From: Rhizophagus irregularis
Lineage: Eukaryota
Direction: 5' to 3'
Assembly: GCF_026210795.1 (NCBI RefSeq)
Contig: NC_089433.1
Span: 2,914,001 to 2,978,000 of the forward strand
DNA length: 64,000 bases
Numbering within the stretch: position 1 is the first letter of the stretch; each line of letters starts with the position of its first letter. Made by a program: the position numbers and the translations under genes. Of the stretch, positions 1 to 64,000 are shown one piece after another. Below the pieces are notes generated by a model. It was not told the DNA's origin, did not search any database, and was given only the letters and a program-made list of their open reading frames with translations.

Positions 1-463
1 AAGAAATTAAACAAATAATTTTCGTAATTATCAAGAACCATTTTATAAATTTTGTATTATACTTCTCAAAATAAATAAATAATTGAATTTTATCTCTTCT
101 TTCCTGACTTTAAAATAGAAAGAATTATCTCGGGTTTAACAGCTTTAAAGAGTTGCAAATAGATGACTGGAGCCCATCGTACGAGAACCCACTTCAAGGT
201 TATATCTTTAACTTTAAAAGTGAAGCCTTGGTTAAGGTACCTGAATATAAGTCATCAGGTTCAAATTCACCGTCTTGAAGATATGGTAGTTTGTCTCAAG
301 AACCCATTCAACAAACTTTTAGCACTCGTTGGCACCCGAAAAACAATTTGTTATCGGAAAAAATTTTACGCGGAATCACGTGACTTCTAATAACTGGACT
401 GCAACGTCACATTATTTCTCGTCATCCCTCTTCCGGACCTCCATTTTTATCTAATATAAAGGT

Positions 464-1200
464 ATGTCGAACTGTTTTCGTAAAGCTAAAGAGAGTGGGC
501 TTTGCCTGCCTCTTTCTGGTGAAGGTGAACAAGTGGATGCAATGATCAAGGAAGTTATGGCAACCTTGTGAGCTGGCAGGTCTATCTATGATAACTCTGT
601 TAACTGACGGACCTGGCTGAGAGATACGGATAAGATCTTCTCAGTGTTGAGGTCTACTGTTCCGCAATGAGGAATAGTTATGTGCCTTCCTCAACTTCTT
701 TCATGCAATGATTTGTTTTCATTGAGGACTTTTGGATTCAGAGAACTGGAAGCGCTTCGTGGCCACAGTTTTACTGTGAACGTCCTTCTCTGTTTTCAAA
801 ATTTCTGGATGATAACAAATCTTTGTGTGTCCAGGAGAGATGTCAGCGAAAGGACACAATAACCTAAAGCTGTGTTTTTGTAAGTTCTTTCAAACAGATA
901 CTTGTAGCTATACCTTTTATTGTGCAGTTTTCAGGAACGGACGGTGAAAATATCGACACTAATATATAGGAAGAAGATCCGAACTGCTTCGTTATGTTAC
1001 TTGATACTTTAGAAGGATACTGCCTCACGTCACCTACCGGATGGCGGGACGAAATTTTTAAGTAGAGTACTTAGCAAAAGCTAACCATCCCTTTTAATTT
1101 ATAGATGTCCCACAAGAAATGTTAATTTATAGGGACCTGTGGAATGGCATGAGCGGAAAGAAATGCAACAAAGAGAATTCCACTTCAAGAAATTAAATTG
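464..1200 (+). pseudogene. Decayed ORF of unknown family (probably repeat/TE-derived)
   Basis: GC-richer island. The frame from ATG 464 to 862 is broken only by three TGA codons (569, 605, 668). After a frameshift it continues with scattered TAA/TAG. Right end approximate. Confidence 0.45.
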
Positions 1201-2084
1201 GTTCTTATTGTTACGTTCACATACTTTTTTCGTAAATTATGCATCAATTTTTCTAGGAAATTTTGAAGTTGAGGTGTGTGAACAATATTAAAAAAAGATC
1301 TTGTTAAGAAAAACAACAATTTTATTATTTACGCCTATAGTATAAGTATATCGTAACCTGTAATCATCGTAATCACGTGATAATAATAAATTATTCATAT
1401 AATTGTTCTCATAATACCAAACAATAAAAGAATTTTGATCTTTGGAAAATTTCAGAAATAGGCCAGACTAAAAAAAAGTTAAGCTGATTTTTTTTTCTAG
1501 TTCAGTGCCAAGCTTCTGAAAAAAAATACATATATATACACAAATGCATATATTTTTAAAAAAATTCTATATATGTATAAAAAAAAATTCTTTTTTTTTT
1601 GTCGTTAACTGAACAATAAAATTTAAAATCAGGCTTTTACCATTTTTGGTGACTGTCAAATGTAAAGGCGTAAAAATCATTTGTAAATAATAATTCAGAA
1701 AAAAAAATGCGCGCATGTTTGTGTTACTAAATTGGATTCTAAAATCCTATTTTAGTTAATTTCGGGGATGTATATCATACGTCCAGGATTAGTTTATCCC
1801 TTATTGTATATTTTAGGAATGTGAAGGGAAAATTTTACTAAAAATACAGTAAATCTAGATTAATAATATATTATTATTAAGAATTCAACTGGTCAAAAGC
1901 TTTGCGAAAAAAAAATATAGTTTTCTTATTCGGTGATGACGAACAAACTGATGATAAAGGCTTTCAAGATAGTAATAAAGAAAAAACTGAAGAATCTCAG
2001 AATAAATTTATTAAGGTTCAAGGAAGGAAGATGCACGAATTTGAAAAATAGTTGATTGGGGAAGATATTAGAAAGATCGAACTA

Positions 2085-4908
2085 TAGGTAATGATGAATT
2101 TTCTGAAATATATTCAGCAGTATGGAAGGATGGTCCATTATATTATATTATAATAACGATAGATATGAATTCAAAAGAAATCAAAACAAAAAGGTTAATT
2201 TAAAACGTCTAAATAGCTCTCAAAATATTACTAATGAGGTATATAGTTTAAATAAATTAATTTGTATACATTTTGTATATTAATAATAAATTTTTATATT
2301 TTAATAGGTTAAAGTATCTATAATTAAAACATATGGAGTAACTCAGGATTTGGATACGAAAGATTATATTATAGTCTTTGAAAACGAATGCTACTGTGAA
2401 AAATGTGGTAAAGAATTTACAGATATAAATCTTAAGTGGTGTAAAACATGCCAAGTAAATTATTTAAAAAATATTACAATTTGGACAAATGAAAATGGAA
2501 AAATTAAAAATTTAATTCGAGAAATGCAATTGAAAATTAATAAACCATATTATATAGTATTCGAGTGGATTCCATATAATCAATTTAGTAATATTGAAGA
2601 AATAGGCACTTTTGTTAAGGTGTATTCAGCAACATGGAAGGACGGTCCATTACATTATGATAGTGATAAATACGAATATATAAGATATCAGAATGAAGTA
2701 GTTGCTTTAAAATGTTTATATGACTCCCAAAATATCACTAATGTATTTCTTAATGAGGTATGAAGTTTTTATAAATTAATATAATATATTTTTAACTGGA
2801 TAATAATAGCTTTTTTTTATATTTTATTAATAGGTTAGATCATCTTCAATTAACCATTATTGCAATAACAGTACTACAAAAATATATGGAATATCTCAAA
2901 ATCCATATACAAAAAATTATATTCTAGTTTTTAAATATTGTGAAAATAATGATAGTAATGATAATAATGAAAATTATGAAAATATAACTATCAAAGATAG
3001 TTATGTACTTGCAAATTGGATTAGTGAAAACAATGTACTAACTACAGTAAAAATACTTACAAATTGGATTAGTGGAAATGAACAAATCGACTATTTAATT
3101 CAAGAAATGCAATTAAAAATCAATGACCTACATAATATAGTATTTGAGTGGATACCATATGATGAGTTTAATGACATTAAAAAAATGGATGAATGTAATT
3201 TGTCCGAAATATATTTAGCAATATGGAAGAATGGTCCATTATATTATAAAAACCAAATTGGTTTTGGTAAAAATATATATACGAGAAACCAGAATAAAGA
3301 AGTTGTTTTAAAATGTTTGTATAACTCTCAAAATATTACTAATATATTTATAAATGAGTTATGAAAATTTCCAAAAATTTAGTTTATGTACTTTCTAATT
3401 TTACAATAATTTTTTTATATTTTAACAGATTAAATCATACTACATAACTTGTTAATCATGATGATATTCCTAAATTATATGGAATATCCCAAAATCCAAA
3501 TACAAAAGATTATGTTCTAGTTTTTCAATATTATGAACCAGTTATTAAAAACAAGCATATAATAATAAAAATACTTACAAACTGGACTAGTGGAAATGAG
3601 AAAATCGATGATTTAATTAAAGAAATGCAATTGAAAATCAATAAACCAAATGATATAGTATTTGAATGGATTCCATATAATCAATTTAGTAATATTAAAA
3701 AAATAGGTGAAGGAGGCTTTTCTAAAGTATATTTTGCAACATGGAGAGTTGGTTTATTACATTATGATGGTAATAAGTATGCAAGAAAACGGAATAAAAA
3801 GGTTGCGTTAAAATGTTTATATAAATCTCAAAATATTACAAGTAAATTTTTAAATGAGGTATGAAATTCTCCGTAAATATAATTTACATACTTTTTTTTA
3901 ATATAATAAAGAATAATTTTTATATTATAATAGCTTAAAGCATATTCAATTGAAAATCATTATAATTATTACACTAATAGGATTCTTAAAATATACGGAA
4001 TATCTCAGAATCCAGATACAAAGGAATTTATTATGGTTTTTGACTATGCAGAAGGTGGAGATTTAAATCATTGGATGAATAAAAATTATAGCGATTTTGA
4101 TTGGTTAAGGAAATTACTTTTGTTGTGGAATATTATTAATGGACTTAGAGAAATTCATCAAAAACGGATGGTTCATCGTGATTTTCATACAGGAAATATA
4201 CTATTAATTAATGATGATGTAAAAGATTACATGGATGATAATATTGTACATATTTCAGATATGGAATTATGCGGAGATGTTAGTAATATTGATCAAAATA
4301 ATAATTATGGAGTTATACCTTACGTAGCTCCTGAAGTGCTCAAAGAGGAACCTTATACTCAAGCAGCGGATGTATATAGTTTTGGTATGATTATGTATTT
4401 TGTAGGAACTGGAAAACAACCTTTTTCTGATTGTGCGCATGATCAATACTTAGCAATAAGCATATGTAATGGAAATAGACCTGAAGTAAATGAACCAGAA
4501 ATACCAAAATGTTATAGTAAATTAATGAAAGAGTGTTGGGATTCAACCCCAGACGATAGACCAGATGCGGAGAAAATTTTTGAATCAATAAATTTATTTT
4601 ATAGTTCATATAAAGATGATGAATCAGACTTTAAACGTTATATGAAGATTGAAAAAGAACAACAACACTATGAAATTGAAAAACAATTCAAAGAAGCAGA
4701 AGAATATAGAATATCAAATCTCTCTTCTTTTGATAAAAGTATTAATACTCATACACAAGCTATTTATAAATCTCGATTACTTAATCCTTTCACCAAAAGT
4801 CTAATTATTGATTTTACAAAGTAAGTTCATAGATTTTTAAATTTGATAATTATTATACTTTATTAATATGAAATTTAATTCTTTATACAGAATAAATAAA
4901 GAAGATTA
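2085..4908 (+). pseudogene. Tyrosine-kinase-like (TKL) kinase with four tandem N-lobe modules, probably disabled
   Basis: Repeated modules FEWIPY..F..I..IG.GGF..VY.A.W..GPL...VALKCL..SQNIT..FLNEV, each followed by an intron at the same position and then IYGISQNP.TK.Y. C-lobe has HRDFHTGNIL, ISDME, PYVAPEVL, ADVYSFG. The donor near 3359 reads gag|tt instead of gag|gt and the next exon (from 3429) has a stop/frameshift. Confidence 0.8.
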
Positions 4909-6050
4909 AACGCTATTAGTTTTTAGCATGAGTCAGTATAATAAATCTTTAGCTTATTGTTAGCTATAAACAATATTTTTAGTTTTAAATTATTTACGTG
5001 TAAACTTTATTTTTTTTACATAAATAAAATCAGTTTAATATTTTAATTATTTTAGCACTGTAAATATATTTTAACCATAATTTATAATGCCGTAAATAAA
5101 TATCCAATAATAATTTTGTATTATTCTTAAGATCGAAATTTAATAAATTGGTGTGTGTAATCAATGATAATTTTTAATAATAAAAAAAATAATGAAATAT
5201 GAATTTTTACGGATGGCGGCTTTTATTTATGGCAGTTAGTGTATGAATAATTAAAATTTCAACCTCACATGGCAATCTTTAGTGATTGTACATATTTTGA
5301 AGTGAACAAGAGTTGTATAGTATTATTTAAGTCTTCTTTTATTCATGTTGCTACTTGCGTACAATTGGTCACACTAATTCTTTAAAAACATCTAAACATC
5401 TAAAAATCACAAAAATATATGTATTATGATCTAACAAATCACTTTTCAGCCACGTGATCACGCGATCAGAATTTTAGAACAAACCAATCAAAATGTTTAT
5501 TATCTTGTTTTATTAGTTCAGTTAACATAACTAATAAAATTTATAATATCATAACAACAAAAAATGTAAAAGTAATAAATTGAAGTGTTACGCCGTAACA
5601 ACAGTGTTTCTTTAATATTCAAGATTCGCACGTATAAATAATATTATGAGATAATTAAATCGAAAAAGAATTGAAAAAGATAATTTTATATTTCATGATG
5701 TAATATATAAAAAAATTTCCATAATTTTCCATATCATTTTTGTTTCACACTTAATTAATAGAAGGCAACTTTTCCCTATTCAAAATATCTTTTATGGTAT
5801 ATTTAAGTAATTACAGAATATGATGTAGATAAAAACTGCTAGGATAATATTTTTGTTATAAGATAACAAGAAACGTTAATAAACGTTTCTAATTAAAAAT
5901 TGAATATTAAAAAAATATTGAAGCTCCTCCACTTACCTTTTCAGTTCATAAAAATCGTCCGGCAAGTAGAGACCTAAAATAAAAAAATGAAAATGGGTCG
6001 TTGGTAGGTAGAGGATAGGAAACCGCTTTGGTCACTGCATTTAATTTGCG

Positions 6051-6468
6051 ACCTATGAAAAAGGAATATCCGGAAAATATCAATGAAAGTGTCCGAAAAT
6101 TGTCCAGTATTTCAAAAAATTGTCTTGAAAATGATTTACCTTTGTTGTCCGGAATTTTTTCATGTCCAGGGTTTGTCCAGTTTTTTTGTACATGAAGAAT
6201 TCGGGACAAATTCTAGACAAATAAAACCAACAAATTCCGGATATAAAAATTTCAGAATATTTAATTAGACATATTCTAGAAATTATTTCTAAAATAGAAA
6301 AAATTAAATTAAAAAAAATTCAAAAAGCTCAAAACAGATGTTTAAAACCTCCCCCTGACGTAGATAGTGGTAATCTGCCGGGCATATTCCAAACATCCGG
6401 AAACGCACACGTTTTGGAACATTTTCCGAAGTTCAGGATGAGTTCCGGATGCATTTTTTTTCGTAGGG
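6051..6468. mobile_element. Non-autonomous DNA transposon (MITE) with CCCT...AGGG-type ends
   Basis: Left acctatgaaaaaggaatatccggaa is an imperfect inverted match to right ttccggatgcattttttttcgtaggg. Interior is rich in tccgga/ttgtcc motifs. Confidence 0.55.
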
Positions 6469-7227
6469 CGATAGTCTACACATAGACGTTTATCGCCTCC
6501 AATAACAACAGGTGAGGCGCTTTATAACATTTTTCCCAACACGTTACATTTCTCTCGTTATAACGAGTCAGCCAATTAAATTCTCTTAAATTCTTCGCTA
6601 CAATCTTATAGCGAATTTGAGGAGGATTGGGGGCTGACGATAAAATAATTTAAACACATTCATCTCTAGTTCGCTAAATTTAAAACTGCGTGATGCAATG
6701 AAGAAACCTAAATACTGTATAAATGGAATTACATATGGCTTTACGTTAAGAAGATTATTTTAAAAAATATTTTTAGGAAATAAAAAAAGACTTACTGTCG
6801 TGTTAATAATATGAATTAAATAACATGGTATCCCTGATAGAAAATTATTTAGTAAATTATGAATAAACTCGAATAATTTACTTCTATCTTTAACGTGACA
6901 AAACAATCTGGTATATATTATATATGTATATTTATAAAATTAAGGTATATATAATCAAAGTATGAAATTTAATAAATAATATGTAAAAAATAAGTAATGG
7001 AGTAGTGGATAATGAGAAGTGAGAACGGTATAAATATTATAAATATCGTCGTCATTTATGCTGACGTCGATCAACTAACAATTGAAACATTTATTTGTGG
7101 GAAGCAAATCATCAAACACTGTGGTGTGCTAGTAGTGTACTACGTATAACAAACTTATATGCAGTTTTGTTTTGCTCACATTTCTTCCATAAACTCTTTC
7201 CGAGTTCTTTAAAGAATTTTATATCAT

Positions 7228-8833
7228 ATGGATTATATTAAAGTTTGTAAAAAGCTTAAACTAAAAATTATATTAAGTGCTATGTTTTCAAAAGAGTTGA
7301 GGGAATTGATTATGCTTAATGGAGTATGTCCTGATTGTAAAGAAATTAATACAGGTTGGGCATGGTGCAACAAATGTGATCCAGGTCGATTTTTAAAGGA
7401 AGGAAAAACAAGTGGAAATCCTGATTTTGATAAATTAATACATGAAGCTCAACTTGAAACAAGAGATTATGGTGACAACACAGAATGGATACCTTTTGAA
7501 AGATTAAAAGATATTAAACCTATTGGAGAAGGTGGTTTTGCTACAATTTATTCTGCCACTTGGTTGGACGGAATTCCTGAATATTTATCTAAAAAACGTC
7601 GTAGTGAGCCTCAAATAGTCGCACTTAAAAAATTTAAGAATTCAAGAATTATGATTGGAGCATTTACTGATGAGGTAAATATTATTTTTTAATTATTAAT
7701 TTGATGATTTTATATATTTATTTATCATTCTTATGTTAGATAAAAGTACATGTTAAATGTTCGGGCTGTATGGTTCAAAAATTATACGGAATAACAAAAG
7801 ATCCGAAAACAGACGAATTTTCTATGGTTATAATGTACGCTTCAGATGGAAATTTAAGAGATTATCTTAAAAAAAATTTTTCATCCTTAAAATGGGAAGA
7901 AAAATTACAAAATTTATGGTATATTATAGATACTCTTGGAAAAATCCATGACATAAATTATATTCATAAAGATTTGCATAGTGGAAATATACTTATGTAT
8001 AAACCTAATGTTGATGATTTGAGTGGCACGATGATTTCGGATTTAGGACTTTCACAATCAATATATGACTCAAATAATTCTACAAATGTATGTGGAGTAT
8101 TACCTTATATAGCACCAGAAATATTTAATGGTAAACCATACACAAAAGCAAGTGATATTTATAGTTTTGGCATTATTATGGTAGAAATGTCTACTGGAAA
8201 ACCACCCTATGGGAATATATCACATAGCGATGATCTTGCATTAGCAATTTGCGTTGGTTTAAGACCAAAAGTTATTAGGGGAACTCCAAAATGTTATATC
8301 GAATTAGTTAATAAATGTCTTGATTCTGATCCAGAGAAAAGACCTTCTTGTAATGAATTATTGAGCGTAATATTTAAATGGAATTTGGAATTTATCAATG
8401 GAAAAACAGAATCAGAAATTGTAAAAGAATTTTCTAATGCAGATGCGATTGTTTCACGAGAATATTCTTCTAATGAGATTACATTACATCCTGAAGCAAT
8501 TTATACAAGTCGTCATATGAATTTTCGTAATCTCCCTAAATCGAGAAATTCTTTAGGAGTTCAAGTTGAAAATTCTGAATGTAAATATTATATATTTTAA
8601 ATTACTTAATTTATATTTAATTAATTAATTAATTAATTTTAAATCTTCAATCGTTTACAGTTTCTGATCCTAATTTGCTTGAAAACTTTATTTATGACGC
8701 TGTTAAAGAACAAAGTCAAGGTATATTATTTAAAATATTAAATGTTAACTATAATATTAAAAATTATTAATACAGTATTTATTTTTAATAAAAAAATTTA
8801 GATAAGATTGAAGTAGAAAGTACGAACGAATAA
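7228..8833 (+). CDS. TKL-family protein kinase with N-terminal CxxC..CxxC motif
   Basis: Exons about 7228(or 7282)-7674, 7740-8580, 8661-8720, 8802-8833 join in frame at GT-AG introns. Motifs GEGGFATIY, VALKK, HKDLHSGNIL, ISDLG, PYIAPE, SDIYSFG. N-terminal CPDC...CNKC. Confidence 0.9.
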
Positions 8834-9390
8834 CAACAGAATAACAAATATACGTTAAAAATAAATTATAATGAATAATTATAGATCTCTTATTATCATT
8901 AAAAATGATAATTTAATTGCAATTACACATTATTATACATTCTAACAATTAATTATAGTATCCAAAAACACATCTTTTGAGAAAAAGTCCGTCATTGTAA
9001 TAATAATAAAATTATACGTTTATCTTAAATTTCAAGTTTCAAGATAATTAATTTATTTTATTTTTAATTTTATGTATACATATCGTCATAGTACAGTTTG
9101 GTGAGTAGCGCTGATGTCATTAGACTTTTAGAAGTGATGTGTAACAACACGTCTAAAACCTTGTTGTTACACGAATATTAATTTACCAAATTTGGTAAAA
9201 GATCTCGATGACATAATGATATAATGATATAAAGGACGCAATTATTTTAACAACGTTGTTCGACTAGTTTCTTCGTTTCTTCCCAGGAAAAAAAAAAAAT
9301 TTTGTGATAACAAAAACAAAAAGAGAGAGATCAAAAAGTTATTATCCCTTATTCTTTTAACCAACTATTCTTTAAACTCATATCATAAAA

Positions 9391-10233
9391 ATGACTTTTT
9401 TGAAAAACATAACATATAATGAAATTATTGAAGGAAAAAAAATCTTAGATATCTGCGAAAGAAAACTTGAAAAATTTAGCTTTATGGATAATAAAGATTT
9501 TGAAAGTCCAGGATTAAGAAAGTTTTTGTTGGTTTCTAATCTATCTAATCTCGCCACGAATATCATAAATTCAGGAAAAGGTAAAATAAGATCTAGGAAT
9601 ATATATACATATATATATATTTTTTTTTAAGAAAAAAGATCTTTAGATGAAATCCTTTTAACGATTATAATTATTTTTAATTTCAAAGAATATAACTTTA
9701 GGGATAATAATATAAAACAAAAACGAGATGATAGATATATTTTGAAGCCGAATATATTCGATGGTTTTAATGGATACAAGACGCGAGATAATACAAAAAA
9801 TATCCAAAATTTTGAATACAAGACTACAGACGTAATCAATCCAGATTATGATGATGATGAGGAATTCTTAGATGATTTTTATGAAGAAGATGAAGAGTTG
9901 TCAGACGATAATACTGACGATGATGATGAATCTTCGCAAGAAATTTATGTTATCACAAATAGCAGCTATGATAACAATAATAATGGTTATCATGATACTT
10001 CAGAATGTTACGAGAATAATGAAAAGGAAGAAGATAGGAACGCAAATTCTTATTTGGAGGATCTAAGATTCGCCGGTCATAATTATGAAAAGATGTCATC
10101 GGTTGTTGTGTCAGTTGCATCAAAAAATATCCATGAGATATCAGTTTCAAGCCACTTGGGCAAACATAGTCTTAACTTTGATGAAGAAATTATTACAAGC
10201 ACAGTGGCTTATAAGAAGGCTAAGCATATCTAA
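9391..10233 (+). CDS. Two-exon protein with SERTA/IER-like N-terminal helix pair and acidic tract
   Basis: Exons 9391-9580 and 9689-10233 join in frame. ILDICERKL...PGLRKFLLVSN resembles the SERTA pattern IL.IS..KL...P.LRRSVLI.N, followed by a long D/E tract. Domain call is by eye. Confidence 0.6.
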
Positions 10234-11338
10234 CTTAACACTGAACAAACGTATTAGTATTCATATATTTATCGGTAACATTGGGTTATTAGGGTTTTTG
10301 TTTCCTTGTTGTGTATCCTATATTTTATAGTTGGTAATACTGGACTTTTATATATATTATATACGCATATTATATGATAATAAAGTGGATAAGAATTTGT
10401 GGTAAAATCAACTTTTGTGAAAAGAATTCCCGAAAATGTTGATGAAAATGTTCGGAACATATAAAACTTTTAATAAACAAATAAACATACTCGGGATAAC
10501 TTCTGATATGAATTATCATATATTGGATCTAAAGCCGTTCGTGGAATTAGAGGAATTAGAGCTGCAAATTACGTGATGCAAATATTTATAGTTCGATAAG
10601 AAATTATTCAATTTTCATTTCAATTACATTTACAAATGTTACATTAATTTGCAAAGAAGTTTGTAATAACTTAAAATAACATTATTAACATTAGCAAATA
10701 TAGTCTGATTTAATAAGATTCAACTTAGGGAATTCATATTATGATATCTCTTGTGTTTAAATAATTCAATTTAAAATAATTTTATCAAATAATGTAATTT
10801 TATTGTTAGAAAATGGAAGGCATTAAGCGGCGGTAAATATTGATTCAAAATTCTATACGTCAAATGCCGACACTTGGGAATCTGGCAGTATTACTCAACT
10901 TCATGAGAACCCCTTATGTCTCATTCCAGGCATCAAAAATAACCTAAGAAACAAGATCTACTACCAGAATTCTGATCTATCAGGGAAAGGTTATATAAGG
11001 GCCGGATTATATGATAGATGTCATTTTTACTTTTTTCCCTTCGTTTAGTCCAATGTTTATTTAGAAATTTTGTTATTTACTGAGTTGATTTTATTGATTT
11101 CAACAAATATTGCGCCAATATTAGAAATGCAGACGTTACTGACGTAATCATATAAAAAAAAGGTTACGGCGATAACATGTGTGATAATTTTCATTAGTGA
11201 AGTAATCATAAAAAAAGGTTACGGTGTTGCGATAACATGTGTGAGAAGCTATACTACTCACTTGACGATCGACATTTTGATCATCAAGTAGTCATAATTT
11301 CGTGACTATGAGCGTGCCATGAAAAATAATAGTGATTC

Positions 11339-11666
11339 GACCTAGCTGAAATCAAATGTTGAAATTGTTTTAACATTTATTATTTTAATTTTAGCTAGAT
11401 GTTACAATTGTTAAAAGCTATAATAAAGTTTTAAATGATAGTTTAGTATAAATTAACTTTTGTCTACAATATTTGATAATTCCAATTTTAAGTAAAATCT
11501 CTGTAATAAAATTAAATTTTTTGTTGTTAAATTTCTATCATCATGAAATCTTATAAAAATAAATGCCTCATTTTTCTAAAAAAAAAAAATCTAGACATGT
11601 GATCAATTTTCTAAAAAATCTTTTTATCAACAACGTTAATTATAATTCTGGTAAAACCCATCAGTT
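11339..11666. repeat. Dispersed repeat family, copy 1 (other copies about 14588-14824 direct and 17490-17595 inverted)
   Basis: Shared blocks ctgaaa(t/c)caaat..aaattgtttta, ttttagctag and catgtgatcaattttctaaaaaat...ttatcaacaa. Reverse complement aaattgatcacatg near 17491. Confidence 0.65.
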
Positions 11667-13248
11667 AAGCCTTTAAGCCGTTAGGACTTTATATTATAAA
11701 CTCGTCTTATTCATATCCTAAAATTACAGTACTTTCTATCATTCTACATTCAATTCTTTTATGTCAAATACGCGCCCTACTTTGAACAGGACTCTACTGA
11801 ATGGTTCTTAATGGACTTTTTGGCAACTGAAACTTTGAAACTTTAACTTTCTTAGTTTCTTTGGGTGCCTTCAAAAGACTGATCGGTTGTCATCTTAACA
11901 AAATTCACAGGATATTCTACCAGCACGAAAGAAATCAAGCATGAATTTTGATAAATAAAATAACTAGTCAACTTATCAAAGAAGTGAGTTATTATACACT
12001 TTGCTAATAATCACCTTAATATATATATTGACTTTCATAAAGTTGACATTCTCTTTAGTTATCAAGGTTTACTAATTCTGGGTATGTATAAGGAACATGT
12101 AAAAATGTAAAACTCACCAATACATTATGGGACATCCTAATGTTTTAAAATCAAAAATCGAAAAAAAAAACATAAAAGGGATATGCATGAAACAGATTTA
12201 ATTGAGAAATAAAGGTATCTTGCCCTCAAATTCAGTGATGGCAATGACCAGGTCATTTGACCATTTTTGAAATGACCCTTGAATGACCTATAACACGATC
12301 ATAAGCTTTGGAGTTTGGACATGTCTTGAAATAGAATCCAAATGTTCTTATAGTTTTCTTTAGCATCCATCTATTAATTCGTTAAGAATTCGAATGGGTT
12401 CAAAAATTGATGAGTCATTCGAGTCATTTTTGTCAATGGAGTCATTTAAATATAATGGTGTATAATTCAGGCCAAGCTTATGATGCTGGCCAGAATTACA
12501 TTTCTAATATCACGTGATATATTTTTTTATCCACGAAACATTGAAACTGCATAAATAGTTTTGATGAGATCGCATAACTGATAATGTAATTTTTAAATGA
12601 CCAAATTGCACGTGGCTAATAGCGTAATTTGATGTCATTTTGCCTCAAAGTACATGCAAGGAGAGAGAAATTGAAAAAGAGTATAAATTTTTATTTATTT
12701 ATTTATTTTATTTCTTAGAGTAGCAAACCAAGTCTATTACAAATAAAAGCAGATGGTATATTACATACGAAATAACTAATATATGTGTATAGATCTCAGA
12801 ATGTCATAAAGTGTATAAATTTTTAAAGAATTTTGAGTTTTTTCTACTGAAACCTGAAACACAAAGATCACGTTTTTTTTTATTCAAACTTCTTAGCTGC
12901 TGTCAACTAACACAATATTAGTATAGTATAAATTAACACATTACACATCATCAAATGTATTTTCCAAAAGTTAACATTTCCGATAACTTTATTTTTTTTA
13001 ATTTTTTGTTTTAACATTTCGGACTTTTTCGCGTTTGTTTAAAGGGATCAATATTTTAATAATTTTTTTTCATGGTACTAATAGTAAAGAAAATAACTAA
13101 AAAATGAAATAAATGAATGGTATAATGGTTTAACATATCTTTCTAATCGTGCAAAAATATATAACGAGTCTATGATAGCTTTTCTAATCTTTCTAATCGT
13201 GTAAAAATATATATCCTTTAACTTTAATTTCTCTACAATTCTTTTGAC

Positions 13249-13520
13249 ATGTTATCAGAAGAAAGTTTTTTGTCGAAAGTTCAACAACGCAGTAAGTGTG
13301 GTATATGTCTGATATTTATTAATAATAATATTCTTCTAATTTTTTTTGCCATTTCAGAATACTGGCAAAAACCATATACGAAGTGGAGCATTGAATCTTG
13401 GGATGCATTTTACTTTAAAGAACACCCTAATGCAACAATACGAAATTTGCGTAGTTACCTAGCTGGTGAACTAAGAAGTATCACAGAGAATTCAGTATCC
13501 AGAATAAAAGAGAAGGCACT
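13249..13520 (+). pseudogene. Gene fragment of unknown family
   Basis: MLSEESFLSKVQQR, an apparent intron (gtaagt...tttcag), then EYWQKPYTKWSIESWDAFY...; no convincing continuation. It lies in sequence absent from duplication copy B. Confidence 0.3.
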
Positions 13521-13991
13521 AAAGTTTGTGCCCACATATTGGAGGTTAATGTTTACACATTCTCGGGAATGTGAGCATAGTATAATGTGCTACGCTCTGT
13601 CCCTTTGTGCATGGGAAGAAGAGCGTCCAGACACGAGTACCTGATCTCGTCGCTGCGACGTGCATATCTTGCTATGAGGCAGGACTGTTGATTCTCTAGG
13701 AAGATTGTCTATGTACTCCTATGTAAAAAATCTTACTCACATGATATGCTTTTCTTTGCATATTACTACAATCTACAGAAATCTGGGATAAAAGAATTCA
13801 TTAAGCAGATAATTATTTCTTAACTATGATTTATCATGTAACTAGTAATGTATGCTTAGCCGTCGTAATAGTAAAGGTTGTGACGTATTTATCGTAATTA
13901 AATCGATTATTTCTAATTTTGAAAATTGATCATTAATTGGTAAGATGCCAGATGATTTTTTACTACTGTACCAAGAAAATATTATACTCGC

Positions 13992-14113
13992 GATAATATT
14001 ATACATGCAATAATATTATAAATGCAATAATATTATACATGCAATAATATTATTCTTGCAATAAATAATATACTTAATAATATTATACTTGCAATAATAT
14101 TATACTTGCAATA
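13992..14113. repeat. 17-bp minisatellite (caataatattatac(a/t)tg), about 7 copies
   Basis: Directly visible tandem units. Confidence 0.85.
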
Positions 14114-16108
14114 TGAGCTTGGCGAAATCGTGGAATTAATAATTTAAAATAATTATAATGCAAAATTTTACTAGTCGGCGGAAGACCTGTAACAGTTTTC
14201 GAATTTCTACGATAATTACAATATTATATGATGTTTTTAAAATTATAAAAGAATTTATTGTTCAATAAACTTATTGTACTCGCAAATTTATTAAAATCAG
14301 TAGAACAAGAGATAATGTAAGAAATCCTCCGTTTAAAATGTTAAATGTCTTGGGTGGTAGCTCAATTTCGTGACAATGGGAGTGATGATCTGATGTTGAT
14401 CAATGGATTATCCGAAAAAATTCTTGAGTCTACATGCGTTTTATTACCGCTCTAGCATACCATATGTAAGTGCGTTGTTTCAATTAAATCTTTTAATAAT
14501 TGTTAAAGCTAATAAATTATTACTTTTTAAGATACAAAATATCGTTTTAAATTTTGTATAATATTTTGCGCGATATTAGTGGTGCCGACATAACTGAAAC
14601 CAAATACTAAAATTGTTTTATTATTTTAGGTTTAGCTAGTTGCATACAATACGCAATTTGATAACAATACATTCCAAAAAATTTGTTTTCATCATAAAAT
14701 AATCATGAAACTCAAAAAATTTTTCTGAAGAAAACTCCGATAAATGCTTATTTTTCGGCATGTGATCAATTTTCTAAAAAATTTTTTTATCAACAATTAT
14801 AATTCCGTTAAAACTCCATTAGTTCACTACGCGAATACATCTATCAGAATTAAGATTTTTAAGCCGGAATGTGTTATATGTGTTATACGGTATAGTGTAT
14901 ATAATAATATAATTCTGAAGATTATTTACATTATAGTTTTTTTAATTGTAAATATTATTAATAGGGAATAGAGATATCTAGAGATATCGGCCGAAGACCT
15001 GTAATCTACACGATACTAGTAATTAATAAATGCGTTACTAATTTTTTTTTAAAAAAAAAAAATCGGCCGAAGACCGTTACTAATACTGATTTCAATATTG
15101 GATATCTAATAACAATACCAGTCATTAAAATCCCGCATATTCCTAATCGACTGAACAATAATTTTATTATAATAATATTAATATAAATCGCATGAATCAT
15201 ACGCATCATACGCGTATCCAGATAAATTTGATGGTGGCAATATGATCAAAATTTTTTTGGGGGAACTACTGCAATTCCGTTAATATTGTCTACAGTATAT
15301 TATGTCAGATTAATCCTTCTTTTTTCTTATTTAAAATTTTTTTTATTAACAAGTTTCAGAATATGTGTTTATTGGAACTTTGGTTCTCAAATTCTAAACC
15401 ATGTGTATAATTTTACCATTTTAGCAATTTAGAACAACGTTCGTAACGCCTCAAATGATAAAATTTTCACTTGATACAAATATTCCGTTTTACATCAGGA
15501 CCCTAAATAGGTAACAAGAGGGCTTAATATATAACTCTACGCATCTCTTCAGGGTCAAAGTTACATAAAGCCGCCTGGCATTGTTCAAAAAAGGAAGGAT
15601 CTACATATTAGTTTAGGGTTCATTCTACGTATTGTTACCTTTTTATGTATTTGATAAATGATACCACGGGGATCTGCAAGAAACCGATTGTAATAAGGAA
15701 TAATAGTAATAATAATATTTCACATTAATTATTTCATGGCGTAAGGGCTTGAAAATCATTGTTTTATAAATAATAGCCATTATTTATATATATGTACATA
15801 TATATTATTTCTTTTAAAGAAAAGAAGAGTAACACAAAATTTTCATATTGTTTCATAGCTACCACGTGTGATCCTTACCAAAATCGGTTAAATCCATTTT
15901 TGATTGTTAATAATAAGAAAAAGAATTGTTGTAATTTAGAATGACACCTCATTTAGGTTACGCTTACGTCCTTGAAAACTTTCTAGAAATGGGACTATTT
16001 ACTTGATATCATCTTTGATTTGTAACTTAAAACGTAATAATTGCAATTACATCAAATAATAATAACAAAAAAAAAAAACTTTTGTATATTATACTATCAT
16101 TTTAAACT

Positions 16109-16215
16109 CGAAACATTTAAGGATTGTTTTACGAAAAAGAGTATCAAGATATTTCCAATATAATCGGATTAGAATTTTAGTATTATTTTACGTTTGTTTC
16201 GAAATATTATAAATA
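16109..16215 (+). promoter_or_regulatory. Putative promoter of peptide gene A: CGAAACA motifs and TATA box
   Basis: cgaaaca at 16109-16115, tgtttcgaaata at 16195-16206, tataaata at 16208-16215. All are retained in copy B. Confidence 0.5.
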
Positions 16216-16340
16216 TGACTTCAAATTCTCTTTCAAATTTTCTATCAAATAAAACAAATCTCAAAAAAGTTAAATTACTTTAAATCAAAAAAAAAAACTT
16301 CACAAAGACTAATAATTTTAAAATAACAAATCGAATCAAA

Positions 16341-16436
16341 ATGAATCCAATCATCAATACCAAACCAGTTGTTATTGTCACTTCTGAAGTAACTGAAAAA
16401 CCGGGTAATCCTACCAACTCATGTTCTATCATGTAA
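16341..16436 (+). CDS. Candidate farnesylated lipopeptide (a-factor-like) pheromone precursor A, 31 aa: MNPIINTKPVVIVTSEVTEKPGNPTNSCSIM
   Basis: A-rich start context (caaaATG), no signal peptide, terminal CaaX box CSIM directly before TAA, upstream TATA, near-identical paralog with conserved frame. Confidence 0.75.
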   Translation: MNPIINTKPVVIVTSEVTEKPGNPTNSCSIM

Positions 16437-17295
16437 AACGCAAGTTTTACTTTGAAATTTACTTTGAAAAAAAGTTTTTACTCTACAATTGTTCTTTTTA
16501 TTACTTCCGACGGATATAACTGAAGAACGGAATAATTCCTCTTATTTTACTGACCTGATGCTTATTATCTCCTTAACGATTTTTACAAAAATGAATCAAT
16601 TTATTTTTTATTTTTTTTTTAATTTTAATTTATCTTGTAATTTATATGTCCGGAACGCAGTTCTAAATTCCCTTTATTAATATTATCCCAACTTTTATTA
16701 ACTTTATAACACGTGATTTATAATAATAAGCGATGGGTTCGTTTACCTAGTTGTAAATATTTTTATCTTATCTTAATAATAAAAAATTTTGAATCGTAAT
16801 CTATTAACAAATTTTAAATATGTGTATCGTTTTAAAAGTGTTTATATTAATGAATTTTCTATAAATTAAATCTTGAATTCATGATTTATATCATGAAAGA
16901 AATATTGATTTTTGACTTTGAAAATAAGTTGAATGAATGAAAGTTAAAATTGAGAAATGTAATCCTTAAAAGCATCAGCAGCGGCAGCAACAGAACCGGC
17001 GGTAGTAGAACTAATTTAATAAGTAAAGAGAAATTTTTGTACAGGCAAAATTATATTCAAATGAAAATATAACAATGATCGTATTGTTCTTTTCTATCAA
17101 AAAAAAAAAATAATAATGAGAAAATACTGGTTAAGTAGAATTCATTTTCTTCAAGCAAAATAAAATTCAAAGTAAAAAATTAAACGAACATAAATAATGA
17201 ATATTACACTTATTATTTATATTAATTTTAGCAAAATTATAATTAAAGTTAAAATCCAATGTAAATTTTCTCATGTCCCACGCTTTTATCATACT

Positions 17296-17459
17296 TTTTT
17301 TTTTGTCCGGAGCGGAGCGAAGGACAATATATGTCATCTACGCACTATGAAAAAAAATTGATCACGTGAATTTCTCTGTCCGCCACGTGATCGTCATCCA
17401 ATGAAATCGCAAATTTTAGTTTTTCGCTCTCGGACTTACAACGGTTCCCGTTTCCTAGT
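17296..17459 (+). mobile_element. Short Helitron/Helentron-like non-autonomous element
   Basis: T-run then gtccggagcggagcgaaggac, subterminal inverse ctctcggac, and 3' hairpin aacgg-ttc-ccgtt followed by ctag|t. Confidence 0.45.
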
Positions 17460-18551
17460 TTAATTTGTCATTATTTCTAGGCGCTTTAATAAATTGATCA
17501 CATGTTTGAGTTTTTTTTTTTAGAGAATTTTTTATAGGGTTTCATAATGATAAATTTAGCAATAAAAATTTAATTAGAGATTTTTACTTAAAAATCCTCT
17601 ATATTAATTATTATTATATAATTTGTTATCAAATATCAGATATATATTATATACAAATAATTACTAATTCTGGAAGAGAAATTAGTTATGTATAAGGAAC
17701 ATGTAAAACTTACCAATGCATTATGGGATATCCTAATGTTTTGAAATCAATTCAATCAATTCATAAAAAATCTAAAAAAGACATAACAAGGATATGCATG
17801 AAACAGATTTAATTGAGAAATAAAGGTCATGAACTGTATTAAGGAGAGAGAAAATTATCAAACATTTAAAAAGAGAGATTTTAGTTTATAAAATCTTAAG
17901 AATTTGAGTTTTTTTTTTTTACTGAGACATTTCTTTTTTTATTTAAAAGTCCTCGTGAGTTAAAATAATAATTTAATCCTTTTGATTTACATTTCGCAAG
18001 TCAAGCTGCTGTGATTTGAATCATATAAATTAAAATTGGTTTATTTGGATTCTAATTCATATGCTACTAAATTGATCATTTCTAATTTTGAAAATTTGAT
18101 CATTAATTTGTAAAGATGCTAAATGATTTTTTTACTAGCAAGAAAATATTATTCTTGAAAATTGCAAAACATTATATTTGCAAATATTATATTTACGATA
18201 ATATGAAATATTATAATGAAATGTTACTAGTTTACTAGTTGATGGAAGAACTAAAATTAGTTACATAACAGTTTTCGAATTTTCTTTAATAATTACATGA
18301 TATCATTTTTTTTTTATTCAGGAAATAAGGTTAAATCTATTTTTGATTGTAATCCTAATTTAATAATAAGGATTGTTGTGATTTAGAATGACATCCTATT
18401 TTGGTAGGTTTACGTCTTTGAATACTTTCCTGAAATTGGTAAATGCATAAATCAAAAAGAAGGGGTCTATTTATTTTTGATTGGTAACTTAAAACAACAA
18501 TTGCAATCGTATCAAATAATAATAATGAGGAAAAAAAAAAAAATTTAAACT

Positions 18552-18645
18552 CGAAACATTTAAGGTATCAAGATATTCCGATATAATCGGGTTAGAATTT
18601 TTAGTATTATTTTTGATATTCGTTTGTTTCGAAACATTATAAATA
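18552..18645 (+). promoter_or_regulatory. Putative promoter of peptide gene B: CGAAACA, palindrome TGTTTCGAAACA, TATA box
   Basis: cgaaaca at 18552-18558, perfect 12-bp palindrome at 18625-18636, tataaata at 18638-18645. Confidence 0.5.
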
Positions 18646-18787
18646 TGACTTCGAATTCGCTTTCAAATTTTCTATCAAAATAAAAAATCTCAAATAAAAA
18701 AAAATCTCAAAAAGTTAAATACTTAAATCAAACGAACAAAAAAAAACTCCACAAAAACTAATAATTTAAAAAAAAAATCAAATCAAA

Positions 18788-18883
18788 ATGAATCCAATCA
18801 CCAGTACCAAACCAATTGTTATTGTCACTTCTGAAGTAACTGAAAAACCGGGTAACCCTACCAACTCATGTTCTATCATGTAA
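18788..18883 (+). CDS. Candidate farnesylated lipopeptide (a-factor-like) pheromone precursor B, 31 aa: MNPITSTKPIVIVTSEVTEKPGNPTNSCSIM
   Basis: Same architecture as copy A: 4 nucleotide differences in 96, no indels, identical C-terminal 21 aa including CSIM-stop. Confidence 0.75.
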   Translation: MNPITSTKPIVIVTSEVTEKPGNPTNSCSIM

Positions 18884-19597
18884 AACGCAAGTTTACTTTG
18901 ACCTTTTCTTACTTCCGACGGATAACTGACGAACTGAATAATTCCTCTTTTTTACTGACCTGGCACCTTATTATCTCTTAACGATCTACAAGAATGAATC
19001 GTAATTTATATGTCCGGAGCGACGGAGCGTAGTCCTTTCTATCATAATTCCCTTTTGGATTAAACTATTTCCTTTTAATCTTTGTATTTATTTGTAACAT
19101 GTGATTTATAGTTACACGGATTCACAATAAGCGACGGACTTACTGTATATTATTTTATTTTATTTTATTTTAATAATAAAAATTTTGGATCGAAATTTGT
19201 TAACAAAATTTAAATATGTGTATCGGTTTAAAGTGTATATATTAATGAATTTTCTATAAAATAAATCTTGGATTTCATCATAAAGGAAAGATTGGTTATT
19301 GGCATTGAAAAAAAGTGAAATGAAAATTAGAATCTAAAGCTTAACTAACTAATTTTATAATAATTAATAATAACAGGCAGGATACGTAAAAGGAGAAATT
19401 TTCGTACAGGCAATATTTTATTCAAATGAAAATAAAACAATTGATCGTTCTTTTCTATCAAAAAAAAAAAATTTCTTTAAACATTGTTGAAATAAAAAAT
19501 CTATTGTCAAAATAATGAGAAAATACTGGTTAGGTAACCCAAATAAATTGGGTTACGCACTCATTTTTCCAGCACATTTGTGCAATCCTGTATCACA

Positions 19598-19856
19598 TAC
19601 AATAAGACCGTCGGTCTTTTTAAGGACCGCAGTCTTTTAAGACCGATCGGTCTTTTTTCTTTTTTTTTTGCAAATAAAGAAATTTTTTTAGCTTTAAATT
19701 TAATTTTATCATATGAAGACCGGTATGAGGACCGGTCAGTCCTCAGGTCCGGTCCTACTGCGCCACAAAAAATGCAAGACCGCGGTCCGGTCCTACAAGT
19801 CATGGGACTGACCGGTCCAGGACCGAATAGGACCGGTAGAACCGATGAACATCCTT
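19598..19856. mobile_element. Partial copy of GGACCG-rich MITE
   Basis: Reverse-complement match to about 24383-24625. Ends in agaaccgatgaacatcct, similar to the termini of the fuller copy. Confidence 0.75.
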
Positions 19857-19859
19857 AAT

Positions 19860-21050
19860 CGACTTCTTTAATTCATCCAACCTGAATTCCACGAGCCAAA
19901 ATATGATCATTGGCATAGTCTTTCTTTGCGATCACCAAATCTGTCGTCCCATCTATTTCGAAAGAGAGCGCATGATAAAAGTTCCTTTTTTGATCTAATG
20001 TCATAAAAATCACTTGTAGCAGAAACTTACATTTGCCAACTTTTTTCGAATAATCAATAGGCCATTATTCGCACTAATTCCATGAAATTCTATCATTTAC
20101 TTATGTAACTCAATAATAATATGTATATTATTTCGGGAGGTTGTATAGGAAATAAATTTACAACTTTGTTTGGGGAACAAATCTAATACCATTTAGAGTA
20201 ACAGGGCGGACATCCTCATATTATCACATTATTGCCGATCATTTTGCCGATCATCTATTTTAATATTATCACATAAAAAATACCATTTTTTTGCAAATTT
20301 AACTATATAAATTTTATTTGTTATCAAAATTCATCCAAAGTCCGAAAATTAATGTTTTCAAATCCAAAAATTAACTAAAACCCAAAAATGGGCTGAATTT
20401 TAATAATAATTAGAAAATTAAATTATTTTAATGATATTGTGACAACCAGTGATTAAAATTTAATTTTTGTTAGTTTTTTAGATTCATCTCGTCAAGACAA
20501 ACATTTTGATAGTAATTTCATAAAATTTTTACACTAAATTGATTGAGAAATTGCATTTTGAAAATTTCTATTTATTATATAGATTATAACAAATATAATT
20601 GCAAGTATAAATTTAGCCATAACTTCTTGATTACCTAAAATTAGGAATGATTACTTCGGCCATTGATTTTAAATCAGTTAAACTATGACCCATAAAAGTT
20701 TCAAGTTTCGGCCAAACTTCTGTGACTTCGGCCGAAGCTTTAAAGTCTGATATCACCCAATTTACTATAAGATCGGCAAATGATCGACAAGGTGATATAA
20801 GGATGTCCGCCCTGTTATTTAGAGTAGCCGCAATATCTACATTAGGATCACAAGGTTGCTCGAGTCGAAAAGGACGTTAACTACCCATAGTATAAATAGC
20901 CTTGTTGCAGTTTCATTGAATTCAGGCTCGTTCACTTGTTTAATTAACTTCTTAAGCTCATAAATGGTTATGTTATTTCCTGCTATGATTCTGAAATAAC
21001 AATCAGCAGGTTTACCATGAAAAAGACAGTTAAATGTGATCTCAAATCCA
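19860..21050 (-). pseudogene. Crinkler (CRN)-like effector remnant interrupted by a MITE
   Basis: ITFNCLFHG...F.I....TIYELKKLIK...EF...A..F.LWVV matches the CRN N-terminal ubiquitin-like domain pattern. An NNIHIIIE (HVLV-like) boundary motif lies on the other side of the insertion near 20110-20135. Stops and frameshifts are present. Confidence 0.7.
20200..20816. mobile_element. MITE with 9-bp target-site duplication (Mutator-like by TSD length)
   Basis: TIR aacagggcggacatcct / aggatgtccgccctgtt. Identical flanks atttagagt at 20191-20199 and 20817-20825. Confidence 0.9.
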
Positions 21051-22704
21051 ATAGCCAACAGGAGGTGAAAGAGTAGCAATAGTTAAAGTAGCTGAAGTGG
21101 ATGGAATAGACTTAATAGACTTCTTGGTAGTTGAAGTAGGATTTGACTAATTTAGGATTGAGGTTTAGCAGGTTTTTTTCCCTGACTTACAGAGAAATCT
21201 TTGTAATACAGAATACATTTCCAATTACACTGGGTTTATTATCAATTAATTAAATCAAAGTTTATAACACTAACTATATCATGGAATGTGTATTACTAGT
21301 TGAATATCTATGCGTAGTTAGTATGTCGTTAGTATCTATACAATTATGTAATTTTCAGCAGTTTACCCGTCTTTTTTGAAATAAAATAAAATAAACTAAA
21401 CTAAACTAATTATGTCATGTGCAAAGTGACATATAAATCAAAGATTTTTTCTCGTGATCGTGTTAGGTTATTAAATAAATTCTTCTAAGAAGTTTCCTAT
21501 TAGTTCATGTCCACTAGCTAGGCATGTTGTTAAGACTTTTGATGTATTTTTTGGAAGAGTAAAGATATCGCAAGATTTGAACGGAGGGTGACCAGAGATA
21601 TAATTAATATGACAGCGAGGATAACCTACTGGAACTGGAGGTAAGGATTCCAAACACTTTCTCAGCATGTTCACGATTGCATAAATTTTCTGAAGGCTTC
21701 AACGACAATTCTTCAAACGTTTGATCATGGGGCCATGATGGTAAGTAACAGTACTAATAATAGCCATTCAGGAAAAACTCGATATTGATGAAAATGCCCT
21801 TTTATTGAAATTTTAAAGACCTTTCTATTAACAAAGTCAAAGATGTCTTTATGATTCCTTAGGAATCAAAAATGAAGTCTACTGGCTACATTTGTAAGTA
21901 GGCTAACAATTAGATTGGTGTGTTACATATAAAAAACCGGTTTTGTAATTTTAGGCTAGACCAAATCTTTCCTCTTTGTGTTTAAACTAAAATAAGTAAT
22001 TTAACAAACAAACTTAATGGCAATCATGCAATGTTAAGCCCACTCCAAATCCTGATTTTTTCAAGGCTTAAGAATATCTATTGTCGAAAGAAAAATCTCT
22101 CACATCATTATCATTATATAACAATTTTTATTTGAAAATAAGGATATTTAATTTTTAATGTGTAAATTATTTCGAAATAAAGGCTGCAAAATAACGATCT
22201 AAAATTAGAATTTTTTTTTTCTCGAGAGAAATTTCATTTCACTCGACGAAAAAACTAAAAATACAGAAATATTTCTTTTTAAGGAAATAATTTAATTTAA
22301 TTGGATTTTCATTTAACAATAGATAAAGTAATTTCATACCGCATTTCCCACATTTCATAACTTTTTGTGTGACATGTCAATAAAAACTTTTCGGTAAAGA
22401 AGTTTCTTCGCTTTGTTATGACTTATGATATTGATTTATTTGATATGTTCAATATTTTATTCTTCATTCACTCAATGAAAAAAAAATTTCTTTTATTGCT
22501 GGAGATAAATCTATGACACATTATTATTTATCTCTTTTAAGATTATGCCGCAGGAGGTGAAATACATATAAAAATCCCAACTTTCCGCTTTATCCAAAAG
22601 ACAACCACATTAAGATTTATTTCCTCTAAATTTAAATAAAGGATATACAAATATATAAATATATACACATACAGACATACTTATATAATATATATACAAC
22701 AAAT

Positions 22705-23718
22705 ATGAAGCTTCAATATCTTCTCTTTGCATTATTCACGGTTTTTGTAATACAAGTTCAAGCTAACGGAGGTTACGATGATTACGAGCAATGGGAACAC
22801 AATTTTCCTGATACTTGTCAAGAACTTTTCAAAACTGAACATTGTAATGAATGTCAATCGTTAATGTGGAATCATTTCAAAAATCCTGGTCAATGTGCTA
22901 CTGCTTTCAATCTTGGCCGTGATATTTTTGAAATTATAAAAGATTCCGGTGAAGAACCAAAACCTTATGATCTTACATTCTTTAAGAAAGGTTTAAATAA
23001 ATATTGTCATGAAGAATTCCATTGTAGTCAAGATAAAGTTGAGAAGATTTATAATAATATACAAAAAGTCTGTAAACATGAATTAAGTGTTAAATTTGAT
23101 TGGAGTGATAATCCTGAAAATTTTAAAAATATTACCGCTTACGCTGCTTATGGTACTTTGCTCACTTATTACACTGGAATTCCTGCCCGAGAAGCTCTTT
23201 GTACTAAAAACAAGCATAATAATGGTGAGTTGTGATTTTAAAGTACAATCTTATTTAATGTTCTTTAGTGTATATCTTAAAATGTAACATTTGTAACTCT
23301 CAATTATATAGATTTCTATAGTTTTGAATTCATTGAGAAACTCACTCAATGGGTAAAGAATGAAACAAACGCTGATCCAAAGGCTGTTGTGACCCACGAC
23401 CTTAAATTTGTTATCAAAGGAAATGGAAAGAAAGTTCGTGTTCCAAAATCGTTCTTTTGCGATCCATGTTGGAGAAAGATAGCCCATATCTATGGTGATT
23501 ACATCAAAGATCATAGATTGAAGAAATCTGTCGAAAAGAATATTTGGGGATCTTGTCATGACTTAGAAAAACTATATCTCCCACATTGCACTTATAAACG
23601 TGGTTTAGGTGAAATTTTGAAAGATAGAAGTGATTCTAAATTAAGTGAACGTAACGCAAATCCTGCTTTTGGCGTTTTAAGTCATCGTATGAATAAATTA
23701 CATTCTTTAGCGATTTAA
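22705..23718 (+). CDS. Secreted cysteine-rich protein, about 309 aa, unknown function
   Basis: Signal peptide MKLQYLLFALFTVFVIQVQA. Exons 22705-23224 and 23312-23718 join in frame. 12 Cys including two CxxC. TATA-like tataaaa near 22567. Confidence 0.85.
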
Positions 23719-24382
23719 AAATCTTTTAGATAATAATCTAGACTATAGAGATGGATATTATAAGATTATGATTTTTTTAGATTCTTTTTAGACATAACTA
23801 TTCTAATTATTTTATTATTAATAAGTTTATCATTTAAATCTTCCTTTTGCTCAATTGTTCACATTTTCATGAAATGTTATAAAATACATATAAATAAATT
23901 CGTTCATAATTTTTAATTTCATTTAACGCAGAAAAATCAATACTGTACACATTTTTATACAATTCATTTGCTAGGTGCTATATCTTTTCTATTTTAACTA
24001 AATGATTCGTAGTTTATTTTTCTGTATTATTCCAACTAGCAATAGCAGAATTCTTTTGTATTATACTTCTCTTGTTTTGACCTATCTTTAAATTAATATT
24101 TGTATTTGCTACAATAAAATCATCAGTATGAATTCTGGTTTACTTGGCACTTTCTAACTAGTCTAATAACTCCGAGAAGTTTATTTCCATGCCTTAAATA
24201 TCAACACTTTTATTTTGTTAATCAAAAAATATTAATATAAGAGCTGCAGATTTAAATTTATACGAGAGAATATCGATCTAACTAATAACTATGCATGGTC
24301 GTAGCAAAATTTATTTCACAATAAATTTATTCGACTTCATTTCACTAAATTACCTGATAAAAATTTACCTGGTTCCATTTAA

Positions 24383-24724
24383 GATAGTTATCGGTCCTAC
24401 CGGTCCTACTCGGTCCTGGTCCCAGGACCGGACCGCGGTCTTGCATTTTTTGTGGCGCAGTAGGATCGGTCTCGAGGACTGACCAGTCCTCATACCGGTC
24501 TTCGTATAATAAATTAAATTTAAAGCTAAAAAAATTTTTTTATTTGCAAAAAAAAAGAAAAGAAAAAAGACTGATCGGTCTTAAAAAGACTGCGGTCCTT
24601 AAAAAGACCGACGGTCTTATTATATGCGGACCGAAAGACCGCAGTCCTACACCAAGACGGACCTGTCCGTCTTTTTAAGGTGTAAGACCGTAGGACCGCG
24701 GTCTTTTAGGACCGATGACCATCA
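24383..24724. mobile_element. GGACCG-rich MITE, near full copy
   Basis: Imperfect terminal inverted repeats gatagttatcggtccta / taggaccgatgaccatc. Many internal ggaccg/cggtcc motifs. Homologous to 19598-19856. Confidence 0.75.
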
Positions 24725-24956
24725 ATTTACAGAAACACTATAATATAAAACCCTGAATTCATAATATACAAGCTCTTACTGGCTACTGCAACCCATTCAC
24801 TTTGAGAGAGAAATCAAAAAAATACATGCTATATAAGTAATCACCCACAACTCGTCCGCGCCACAACTCGTCCGCACTCTCCACCCGCACGCTCCGCAAC
24901 ACCCACTTACATACATACCTTCTCCACAGTCCACACCCACTTTTTTAAGGAAGCTT

Positions 24957-25155
24957 CCCTGTAAAAAATCTGATCCGTGTTTTATCTTTCCATGTTTTTT
25001 CCGTGAATGTATCATTTTCATGGAATTTATAGCCTTAAATCATGGAAATTTTCATCTCGCTAACACGGATATCCGTGAATGTATCATTTTCACGGAATTT
25101 TTACGGAAGACACGGAGAAATAATGGAAATATTCGGATAAAAATTTTTTATAGGG
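24957..25155. mobile_element. Small MITE with CCCT...AGGG ends and 3-bp TSD (ctt)
   Basis: ccctgtaaaaaatctgatccg versus cggataaaaattttttataggg, with ctt on both flanks. Confidence 0.7.
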
Positions 25156-26032
25156 CTTCCGCAATGTGTTTGAAAAATAATAGCTGATTTAAGATGATTT
25201 CATTTTTATGAATGTAATATAATGTATACCGTATAAATTTATTGACTTTTGGTCAGTTACCATTTACACTTCTATGTAATTTTTAACTTCCGTAAGCCTA
25301 GTAAGAAAGAATAAGTTCAGAATTTGATGTATATTTATTTGATTAATTGCAATAAATCCACTGAAATAGAAAATTAACATACTGTAAGTTGAGGTTGCAG
25401 GTAAAATTGGGGTTGCAGGTATCGTTGAGCTTCCTGATTTGCCTGACCACGTTGACTCGTTCCAAAATATCTACCAACTCGTTGAGTTTTTATCGGCATG
25501 CGTCAATGGCTTTTTCAGCCAATCAAAGGGTATGGCACGATATCTCATATGAAACCAATATTTTTATGTTCGATCAGGTTATTAATATATCAAATATCAG
25601 TATATCAAGATCTGAATGTAATTCAAAGTAGAAACAGTAATATTTCTGGAGTTCGTTTAAAAAAAAGAGGAATAAAAAAAGGGAGTTTAAATAGTCCTTT
25701 TTTTCGTTATAGTTCACTCCTTTAATTTTCTTGATTTATTAAACTATCGTTTTATAAAAATTTTAAAAATTCTACCCAATTTTATTAAATTATGTAAACT
25801 TTCTTATTGTCCATTTCATATTTAATCATTGTGGCAGTAGAATGAATGGTTCAAAAAATAAAATTTTATTGCTGTAGCAGGCATAACTGTAATTATTAGA
25901 CAGGACAAGCGCCAAATTAACACGAGGCGCAGTCCGTGATGCAAAATCAGCCGCAATAGACCCCAAATATGGTTAAATTATAATTTAGATTTTTAATATA
26001 AAAATTATTTTTTTGATTTCTCTTTATAAACT

Positions 26033-27592
26033 ATGTCAGAGATCAATATAAATTTTTGTCCTTTTGACGGATATTTTTTAGGTGACGAAGATAAATGTAG
26101 TTTTTGTGGATTTGATAGGTAATATGATAATTTTGAAAATTTTAAACTTTCCAATTTCTTCCTGTTTTTAAGAATTTTATCCTACTTTCAAATTTTAGAA
26201 TTTTTGCTGCTAATAAAAATTGGGTAAGCTGATTTTTTTTTAAAAAAAAATAATTTTAAAAAATTATGCCTTCATTATTTTTACTTTGAAGGGCTCGTTG
26301 ACGAATTCACCCACAAATAAACGTGAACCATGGCGTAAATTATTATGGATAAAACAAGATTATCCAGATAATTACGTAGATAGTACTTTTCTCGAAGAAC
26401 TAGAAAAAAACGGTGAATGATGATTTTTTTTTTCGTTTTTTATCTTAGCCTTTAGTTAACATATATGTAAAAAAAAAGTTAACGTTAGAGCATACGATTA
26501 TTGGGCCGTATTAAAAGAATCTTGCGTAATTTCACAACATATAAGCAGCATAGTTATTTTTATTGCAGTATTTATATATTTATATCTTGATATGTTATCA
26601 GCACAAAATTTAATCATAAGCGGAACTGTGTTCACTATAATTGGATATATTTTTTGGGATAAAAGTATCTCAAAAACTGACCCTTCTTATGAGTACAAAA
26701 GTAAGTTATTTTAGTTATGGCCTTTTTTAGGTTTATATTTATCTTTATTGGAAAAAAATGAGTATTGATAAACATTTTACTTAATTAAAATAAGGATGGA
26801 AAACTGCAAAAGGAGCAGTACTTTTTTTTGCAACATTATTATGTTTGTCACCAATTTTAAAAACTTTAACAAAAGATACAAGTAGTGATACAATATGGGC
26901 TTTGACTGTTATTTTATTTCTAGCCAATATGTTATTTCATGATTATGGTTCTGAAAATAGGACTAACATCAAGTAAATAATCATATTTAATTTTATTTTT
27001 AAACAAACTTTTTTCTTTTTTTTTTTTTAAAAAAAAAAAAAGATATTAATTATTCTTTAATAGATTCCCTGGATCATTATCAACAAATGCTGCTATATTT
27101 TCTTCAGTTTTATTAGCTTCTAGATTACCTTCAAATTCTCATGTTTTTGGATTAATGTCTTTTGCTATTGAATGGTTTGCTTTATTTCCAATTTTCAGAA
27201 GATATATCAAAGTAAAATTTATTTTATTCATGAAGTTTTTTTTTTTTTAATTGTTCAATATTTGTATTTCTAACATTACTAAATTTGTTTCAGAGCCTTT
27301 CAGTTGAATTCAATATAGCATTAACTTGTTTATTGTTTATGCTGGCTACTGTATTATTTTTAAATATTTCAAAAACCATTGTAATTCTTTATATTTTAGG
27401 CATTACTTTTATAACTTTTGTTTGTCCTTTTTGGTTAATTTGGATACAAAAATATAAAAAGTAAGTATAAATTAAAAGAATTATTTTTTTAAAAAAAAAA
27501 AATCATAAAACCAATTGTTTAATCTTTTTTCTTCTTTTAGCGAGATTCATGGTCCATGGGATGAAGCTAGACCAAAAATTACAACATATTAA
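26033..27592 (+). CDS. GPI2: Phosphatidylinositol N-acetylglucosaminyltransferase subunit C (PIG-C/Gpi2)
   Basis: Missed by the ORF track because the exons are short. Signature motifs WRKLLWIKQDYPDNYVD..FL, SPILKTLTKDTSSDTIWAL, SLSTNAAIFSSVLLASRL and C-terminal IHGPWDEA. The first two exons (26033-26118, 26199-26223) are inferred from in-frame GT-AG joins. Confidence 0.92.
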
Positions 27593-27976
27593 TTAATTCA
27601 CAATATAAATTAATCACTAATAGAATATCTTTAAATAATTATAATTACAATTGATAATTGATTCTTAATTTCTGTTACAATGTAAAATTAATAGAAAATA
27701 GAGTATGAGGTTACTCAAATCTGATTAGATAAAATTTAATAATTTATCAAAGGTTACTATACTTTCGTTTAAATTTTGAATTTATTTAAGAGTTTATTAA
27801 AGCTAGTATATAATTTATTCAAGAGTTTATATATTATAGCTAGTTATATTATTTATACTCAACATAATTTTTAATTCTTATAAAAAGTTTATTTGAAGTT
27901 TAAGTTGAAAGATTTCTATGAACAACAAACAATCACTAATCTTAAATGTTCTTCCCCCCCCTTCCTTATCATCGTC

Positions 27977-30900
27977 TTAGTCATCATTGTCTTTATCATC
28001 GTCATCTTCACCACCACTTTCATTTTCATTATTCTCATCCTCTTCATCCTCATTTTCTTCCTCTTCGTTATCCTCATCATTATCCTCATCATCATCTTCC
28101 TCATCCCGCTCTCCTTCATCCATTTCATTGTCATTATCGTCTTCCTTTTTAGTGTCCAAATTGGTTTCCTCATCTTTATCAACATCCATTGCTTCCATTT
28201 TAGCTTTTTGCTCTTTTGCAAAAGCCAATTGTTCTTGCATCATTTGATATACATATTTCCCCATATGTGTTACATCAGCAATTGTATATGCGTCCTCATA
28301 ATCATCAACCTACATAATAATTTTTTTTTTTGTTTAAAAAAAATAAGTTATAATAATAAAAGATTAGACAATGTTAAACAATGAAATACTAATATATACC
28401 ATCCTAGACGAAGGCCACATCTCATTAATTTTTAATTGCAATTTATCAGGACGCTCTAGTAATTTATTAAACGTAGGCGCCAATTCATAACAATTTTCAA
28501 ATATAGATCGACGGCAAAATACGTATAGTCCTAATCGAGCACGAGACATTGCAACAATAAGACGTCTAACATCTCGTATATGACCAACAGTTTTTGTACG
28601 AACCAAGGATAAAAGAATATCTAACATTTATATATATTATAATAATTAGTATTAATTGAAAATAGTAAATTACTAAGTTACCGAAAGCATAATAATTACA
28701 ATCATTTTGTTGTCCTTGAAACTTATCGACGGTTGTGACTTTTGCTGGACGCCCGAATAATGGATTCCATGAACACCGCTGACTCAAAACGTCCCTTATT
28801 AAAGCCTTCTGCCCATTGTAAGTTGTTAGAATTGTGATTTTATCTTCTGGATATCTATAATAAACAGATTAAACTTAAAACACTTTGATTTAATAATAAA
28901 AAGAATAATTAAACTATATTTCATTTACCCTAACAAACGCATATATTGGTATACTGCGACAACATATTCTGCCTCTCCAAGATTCTATAAAAAAAAAATT
29001 TATTTGTTAATCAATACCATATTAAAATAAACTAGCACTGCATTTATTCTCACCTGATAGAAGTATGGAACAGGTTCAGTTTCCCCTTTGTTCATAAATT
29101 CTCCAACATTTATTAATTGATAGTCAAACGTAAACCCAGCATTAGCCCATTTATATTCATCCGGCTCGATTACTGTTGGTAAATTTCCCAAATTCTTATA
29201 ACGCCAATTATATAGTTCTGCCATGGAAGGCCTAGCACGCCCCTAATATTATTTATTGAGTCCAAAGAATTGATTAGCATAGTAAAAAAAAAAGGTAGCG
29301 ATAAAAGTTTAAAAAATATACCTGAGAATCTAGATCAATGGTTGGAACACCAAGTTTAACAAATCTGGTGAATAAACTTTGTTCCATGTTTCCGTATTGT
29401 TGAAACGCCATGTTCTTCACTACAGGAGGTAACTGATTATGATCACCAATCATAATCACTCTTTTTAATCTACTTCGCCCATCTTCAGTTTCTTGTAGTA
29501 GCAAAGGTATAAAAGTTTCAACTTCTAAAATTTGTGCTGCTTCTTCCATTACTACATTATCATACTTAAATCCTAAAGAAACCAATTCACGTCGCTATAG
29601 TGAAAAATAAATAAATTAGCTTAATATAAAATCAATATAATTCAATAAAAATAAATACCTTTAGTGCGGCATGAGTGCATGTCATTGCAATGATTTTAGC
29701 TTCTTTTGTTAATAAATAATTAGCTCTATCATAGCTAGTCCTAAGTAATTCAAATCCACGAATCTCTTCAAGTTCCGTGAAAATTTTTTCTATATGTCGA
29801 AAACACCCCACTGCGATTTCTAACGTATCTTCATAACTTGCATCTTCGGGAAATAATGGCTGAGGTGCATCATAAAAATAGGCAGTAAAAGGAAATTCAT
29901 TCCTTATTGTATCTACATTAACGTTCTCGTTCGTTAACCCTTGCCTACATTTATCAATGTAAGGCTCCCATCTCGACTGTACGTGATATAAATAAAAATA
30001 CCCGGCGGTTTCACATGTATATCCATATTCACCACCAATTTGCAATGATTGAGCAAGTCGATCTACTTCCGAAAGCAGGGATAACCGTTTTTCCTATAAA
30101 TTACAATAGCATTTAAACCTAAAATAAAAAAGGAGCAAACAACAAAACAATAATTACCAAAAATGAATTGACTCTGCCATATTTGCTAAAGCTTAATTCT
30201 GTATTGAGTTCCTCTTCACCATGACCCAACCTAAGTAAATGTCTCTCATCAACGTCTAAATTATCAAGATAAAAATAAACAATTATTAGGATAAAACTTA
30301 TTGATTCTTTTTAGTATATACTATATAAAATGTAAATACCAAGTGCCATAATTTTCTCGAACAACTGATTCAGAGCTTGGTTACTGTGTGTAACCAATAA
30401 CGTATGCTGATCAGGGAAATTATGATATAAATTTGCAATAATCTGGACAGCTACATCTGTTTTACCAGTACCTGGGGGACCAACAACCATCGTAAGACCC
30501 GGATTTGTTCCTGCTAAAATAGCGCTTACTAATACAAATATAATCCATTAAAATTAGCTAATATTACCTTTTTTTATTTTTTTTTTTAATCAATAATAAT
30601 AAAGAAGTTTACCTTGTACGGGAGTGAATTTAATCGTATTCTTTCTAGGCTGGTTAAATGGATAAGGGCCCATGTTTGGTAGGCTATAAGTTCTGACAAT
30701 TATCTGGTCTGGGTCCATTTGAGGTTGAGATGGATCTATATTTTCAGCATCCTCAACTTTCCTCTTTTTTGAGGTTGGGCCACCTTCAGTTATAGGAAAT
30801 TGTAGAACATAAGGTGGGGGGATAGGAGCTTTGAAGCCTTCTGCTGGTACAATTTTCTAAATAGAAGTTTGCGTAGTTTTTTAGAACCATATTTATTTAA

Positions 30901-33900
30901 CAAGTTGATAAGCGAACATTAGATTACCTTGTCAGGAAAGCTTTCAATCAAATGATCATAATTTAAAAAAGTATCTCGAAAATCAATTTCTTTAGGTCGA
31001 TTTGGCATCATTGTATAGTGAGCACTACCAGGATGGCCATAACCTAAGAATATATTATGTAACCAATCTGGTACAACCAATTCACTTTGCATTAAATCAC
31101 GAATTGTTTCAAGAACAGACTTAAAATTGTTTTCCTAATAATGTTTATAATAATTAAAATATAAAAAAGAAGTTAAGATATGTCGAATATTACAATAGTA
31201 AATCATAAATGAAATTTACTTTCGGCTTTCTTCTCATCAAAATATTAAAAGTTTCATATACGTCTTCATCTCTGACACTTGAATATTTATCCATATCCAT
31301 CTAGAAGATTAAAATAAAAAGTGAGATTTATTTCTAATTATTTCTAATTTTTGAAAATTTTGAAAACTAAAATTACTTTGTACTGATTCGGGTCCAAAAA
31401 CACACGAATTGTTCTTATATTTCCAGAAATATTGGGTTTTTTATCATCAATACGTGGCTTACCAACTTCATCAATTGGCTTGCCTAAAGAAATTATAATT
31501 TAATATCATAAAAGTGAAAGAAATTTTAAGATTGCAAATTAAATTACCATCATCGCCGATTATATCGCTCACTTCACAACCTCGAATGTATTTTAATCCG
31601 AAATGTTGTCTTTGAAACATAATTTTAAAATTAATTATTTGACAATAAAATGTACACGAAAAAAAAAAATTATGTATGAACGACGCAAACCTGAAGGGCA
31701 TAGCATCATTATATTTTTCGGCTGTTCCATCGTGGGCATGTATTGTTAATAAGAACAAAACATCATGTTGTTTCAAAGAATCCCATTCATTACGGATGGA
31801 TTCCGTATAACGACCTATGTCGAAAGAAATCTATAAAATAAAGATTACATATCAAAACAAATAACTTTAATAATTTACGAAATATATTATGACATTTAAA
31901 ATTATAAACATACATCAGCCTTGACTCTTGAGGGCTTGCTTTCACCGATGTTCGGTTTAGCTACCTCTATTATACTTAAAAATTTTTAGACATAAATTAA
32001 TGATTAATCTCACATTATTGAACGAATTACAAACACGTTTAATTCTTACTTAAATGTTTCTATCTCTACTGCCATACGAGCCCAACCGGTGAATTCAGTT
32101 TTACTCGATGGATATGTAGACCTTGGTGCTAATCGTTTTACAACATCTTCAATATCTTGTCGAATTTCATAAGTTGTTTCCATTCGAAATAAATTGAAGT
32201 TTCTTAATAAATAATCGTGGATAGTGAGAAATTGTAAATTGAGTTTAGGTAATGCAAGCGGTGCTTCATTATTCCAGAATTGAGTTTGCACAACGGCATC
32301 GTCGAATATAGCGTTCTGATGAAAAAAAGTATTTTAATTAATAAATATCTTTTATAAATCAACAAATTACCGGAATATATATTACTTAAACTAACCTCAT
32401 CTGGATAAAGTGGTTTCGAATTTATTAAATCAATTTGACTCGTTCTCTTTTCAAATTTACAAACTAGCACCTCCACTAAAAAATCCTTATCGTATTGTCT
32501 TTCACCAACCAATTTATTTGTTCTTATGCTTAAAAATCCACATAGTCTTATTATTTCTTCATGAGTTAATGCATTAAAATGTTTTTGCAAGTCAGGTCTC
32601 CGTTCAATAGAGGCAAAATTTGATAATGCCAGTGATTGCAAAGAGTCCCTAAAATGTTCGAAAGCAATGTGCTATAATAAAAAAAAATGTTGTAAATCTA
32701 TACCAAAGAATATATTATCAATTCAACTTCATAATTAAAAAATACCTGAAGATCAGCCAATTTTTTACAATGTAATTCTGTCATCTGGTCATCCGTCAAA
32801 GCTAAACCAGTATTATCATCAATTTCAAAACCAACATAGAATTTTAATATATCTAAAAGCTGCTTAAAAAGTTCACTACAATTAAAAAAAAAAATTAAAT
32901 AAAATTCTAAAAGTAAATAAAATATCTAAAATAAAATTTATATTAAAATTTAAATTAACTAACTTTGCGCTATCACGCTTCATTATTGGCGCAAATTTGC
33001 ATAATATTAATATATGGTGATCTTCTAATAATTTATTAAAATAACGTCTTGTTGGGAGTTGTGCTTCAAGGTCAATCAAAAATTCCAAACAACGTTCAAG
33101 AAATGCTATAACTTCATTGTTCACTTAAAAATAAATTGAAAATATACATATCATTTAATATTAATTCAAAAAAAAAAAATTATATACATATAATTTTAAC
33201 ACTGTACCTCCTCCATCTTCGGGTATTGTATATAAAACTTCCACAAAGGCCTTCATAAAATTGCTTAACCATGTTCTCTCAAATATAATTTTTTCCTTTT
33301 GTGATTCATCTAAAAATTTAATTTTAGTTAGAACATTAAATAATAACCATAAAATACATTAATCAAATAAATACTATCAAAGTACGAACCAAAGAATCAT
33401 AGAATACCTGCTTTTTTGAACTTTTTTGCAAATACATTCCACATCTTTTTTAAATCTTTATTATTTGCAAATTCCTGATCTCTCAACGATGATGTACCAA
33501 AACAATGCCACGTTACAAGTGACACCAATCTGCAACAAAAAAAACCAGATATAAAAAACATTCAGGATGATTAAATTAACTGAATAGAAAAAAAGTCTCT
33601 TAAACATACATCATACATTCTCCTCTGATTAATGGATTTTCTATACTCTGAAAAACACGAATTAGGAATAAAACTATATATTTTCTCACTTTAGGCGAGA
33701 GTGTGTTTGCAAGTGGTGGAATGGAAAGCTCGAGAACACGTTTGAAGAAACCTGGAAATTGTTCAGGGCTTTTCATAAAACAATCTAATGATATATTAAT
33801 AAAGAAATGAGGCGAAATTAGCTCTTATTTGAATTATTAGACAAGCGTTTAAAGAACTTACCCCATGCAGCAACTCGTTCCCGAAACTTTTCATTAACCA

Positions 33901-34308
33901 TCAATACGATTGACAATACATGAGCCAACGATGCTTCCGTATGTTCAAAATTCGGCCAAAGGTACTATAATTTTAAAAAGAATTAGTGATTGTTAATTGA
34001 TTGTTTATAAACAATAATTATAAATCACACAATTAACTTACTTTTTCCAGATATTGGCTAAGTTCTAGTAATGTTAGTTTCTTCGGTTCAAAACCTTTCA
34101 TTTCTAATTCCTCAGTATAAATTCTCTCAATAACAAGCGGATCCCATACTCTCTTTGTAGGATCTTTATTGTTCCAGTAAGTTTCAGCTAAATGAGTTAT
34201 AGAATCAGCTTTCATATCTTGAAAGGTTGGGTAATATACCCCAGACCTTGTACTTTCAGTTGGTGGAGCATGTGGTGGTAAAGTCGTAAGACGCTCCTCG
34301 GTCGACAT
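27977..34308 (-). CDS. AQR: Intron-binding spliceosomal SF1 RNA helicase Aquarius (IBP160/Cwf11)
   Basis: Multi-exon. Motifs [109 protein letters not shown]. Acidic tail. Confidence 0.97.
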
Positions 34309-34514
34309 TTTTGTATAAAAACTTGATCAAAAAAATTGGTTGTGGATCAAAATAAAAAATTTAAAAATTTTATCCAAATTTATAGATTATATCACGTGAT
34401 GAATTATTTTTGTGCAGTATTTCTTAATAAGGTTAAAATTGTGTCGCAAAAATTAGTTATGTAACGACATTTTTTTTTTTGAAAAGTTTTTTAGATAATC
34501 TTTCACTCTGCGAT
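34309..34514. promoter_or_regulatory. Bidirectional promoter between AQR and UTP7
   Basis: The two start codons diverge about 206 bp apart, with a central palindrome atcacgtgat (CACGTG E-box) at 34391-34400. Confidence 0.65.
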
Positions 34515-36982
34515 ATGACTGAAGAAGAAGCTAGCATAATAGACAAAAATATAGCTAAAAAGGTATCAAAATATGTAAGACCAGCTGAAAGGAAGATAAG
34601 TTCTAGGCAACTCAAGGTAATTGTCTTATTTGCAAAATTATCGCTTTTGAGTAATGTTAATAATTACATTGTTTCATGTAGAAAATAAAAAACAAAAAGT
34701 TAAAAGGAACGCTCGATCGGATAGAGAAAGTTTCCAATGAAGCCGCCATTAAAGCAGCAAGATCTGAAATTTTACTTACCGAAGAGCCTGGGTAATTATA
34801 ATTTTAGTAATATATGTGCAAACCATTCCTCACAAAATATATAATTCATTGAAATTATTTATTATTTTTTTTTCTTTTAATTAATTAATATTAATATTTT
34901 GATTCACAATAGATATCTTGAAGCTGAAGGTATTGAAAAAACATTTAACATAACACAGAAACAATTGAGTGAAAATGTGGATGAAGATTCTACGAAAAAG
35001 GTTTGTCGCTAGCTTATTTATCTAATTAATGTATAATATATTTATTTAATTTAATTTGAATAAAAGATTTTCGATTTAAAATTGCCAACATTTGGACCAT
35101 ATTCTTTGGATTACACACGAAATGGAAGGTAATATTAAAATAATAATCTTTAATTTAATTTTAAACATTAATTTTACAAATTCAAATTGTTTGATTAATT
35201 ATAGACACTTAGTTATTGGAGGTCGAAAGGGTCACGTAATGAGTATCGATTGGATGGAAAATAAGATAAAAAGTGAAATTCATCTAAAAGAAACTGTGCG
35301 AGATGTCAAGTCTGTAACATTATTATTATCCCACATCTACAATTCATTCCCCTAATCCATTTTATAAATTTTTTTATAGATGGCTACATAATGAACTCTT
35401 TTATGCTGTAGCTCAAAAAAAGTATGTGTTCATATACGATCACAATGGGTTAGAAGTACATCGACTAAAAAAACATATTGAAGTCAATAAGCTTGATTTC
35501 TTACCATATCATTTTCTGCTAGTTTCTGTGGTGAGTATTTTAAGTTAGTGCGTTTTCACATTTACTAAAATATTAAAATAAATAAACTTTAGGGAAGCGC
35601 GGGATGGCTTAAATATCAAGATACTTCAACTGGAAAGCTAGTGGCAGAATTAAGAACTAAATTAGGTGGTTGTGATGCAATTGCTCAGAATCCATGGAAT
35701 GCTATAATGCATTTAGGACATTATAATGGCACAGTTACATTATGGTCACCTAATATGTCAACTCCTTTAGTAAAAATGCTTACGCATAAAGGTCCAGTAA
35801 AAGCTGTTGCCGTTGATCATACTGGAAAGTAAGTTCATAGAAATTTATTTATTTATAAGAAAAAAAAAATAGTATTATTTATATGTTCTTTGTTATTAAA
35901 GGTATATGGCTACATCAGGATTGGATGGACAACTTAAATTATGGGACATAAGAACATACAAACCATTACAACAATATTACACAAGAACTCCCGCTTCATC
36001 ACTATCAATATCGCAATTAGGTCTTTTAGGTGTCGGCTGGGGTCCGCACGTTACAGTAAATACCATAATATATTTTATTTAACCTATATCAATTTAAAGT
36101 CTAATTTTAATTTATATCGTTAGATCTGGAAAGATGCTTTTCTTACAAAACAACAATCACCTTATATGAATCACCTTCAAGTGGGATCACAAATACAGGA
36201 TATACATTTTTGTCCATTTGATGATGTACTAGGATTGGGACATTCTTATGGAATATCTAGTATAATAATTCCTGGTAAATACAAAATAATATAATAAAAT
36301 TATCTGAATATTTCTGATGTAAGCCATTTCTTTATTAATAGGTTCTGGAGAACCAAATCTTGACAGTTTGGAAGCAAATCCTTATCAATCTAAGAAACAA
36401 AGACAAGAGGCGGAAGTGCACAGTCTTCTTGACAAGGTACACCTAACGATAGCTTAAAATTTGCATAACTTTATAATTTTAATTTATTCTTTATATAGAT
36501 TCAACCAGAAATGATATCATTGGATTCAACGTTCATAGGAAAAGTCGATGGAGCTTCCAAAGACTTATTAGATATGGAGCGTAACGAAGAGCAGGTACAA
36601 TAATTATTACAGTTTATCATTTTTATGCTTATAAAGTAAGAAATTATAATTTTTCTTTTAATGTATATAGAAAGCACAACGTGCCAATGAAGAGAAATGG
36701 GTACCTAAAAATAAAGCTCGTGGTAAAAATTCATCATTGAAAAGATATCTTCGTAAAAAACAAAAGAATGTTATAGATGAACGAAAGGTTAGTATTATTA
36801 CACAACGTTAGAACACTTTGTTTAAAAATTTATGCTTAAATGTTTTATATAAATTATAATAGTTGAAGATTCAAAAACGTATTAAACAAGAAAAGGAAGC
36901 ACGTAGAAAACGAATTATGGGTAATGAAGATGATAAAGATCGACCGAAAGCATTAGAAAGATTTTCTAATAAAGAATTATAA
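34515..36982 (+). CDS. UTP7: WD-repeat SSU processome protein Utp7/WDR46 (BING4)
   Basis: Multi-exon. Motifs [98 protein letters not shown]. Confidence 0.96.
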
Positions 36983-37814
36983 TAATATATATTTATATAA
37001 TTTTGGAGTTCTATAATTTATTAGGAACTAGTTCGTTGTAGAGTGTACAGTACATATATACTTATTAATGACTTCATATAAAAGTATAATTAATATAAGC
37101 ACCATAGAAGCAAAATCAAATAATTAATTAATTAATGTGAATGAAGGCTACATTAATAACAAAAGGTTACGTTTGGAAAAATTTTTTGATTTAACAAGAG
37201 TAATTTAATCGAATCGAAAATCAAGCAAAACTTCCAATTATTACCATAAATCTTTCATGTTACATTTAAAGTCAAAAATAATATGAAATAGTCTCCCATC
37301 GGCAGCAAAATTTTTTCAACGATAAATTGTTGTCATTATCTTCTCTACGTAATTATCCGCTTTCGGGAAAATTCTTATAAATTACGTTTTAGCCTCTTAG
37401 GAAAAATTGTAGGTACTCCAATTAACAATCTACTTACTATAAATTTTTCATTCAAATAATAAAAAAAAACGTGGGTTCCAAAATTAAAATTACTATGATA
37501 AAATTCACGTTATCAAATATGTTTGTCTTACATGAATAAACCGAAAGAAAATATTATTGTAACACTGCATTTAAAATTTGAGGTAAATATTATTTGTGGT
37601 CCGTGAAAATTTTTAATGCAGGAAACAAATAACTATTTTTAGAAATGAAAAAATTCACTATAAAAATTGAGGAATTTTCTTTTGTTGCTTAGCAGTTTTT
37701 GCAAATTTTTTTTTGCTCAAACTACTATTATAGAATTAACGAAGTCTTTTTATTTTTTCTATAAATTTTTAAGAAAAGAAAAAATAAAATAAAAATAAAA
37801 ATAGAGTAAAAAAA

Positions 37815-38537
37815 ATGGCTCAACAAAAAAAAATAATCAGACTTTGTTTTGCACTTTTATTATTTATTACTTACGTTTATGCAAAAAATATAACTGTAAA
37901 TGTTGGTGGTCCTGGAGGAGTCTTAAAATTTGATCCTCAAAATGTCACAGATGCTTCTCAAGGAGATACAGTAAGTATATTTTAAAGTAAATTTTTCTTT
38001 TTTTTTTTTAAAAAAAAAAACCTTTATCAAACGACTTGCTAATTTTCATCATTTTTCCGTTTTCCTTAGATAGTATGGAAATTCTTAGGTGGAAATCATA
38101 ATGTTGTACAAAGCGATGGGCTCGCTTCATGTGATCAAAGTCAAACGACCGGCTTTTGTATGTATTAAGAAAAAGAATATTTTTAATAGTTGAAGGCATT
38201 TATTAAGTCTAATTTTTTATATTTTTCTTTAACAAAAGTCCAATCTACGACAAATCCACCTACTGGAACCTTTCAATATACTGTTCAAGAAGCACAAGGA
38301 ATACTTTACTATTTCTGTAGTTTTGCATCTCATTGTCAAAATGGTATGTGGGGTGCGATTTATGTCGGAGGTACCGCACCAGCTTCACTTACTGCAACCA
38401 CTGCATCACCTACTTCAACTGCCGGTGCTTCAGCAGTTCCAAGTCAAAAGAGTTCCGCTGTTAAATTCGTTGGTGATTTTAAATTAGTAACTTCTGCCAC
38501 ATTTATCGTCCTTACTTTGATTAAGTTCTTGTTTTAA
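37815..38537 (+). CDS. Secreted, probably GPI-anchored cupredoxin (type 1 blue-copper fold)
   Basis: Three exons. Signal peptide, VNVGG....LKFDPQNV....GDTIVW.F..GNHNVVQ, YYFCSFASHCQNGMWGAI, Ser/Thr/Ala stalk, hydrophobic C-terminus. Confidence 0.88.
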
Positions 38538-38992
38538 GTAGTAATATAATTTGTAGACAATAATTCTTTAAGGTTTATAAAGTTAATTTAATAATAATAA
38601 AATAAATTTAATTACCTTTTAATTTTCTTTCATTACTTTCTTTTTTTAATGAGTTATTTGCGATTTCCATCAATTATTGACCTGGCCCTAAAAAGATATT
38701 GATCAATATAATATCTATAATTTCTATTATAAATTTCATGATAATCTAACTTTTAATAATTTTGTCAACTTTAGAACATAATTCAAAATGGAAAGTTATA
38801 GTGTCAATTAAGAGACTCGATCTTTTAAAAGAAGCTCTTAGCCAAATATAATAAATATAATTCAAATATATAAGATCTGATTTTATTCATTTTTTATTAA
38901 AAAAAAAATCAATAAGTAAATAATAACATATATTCTTACAAATTTAATAAGTATATAATAAAATAACATTTACGCAAAGAAAAAAAAAATTA

Positions 38993-40465
38993 TTAAATAA
39001 GAACTTCAAATATTTCATACGAACTTGCTCTAAAGTATTCAAAATCATCCCTAATCGGCACCAAGTAATTGGTTTGAACACATATACAATCTCTTTTTAA
39101 ACTGGTTTGTCTTCCCAAAGTTAAATCACCACCACCAAAATTTGGACCATTTGAACCACTACGATAGATAGCTTTCTTCTCACATACTGGATTTACACGA
39201 CTGTATCTATGATTGGTATGATCCTGTCCATCAGGAAATGAAAATATAAAACTATCTCTTGTATCTTTCCAACATTCCCCTCTTGAACCCCATCTTAGTG
39301 GATTAAATCCACCGAGAATTTCATTAGTACCTTCTACAGTTAAAATTACAAGTGTTGGACGAATTTCATCACATTTCCTGCCAAATATTTGAGAACTAAA
39401 TCCATCGATACTACTATTCATTATAAGATTAAAGCCAAGACAAGATTTATTCATCGTTCTTCTTATCCATCTAGAAATTAAAGCAGCATGATTATTTCCT
39501 ATTATATCAGAATCAATCTGTATCGAACTGTTCTGCCGAATATTCGGAGTATTCCAAATGTTTTGAATATTCTGAATGTTCTGAGCCGCTACATCACTAT
39601 ACGATTTTACTTTTGTTGTATCTGAAGAATGCGGTTTTGGTTCATCATTATTGATATATTTCCATAAAAGGTCTTCGTAAAAATCCGGAGGAAAAATTTG
39701 TCTAAAAGGTTTTACATGAGCATAAAATTCTTCCGACGTAACCGATGGAAATTTAATAAAGTTAATACATTGGCTCAATGTTTCTTTTAAACTCAAAAAA
39801 TTTTCTTCAGTCCAAGTTCTTGGATTTCCATCGAAAGTGATTGTAGGATTTTGTGCAATTGCCCATGTTCTTACGTTATTCCAAACATCAATTTCATTCA
39901 TACAATGATCCTCAAGTCTCAAAAATCTGATAATCATTTCTTCATCCAATAATGTAAAATCTTCTGATTCCAAAATTGTCGATGGTTTTTCGTTTATTCT
40001 TTCTTCAAAAAAAGTTTGCAGTTCTTTACAAAATTCTTGTTCTAATACACATTTATAAATTTGAACAAAACATTTTTTTGACCAAGTATTATATGACATT
40101 AAAAGTTTTTGTTCAATATATGAAACTAAATCATGTAAAATAAATTCATCAGCTGCAATAATTATATCAGTAAATTCTGAATAATTAAAATTATTAAGAG
40201 AAATAATATCCCCACTATAAAGATATTTTAAAATAAATTCAAATATTTTTGGTGATACGTTTGGTTTCTCAAATAAAATTTTTCCATTTTCTTCTTTTCT
40301 CCATTCTGTAGATAAAGCTCTATGAAAATATGGAGATTGTGCTCTAAGAATTATAGAATGTGCATTAAATTCTTTCAAATTTGGTTCTTGACCAATTTTT
40401 ATAATTACATTATATTCATCCGAATCTTCGAGAATTTTTGCATAATTTTCTAGGGTAACATTCAT
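38993..40465 (-). CDS. BTB/POZ-BACK-TLDc domain protein
   Basis: Intronless 490-aa ORF. YNVIIKIG...FNAHSIILRAQSPYF..ALS (BTB), EIDVW...W (BACK), DGFS...F..KC...PTL...ILGGFNPL.W...DSFIFSF...GPNFG (TLDc). Confidence 0.93.
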   Translation of the reverse strand: MNVTLENYAKILEDSDEYNVIIKIGQEPNLKEFNAHSIILRAQSPYFHRALSTEWRKEENGKILFEKPNVSPKIFEFILKYLYSGDIISLNNFNYSEFTDIIIAADEFILHDLVSYIEQKLLMSYNTWSKKCFVQIYKCVLEQEFCKELQTFFEERINEKPSTILESEDFTLLDEEMIIRFLRLEDHCMNEIDVWNNVRTWAIAQNPTITFDGNPRTWTEENFLSLKETLSQCINFIKFPSVTSEEFYAHVKPFRQIFPPDFYEDLLWKYINNDEPKPHSSDTTKVKSYSDVAAQNIQNIQNIWNTPNIRQNSSIQIDSDIIGNNHAALISRWIRRTMNKSCLGFNLIMNSSIDGFSSQIFGRKCDEIRPTLVILTVEGTNEILGGFNPLRWGSRGECWKDTRDSFIFSFPDGQDHTNHRYSRVNPVCEKKAIYRSGSNGPNFGGGDLTLGRQTSLKRDCICVQTNYLVPIRDDFEYFRASSYEIFEVLI

Positions 40466-43400
40466 CTTTGTTAGAGAACAAGGTCCTACTCTACTAAAAA
40501 AAATGGAGAGAGAGTGAGGTGAAAAGTTGTTCTCACACTGGTCACACTGGTTACAAAATCTATTTATAAGTAAATATTTATTGTTTCCAGGAGAGGATAT
40601 TTAATATTGAATAAAATGATCTTTACCACTTGTGGTAAAGACTCTAACGGTTGAGCCTTCTATTGTTTCTTAATGCATAAAAATTCTCAATAAAAGAAAT
40701 TATTGCTTATATATCATTTTATAATTTAAAAAAATAAATAAATTATGACCACTATTCCAATACGATCAGTCTCTCAATTTTTTTTAAATAATAAAAGACT
40801 TTGCGTTTTCTTGATTTGCGAATATAGAATATGAAGCAGGGGAGAAAACATATATGCAGGAAAAATTGGATAATGATGAGGCTGATAAACTCCGGATAAT
40901 GATGATGCAGATGAGCGATCCGTACTACGAAATTTTGATCATATGTTTGTTAAATAACGATTATCACTTACAGTCTTACGTAATATATACATTGCCGTCT
41001 ATAAATTTGAATGAGAAAGAAAGAGAATTGTTAAAAAGAATGGAAAGGATTTTTATGCTTATTGTAAGTAATTAATAATCTTTTCAGTATTTATAATTTC
41101 ATATAATTAACTATATTATATGTTAGGAAAAAACGAGTTAGAATTTGTAATGGTACATTAAAGACATTTCAAGACTTAGAGATAGCGCAGTATAAAAATC
41201 CTTTGGTTTGTTATCTTACTTTGTTCTTTATTTGAAAATACACAGGCAATATTGATAAACCGGTCTCATAAATTCCATCAATAAAAATTTTATATATATC
41301 AAGAAATTCAATATATTAAGAATAAATTTATTAATAACCCCCAACTCCGGTTCAAATTGTCCGAGATTCAGTTTATCAAGACTATCTGTGTACAGATATA
41401 TATATTTTTAACTGTTTAATTTCTAACATGTGACTTTTTTTTTATTAAAGAGATTGAATAATGATGGAGAAGCTGGATTAAAAAGATTTTGAAGAATATA
41501 TATATATATGTATATATTAAAGTAGCTTATTATTGTAATTATTATTTTTTTTCTCTCTCTCTAAATTGATTTGTTGAATATTTATAATTAAAAATCGTCT
41601 CTAATAATTTAGGTTCGTGGAATAAATTTAAAAAGTACGATATAAATTGATCAAAGCTAACGGATTTATATCGGGAATCAGACAGATATATTCTACTGAT
41701 ATCAGTTCTGTCACCTATAAAAGAATTTGATGACGAATTACCAGAAGTCCACCCCTAAATTTGATGACGATGGATTATCAGAATTTCTTTCTAGCCCACC
41801 CAGGTGCAAATGCCGATGATATTTGACACACTTATGATCTTCATGATGCCAAAAATGACGAGGCCTTGAAGTGGTGGTGATAGCATATGAATATGTTCGA
41901 GTTTTCTCCGATAAGTAAGAAAAGATTTTATTTATAAAGGGTAGGGTGTATTTTATCCTTCAAGTTAGAAATATTCAGTAAGATGATCGGTATTAAACCC
42001 ATAGTAGAGGTAATTGTTATGTGTTGTTGAGATTAAATTACTTCATCAAGTTTTCTTTTGAAAATTTTAAAGTTTTTTTTATTAATTTTTTTTCTTATAG
42101 GACTCCGGCCCCAAGACTGTTTCCTGAATCGCAGGTAAATTTTCACTTTCGAATATTTAAAAAAAAATTTGGCTTTTTTTATTAATTTGTTTTTTCTTTT
42201 CTGGCACCGGAATCCCAGATCAAAGTGACTTTAATTTCTTGATGAAATAAATTTCATAAGACTAATATCTATTTATTAAGGATATTAAATATATTATCAT
42301 CTACGCCTTCCAACCATAATGAAATATAAATCCTCCTACTTTATGAGTTGCGATATGTTAGGTCATGGTAAATATTCGCTTTAATAGCGAAGAAGAAAGA
42401 AATCAACGATAATTCAAATAGTAATATGATGAACCCATCCGGAAGATAATTACACAAATAGATTATTTAAATTCTAATAATCGGTTTCATAATGCCGGCA
42501 TATGCTGCAATACCTTTAAAAAAAATCTATTAAAAATAGATCTCTTACAATTGAAAAGAAAGAAAAGAGGTAACCTATTAATGTGAAATTTAAGAGACGC
42601 AAGACTTACTATAAAGTGACTATGTACTTCTATTTATTTTCCAATTAATAAAAAACGATATAATTAATAACTACGATTTTTAATATTACTTGTACCATTC
42701 ACATGATTTCTGAAGCGAAAATTCGAAATTTTAAACGATCCGGTATGTCTAGAAAGCGTACGGAAAATGTACAATGTATCGTAATGTGAAAGATTTTAGA
42801 CATTATCCAGACATTATCTGGACAATGAGGACAAAATTCCGGAATTCCTTTTGTATTATTTTTTGGTTAATAAATATTGCAATTCAGAACACTGTTTACA
42901 TTAATTGAAGAAACCAATTTTAATTTCATTTTCACCAAATCAACTAAAAATATGCTTGTAACCTTAATTCAGAATATATAAGCCGCAAATGATTTTGCAT
43001 CATTTATTAGATGTTTAGAGAAGATTTGTGACAAACTTGTTAAGAACTGTGATATTTCAGATATAAAGATCATAATTTTAAGGATAATTTAGAACAGTTA
43101 CAATTACTTTGCTGTACTTTGTACTTTACCGCAAAAAAAAGAGATTTTTTAAATATTCCTATATCATTTATGGATTCTAACCGCCAAACTTTCATCATAA
43201 TATAAATATTGAAAAATTTCGTAGGCACAAAAAAAAAAGGATATTACTAAATTAAAATTAAGGAAAAAGTAGATTAGATTATGTATAGTACTACATACAA
43301 AGAAAGGTAGAATGCACACGCTCTACTCTACACGAAGCCTGATACCCCACATTTAGAAAAAAAATTTTTGGTAGATCTAATAGAAACTTACTTATCTGAT

Positions 43401-43974
43401 GGGAACACAAAATAAATATGCACGAGAATGACAATGTACTGCACAAATGCCTAACTTTTCAAGGAATTTCATACAAATACTTTTTCTATACGATTTAATC
43501 GAATGATGTTACCTTCGTATTGCCTACATTGTTATTTATGTAAACAATATCTCGTTATCAAATATATATAAACGGTTCCCTCGGACGATCGTATTTCTAT
43601 TCCCAAATTTGATATTCCTGACGGTAAAAATAATATACCGTTTGTCACTTGTAAACTTCATGGATTTCTTGGTTTTGGACGAAATTATAGATGTACCGAA
43701 TAGCCGGGATACTTATATTTTGGTTCGTACAATAACCAAGATATTTGATTGAATCCACAAAAGGAAAATCTAAACGGAAAATTTAATATGGAAATTCTAC
43801 ATTTTTAAAAAGACTAAAAAGGAATGTTCATAATATAAATAGTTAATAGTTTAAAGCCACAATTCAATAAATGCACGTTATACAATAGTAAACGCGCAAT
43901 AGAAAATTGAGGATTTAATTCTTTATTTTTCTCCTAATAATATGATAAATAAATATATATATATAATTGTAATA

Positions 43975-44112
43975 CAGTAACACCTCCTTAAGTGTACACC
44001 TCATAAATGCACGCAGTTTCTTTAAATGCGCGGTATGATTTCTTGATCTCAGCTATCCATGGATGCATATCCTCTCAAAAGTGTACAGGGTGCACTTAGG
44101 GAGGTGTTACTA
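43975..44112. mobile_element. Tc1/mariner-pogo-type MITE
   Basis: TIR cagtaacacctccttaagtg versus cacttagggaggtgttacta, with TA on both flanks. Confidence 0.85.
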
Positions 44113-44385
44113 TAATAGTTAGTGTAAATAATAACAGATAACTTTTTAAACCATAAATTTTGAAAATCAACTCTTAAAAGGTAATATATAAACACCGCAG
44201 TAATTTTTTAAACGCGCTAATTTACGAGTCCGAAATATAATCAGATCAAACTGTCATGAATAAATAAAAATAATAAATGAAATTAAGAAATTAAAAAAAA
44301 AAGAAAATTGAAATTTTTTTTTCTTAGTTTGTAGTATTTTCTTACCTACTAAAATAAAAATTATTTATTTTAGAAGCGTATTTGT

Positions 44386-44604
44386 TCATTCAGAAGGAAA
44401 TCCATTGAAAAACTCATTCATCATAAGTTTATCTTCATCTATTATTTGGCGAGGGAGTTTAGAAATATCGTTTAATGTTTCTTTATTGCTGAAATCTGCG
44501 TTAAGTTTAGCCTTAATTCGATATTTTCTATATTTTCTCCTATTCTGTCTAATTTCTGAAGATCGTGTTCCCCGATTATTAGGGACGTTTTCATTTGAAT
44601 TCAT
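44386..44604 (-). CDS. Small basic hypothetical protein (72 aa)
   Basis: ATG in an A-rich context, protein-like composition with basic cluster RRKYRKYRIK, TATA-like run near 44740. No family recognised. Confidence 0.4.
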   Translation of the reverse strand: MNSNENVPNNRGTRSSEIRQNRRKYRKYRIKAKLNADFSNKETLNDISKLPRQIIDEDKLMMNEFFNGFPSE

Positions 44605-45119
44605 TTTGCGTATATTGTTACTTAAAAAATTTCAAAGAATTATGAAAATTTTTATTTTCGAGAAAGTTAGAAAAAAGGAATCATACCTTTGATAAAAAAA
44701 AAAGAAAGAAGAAAAAAAAAAAAAAATTTTCACCTCGATATATATAAACTATTTATAATTAAACACTATTAAACTGTAAAAAGCAAACGTTACACAAAAA
44801 AGATAAATCAAGTTTTCCAATTCAATTTTGATAGAAACGGGGGATGTACACGGTAATTGATTCTTTGTTTAGCATCTTTGAACAAACTTAAAATCACTTG
44901 AATCACGTTTCATTAAAACATTACTAAAAAATGATAAAAAGTGTCGACTCTGGGTTGACTCGGAAATCGATTTGTCACGTGATCTAATTTATGTTTCCAA
45001 ATTAATGGTCAATCATATGAAGATTAAGAAATTAATATTAACATTTATGGATTTATTTCTTATTACAACTTAATAAATCGAACAACTAAAAAAATTTTGA
45101 TTTTATAAGTCAATATGGA

Positions 45120-46377
45120 AATATTATATTAGAAAATGGAGAAACCGATTTAGCAGATCAATGGCGCAAAAAGTTCTGGCGAATTAATTCTGACGTGAGA
45201 TCAAAAAAAAAAATTTTAAGAGATGAGACTAGCACTTTCTTTACTTTTATTATTTTCTATAAAATACCAATAGAGTTTTTAATTAATCTATTAAAGGGAG
45301 AATCGGCCATCAGAGATAATAATAATTAATTAATTTACATCGAATATGATTAATTTGGACTATAATAAAAAAAGGAAACTTTGGGCGTTGTAAACAAATG
45401 TATGATAATTTGTAATTAAGAAACAAGGATAGAACAAAAGAATTTTTTTTTTTTTAAAATATGAAATTATAAAATCGAAAAGGAACAGGAATTTCTAATA
45501 TATTTTATACTAAATTTGGGAACTATGAAGAAGCTGTACAGAGGAGAGCTCGACGATTATATTATTCATCTCTTAGGGTATATGAAGTTTATTCTTTATT
45601 TCCTAATCCAGAGCTTCAAATATTTCGTGCAAATGACAAGGTTTCTGTTGATGCATTAATGAAAATCGGTAAAGGTGGAAAAGGTGATTTTACGATATTT
45701 TTAAATGAAATAAAAACTTATATTGAAAAAAATCAAGATAAGTACAATGATGATATTTTACATAGAAATAATATTATTGATTTCAATTTGATTACAGAAG
45801 ATATTACTTGAATTTTCGAAATTTGATCATCGACATTAGTCTCTTTGAACAATTAATAGCATCATAATCTGTAAAAAACCATATTAATTAATAAATTCAC
45901 TTCTTACTAGTAAATAGTAATTAGACTTTATACATATTTATTTGTCATATCGCATAGCTAAAAAATCACAGATATAAAATCAATTTTACTGGATTTATTA
46001 TAGTTATGGTCACGGGTATTGCGGTTAATTATATGCCAATACCTGCAACACTTTCATGACTTTGTTATGACAAATTATCAATTGATAAAGATAATCTTGA
46101 GAAACACATTATTGACAAAAATTGTGAACTTCATATGAAATCCGATTTTAGATTTGAATTCTATAACGCCATTAAATCTTTGGAAAGATTTTTTGATAAT
46201 CTGAAAACTACAATTAGTTTTAGCAAACTTGACCTAGAAGTGAGGCCAGATTTAAAAAATGAATACTTGAAATTAGAAAATGAATTTCTCGTTAATCATA
46301 AAAATTTTTTGAAATTAAATGATTACATCAACAAATTCGATAAAAGATCATTACCATTTACTTATCCGCGTCTCTAA
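45120..46377 (+). pseudogene. Degraded coding fragments of unknown family
   Basis: Protein-like segments (DLADQWRKKFWRINSD; YEEAVQRRARRLYYSSLRVYE; PELQIFRANDKVSVDALMKI; ORF 46135-46377) separated by frameshifts and stops. Confidence 0.35.
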
Positions 46378-47382
46378 AAAAAAAGAAATAAACACTTGGA
46401 CAATAATAATGAATTTATAAATTAGACAAATAAGATATTAATAATTAAAACACTTGATACTTATTATAAAGCAATAGTAATACGTATCAATAAATAAATT
46501 TTAAGAGAGCATCAGATTATTTAATAGTATTGACTTATTAATTACTATTTAATAATACTTATAATACGATATTTTTTACAAAATGCAAATAATTTTATTT
46601 TGTTCAAAATATTATTGATGCAAATAAAAGAGATTCCCATATAAGATATTGATATATTCTTATTAAAGTCGCTATTTATATCACATATACAATACTTCCA
46701 AAGCAACTTAAAGTAAGCATTAATTGAAGTAGTAATTGCTATTTAAATTCGGATTGTATTCTGATGTGAACACGTTACTTGCACTTCTTTGGATTATAAT
46801 TCATATTGCAACATTTATGGTTGTAAAAGTAAAAACAAGCACAATCATAAGCTTTGCAAAAGTTGTTATAAAGATCATCAAGATTCATTGGAATGGCTTG
46901 AAGTTTCGTCCAAAACTCAAAATCAACTTTTAAGAAAAAAATAGAAAAAATCAAATCACAAAAAAATAAAAATAATCATTGATTAAGAATATAAATACAA
47001 CAAGTTTTAACTAAAGTCATAATTAACATATAGGGTATCTAAACTAGAGTTTCATGTAGATAGTAAAACTGAAAATAGTAAATTTGTCGATCATTTATGA
47101 TCACGTGATAACATAAATCTCAAGTAATATTATCTGTTATTTACAAAATTATTGTTGAGTATAATAGAAGATTTTGCAAAATAAAATGGATTTTAGTTTA
47201 TCTCAAATTAAGCAATAATTTGAGCTTTACAGAAATTTTCTGGTGCATAAAACTAAAATTTTAAAAATTTATTAAGAAGTTTATATATTAATTTATATAT
47301 AAATAAAAATTATTGATAATTTGTTAAGTATCATAGTAGAATTTGCAAAATAAAATGGATTTTAGTTTGCATAAAATTTAAC

Positions 47383-49246
47383 TTAAACCCTCTTTTCAAA
47401 AATCACACCAGCAGTACTTGTTTCAACTGGTAATGCCGTAAAACCCGTTCCTCTGCTTTCTTCAATTTTACTACTTACTGTACGAAAATTATATTTTAAG
47501 ATAACGTTATGCATAAAAAATTTAATATTATTTACAGCAAGTTGTCTTCCAGGGCATCTAAATAATTTAATAATAACTGAGTTGTTGACTTACTGTACTA
47601 CAATACATATATACATAAATATACTCACGTGTGTTTACCATTTCCAAATGTCAAAAAATTTTTAGTGACTTTTGATGCTACATTTATATCTAAATGTCTG
47701 AATGGTTCAAATGATTTTGGTTCATCTCGATAAACATCATCAATATAAATACTAGTTATACAATTTTTTGGTATTTGCAATCCATTAGAGAACGTATAAT
47801 CTTTCTTTACGAGATGGTCAATTCCCGCAACATTTACACTTAATCTTAATGTTTCTCTAATAAAACTATCTAATTTTTTCATATCACTAAGAGCTTCAAA
47901 TGGAATTATACCATTTACATTCGTTTCTTTATGAACTTTTAATTGTTCTTCATATAATTCTTGCATGTACTCGGGTCTTGATGCTAAACTTAAAATAACA
48001 TTTGTAATGGCTATTGCCGTTGTATGAATTGATGCAAAAATGATTAGATATATTCTGTCTAAAAGATACGGACAACTAATATTATTAGGATCATGTTCTT
48101 CCATTAGATCTTGAAGATGATCATCAGGACGTTTCCAAGAGTCACCATATTTTTCTTTCTCTTGTAAACGTTTACATACTTGCTTTTCTATATGTTTAAG
48201 GAGTGGTTTTCGATGTTTAACTGCTGGATTATATAATCCTAATCTTATCTGAATACGATTAACATATTCTTGAAGTCCTGGATAAATTATATCAAGAAAT
48301 GGTGGAATAGTTAAAAATATCATGCTATCTATTATAAAGTTTGCAAATGAATTTAAAACTTCTTCATGTTGTGATTCCTCCTATAAAAAGAAGTAATTTT
48401 CTTTTAAAACTTTTTTTCTTTCAAAATTAACTAGTATCATAAAAAAAAAGTATCTATACTTACTTCACCAATAATAATATTTGCAATAGGATCAGAAATA
48501 ATTTTTGTTACAATTTCAAATAGATTATAAAAAATTTTTGATTCATCACAATCTCCAAAATGTTTTTGAGTTGATAAATAAACCCTTTTTTGCATACGAT
48601 CAGAATAAAGTTTTAATTTGCTAAAGATCGTGTCTTTAAGTGTTTTTGGTGCAACTGGTGAAACTTTCAGCAAATCTGGACATAATACATCTATCGGAAA
48701 TCGTTTGTTGAATGCTTTTAAAACATCAAACACATCATCTCTTGAATATACTTCACCAAAATGTTCTTTTCCTACAAGTTTGTGCAGTAATTAAAAAGAA
48801 TTTATAAATTAGAATATATAAAATATTTTATATTTATGCAAAAAAAAATACGAGCAATCTCTATACCAACAAATACTCTCACTTGACCCCATATATATAG
48901 ACAAAAGATATCACCATACTATTATATATAATTAATAATTAACGTTAATTGAATTTTTACGCCAAAAAAAAAAAAATTCGTTGATATACGAACTTCTTCT
49001 CTACATTGTTTAAGAAATTTTTCGGGATTTAAAAAAAAATCAAAAGTATGGCCAATAATTGGGAATTTGTAAGAAACAAGTGGCGGCATGGTCTAAGAAA
49101 ATAAAATAAAATAAAATTGAGAAAAAGGAGAAAAAGCGATAAAATTCTGTTTAAATCAATTATCTTACCAATTCTGGTTCACGCTTACGCTTTAAAATGT
49201 AAAGCGTTATAAACAGAAGGGATCCCAAAATGATCGCTTGATACAT
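47383..49246 (-). CDS. Cytochrome P450 (paralog of 56801-58670)
   Basis: N-terminal anchor MYQAIILGSLLFITLYIL, PPLV, I-helix FASIHTT, LDSFIRETLR, FEPFRH, heme loop FGNGKHT|CPG split by an intron. Confidence 0.92.
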
Positions 49247-49539
49247 TTTTAAGAGAAAAAAAAACAATTTCGTATATTCAAAGTTTAAGAATTGTGGTTA
49301 TTTTAATTGCTGTTGACTTTTTATCTTTTTATAGATAGAGATTTTCATCATTTAAATTAAATTATCTAGAGCTAGTTGATACACAGTATGATCTCATTTA
49401 TATTAAATTATCTAGAGCTAGTTGATACACAGTAGAGGGAATATTTTCCAACGATCACATAATTCCGGCCAGAATTACAAAGTTGAAGGTAAAGCAAAAA
49501 GATGAAATAGAAATAAAATAAAATAAATAGTAAAAAAGA

Positions 49540-49663
49540 AATTAAAAACCTAAAACACGCCTTCGCTGCAGCACTGAGAGAACAAAGATGTCAACTCCTC
49601 AAAATCTAAATGCTGATTGGCTTATTCATCCGTCCGGCGCAGCGCGACGGGCTACAGCTAGTT
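49540..49663 (+). mobile_element. Helitron-like 3' terminus remnant
   Basis: GC hairpin ccgtc-cggcgcagcgc-gacgg followed within about 10 nt by ctag|t. Left boundary uncertain. Confidence 0.45.
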
Positions 49664-50178
49664 TATCATAAATTTATTATTTATTGATGACATTCTAAAT
49701 TCGTCATATTATGAAATAAATAGATTTGGTATTTTGCTAAAATTTTTAGTGTTACAAACTAAATTTGTCTCCATTTTGTTAATTATAATTTATCGGAGAT
49801 ATAATAGAGATAGTTTATCGTCATATTATAAAATAAATAGATTTGTAAAATTTTTAGTGTTACAAACTAAATTTGTCTCCATTTGATTATTATTGTAATT
49901 TTAATTTATCGGAGATATAATAGAGATTATCGTCATATTATAAAATAAATAGATTTGTAAAATTTTTAGTGTTACAAACTAAATTTGTCTCCATTTGATT
50001 ATTATTGTAATTTTAATTTATCGGAGATATAATAGAGATAGTTTATCATAAATTTATTATTTATTGATGACATTCTAAATTCGTCATATTATAAAATAAA
50101 TAGATTTGGTATTTTGCTAAAATTTTTAGTGTTACAATCTAAATTTGTCTCCATTTTGTTAATTATAATTTATCATAG
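49659..50178. repeat. Tandem repeat of about 110-150-bp units, 4 copies
   Basis: The core aaaatttttagtgttacaaactaaatttgtctccattt recurs near 49739, 49847, 49959 and 50119. Confidence 0.9.
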
Positions 50179-51865
50179 TCAATCGTGGATTATCAATGAT
50201 TTTCACGGCTGCGCCGTAAAAATCATGATATTCATGCGACACGTTTTGAACTAACGCCCGTGATAAAAAAGTAGACTATTTTATAGTTATTTTAATTATT
50301 ACTATTTTTTCTTATGTCTTATTATTTTTCCTTTATCCAAGTTTAAAACAGATTTTTCAGTAACTAAAAGTTATAAAATGTCTCAAAAGCACATTATGAT
50401 ATCTGTTTTCATTAGAGTAAGTGATCTTTTGTAAAATGAAATACACCTGATATTTCTATGAAAAATCACGGGCGCCCATTAGTAAACATGGGATATTATT
50501 ACATGCTCATTAGGATTGTGCGTAATTTTCACATTATATCTTTATTTCATATTAAAATCGAAGAAATTGCAACTGTTGTAGACCAAACTCTACCATGTTC
50601 CAAATCATCTAAATTATCGACCCATTCTAATAATGCCTTAAGGCTATCATATCAACGATGAACATCTAATTTAGGCCAATGGGATATGGTTTGATTTGGT
50701 CTACATATCAAATATTTTTTCTGCTGTTAATCCAACTGTATGGTCTACAAAAGCACCATGTAAATCTATAATAATAATTTAATTTAATACGTTCGCCCGT
50801 GTATGGAATACGTTTCGAGTTACATTTCCGCTAAATCCTACTATGAACTTGCAAAGTGTTAGTTATATTTCGTTTTTCTGGAAATTTCACGAAACTTGAT
50901 TTTGTAGGAAGCCGTGAAACCTGGTGAGGACATTTGACCAAAATGGATGTAGGAAAAAAGTAGACATAAAAGATAAATGAGATCATACTGTGTATATCCG
51001 TAAAAATGCGGATTACGGATTGATCAGATTATCCATCGGATTGAATACATCGCCTCCCTGTACTGTACAATAATTAAATTTCATTAATCACATGATTGGA
51101 TATTTGCAGATCTTTTTTTTAGACTCTAATACCTAACCCGCTAATCAAAAAAAATTCTCCACTTTTTGAGAAAATTAAAGCCCGTTACAACACGATTATT
51201 ATAATACTTTAGAAAATTCGAGAAAATTGAAGATAAATTTTTGTTGACTTAATAAAAATACATATTAATTACTGTTTCCAATATTGTTGTAATTCATTAA
51301 AAATGACATTTTTTCAGCAAAGGAACATTTATCAGATATCTAAAAATTAATAGAATATGTATGGTTTAATGACCGAAAAGGCTTATCATATTTTTTTTCG
51401 ATTAGTATTGGCCTTGATTATTGAAAAGAAGAATTGAGCCAAATTTATTTTAATAATTTTAATAATTTTTACATTGTTTCAAGGGTCAAAGACGTCCTAC
51501 TAAATTAATTTCAATTGGCCTTCAGGTAAACAAAGCCATAATGTAAACTACTGCCCAAAATTTGTCTTATAATTAAGTTTTTATAGAAGACTCAAGTTAA
51601 AATGACCTTTCACTCTTAAAGAGTCAATTATAATAATAAAATTTATGTAAATCGAATATAGATAGTATTACAAGAAAATTTAAAATAAATAAAATAAATA
51701 AATAATAAATGAAATTATTGCTCTTCAAATTCGACTCTTTAAAGTAGTATTGTTATTGCATCAAGGTTCAACAAAGATAATTGTGTATGTTGAGGCAAGT
51801 GGATAACTAGATTCATTTTTACAAAATTATACATAATTATCATCTCTGAGAATAATCCTAATAAC

Positions 51866-54104
51866 TTATTCATTAATTCTTTCAGTAAACACAAGTTTTA
51901 TATCAATGGGAGTTAGTAAAAAATGAGACCTTAATAATATTTTGTCCTTGTTAACGTTATTTTCAGGAAGGACCCATTTATATCTGAGCACTTTAATAGA
52001 AATGATATTAAATAACTTAACTATGAACAAAATAAAACAATACAAATATACTTTACTTACGGAACATTGAAAGAACAACTCTTTGTTGTAATAAAGTGAG
52101 ATTTTGTCCGACACTATAAAAATGTTTTAAGAAAAATTTAAAATTTAAAATATGATAAAATTATTTTATATTTGTAAAAAAAAAAGTATTTGCTATATAT
52201 ACCAATTTCTTGGACCAGCAGAAAAAGGAATCCAAGCAAATTTGTCTCTTTTTTCGTCACTTGATAAGAATCTTTCAGGGTTGTATTGATTAGGATTTTC
52301 CCAATATTTTGGATCACGATGAATTTTCCAAGTATTTATCATACATGTAGAGTTTATTGGTAAAATGTAGGAGCCAACCTTAATTGGCTTCTTTAATCTT
52401 CTAACAGTTAATATTGGTGTCGGTGGATGGGTTCGTAAAGTTTCTTTAATAATTGCATTGACATATTTCAATTCCTAATATATATATAGTTATATACAGA
52501 CATACAGTATATAATTAATATATATGATTTTGGATGAAATACAATAAAATCGTGAAATGTGGGAACAAATAAATGATTGTAATGATTTAATAGTACCTTT
52601 AATTGATCTAAACTTGGTATAATTGGTTCGTTACCAAGAATACGGATTACTTCTGCTCGTGCTTTTTCTTGCATTTCCTATTCATTTTGAATTACAAAAA
52701 GATTAATAAAAAGATGTAAATTTTGAAAAATCAACCGCAAATTCTACTACTTACTGGATATTTTGCAAGAAAATAAAGCGAAACACTCAATGCCGTTGTA
52801 GTGGCTAAAAAAAATTTTTTAAAAAGTTTTAAATAAAGATCTTCGTAATTCATGGATATAATTTTCTGTTCCCGAAAAACTTTATGTCCTAATACGCACT
52901 ATAACAGATAACGCGCAGTTTTAAATTACTTACTGTCATGTCCTGCAGTAAAAAAGGTCGCTATCTCATCTCTCAATTGATGTTTATCAATATTAATTTC
53001 TCCTTGTTTTATCATGCTCGTTAATAAATCATGACCATTATAAGAATCTTTCTTCATCTCATTTCTTTTCGTCTCTATAATATCATTAATGAATCCATCA
53101 AATTCTTTAATAGCATCCAAGTATTTTTTGTTAGATTCTAAAGGTAATTCACTTATCCATGGAAATACACGACGGAAAGGAGATCCAAGAACTGAAACAA
53201 TATATTCATAAACACTTATGAGACGAGGAACTTCTTGAGACTCTAAACACTAAAATAATTTTTTTTAATAAGTTAAATAATAATTATAAAAAAAATATAC
53301 AAAAATATTTTCCAACCCTTACCCCAAACTTATATCCAAAGGCAAATTTTCCCAATGCTTCAATTGAAATACGTCGCATAGGTTCGATTATATTAATTGG
53401 TCGATTTAAATTTGGGTTCATGAAAGTAAAAAGATCCATTGTAATTTCACCAACAACCTCTGGATATTGATGTGAAGCAAGATTTAATGCAGAATCCGCT
53501 AATTTTCTAGTAGATCTCCATTTCTGTTAATTTTACTTAAGTATTAACGATTTTACTTAGGAATCAACAAAATTAAGTTATAAAAATCGAAGTCGAGATT
53601 ACGCACGTCTCCATTAGTTAATGATAAACCACATCCGAAAAATTTATCAAAAAAAACATTATCAGTTTTTGAATAGTACTTGATAGCAACATCCTCTAAA
53701 AAGTAATTTAATTATTTAAAGGAAAGTTTTTGTTATGTTTCAACATTAAAAAAAACAAATCACCTGATTCAGTTAATAAAATTTTAGCGTATTCAGGATT
53801 GTTGAGAACAATGCCGAACTGACTCTAATAAAAGTAAATATAATTATATAATTGTAAATAAGAGAAAAATTAGCGTATCATGTGACATTACCAAATAAAT
53901 ATCATGATGACCTCCTATAAGTTCTTGAACTAAATCTTCAACTTCATCGTAATTTTTTTGTTGGAAATAAGCCCACAATATTTTTAATAAAGAAATAAAT
54001 GAAATATATGGAATATTCTCAAGACCTTCAGGTTTTTTATTAAATTTACGAATGAAATTAATAATAAAACCAAATGTAATAGCGAAAAATATTAAAGCAA
54101 ACAT
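51866..54104 (-). CDS. Cytochrome P450 of a different family from its neighbours
   Basis: Anchor MFALIFFAITFGFII, FFTAGHD(T), KETLR, HRDP..W..P..YNPERF, WIPFSAGPRN|CVG. Multi-exon. Confidence 0.93.
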
Positions 54105-54567
54105 TTTTTGTTCTTATAGTTAATTCGTGATTCATATGAGAACCAGAGCTATTTATATTAAAAAATCGGGGATATCAGTATAAATTTGTAATGATATAAT
54201 GATATAGCATATGCAACTCATGCGTGGTACATCACTTAATACGGTATTACACACGTTTCAAAAAATAAAAACCGGAAAAAGAAATGCATCATATAAATTT
54301 TTTAATTTTTTAAAAGAAAATTTAATTGAAAATCTAATTTTTAAAATCTGCCGATCAAATTGTCCGATCTAATTATCCATTCAAAAATTATTTATACGGG
54401 GTAAACTAAACGTTACCGATCGACAGGAATTTTATTAGTATATTAAATCAAGAAATTGATTTATTAGCAGGGGAGCTGCTATTTGATTTATTTCATTGCA
54501 TTATAAAACAATAAGGACGATTAAATAAATCATAAATACTTTTTTGAATTTTTATTTCAAAATTTTT

Positions 54568-55030
54568 AGAAAAGAGAAAAAATAAATCAAAAAAGGAAGT
54601 CCATTTCCTTTTTTATTTTTATAAATATTTTATTTTTTTTATTTTTTCAACGAAAAAAATGTTTTTTTTATGAAAAGAGAAAAAGATCAATCAAAAAAGG
54701 AAGGCCATTTCCTTTTTTATTTTTATAAATTATTTTTTATTGGTTTTTTTTCAACGAAAAAAGCGTTTTTTATGAAAAAAAAGAGAAAAAGATAAATCAA
54801 AAAAGGAAGGCCATTTCCTTTTTTATTTTTATAAATTATTTTTTTGAATTTTTTTCAACGAAAAAAAGTGTTTTTTTTATAAAAAGAGAAAAAGATCAAT
54901 CAAAAAAGGAAAACCATTTCCTTTTTTATTTTTATAAATTTTTGTTGATTTTTTTTTTTAACAAAAAAATAAAAGATTTTTACGAAAAGAGAAAAGGGTA
55001 AATCAAAAATGGGAAATTATTTCCTTTTCA
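54568..55030. repeat. Tandem repeat of about 105-bp units, 5 copies, each with a small inverted repeat
   Basis: aaaagagaaaaagat(a/c)aatcaaaaaaggaaggccatttccttttttatttttataaat recurs near 54570, 54673, 54779, 54882 and 54985. Confidence 0.9.
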
Positions 55031-56800
55031 ATCAAAAAAAAATCTAAAAAACGTTAGTTTTGCTATACTTTTATTTTTATTAATGGGTTCCTAGTTTTGC
55101 TATACTTTTTAACATATATATAAAATTATCTGAGACCTTTTTTTCCCAATTTGGATTATGGTTAGATTAAAATGCAAAATCTAAACCATAAAAATGCACT
55201 AACTAACCCATAAAAACGTACAAATTTTGATTGTTAATGATCTAATGCATTCCAGGATATGATCATCATTTCGGCACAAAAAAATCTATCGAATTATTTG
55301 ATGTGTTTTAAATATCAAGGAGATAATCATCGTATCAGAATGATCCTCTCAATACGGAGATTCCGAAATGATTTATTTTTCCATTGGGACAAAATGTATA
55401 GTATCATCATTTTTATCGCTTGAGTTATCAAAACAATTAACTAAAAAGTAATAATATTCAAGGAGTTATTTCAATTTATTAAAAAATATTATTACATTTT
55501 CATTTTGTTTTCAAAATTATATAAATTTTGAAAACTTATACATAAATAAATAGTAAATAATCATCTGTTTAAATATGTAAAACACTTGATAAAAGACACC
55601 CGTAACAGATTTAACTAATTACTTAAGCTCATATTTCTTTAAAAATCTTCCGCCCTTCCCAGCTCTTTTCGTGGTTGGTGATAAGGAAATTAATGTAATT
55701 TTGAATTTCTTCATAACGCATCAAAAAGATATGCATGTAAAAATTTCAAAAAATTAAGAAAATGTGATTGTACGTATTAAATTTATCTACTGTATTTATT
55801 AACATACAAAATTTTAACATAAAATGTTTATTTACAGTTTTATATGGTTCAATTTAGTAGACGGTGCCTGACAATAGAAATAAAACAACAAAATCAAGGA
55901 GGTGATAATTTAGAGATGGACGCGTCAAGATTTAGTGATACGTCATAGTGGGTTTATTTTAATTCATTTTGTATTTTTTTACACGTTATTTATATTTTAA
56001 CACATTTTCTGTAAAAATCTTTTTGGATTTAATATTTTTACTTTTATTTTAATTTGTTTTAATAAATTTCATATATCTATTTATTAAAATTTATTATTTA
56101 CCGCGTATAAATTTAATGATCGGCAATGATCGGCAAATTAGGAATGTTTCATGTTTCATTAGTGCTTCAAAATTATTATTTAATGAAAATCATTTCGGTC
56201 CTACCATTATATGCGCAATGCTACTATCGGAACAAGCCTTTAATTGTTAAATTCCGATCACTGGTTTCGGATATATTTTAAGTTATCCGAAATCTGACAA
56301 TCCGGGATCAATCCGTAAACGAATCGAAGCACTACTTGCCATAACACTTAACGAAAATTCTTTTTTTTTTTTCTTATTTAACTAAATACATATGTGAATG
56401 TATTAAAATATTAATTTTTTTTCTCAGTACAATATTAAATATATGATCTTTACTTTTAAACCCATGTTCGGTCCCGTTTAAATAATTCAAATAAATTACT
56501 ATGATTATTCACATGCAATATCATGATTTTCACGGCTGCACCATGAAATATTCCGTATCCGGAATATAATATTTCCATCAATTTAATAATTCATAAAATT
56601 TGGGGGATCATGTTAAACGAACTTTTAAATTGGCAAGGCCTAATTGTGCCGAATGATAGACTGCAAAATTGAAATCATATTGCATCGATCTTTATACAAT
56701 ATATATCATGGAAAGTATCCAAAAATTATAAATTTAAATTTTGGCTTTTTTACCCTTTGTTTTTTTTTTAAAACAAGCTTTTAATCAATCTTTTTTTCAA

Positions 56801-58670
56801 ATGTTTCAAACCATTGTTTTAGGATTTATTTTATTGACAACGCTCTATATTTTAAAGCATCCGCGTGATCCAAAATTGGTAATATATTAACTAATACTAA
56901 TATTACTATAAATAAAATTTTACTGGAAACGCTCCTTTTCTTAAAAAAATTTTCTTTTCATTAGAATATGCCACCACTCGTTCGTTATAAAATTCCAATT
57001 ATTGGACATACGTTTAGATATACGTTTAATTGTGAAAAATTCCTTGGTCAATGCAGAAAAGAGGTTGGTAAAATAGCGCATTAAATTTATTTACTTCATT
57101 AATATAAACTTTTTTTTAAATTACTGTATTAGTATGGTGAAATGTTTAGTTTATATATATGGGGTCGAACAATTACGTTTGTTGGTAAAGTAGTTATCCG
57201 TATTTTTTGATTTAACATTTCAGTGATGCGGAATTAATATTATACCATACTTATAGGAAAAGAATATACGCATGAAGTACTCTCAAGAAGTGACGTGTTT
57301 GATTTTGGGGTACTGTTTAGAAAAATGATACCTGGTGATGTCATGTATACGAGTATTGATAATTTTGGCGATCTAAGATCTTATGGAAAAATGATTAGAG
57401 GATCATCTATTTCAAATAAATTGAATTTATATACTGAACGCATACAAAAATCACTTTATTTGGCCACTCAAAAACACATTGGTGATTGTAATGATCAAAA
57501 AGTAATTTATAATATTTATTCTGCGATAACAAAAATTATTTCAGCTTCTATCGCAAATGTTTTTATTGGTGAAGTAAGTAATATTGTGAGATTTTGTTTA
57601 AAAAAATATGTTAAAATTTTAAAATTTTCTTTCTGATTTTTTATTTCTTAGGAGGAATCAGAATATGATGATGTTATAAGCACTTTCGCGGAATTTACAA
57701 AAGATATAGCAGTATTTTTTTTAATTCCTCCAATTTTTGATTTAATTTTTCCGGGTCTTCAAGATTTTGTTAAACGTATTCCAATAAGATTAGGGTTGTA
57801 TAATCCGGTAACTAGACATGTAAATACGCTTATTAAACATGTTAAACATCAAGTTGATAAGCGTTTAAGAGAGAAACAAAAATATGGTGATTCATGGAAG
57901 CGACCTACTGATTTACTTCAAGATTTTATGGAACAAAAAAGTTTTGACCCCAATAATATTAATTATACTGCATTGGCAAGTAATTTAAGCATATTTATTT
58001 TTGCTTCAATTCATTCAACATCAAGAGCTTGTGCAAATGTTGTTGTGGATTTAGCATCTCGACCTGAGTATATGCAAGAATTGTATGAAGAACAATTGGA
58101 AATTCATAAAAAGACTGATGAAAATGGTATACTTCCATTTGAATCACTTAAAGAAAAATGAAAAATTTAGATAGTTTTATTAGAGAATCATTAAGATTTA
58201 CCGGAGATGTAGCTGCACTTCCACATTGGGTATTAAAAAATCACACATTTTCTAATGGATTGCAAGTACCAAAAGGTCATGTAGTTGATATTTATTCTTA
58301 CGATACTTATCATGATGAATCACTACAAGGTCCAAATCCAACATCATTTGAACCACATAGACATAACGTTCCAGCATCAAAAGTTGGTAGAAATTTCCTG
58401 ACATTTGGAGGTGGTAAACATATGTAAGAATAATATTCAACTTAATTATTTTTGAAACAAATATAAAATATCAATCTAATTAAATATCATAAATTATTTA
58501 GGTGCCCTGGAAGATTTCTTGCTATAAATGAAATTAAATTTTTTATGCATAATGCTATTTTAAATTATAATATCCGTACAGAAAGTGGTAAAATTGAGGA
58601 TAAATTCAGGTTAGGTCCTGTAGCACTCCCAAGTAATAATGGAATCATTTTCGAGAAGAGGGCTAAATGA
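56801..58670 (+). pseudogene. Cytochrome P450 paralog with one frameshift (pseudogene or homopolymer error)
   Basis: Same exon layout as 47383-49246, with FASIHST, LDSFIRESLR and FGGGKHM|CPG. The frame breaks at aaagaaaaatgaaaaat (about 58150-58166), where KEMKN would need two fewer A. Confidence 0.8.
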
Positions 58671-58717
58671 ATTAAATATTATTTATGTTAATTTTAATTT
58701 TTTCATTCTGTAACTAT

Positions 58718-58810
58718 CTATATATTTTTATTCCGCATCTGTATATTTTTTATTCTGCATCTATATATCATTTATTCCGCATCTATACATCATTTATTCT
58801 GCATCTATAG
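58718..58810. repeat. About 23-bp minisatellite (tttattc(c/t)gcatctatata), 4 copies
   Basis: Visible tandem units just after the P450 stop codon. Confidence 0.8.
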
Positions 58811-59856
58811 TATATCTTTATTCATGTTTATGCTTATTCTATATGTAACAAGCTTGCTTAACTGATTTTAACTTTTATAATTTGTTCATGGAGAATTTTG
58901 AGGCGCAGTTAATTTAATGCAATTTAATATACACGGAATTTTTTTTTATTTTATTTCTTTATTGTCTTTAATAAAGACTTACAAACTTGGTATAGAAACT
59001 ATATGATTGGCATAAACCAGAATAATAGTTCTTCAAACTGTTTTCAATATCTAATTATTTGTATTGTCAATAAACACATGGACTGTTTCTTCTTTTTCTA
59101 TCGAATTAGTCTAATTACATTTGGCTTTATACAGTATCTCTCTTCAAAAATTCGAGACGTTTAGATTAGCCCGTATAAATAACTGATAATTTTAAATTGT
59201 GCAATGCATAATGCATCTGCGCCAGGTCTATCATGATTTCACTTTGTGAATGCCGATCATTCTAACCATATCATAATTCATATTCATATTCATTCATATA
59301 TATTATACTATATTATATATTATATATTATTATTATTATTATTATTATTATGGGTTTAAAATTTGTGCGCATGTGCGCACCCCACGTGACTTATTAAAAT
59401 TAGTTAAATTCTTTACTGAAACCCATGAAATCGGGGCTTTGTAGTATCCATATTGCCACCACTTACATAGTAGGCGTACGGCTACTTTATGTTATTTTCA
59501 ACGCGATATTAAATATTTAATATAGACAAATGTATAGAAGTGATACAGTAGTTATGAAGCAACTATATAGGAAATGTAAAAGTAAATATATTGCTAATTT
59601 AAAGTAAACATATAGATAATACAAAGGTGCTATGTAATAAAGTTGTAGTAAATATACGTTAAATGTAAAGTAAATTCATGTATTCTTCGCATTGTAAATA
59701 TATATTCTATAAGTAATATTAAATAATTAATGTTCTCCGAAAGTATAACAAATTTAAAATATAAAAAATGAACGAACTTAAGTGTTAATTTGATCATGGT
59801 ACGAAATAAACAAAAAATTATCTCATTATTTATTATTATACTATTACCTGTATTAA

Positions 59857-62690
59857 TTAAACAGCTGCGAAAAAAAATTCGTTTTTTAAATAATGATTAT
59901 TTTCCAGAAAATGATCAGATTCCTTGCATCTTGCGTTACAATCATGTACAAAATACGCCTTCTGAACTTTATTTATGACCGTCAATGGAAATATCTTGCA
60001 ATAATAATCATCGTGACGAAGGACGAAGATTGGACAATCCAATTTGTTGTGTTTCTTATAGGTATCTTCAAACCAATCGACATAAATAAATGGATAATAA
60101 TATCCATCATTGTTCTGGTGTTTAAAAATACCTTTGATAACCGCATAACTTTCCCCATAATCAACCTCTTTAATCGTCACTATATCGCCCTTATTCAAAT
60201 GACATTGGATTTTGACATTTTGCACAACTTGGATGTAAGATACATATTCGTAAAAATTACAAGCCTTATTAATCAATGATGCGTGATATCCAAAACTTTT
60301 ATATGCAAGAGCCAAATCAGAATGAAACGAAATTGTATTAATTCCAATATTCGTGTTGCGAATTGATGCTGGCTTTCTTAATACTATATTCCGAAACTCA
60401 CTAGATTGTAAACATACTAATAAAAAATGTTAGAATGTATATACTTTAACTATATAAAGAAATTAATATTACCTTCTAGTTTTTCGTTATTCATTTCTGA
60501 ATTTTCCATAATAAACCAATCTTTGAATAAGCTATCAGAATTTTGAGATAAGTTCATAAATTCAACACTAGATCGTAAATTTCAAGGATCAATTCCACCA
60601 TCTACAAAATACCGAATAGATTGTAAGGTTTAGTTGTATACCGTTTTAATAAGTCTAATTCAATATTCTTGAAATTTGTATGTGGAACTATGTTTTTAAA
60701 GATACGATGGACCATTTCTTTTATTCCGACTGCCGTATTTGTAAGAGTACTGAATGTTCTTGCATGTCGCAATAAATGGTAATTAGCGTGAAGGTTAGGG
60801 AGATCCATGAATTCATTGGATAACTGTAATAAGTATAAATAAGTATAACATAGTCATAGTTAGTAGAACTAAATCCAAATTACCCAAATGTAAGGAATTT
60901 ATTCTTTTTCAGTTTCAAAGGCCTAATAAAATTGAAATTTATAATATTTTTTTTTTTGTAACAACTATAAATTTTACCTCAATCAATGCTTTTCGTTCTT
61001 TATTCAAATAATTTTCAAGCTCTATATAGTCATTCTTTGTTAACGAAATCTTAAATGCCAACTGGGAATATTTAGCTACAGTTGCCCAGCACTTGATAAT
61101 ATTAGAAATTACTTGATTGCGATTCATGTTTGTTTGCTCTTGTAGTTTTTCTATTTCTTGTGGCTTTAAACAATTAATGGTCAGCGATCTATTTAAAATA
61201 AATGGCTTTACCATTCCCAATCGAAGTCGATCAGACATCATAAAAGTTTCGATATGACTAATAGGATTTGGAAGCTTTGACCATTGACGAGGGTATTCGA
61301 ATGATTTCCAGACACTAATAAAATTTCTTTCACCTTCTGGAGATAACATGGAAATTGTTACTTTTAGTAGTTTTAATGTTTGCCCGGCTATTATGTGATA
61401 AATATCTTGTGGTGACTGCAAGTGTCATTCACGTTGAAGTTGATCAAGAATTGGCAATCAAGTTTGTAAACCGTATTCCTTTGCAATATTGTTTTGTTGC
61501 CTAAGAGTTGAAGCTGTGAAGATCTTTTTGAATTGGGAGTCAGTAATATGGTGATAACGGGATACACTGGCAATATCTAATATAAGATCTGTCAAGTTTT
61601 CTTTAGTGACCAGACATATTCTACACCCCCTTATCGCACCATGGCATTTTACACCTGCTAAATCGTTTTCTTGGGGTAGGTCTGCAGTAACGCATCCAAG
61701 GCTAGCTATGATCCAGCAATCTATTCCTTGGATGTTCATCAATGTTCCTTTTTCCAACCGCTTCATATCTTTAATGAAAGGACGAATGAAATCCTCAAAA
61801 CAACCACCGAAGGGAACAAAACCTAAAACAAAATGGTTGCGAACAAAGTTTTCTTATATCAAATGGCATATTTCCCAATTGAACATAAACTCCACTTAAG
61901 GAATGGTAAACATTTCAATAGGTACCGAAGTCATTATAGTAGATATCAATAAATATCTTCAAAACTCGTAGATTCCTATATTGTAGTGGTGGTAAACTTA
62001 GAACAAAATATTCGCCTGGATGCTTGTAATCTAGCGTCACATTTCGCATTTTCAAATAACTATTACTTTTGTATAAAATTTCTTTAATAAAAATTCCATC
62101 AGTAGTATTTGTTTCACGAATAATCATAATATTAACTTTTCTAATGATCTCATAAGTATTTGCAATAATACTACCTTCTTTTAAATATTGATCTACCATT
62201 CACAATTGCGATTCCTTCGTAATTGATCGAGAATTAGAGTGAAAATTGTTTGGTAATTCGTTATACATTGTATTTTTACCCGAAGTTCATCATTAACCAA
62301 TATTATTGATCGTATTCGTCCAAATCTTCGATTACCATTTTCTATATATAAAACAAATTCACTTGGTCAATAAATTTCTAAATACCAAAGAAGTATAAGA
62401 TAAGTTACATACATTTATTTCATTTACAATAATAATAAATCGAAAGTACCTCCATTGATGGCTATTTTTTCTTGGCCAAACAATGGTGATTCAGCCCAAA
62501 GATCCCCATGCCAATATTCCTTTTTTTCTTCAAATTCTATTTCCGGTCCGAAGTATAATGTATTGTAGAGTGACGGATTATTTAATATATTCTGAATAAT
62601 ATCACAAATTGACAAATAATAACAAGACTTTGTTCCTTTAGACGTAAATGGCGTCTTCTTTGGATTTATTCTAACAGGATGCGTCCATAT
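59857..62690 (-). mobile_element. Decayed intron-containing transposase-like gene (Plavaka/CACTA-type)
   Basis: Fragments WHGDLWAESPLFG, IDIYYNDFGTY, NHFVLGFVPFGG, VTADLPQ.NDLAG, HGAIRGCR.C, QDIYH, PNLHANYHL, KEMVHRIFK, YVDWF. Several stops and frameshifts. The superfamily call is from recollected motif similarity. Confidence 0.65.
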
Positions 62691-62919
62691 TAAAGCTATA
62701 ATCGGATTGGTCCTAATCCGACAACCCAGACCGAAAATTCAGATTGGTCCAGTCTGGGTTGATGCTTCAACCCGGACCAAAATATTTGGTCCAGTCCGGT
62801 CCGGTTTCGGATTATAAATCTAACCTGGACTGAAAAAACGGGTTGGGACTGAACCGGACTGATAAATATTTTCGCAATGGTTTATATTAAAACCGTTGCG
62901 ATTATTTAATTATTAAATA

Positions 62920-63828
62920 AAAAAACGTTGCATAACGTTTTTTTTAACATATTATTATAAAAAAAATGTTTGCGCAACGTTTTTTTAATTAATTTAAAGA
63001 AAAAATGTTGCGCAACGTTTTTTCTAAGTATATTTATTAAAAAAAACGTTTGCGCAATGTTTTTCTAATTAGTTTAAAGAAAAAACGTTGCAAAACGTTT
63101 TTTCTTATCATATTTAATTAGAAAAAATGTTTGCGCAACATTTTTCTAATTAGTTTAAAGAAAAAACATTGCGCAACATTTTTTCTTATCATATTTAATT
63201 AGAAAAAATGTTTGCGTAATGTTTTTCTAATTAGTTTAAAGAAAAAACGTTGCGAAACGTTTTTTCTTATCATATTTAATTAGAAAAAACGTTTTCTAAT
63301 TAGTTTAAAGAAAAAACGTTGCGAAACGTTTTTTCTTAGGCCAAAGAAATAAAATTATTCGTTTCTCATGAAAAAAAATTGCTAAATTTGACCCAGCCGC
63401 CCAGAAAAAAAATTATTTTTTAATAAAGATTTAGCCGATTCCTAGAAGTTGATTGGTTGATTTAATAAATTTTTGCCCGGGTCACCGGGTGGAAAAAAAA
63501 ATTATTTTTTTATGATTATGATTGGTCAAAACTAAAATCACATAACTAAATAAAATATCTTTTTTTAACATTTACATGACCCGCCCGGTTATGAGAAACG
63601 AATAATTTTATTTACTTGGCCTTATCATATTTAATTAGAAAAAATGTTTGCGCCACATTTTTCTAATTAACTTAACGAAAAAACGTTGCAAAATGTTTTT
63701 TCTAATTATATTTAATTAGAAAAAACGTTTTCGCAACATTTTTTTAATTAACTTAACGAAAAAATGTTGTGAAATGTTTTTTTTAAGTAATTATAATTAA
63801 AAAACATTTTCGCAACATTTTTTTATTA
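62920..63828. repeat. Satellite of palindromic about 33-37-bp units (aaaaaacgttgcgcaacgtttttt core)
   Basis: More than 15 visible self-complementary units, alternating between two spacer variants. Confidence 0.9.
63339..63621. mobile_element. PIF/Harbinger (Tourist-like) MITE
   Basis: TIR ggccaaagaaataaaattattcgtttctcat / atgagaaacgaataattttatttacttggcc. TTA duplicated on both sides, splitting the host unit ttttcttatcatat. Confidence 0.9.
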
Positions 63829-64000
63829 TAGGACCAGACCAGACCAGACCAAAATAACTGGTCCGGTCCGGTCTGATCCTGGATTCTCCTTTTAATATAA
63901 ACCGGACCGGACCGAAATGAACTAATTTTTCGGTCTGGTCTTGGGTTACTCTCCAACCCGGACCAATCCGGACCATTTAGAGCTTTATGAAGTACATCCA

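Follow-up and report, generated by a model that had tools for sequence, protein, structure and literature searches.

The described systems closest to the genes analysed here are the a-factor of yeast (MFA1, MFA2) and the M-factor of S. pombe (mfm), whose precursors are encoded by short, multi-copy ORFs, have no signal peptide, end in a CaaX box and are best conserved in their C-terminal part. The yeast a-factor is a hydrophobic peptide. Genes of the a-factor type are typically multi-copy, and the rule that a conserved Asn precedes the N-terminal cut is specific to yeasts (10.1101/2021.09.28.462209). An a-factor provided with the CaaX box CSIM is reported to sustain normal yeast mating and to be cut by Rce1, not Ste24; the same box ends prelamin A, an intracellular protein (PMC9231725). 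Human farnesyltransferase (FTase) is described as farnesylating CSIM fully, with partial geranylgeranylation when FTase is absent (PMC11152559). The pheromones of agaricomycetes (Coprinopsis, Schizophyllum, PHB of Lentinula) have mature lengths of 11–13 residues (PMC7288658) and precursors of 53–72 aa, and those of the Coprinopsis type begin with an acid-base pair (PMC3068285). In rhodotorucine A (RHA) and the Hypocreales h-type precursors (HPP1), tandem units are separated by CaaX-like spacers (PMC3068285).

For arbuscular mycorrhizal fungi (AMF), the earlier candidates for peptide signals are the KEX2-processed repeat proteins (KEPs) of R. irregularis (PMC6339444), which carry signal peptides and Kex2/Ste13 sites of the alpha-factor type. 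The pheromones of the sister lineage, Mucoromycotina, are the carotenoid-derived trisporoids, and receptors of the Dikarya type are reported to be missing there (PMC5705715). One Ste3 and an Ste6 were reported from Rhizophagus and Glomus cerebriforme in 2013, when no pheromone gene was found and its short length was held responsible by the authors (PMC3834313); this single paper, with its one Ste3, is the source for the presence of both genes in the fungus. A study from 2020 likewise found no upregulated pheromone genes (PMC7490403); its gene models would probably have missed ORFs of the kind analysed here.

The window, i.e. the whole stretch of 64 kb that was analysed, is AT-rich fungal DNA with genes for tandem-repeat kinases, GPI2/PIG-C, an Aquarius helicase, BTB-TLDc proteins and P450s. 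Two ORFs of 31 aa on its + strand, ORF 1 at 16341–16436 and ORF 2 at 18788–18883, had been proposed to encode lipopeptide mating pheromone precursors. Their translations agreed exactly with the original prediction, including the CSIM box directly before the stop (16422–16436 in ORF 1), the single Cys four residues from the stop and the A-rich start context. A signal peptide is apparently absent, the only hydrophobic stretch being 4–5 residues long. The assignment of ORF 1 is further backed by its family matches. The peptides were also said to be unannotated. This stands for the exact sequences, neither of which occurs among 15 billion proteins, but not for their paralogues, which are present as hypothetical proteins in NCBI and UniProt.

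The description as a tandem pair was borne out by self-BLAST and alignment, which placed both ORFs inside a tandem duplicate of about 1.2 kb with 69% identity. The first unit (15886–17111, +) comprises promoter, gene and 3' region, and the second extends from 18329 to 19472 (+). The ORFs are the best-kept part of the duplicate: 92 of 96 nucleotides are identical without gaps, in comparison to 55–74% identity in the flanks (68–88% when gap columns are dropped). Three of the four differences change a residue, all of them in codons 5–10, and the last 21 codons contain no residue-changing difference. Strict CaaX endings were found in 3 of the 396 ATG-ORFs of 20–60 aa in the window, whereas 20 Markov simulations averaged 0.3 and produced no CSIM ending. 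The third such ORF (42703–42789) is unrelated to the pair. One isolated CaaX ORF is weak evidence of a gene; the pair rises above chance level because a conserved family exists.

This family was recovered by phmmer from 1.84 billion representative proteins, where 13 of 14 matches belonged to it, and was extended in three profile rounds to 49, 53 and 60 matches among 1216, 564 and 4926 candidates, respectively. All named members are from Glomeromycotina (R. irregularis, R. clarus, Acaulospora colombiana, Diversispora epigaea, D. eburnea, Cetraspora pellucida and Gigaspora rosea), the remainder being unnamed metagenome proteins, and the family therefore spans three orders, Glomerales, Diversisporales and Gigasporales. 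Dentiscutata erythropus gave a weak match (E 9). The closest named relatives of the window peptides are gene models of Rhizophagus irregularis with 81–84% identity. Two models labelled R. irregularis contain copies read in antisense, with the letters of the window's antisense frame over the core. From these relatives the window is assigned to Rhizophagus, probably R. irregularis. No named match came from Paraglomerales, Archaeosporales, Mortierellomycotina, Endogonales or Mucorales, which is no evidence of absence, as the searches need shared words of five residues and called genes. No relatives were found in 121 candidate stretches from 185,579 prokaryote genomes or in 75 from IMG/VR. Pfam gave chance-level matches only and no family, PDB gave none and the ESM Atlas nothing usable; the Pfam and PDB searches thus tied the family to no known pheromone by sequence.

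The family was counted as 75 proteins, after a 609-aa repeat protein had been excluded beforehand as unrelated. Its unit consists of M-N-P, a variable pro-region, T-E-x-P, a linker of 1–5 residues and P-T-N-x-C-S-I-M. The motif [TSV]N-x-C is present in 69 of the 75 proteins and is followed directly by SIM in 71 of its 87 occurrences; a C-terminal C-x-x-x was found in 47 proteins, in 44 of them as CSIM. The frame and the CaaX box are thus kept in relatives, the reverse of what had been named as evidence against the prediction. The distance from E to C is 9–13 residues (10 in 59 of 80 units). The search pattern itself accounts in part for the conserved P and N of the unit profile, and it also selects to some degree for the E found in 71 of 72 distinct units and the K/R that follows it in 53 of 72. 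The charged dipeptide expected at the start of the core is hence only partly fixed: its acidic residue is nearly constant, its basic one is not. The last residue of the linker varies (N, K, D, Q, H or E), linker indels preserve the reading frame, and three linker types (KPGNP, KPDGNP and KPAQP) occur among records labelled R. irregularis.

In 28 of the 75 proteins, counting one in which a gene model has possibly fused two neighbouring genes, a second TE-x-P unit follows an internal CaaX, always two units and not three. Among the two-unit genes, one was checked in DNA; it has both units in one frame and a Tyr in place of the terminal Cys. Between the paired units of Diversispora and Acaulospora, likeness is limited to the part from about TE-K-P onward. 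Several near-identical copies are present per genome. One R. irregularis gene model region contains three copies, and one metagenome locus ends with a second copy of the promoter, which suggests another tandem array.

The anatomy described above makes it probable that the ORFs encode precursors of the a-factor class, with a core of about (T)EKPGNPTNSC carrying a farnesyl group and a methyl ester and a predicted function as a signal between hyphae through Ste3. Prenylation, export and receptor activation are predicted steps; what is supported is that conserved, multi-copy AMF genes have the anatomy of such precursors. Farnesyltransferase would modify the Cys of CSIM, Rce1 would cut off SIM, and Ste14 would then methylate the exposed end. 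Trimming of the N-terminus at or beside T-E-K-P would leave a peptide of 10–13 residues, here about EKPGNPTNSC. The trimming site is set at T-E-K-P or directly before it, since this is where conservation begins in comparisons of orders as well as of paired units in Diversisporales; the same boundary backs the E-K-P start proposed earlier. Predicted mature cores accordingly extend from E19 to C28, at 16395–16424 (+) in copy 1 and, by the same reasoning, at 18842–18871 (+) in copy 2, with an uncertain start that may be T18; the two cores are predicted to be the same. A Ste6-type ABC transporter would export the lipopeptide and a Ste3-type receptor would sense it and feed the Fus3/Ste12 cascade; the signal would serve recognition between hyphae. 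Specificity probably resides in the linker of 1–5 residues that joins TE-x-P to PTN-x-C.

The likeness to yeast a-factor and M-factor covers the short ORF, the apparent lack of a signal peptide, the terminal CaaX, the multiple copies and the better-conserved C-terminal part, together with a box that functions on a-factor itself (PMC9231725). On the other hand, no sequence homology was found, the AMF family lies outside Dikarya and its core is polar and Pro-rich where that of yeast is hydrophobic. The conserved Asn before the N-terminal cut, as in the Axl1/Ste23 rule of yeast, has no counterpart, since the linker Asn varies. Agaricomycete pheromones resemble the predicted peptides in mature length (11–13 versus 10–13 residues) and may do so in the acid-base pair, which would correspond to E-K, though with the K/R in just 53 of 72 distinct units. 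They differ in that AMF precursors have only 30–35 aa per unit, show low allelic diversity and have no receptor genes seen clustered with them. RHA and the h-type share the tandem units and internal CaaX-like spacers with the 28 two-unit AMF proteins. In contrast to them, AMF proteins stop at two units, single-unit genes are common in Glomerales, and the spacer (CSIM-x-[KR]P or CSIM-H/Q/Y-S/T) has no dibasic Kex2 site; both window genes are single-unit and lack the repeat design altogether. The CaaX family apparently has neither the signal peptides nor the Kex2/Ste13 sites of the KEPs and ends in CaaX instead, and it differs from trisporoids in being peptide and not carotenoid-derived.

The pro-region bears on a different reading of the same peptides, an intracellular prenylated micropeptide in which the whole farnesylated 28-mer would be anchored in a membrane as a subunit or regulator and never exported. 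In Glomerales this region is hydrophobic (K/R-P-V-V-I-V..SEV) and better kept than a disposable spacer might be, and the many copies, the transcription seen in several studies and the use of CSIM by intracellular prelamin A (PMC9231725) would suit such a product. In Diversisporales, however, the pro-region is swapped for a Ser/Thr run and in Gigasporales it is short, while the C-terminal core is retained. Repeated units with an internal CaaX make sense only if they are cut apart, and the peptide is too short for a domain. The micropeptide is therefore considered unlikely, and the secreted lipopeptide is preferred.

Selection on the frame was assessed with DNA from eleven metagenome loci, taken from 149 candidate stretches. 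Over 20 conserved codons in 13 units the variable columns numbered 8, 3 and 16 at codon positions 1, 2 and 3, and the pooled dN/dS was 0.11, a value biased low by the use of the two conserved blocks only, by the dropping of one frameshifted locus and by related pairs that are not independent. The coding frame is under purifying selection. The comparison of ORF 1 with ORF 2 runs counter to this, as three of its four changes alter a residue. An antisense ORF sharing the wobble position was rejected, for it contains stops in 7 of 13 sequences. An intact gene from ATG to the CSIM stop is present at 7 of the 11 loci. The other four are damaged, by a change of the terminal Cys to Tyr in one, by the loss of the ATG in two and by the frameshift in the last, and intact and damaged loci together form a birth-and-death pattern.

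Transcription was followed in contigs of public sequencing runs. None of the listed runs with the stretch was on record as RNA, and RNA status was judged by splice joints: X1, X2 and X21 are RNA, whereas X5 and X12 are presumed to be RNA. The contigs of X1 and X2 skip the GT..AG introns of the neighbouring GPI2 gene; X17 is DNA, its 10.5-kb contig running through introns. One contig each in X1 (16244–16799) and X2 (16270–16712) spans the whole of ORF 1 and its stop without a substitution, and single contigs of X5 (16269–16689) and X12 (16271–16807) do likewise. The likely transcript of copy 1 therefore covers 16244–16807, on a strand which the contigs do not assign; they give neither expression level nor exact ends, and depths were not used for ranking the copies. 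In three of the four runs the contigs stop at 16269–16271, about 60 nt past the TATA box, where the DNA run goes on, which is a weak hint of a possible 5' transcript end. Words of the copy-1 stretch were present at 0.82–0.88 in 20 of the 24 runs listed, from 15 studies. Additional contigs in X1, X2 and X12 are paralogues, and the ORF substitutions listed for them are synonymous in three of four. For copy 2 no long contig was among those listed for X1, X2, X5 and X12, and its transcription is neither supported nor excluded. X21, a shallow RNA run covering 5 of 30 bins, reaches neither gene and is not informative. The segment 21810–23612, covered in X17 and uncovered in X1 and X2, was not counted as evidence.

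No splice joint leaves the stop region of ORF 1 in X1, X2, X5 or X12. Copy 1 is transcribed as its own unspliced unit and is neither a terminal exon of a longer gene nor a transposon ORF, two objections raised in advance. Annotated family members are hypothetical proteins, most of whose models read past the CaaX stop. The junction ATG-TAA contains GTAA, in both window copies and in 8 of the 10 motif-bearing loci, and the longer models probably arise because this GTAA is mistaken for a splice donor. These data decide against a transcribed repeat, a non-coding RNA or a mis-read exon with an incidental ORF. Such an element would be expected to be multi-copy and to decay, as at 4 of the 11 loci, to appear as an exon of longer proteins in annotated models and to conserve non-coding motifs both up- and downstream. 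Nevertheless, changes are concentrated in third codon positions, linker indels stay in frame, RNA contigs pass the stop unspliced, the longer models are accounted for by the donor mimic, the flanking genes vary from locus to locus, and there is neither an Rfam match over the genes nor a shared 3' fold. An incidental ORF is hardly credible, and the frame is read here as a lipopeptide precursor gene.

The non-coding motifs are well defined. The promoter element, CGTTTGT followed by the TATA box TATAAATA, is conserved at 16191–16215 (TATA box 16208–16215, +) and 18621–18645 (TATA box 18638–18645, +). The boxes stand at -133 from ORF 1 and -150 from ORF 2, in line with the distance of about 130–150 bp noted for them before. 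The pair of motifs occurs twice in the window, only at these genes (0.01 expected), and in 4 of the 11 metagenome loci. No ATG lies between TATA box and start codon, the sole one overlapping the TATA box. Exact Ste12 PRE and Ste11 TR-box motifs are absent from the 450 nt upstream, and neither Ste12 nor Ste11 is claimed as the regulator, the motifs there being one-mismatch forms only. Downstream, G(G/A)CCT(G/A) is conserved at 16552–16557 and 18957–18962 (both +) and in 8 of the 11 loci; no consensus fold shared around it was found, and the two chance-level Rfam matches of the search overlap neither gene.

The taxonomic range of the family suggests a further alternative, a secreted lipopeptide directed at a plant host or bacteria instead of the fungus's own receptor. 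Named matches are confined to obligate symbionts, the core is conserved across orders as that of a broad-host signal would be, the copy-1 stretch was detected in runs of 11 organism labels from 15 studies (that these are root samples is a guess), and R. irregularis is reported to have an ABC-B transporter specific to arbuscules (PMC4692070). The confinement to Glomeromycotina may, however, simply be due to the limited reach of 30-residue queries. The anatomy corresponds in every point to that of fungal pheromone precursors, and an orphan receptor and an exporter of the a-factor type have been reported in the same fungi (PMC3834313). A host-directed role is accordingly given a slim chance, and the signal between hyphae is retained as the reading of choice.

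How such a signal would be used is a separate question. Within the pheromone reading, strictly mating-type-specific action is possible but not the expected outcome, and sensing of a partner or of self without mating-type restriction appears fairly likely. Mating-type specificity is not supported so far, with no MAT or Ste3 gene seen nearby, similar cores across orders and one Ste3 reported. No gene for Ste3, another pheromone receptor or a homeodomain protein was seen among the scanned ORFs of window and loci (12 and 18 proteins; loci of 1–4 kb, small exons in part), and linkage to a MAT or receptor locus was not found among these ORFs, the neighbours being the kinase, GPI2, Aquarius, BTB-TLDc and P450 genes. 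Two mating types are hard to reconcile with the likeness of the cores between orders and with the single class of peptide found. In favour of a mating-type role speak the three linker types in R. irregularis-labelled records and the pheromone genes of filamentous ascomycetes, which are likewise unlinked to MAT.

Against it, population data of R. irregularis have been read as asexuality (PMC11414155). On the favourable side, the pheromones of filamentous ascomycetes may be common to several species and are not necessarily restricted to one mating type (PMC10569646). Vegetative fusion in Neurospora does without pheromone receptors (PMC6455062), which also counts for a mating role and weakens the variant in which the AMF peptide would act in anastomosis. 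The most far-reaching proposal is that the peptide is an AMF pheromone of the a-factor type, the first lipopeptide pheromone family outside Dikarya and the ligand of the orphan Ste3, whose linker variants would convey strain or mating-type identity and trigger cryptic mating; it can be put forward only tentatively and is, taken as a whole, doubtful.

No description of CaaX pheromone precursors in Glomeromycotina was found in the full-text literature covered, although a mention in a subscription paper or a supplement is possible; papers combining Rhizophagus and CaaX concern unrelated work (e.g. PMC8778642). The annotation error that hides the CaaX is apparently systematic, in that GTAA within ATG-TAA would let gene finders splice beyond the stop. 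Sex in AMF is a long-standing open question, for which a receptor and an exporter were reported in 2013 with the ligand gene missing. If the reading is true, the family is the missing ligand of the reported AMF pheromone receptor, and if it is the ligand of Ste3, lipopeptide signalling is older than the split between Dikarya and Mucoromycota. Since a lipopeptide of 10–13 residues can be synthesized, the question is testable without transforming the fungus. Even if its role is non-sexual, the peptide would be the first defined peptide ligand acting between AMF hyphae.

Sequences shared by the two 31-aa CaaX peptide genes were found on both sides of the coding region. Within 16191-16215 (copy 1) and 18621-18645 (copy 2), the element TCGTTTGT lies immediately 5' of the TATA box, and it recurs in the metagenome loci L001, L002, L004 and L006. 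It resembles HMG-box sites and, in copy 2, shares bases with the palindrome TGTTTCGAAACA. Downstream, the conserved motif G(G/A)CCT(G/A), present at 16552-16557 (copy 1) and 18957-18962 (copy 2) and also among loci L001-L010, is often followed by CTTAA(C/T)G. A search for a common structure at this 3' motif found none; the motif is possibly an mRNA control element.

A third short ORF with a strict CaaX end (CIVM, 28 aa, 42703-42789, plus strand) is unrelated in sequence to the pair, and its occurrence is within chance expectation. Elsewhere in the window, an inverted pair of GC-richer, MITE-like 270-bp repeats (19596-19862 and 24374-24626, 85 % alike) flanks the gene of a Cys-rich predicted secreted protein (22705-23718), for which comparison with Pfam gave no match. 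A Crinkler N-terminal domain fragment (20840-21082, minus strand) lies within 20526-21360, where it is adjoined by a multi-copy stretch covered by contigs of RNA runs. The GPI2/PIG-C (26291-27983, plus strand) and Aquarius helicase (27977-33800, minus strand) genes are convergent, and their 3' ends appear to overlap since a single contig of the public RNA run X1 connects the two. The window also holds two P450 copies that form an inverted duplication (47459-49248 and 56799-58600) and three short tandem-repeat arrays (49653-50174, 54532-55028 and 62899-63825).

In L007 the family gene is adjoined by Pif1-helicase-like (Helitron-type) fragments (L007:2867-3698). Among the Gigasporales proteins P0074, P0075 and P0076 some second units are divergent (TEDP...), possibly representing a second peptide type or a gene-model artefact. 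In the R. irregularis-labelled gene models P0060 and P0073, one copy in sense orientation is joined to one or two further copies that are inverted and translated from the antisense strand, which shows that inverted clusters of this peptide family exist.

Follow-up and report, generated by a model that had tools for sequence, protein, structure and literature searches.

The window analysed here, a stretch of 64,000 nucleotides (64 kb) of Rhizophagus irregularis DNA, contains two almost identical reading frames of 31 codons, and the question that they raise is what these frames encode and which part of the product is under constraint. A sequence-only reading of the locus had proposed a dispensable pro-region followed by a constrained mature ligand, on the basis of the few differences between the two copies. 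Each frame lies in a duplicated unit:

16341..16436, + strand: copy A ORF, 31 codons and a TAA stop (96 nt), single exon, C-terminal CSIM
18788..18883, + strand: copy B ORF, 31 codons and a TAA stop (96 nt), single exon, C-terminal CSIM
15886..17137, + strand: duplicated 1.2-kb unit A (promoter, ORF and 3' region), from blastn against unit B
18329..19536, + strand: duplicated 1.2-kb unit B, from blastn against unit A

The two units are 69% identical, with 48 gap openings (blastn). The counts given earlier for the ORFs were reproduced exactly: there are 4 differences in 96 nt and no indels, three of the changes being replacements (I5T, N6S, V10I) and the fourth silent at Asn23 (aat/aac), with residues 11-31 identical. 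No other 96-column window of the A/B alignment matches as well as the ORF (92/96), which lies inside the longest gap-free run, of 120 nt (the next longest is 56). The flanks had been described as rich in indels and in substitutions. The indels are indeed there: the 953 aligned flank positions contain 78 gap openings, and at this rate the probability of no gap in 96 positions is around 4e-4, a value that depends on the alignment parameters. However, the flanks are not significantly richer in substitutions than the ORF (74/953 versus 4/96, Fisher p=0.30).

Regarding the substitutions, whole-ORF pN/pS between A and B is 0.95. The lone change within codons 11-31 would be silent with a probability of 0.24, and all three replacements would fall in codons 2-10 with a probability of 0.028, for a boundary picked post hoc. 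On their own, these substitutions do not show the purifying selection on the C-terminal part that had been read from them: with this pN/pS and a flank-like density they are within chance. Only the missing indels, not the substitutions, exceed chance in the A/B pair. Since the ORF is gap-free and its substitutions carry no signal, the pair points to constraint on the frame, without region-specific selection.

Copies A and B are alike in having an in-frame stop upstream, no in-frame ATG upstream and no nearby acceptor; in copy B the stop is at 18767 and the preceding 40 nt hold no [CT]AG acceptor. These features rule out that the ORFs are terminal exons, and for copy A an unspliced RNA contig starting 46 nt upstream rules it out as well. 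The start context is A-rich and identical in both copies. Furthermore, both ORFs are preceded, 133-150 nt upstream, by a common element:

16191..16215, + strand: upstream element CGTTTGTT...TATAAATA with TATA box, copy A, pattern match
18621..18645, + strand: upstream element CGTTTGTT...TATAAATA, copy B, one of 2 matches in the window

These 2 matches compare with 0.01 expected, for a pattern drawn from copies A and B themselves. The same element is found in two of three soil-metagenome loci that hold homologues (L002 608-631 and L003 1444-1467), and the third locus starts within it. A second promoter copy stands at the end of L003 (1424-1583), therefore tandem gene arrays exist elsewhere. The part CGTTTGTT (16191-16198 and 18621-18628), which precedes the TATA box, presumably resembles the sites at which HMG-box proteins bind in mating genes of fungi. 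Arbuscular mycorrhizal fungi have many HMG-box genes.

Two RNA contigs, from runs X19 (16332-16652) and X20 (16295-16548), span the whole copy A ORF with no mismatch and no joint, and a third with polyA, from run X18, covers 16410-16751; taken together, copy A is covered in 3 runs of 2 studies with no mismatch. Such contigs tell that the sequence occurs in RNA libraries but say nothing of its level or strand, and they could stem from DNA carry-over; the libraries are root or host-associated, with no known mating context. No contig of X18-X20 lies on the copy B ORF or on intergenic DNA. Contigs can neither prove absence nor rank genes, so we make no statement on which copy is more expressed. 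A further contig set, X16, covers all 30 bins, and its RNA nature is a guess only. An Rfam scan of 15000-20500 gave no match. Taking all the evidence, that both ORFs are real peptide genes is practically certain.

The rest of the window includes an inverted, MITE-like pair of elements of about 260 nt each, 85% identical (19596-19862 and 24374-24626), flanking a gene (22636-23718) whose product is hydrophobic at the N-terminus and matches no Pfam family. There are also two inverted duplicate cytochrome P450 genes with 68% DNA identity (47459-49248 and 56799-58600), a third P450 gene near 52-53 kb, and short tandem-repeat arrays at 49650-50175, 54560-55030 and 62900-63830, the last one also self-inverted. 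Genes of the kinase family that contain internal repeats, a gene for an Aquarius helicase and a BTB-BACK-TLD gene (2100-8600, 28500-34400 and 38993-40600) are ordinary Rhizophagus content; one Aquarius exon is 99% identical to R. irregularis.

Do the peptides have relatives? Profile, representative, cluster and metagenome searches gave 54 distinct homologues. From the profile searches 26 of 377 and 49 of 1718 candidates were taken as relatives, and from the metagenome scan 3 of 183 pattern matches; the representative search gave 14 sequences, 1 of which, the unrelated 609-aa repeat protein P0150, was removed before the count, and a cluster look-up added 4 more. The motif [TS]-N-x-C is present in 50 of the 54, and C-x-x-M is the C-terminal end in 41 (CSIM in 38), in a set biased toward keeping a CaaX end because the search profiles include the C-terminus. 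The remaining 13 are mostly gene models extending beyond the box, or partial or degenerate copies. A taxon is given for 7 homologues, all of them Glomeromycota (R. irregularis 4, R. clarus 2, Acaulospora colombiana 1) and all recorded as hypothetical or unnamed proteins, while the other 47 are environmental. Frame, start and CaaX-stop are kept across two orders of Glomeromycota. Judging from the sequences, then, the two window ORFs belong to a Glomeromycota family of short peptides that is present in multiple copies and ends in a CaaX box.

By exact look-up the peptides of both copies were absent from the protein collection, and no Pfam family matches them. ESM Atlas queries with two members (P0001 and P0123) gave no usable match, which carries no weight. 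A PDB match to yeast Mpp10 residues 350-363 (7suk/5wlc, E 0.04-0.1) was treated as chance; it involves peptide residues 7-19, where the L002 peptide is identical at 11/14. The single match of the viral scan (44%, L001) was set aside.

In 3 DNA runs we found many paralogous contigs over codons 8-31, including some with in-frame 3-nt insertions. The commonest variant base of codon 23 is on 11-13 contigs per run, and the summed contig depth over codons 22-31 is 27-46x that of the copy B 3' flank, a ratio that should not be read as a copy number. One inserted nucleotide and two replacement changes (18808, 18852, 18863) occur at equal depth in the 3 runs and are likely one frameshifted paralogue. 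At L004 128-220, ATA replaces the start codon, with frame and CaaX-stop retained; this is either a pseudogene or a sequencing error. Markers at 18812, 18830 and 18838 (P9T and an in-frame S-A-E insertion) are in X4 and X8, not in X6 and X16. They appear to match the A22-Q23 peptide type of P0129/P0144, and their distribution hints at strain-specific peptide types, bearing in mind that contigs cannot prove absence.

The extension to homologues, which had been asked for, was made with pN/pS and supports constraint. Over residues 8-31, pN/pS is around 0.2 against the metagenome sequences, that is, 0.18-0.24 in 6 of 6 pairs between a window copy and L002, L003 or L004 (Fisher p 0.0003-0.009, uncorrected and from non-independent pairs). 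At the sequence level, these comparisons demonstrate that purifying selection acts on residues 8-31. Among paralogue variants, in a table that excludes changes close to contig ends, codons 19-31 show 5 silent versus 2 replacement changes (p=0.006, which weakens to p=0.025-0.04, with up to 5 replacements, when the A22-Q23 type is added), and codons 8-18 show 3 silent and 8 replacement changes, the neutral expectation; the contrast between both parts is not significant (p=0.14).

These results also bear on the idea that the ORFs are chance frames in a repeated non-coding element, whose similarity comes from recent duplication or gene conversion. The A/B pair on its own, with pN/pS 0.95 and undiminished substitution density, would agree with it, as would the absence of either exact peptide from the protein collection; gene conversion could account for the identity of the tandem units described below. 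Nevertheless, 120 nt without an indel against 78 gaps in the flanks, pN/pS of about 0.2 against other lineages, paralogue insertions that are in-frame (3 nt) and the preservation of frame, start and CaaX-stop in two orders make this explanation extremely improbable.

The peptide can be divided into four parts:

Codons 1-7 (A 16341-16361, B 18788..18808), + strand: variable leader, removal predicted
Codons 8-16 (A 16362-16388, B 18809..18835), + strand: hydrophobic spacer, predicted pro-segment
V17-C28 (A 16389-16424, B 18836..18871), + strand: predicted mature core, 12 residues, putative cleavage site
C28-S-I-M31 (A 16422-16433, B 18869..18880), + strand: CaaX box, predicted farnesylation signal

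The CaaX box was absent from the sequence-only reading and is the key feature of these ORFs. Among 599 short window ORFs only one other besides copies A and B is CaaX-ended, a 28-aa frame at 42703-42789 (+) that is rich in basic residues and ends in CIVM; it could represent the final exon of a small GTPase-like gene. No KR/RR/KK site is present in the window peptides. Their most hydrophobic 8 residues are at 10-17, and by hydropathy only there is no N-terminal signal-type stretch.

The leader holds 2 of the 3 A/B replacements and varies in length, with 3-8 residues separating M-N-P and K-P in the homologues. The spacer is conserved in most homologues and is different between the units of one precursor. 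In the Acaulospora homologue (P0170) the hydrophobic block is absent and the 17-28 core is kept. The scaffold of this core is E-K-P-x-x-P-T-N-x-C.

The units just mentioned come from 15 of the 54 homologues, including the R. irregularis protein P0129, which hold two tandem units of 22-26 residues each; the leader is not repeated and the inner unit is closed by CSIM or a near variant. Both window copies are single-unit. In the 15 tandem precursors, unit-to-unit mismatches number 6/180 at positions 17-28 versus 17/60 at 13-16, with a nominal p=3e-7 that is overstated because six tandem rows are of one peptide type. Gene conversion may contribute to the identity. Since the units agree over 17-28 and not over 13-16, we place the constrained core at about 12 residues.

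The earlier proposal can now be revised. A variable pro-region followed by a constrained C-terminal ligand is supported through the homologues, not through the 4 A/B differences from which it was drawn, and residues 11-31 do not stand as its boundary, given that about 17-28 is what is kept identical between units. The constancy of the C-terminal part holds in the A/B pair and not family-wide, where positions 22, 23 and 27 vary, also among R. irregularis-labelled proteins; position 23 is the most variable of the core. In 5 DNA sequences, residues 20-27 vary at 5/8 positions versus 1/12 for 8-19 (p=0.018). Positions 22, 23 and 27, which vary between members and are kept within a precursor, would be specificity positions. 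Against this layout, the spacer 8-16 is more conserved between species than 20-27, unlike a typical pro-region.

The conserved spacer could have another meaning. The peptide might remain intracellular and unprocessed, as a microprotein anchored in the membrane that docks a partner through residues 9-14, for instance calcineurin via a PxIxIT-like motif, which binds as a short beta-strand (accessible part of PMC3582496). This block is conserved between species, and P-x-[IV]-x-[IV]-T stands at residues 9-14 of copies A and B and of L002-L004 (p of about 0.03 by shuffling, post hoc). However, P-x-[IV]-x-[IV]-[TS] is found in only 18 of the 54 homologues, position 14 being Ala in 23/42; the block is absent in the Acaulospora homologue and differs between units, whereas 17-28 does not; and an inner CaaX box is useless without cutting. 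We therefore hold a microprotein to be quite unlikely.

The reading that we prefer is that the ORFs probably encode a-factor-like farnesylated peptide precursors, which are candidate ligands of the Ste3 reported in Rhizophagus. In yeast, the a-factor precursor undergoes farnesylation, trimming, methylation and an N-terminal cut, and leaves the cell through an ABC transporter (accessible text of PMC2134810). By analogy, our precursor would be farnesylated at Cys28, AAX would be trimmed and Cys28 then methylated, an N-terminal cut near residue 16/17 would release a core of about 12 residues, and a Ste6-type ABC transporter would export this core, which the Ste3-type receptor would then sense. 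The predicted core equals in length the mature a-factor, of 12 residues according to the available part of bioRxiv 10.1101/2021.09.28.462209. A 2013 survey (PMC3834313) reports, in its accessible sections, that Rhizophagus has orthologues of STE3 (one copy) and of STE6 but no gene for a peptide pheromone, and calls for new methods to find it.

The filters for yeast a-factors in bioRxiv 10.1101/2021.09.28.462209 include a CaaX box, size, multiple copies, conservation that peaks in the mature part and an Asn site. Several traits of a-type pheromone genes were found here: a C-terminal CaaX followed by the stop in both copies and 41 of the 54 homologues; a length under 100 aa (31 aa) with no secretion signal (by hydropathy) or Kex2 site; several copies with a near-identical mature part (2 in the window, paralogous contigs, tandem units); and, in the 15 members with tandem units, the splitting of units by CaaX-like boxes that marks the RHA type. 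Conservation peaks in the mature region between units and among paralogues, not between species. The Asn cleavage site 5-20 residues before the Cys, used by Axl1/Ste23 in Saccharomycotina, is present in only 17 of the 41 CaaX-ended homologues, and in the window peptide it is borderline (N23, 5 residues). Thus, with CaaX, size and copies as expected and the Asn site unconserved, the peptides would work in an a-type-like way, not as a yeast-type a-factor. No STE3 Pfam match was found in the 27 of the 47 window ORFs of at least 90 aa that were scanned, and no receptor linkage was seen.

The steps of this reading are not equally firm. Prenylation of the peptides is highly likely, and that the processed peptide is a Ste3 ligand seems, from the analogy, reasonably likely. 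A mating-specific role is somewhat doubtful, and the least certain point is whether it would be a mating signal or serve general hypha-to-hypha recognition or fusion. The single reported STE3 copy fits poorly with several peptide types. On co-inoculation, no pheromone genes were up-regulated among the annotated genes, as far as the accessible part of PMC7490403 goes.

The peptides might also be prenylated and exported for a purpose other than Ste3, as a plant-directed signal or effector or as a bulk surface lipopeptide. Their many copies and the RNA cover in root-associated libraries are in line with this, as is the tail of plant HIPP proteins, which end in a similar Asn-Pro...CSIM. Moreover, PMC6339444, in the part available, puts forward functions other than mating for repeat peptides of R. 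irregularis that resemble pheromones. Yet the CaaX box, the tandem units with inner boxes and the 12-residue core are the architecture known from a-type pheromones of fungi, and Rhizophagus is reported to have an exporter and an orphan receptor of the a-factor type (accessible text of PMC3834313), so that we consider a non-Ste3 purpose unlikely.

Sex and individual recognition in the supposedly asexual arbuscular mycorrhizal fungi are a long-standing question. With the a-factor-like reading, the CaaX family offers concrete pheromone candidates where a receptor and an exporter were reported without a ligand, and makes pheromone signalling and sex in these fungi directly testable: the 12-residue core can be synthesized with a farnesyl group and tried on hyphae or on a yeast-expressed receptor, with no need of fungal transformation. 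We tentatively suggest that the family is the a-factor-type pheromone that arbuscular mycorrhizal fungi had seemed to lack. It would then be the ligand of the orphan Ste3 of Glomeromycota and the first lipopeptide pheromone to come from outside Dikarya, and the variants at 22-23 that differ between strains would be recognition types for fusion or mating between individuals. If true, lipopeptide pheromones would not be confined to Dikarya, the CaaX pheromone-Ste3 system would predate the Mucoromycota-Dikarya split, and there would be a way to act on hyphal fusion and on the breeding of an agricultural symbiont.

Compared with known systems, the family is like S. cerevisiae MFA1/MFA2 in its short precursor, N-terminal extension, core of about 12 residues, CaaX box and several gene copies (PMC2134810 and bioRxiv 10.1101/2021.09.28.462209, both in their accessible parts). 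Unlike MFA1/MFA2, with which no sequence homology is detectable (Pfam), the Asn before the mature part is unconserved (17/41), the pro-segment of the window family has a conserved hydrophobic block, the family lies outside Dikarya and its function is predicted only. Rhodotorucine A and related precursors consist of tandem units with inner CaaX-like boxes (available text of PMC3068285, PMC4675872 and PMC3236058). Like the Pucciniomycotina RHA and Microbotryum a1 genes, as far as these sources describe them, our family has near-identical units split by CaaX-like boxes, several loci per genome, and single-unit and multi-unit forms that co-occur. Unlike the RHA type, only two units were found in searches that reached 98 aa, they are 22-26 aa long with a long spacer, and no linkage to a receptor gene was seen in the window. 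The Hypocreales HPP1 precursor, in the accessible part of PMC3068285, similarly has a repeated Cys motif, one of them C-terminal, with a polar residue after the Cys ('CPAX', here CSIM); HPP1 differs by its three short motifs and by its putative Kex2 sites, dibasic sites being absent from the window peptides.

A literature search, largely without subscription journals, found no CaaX peptide precursor reported in arbuscular mycorrhizal fungi, and an earlier description is possible; none is named in the accessible parts of PMC7490403, PMC6339444, PMC11414155 and PMC8778642, and CAAX is mentioned 0 times in PMC6339444. The closest parallel within the same species is that of the R. irregularis KEX2-processed repeat proteins (KEPs), which the available text of PMC6339444 presents as repeated peptide precursors proposed as signals. 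The KEPs are alpha-factor-like, with a signal peptide and KR sites, whereas the CaaX family has neither and ends in a CaaX box.
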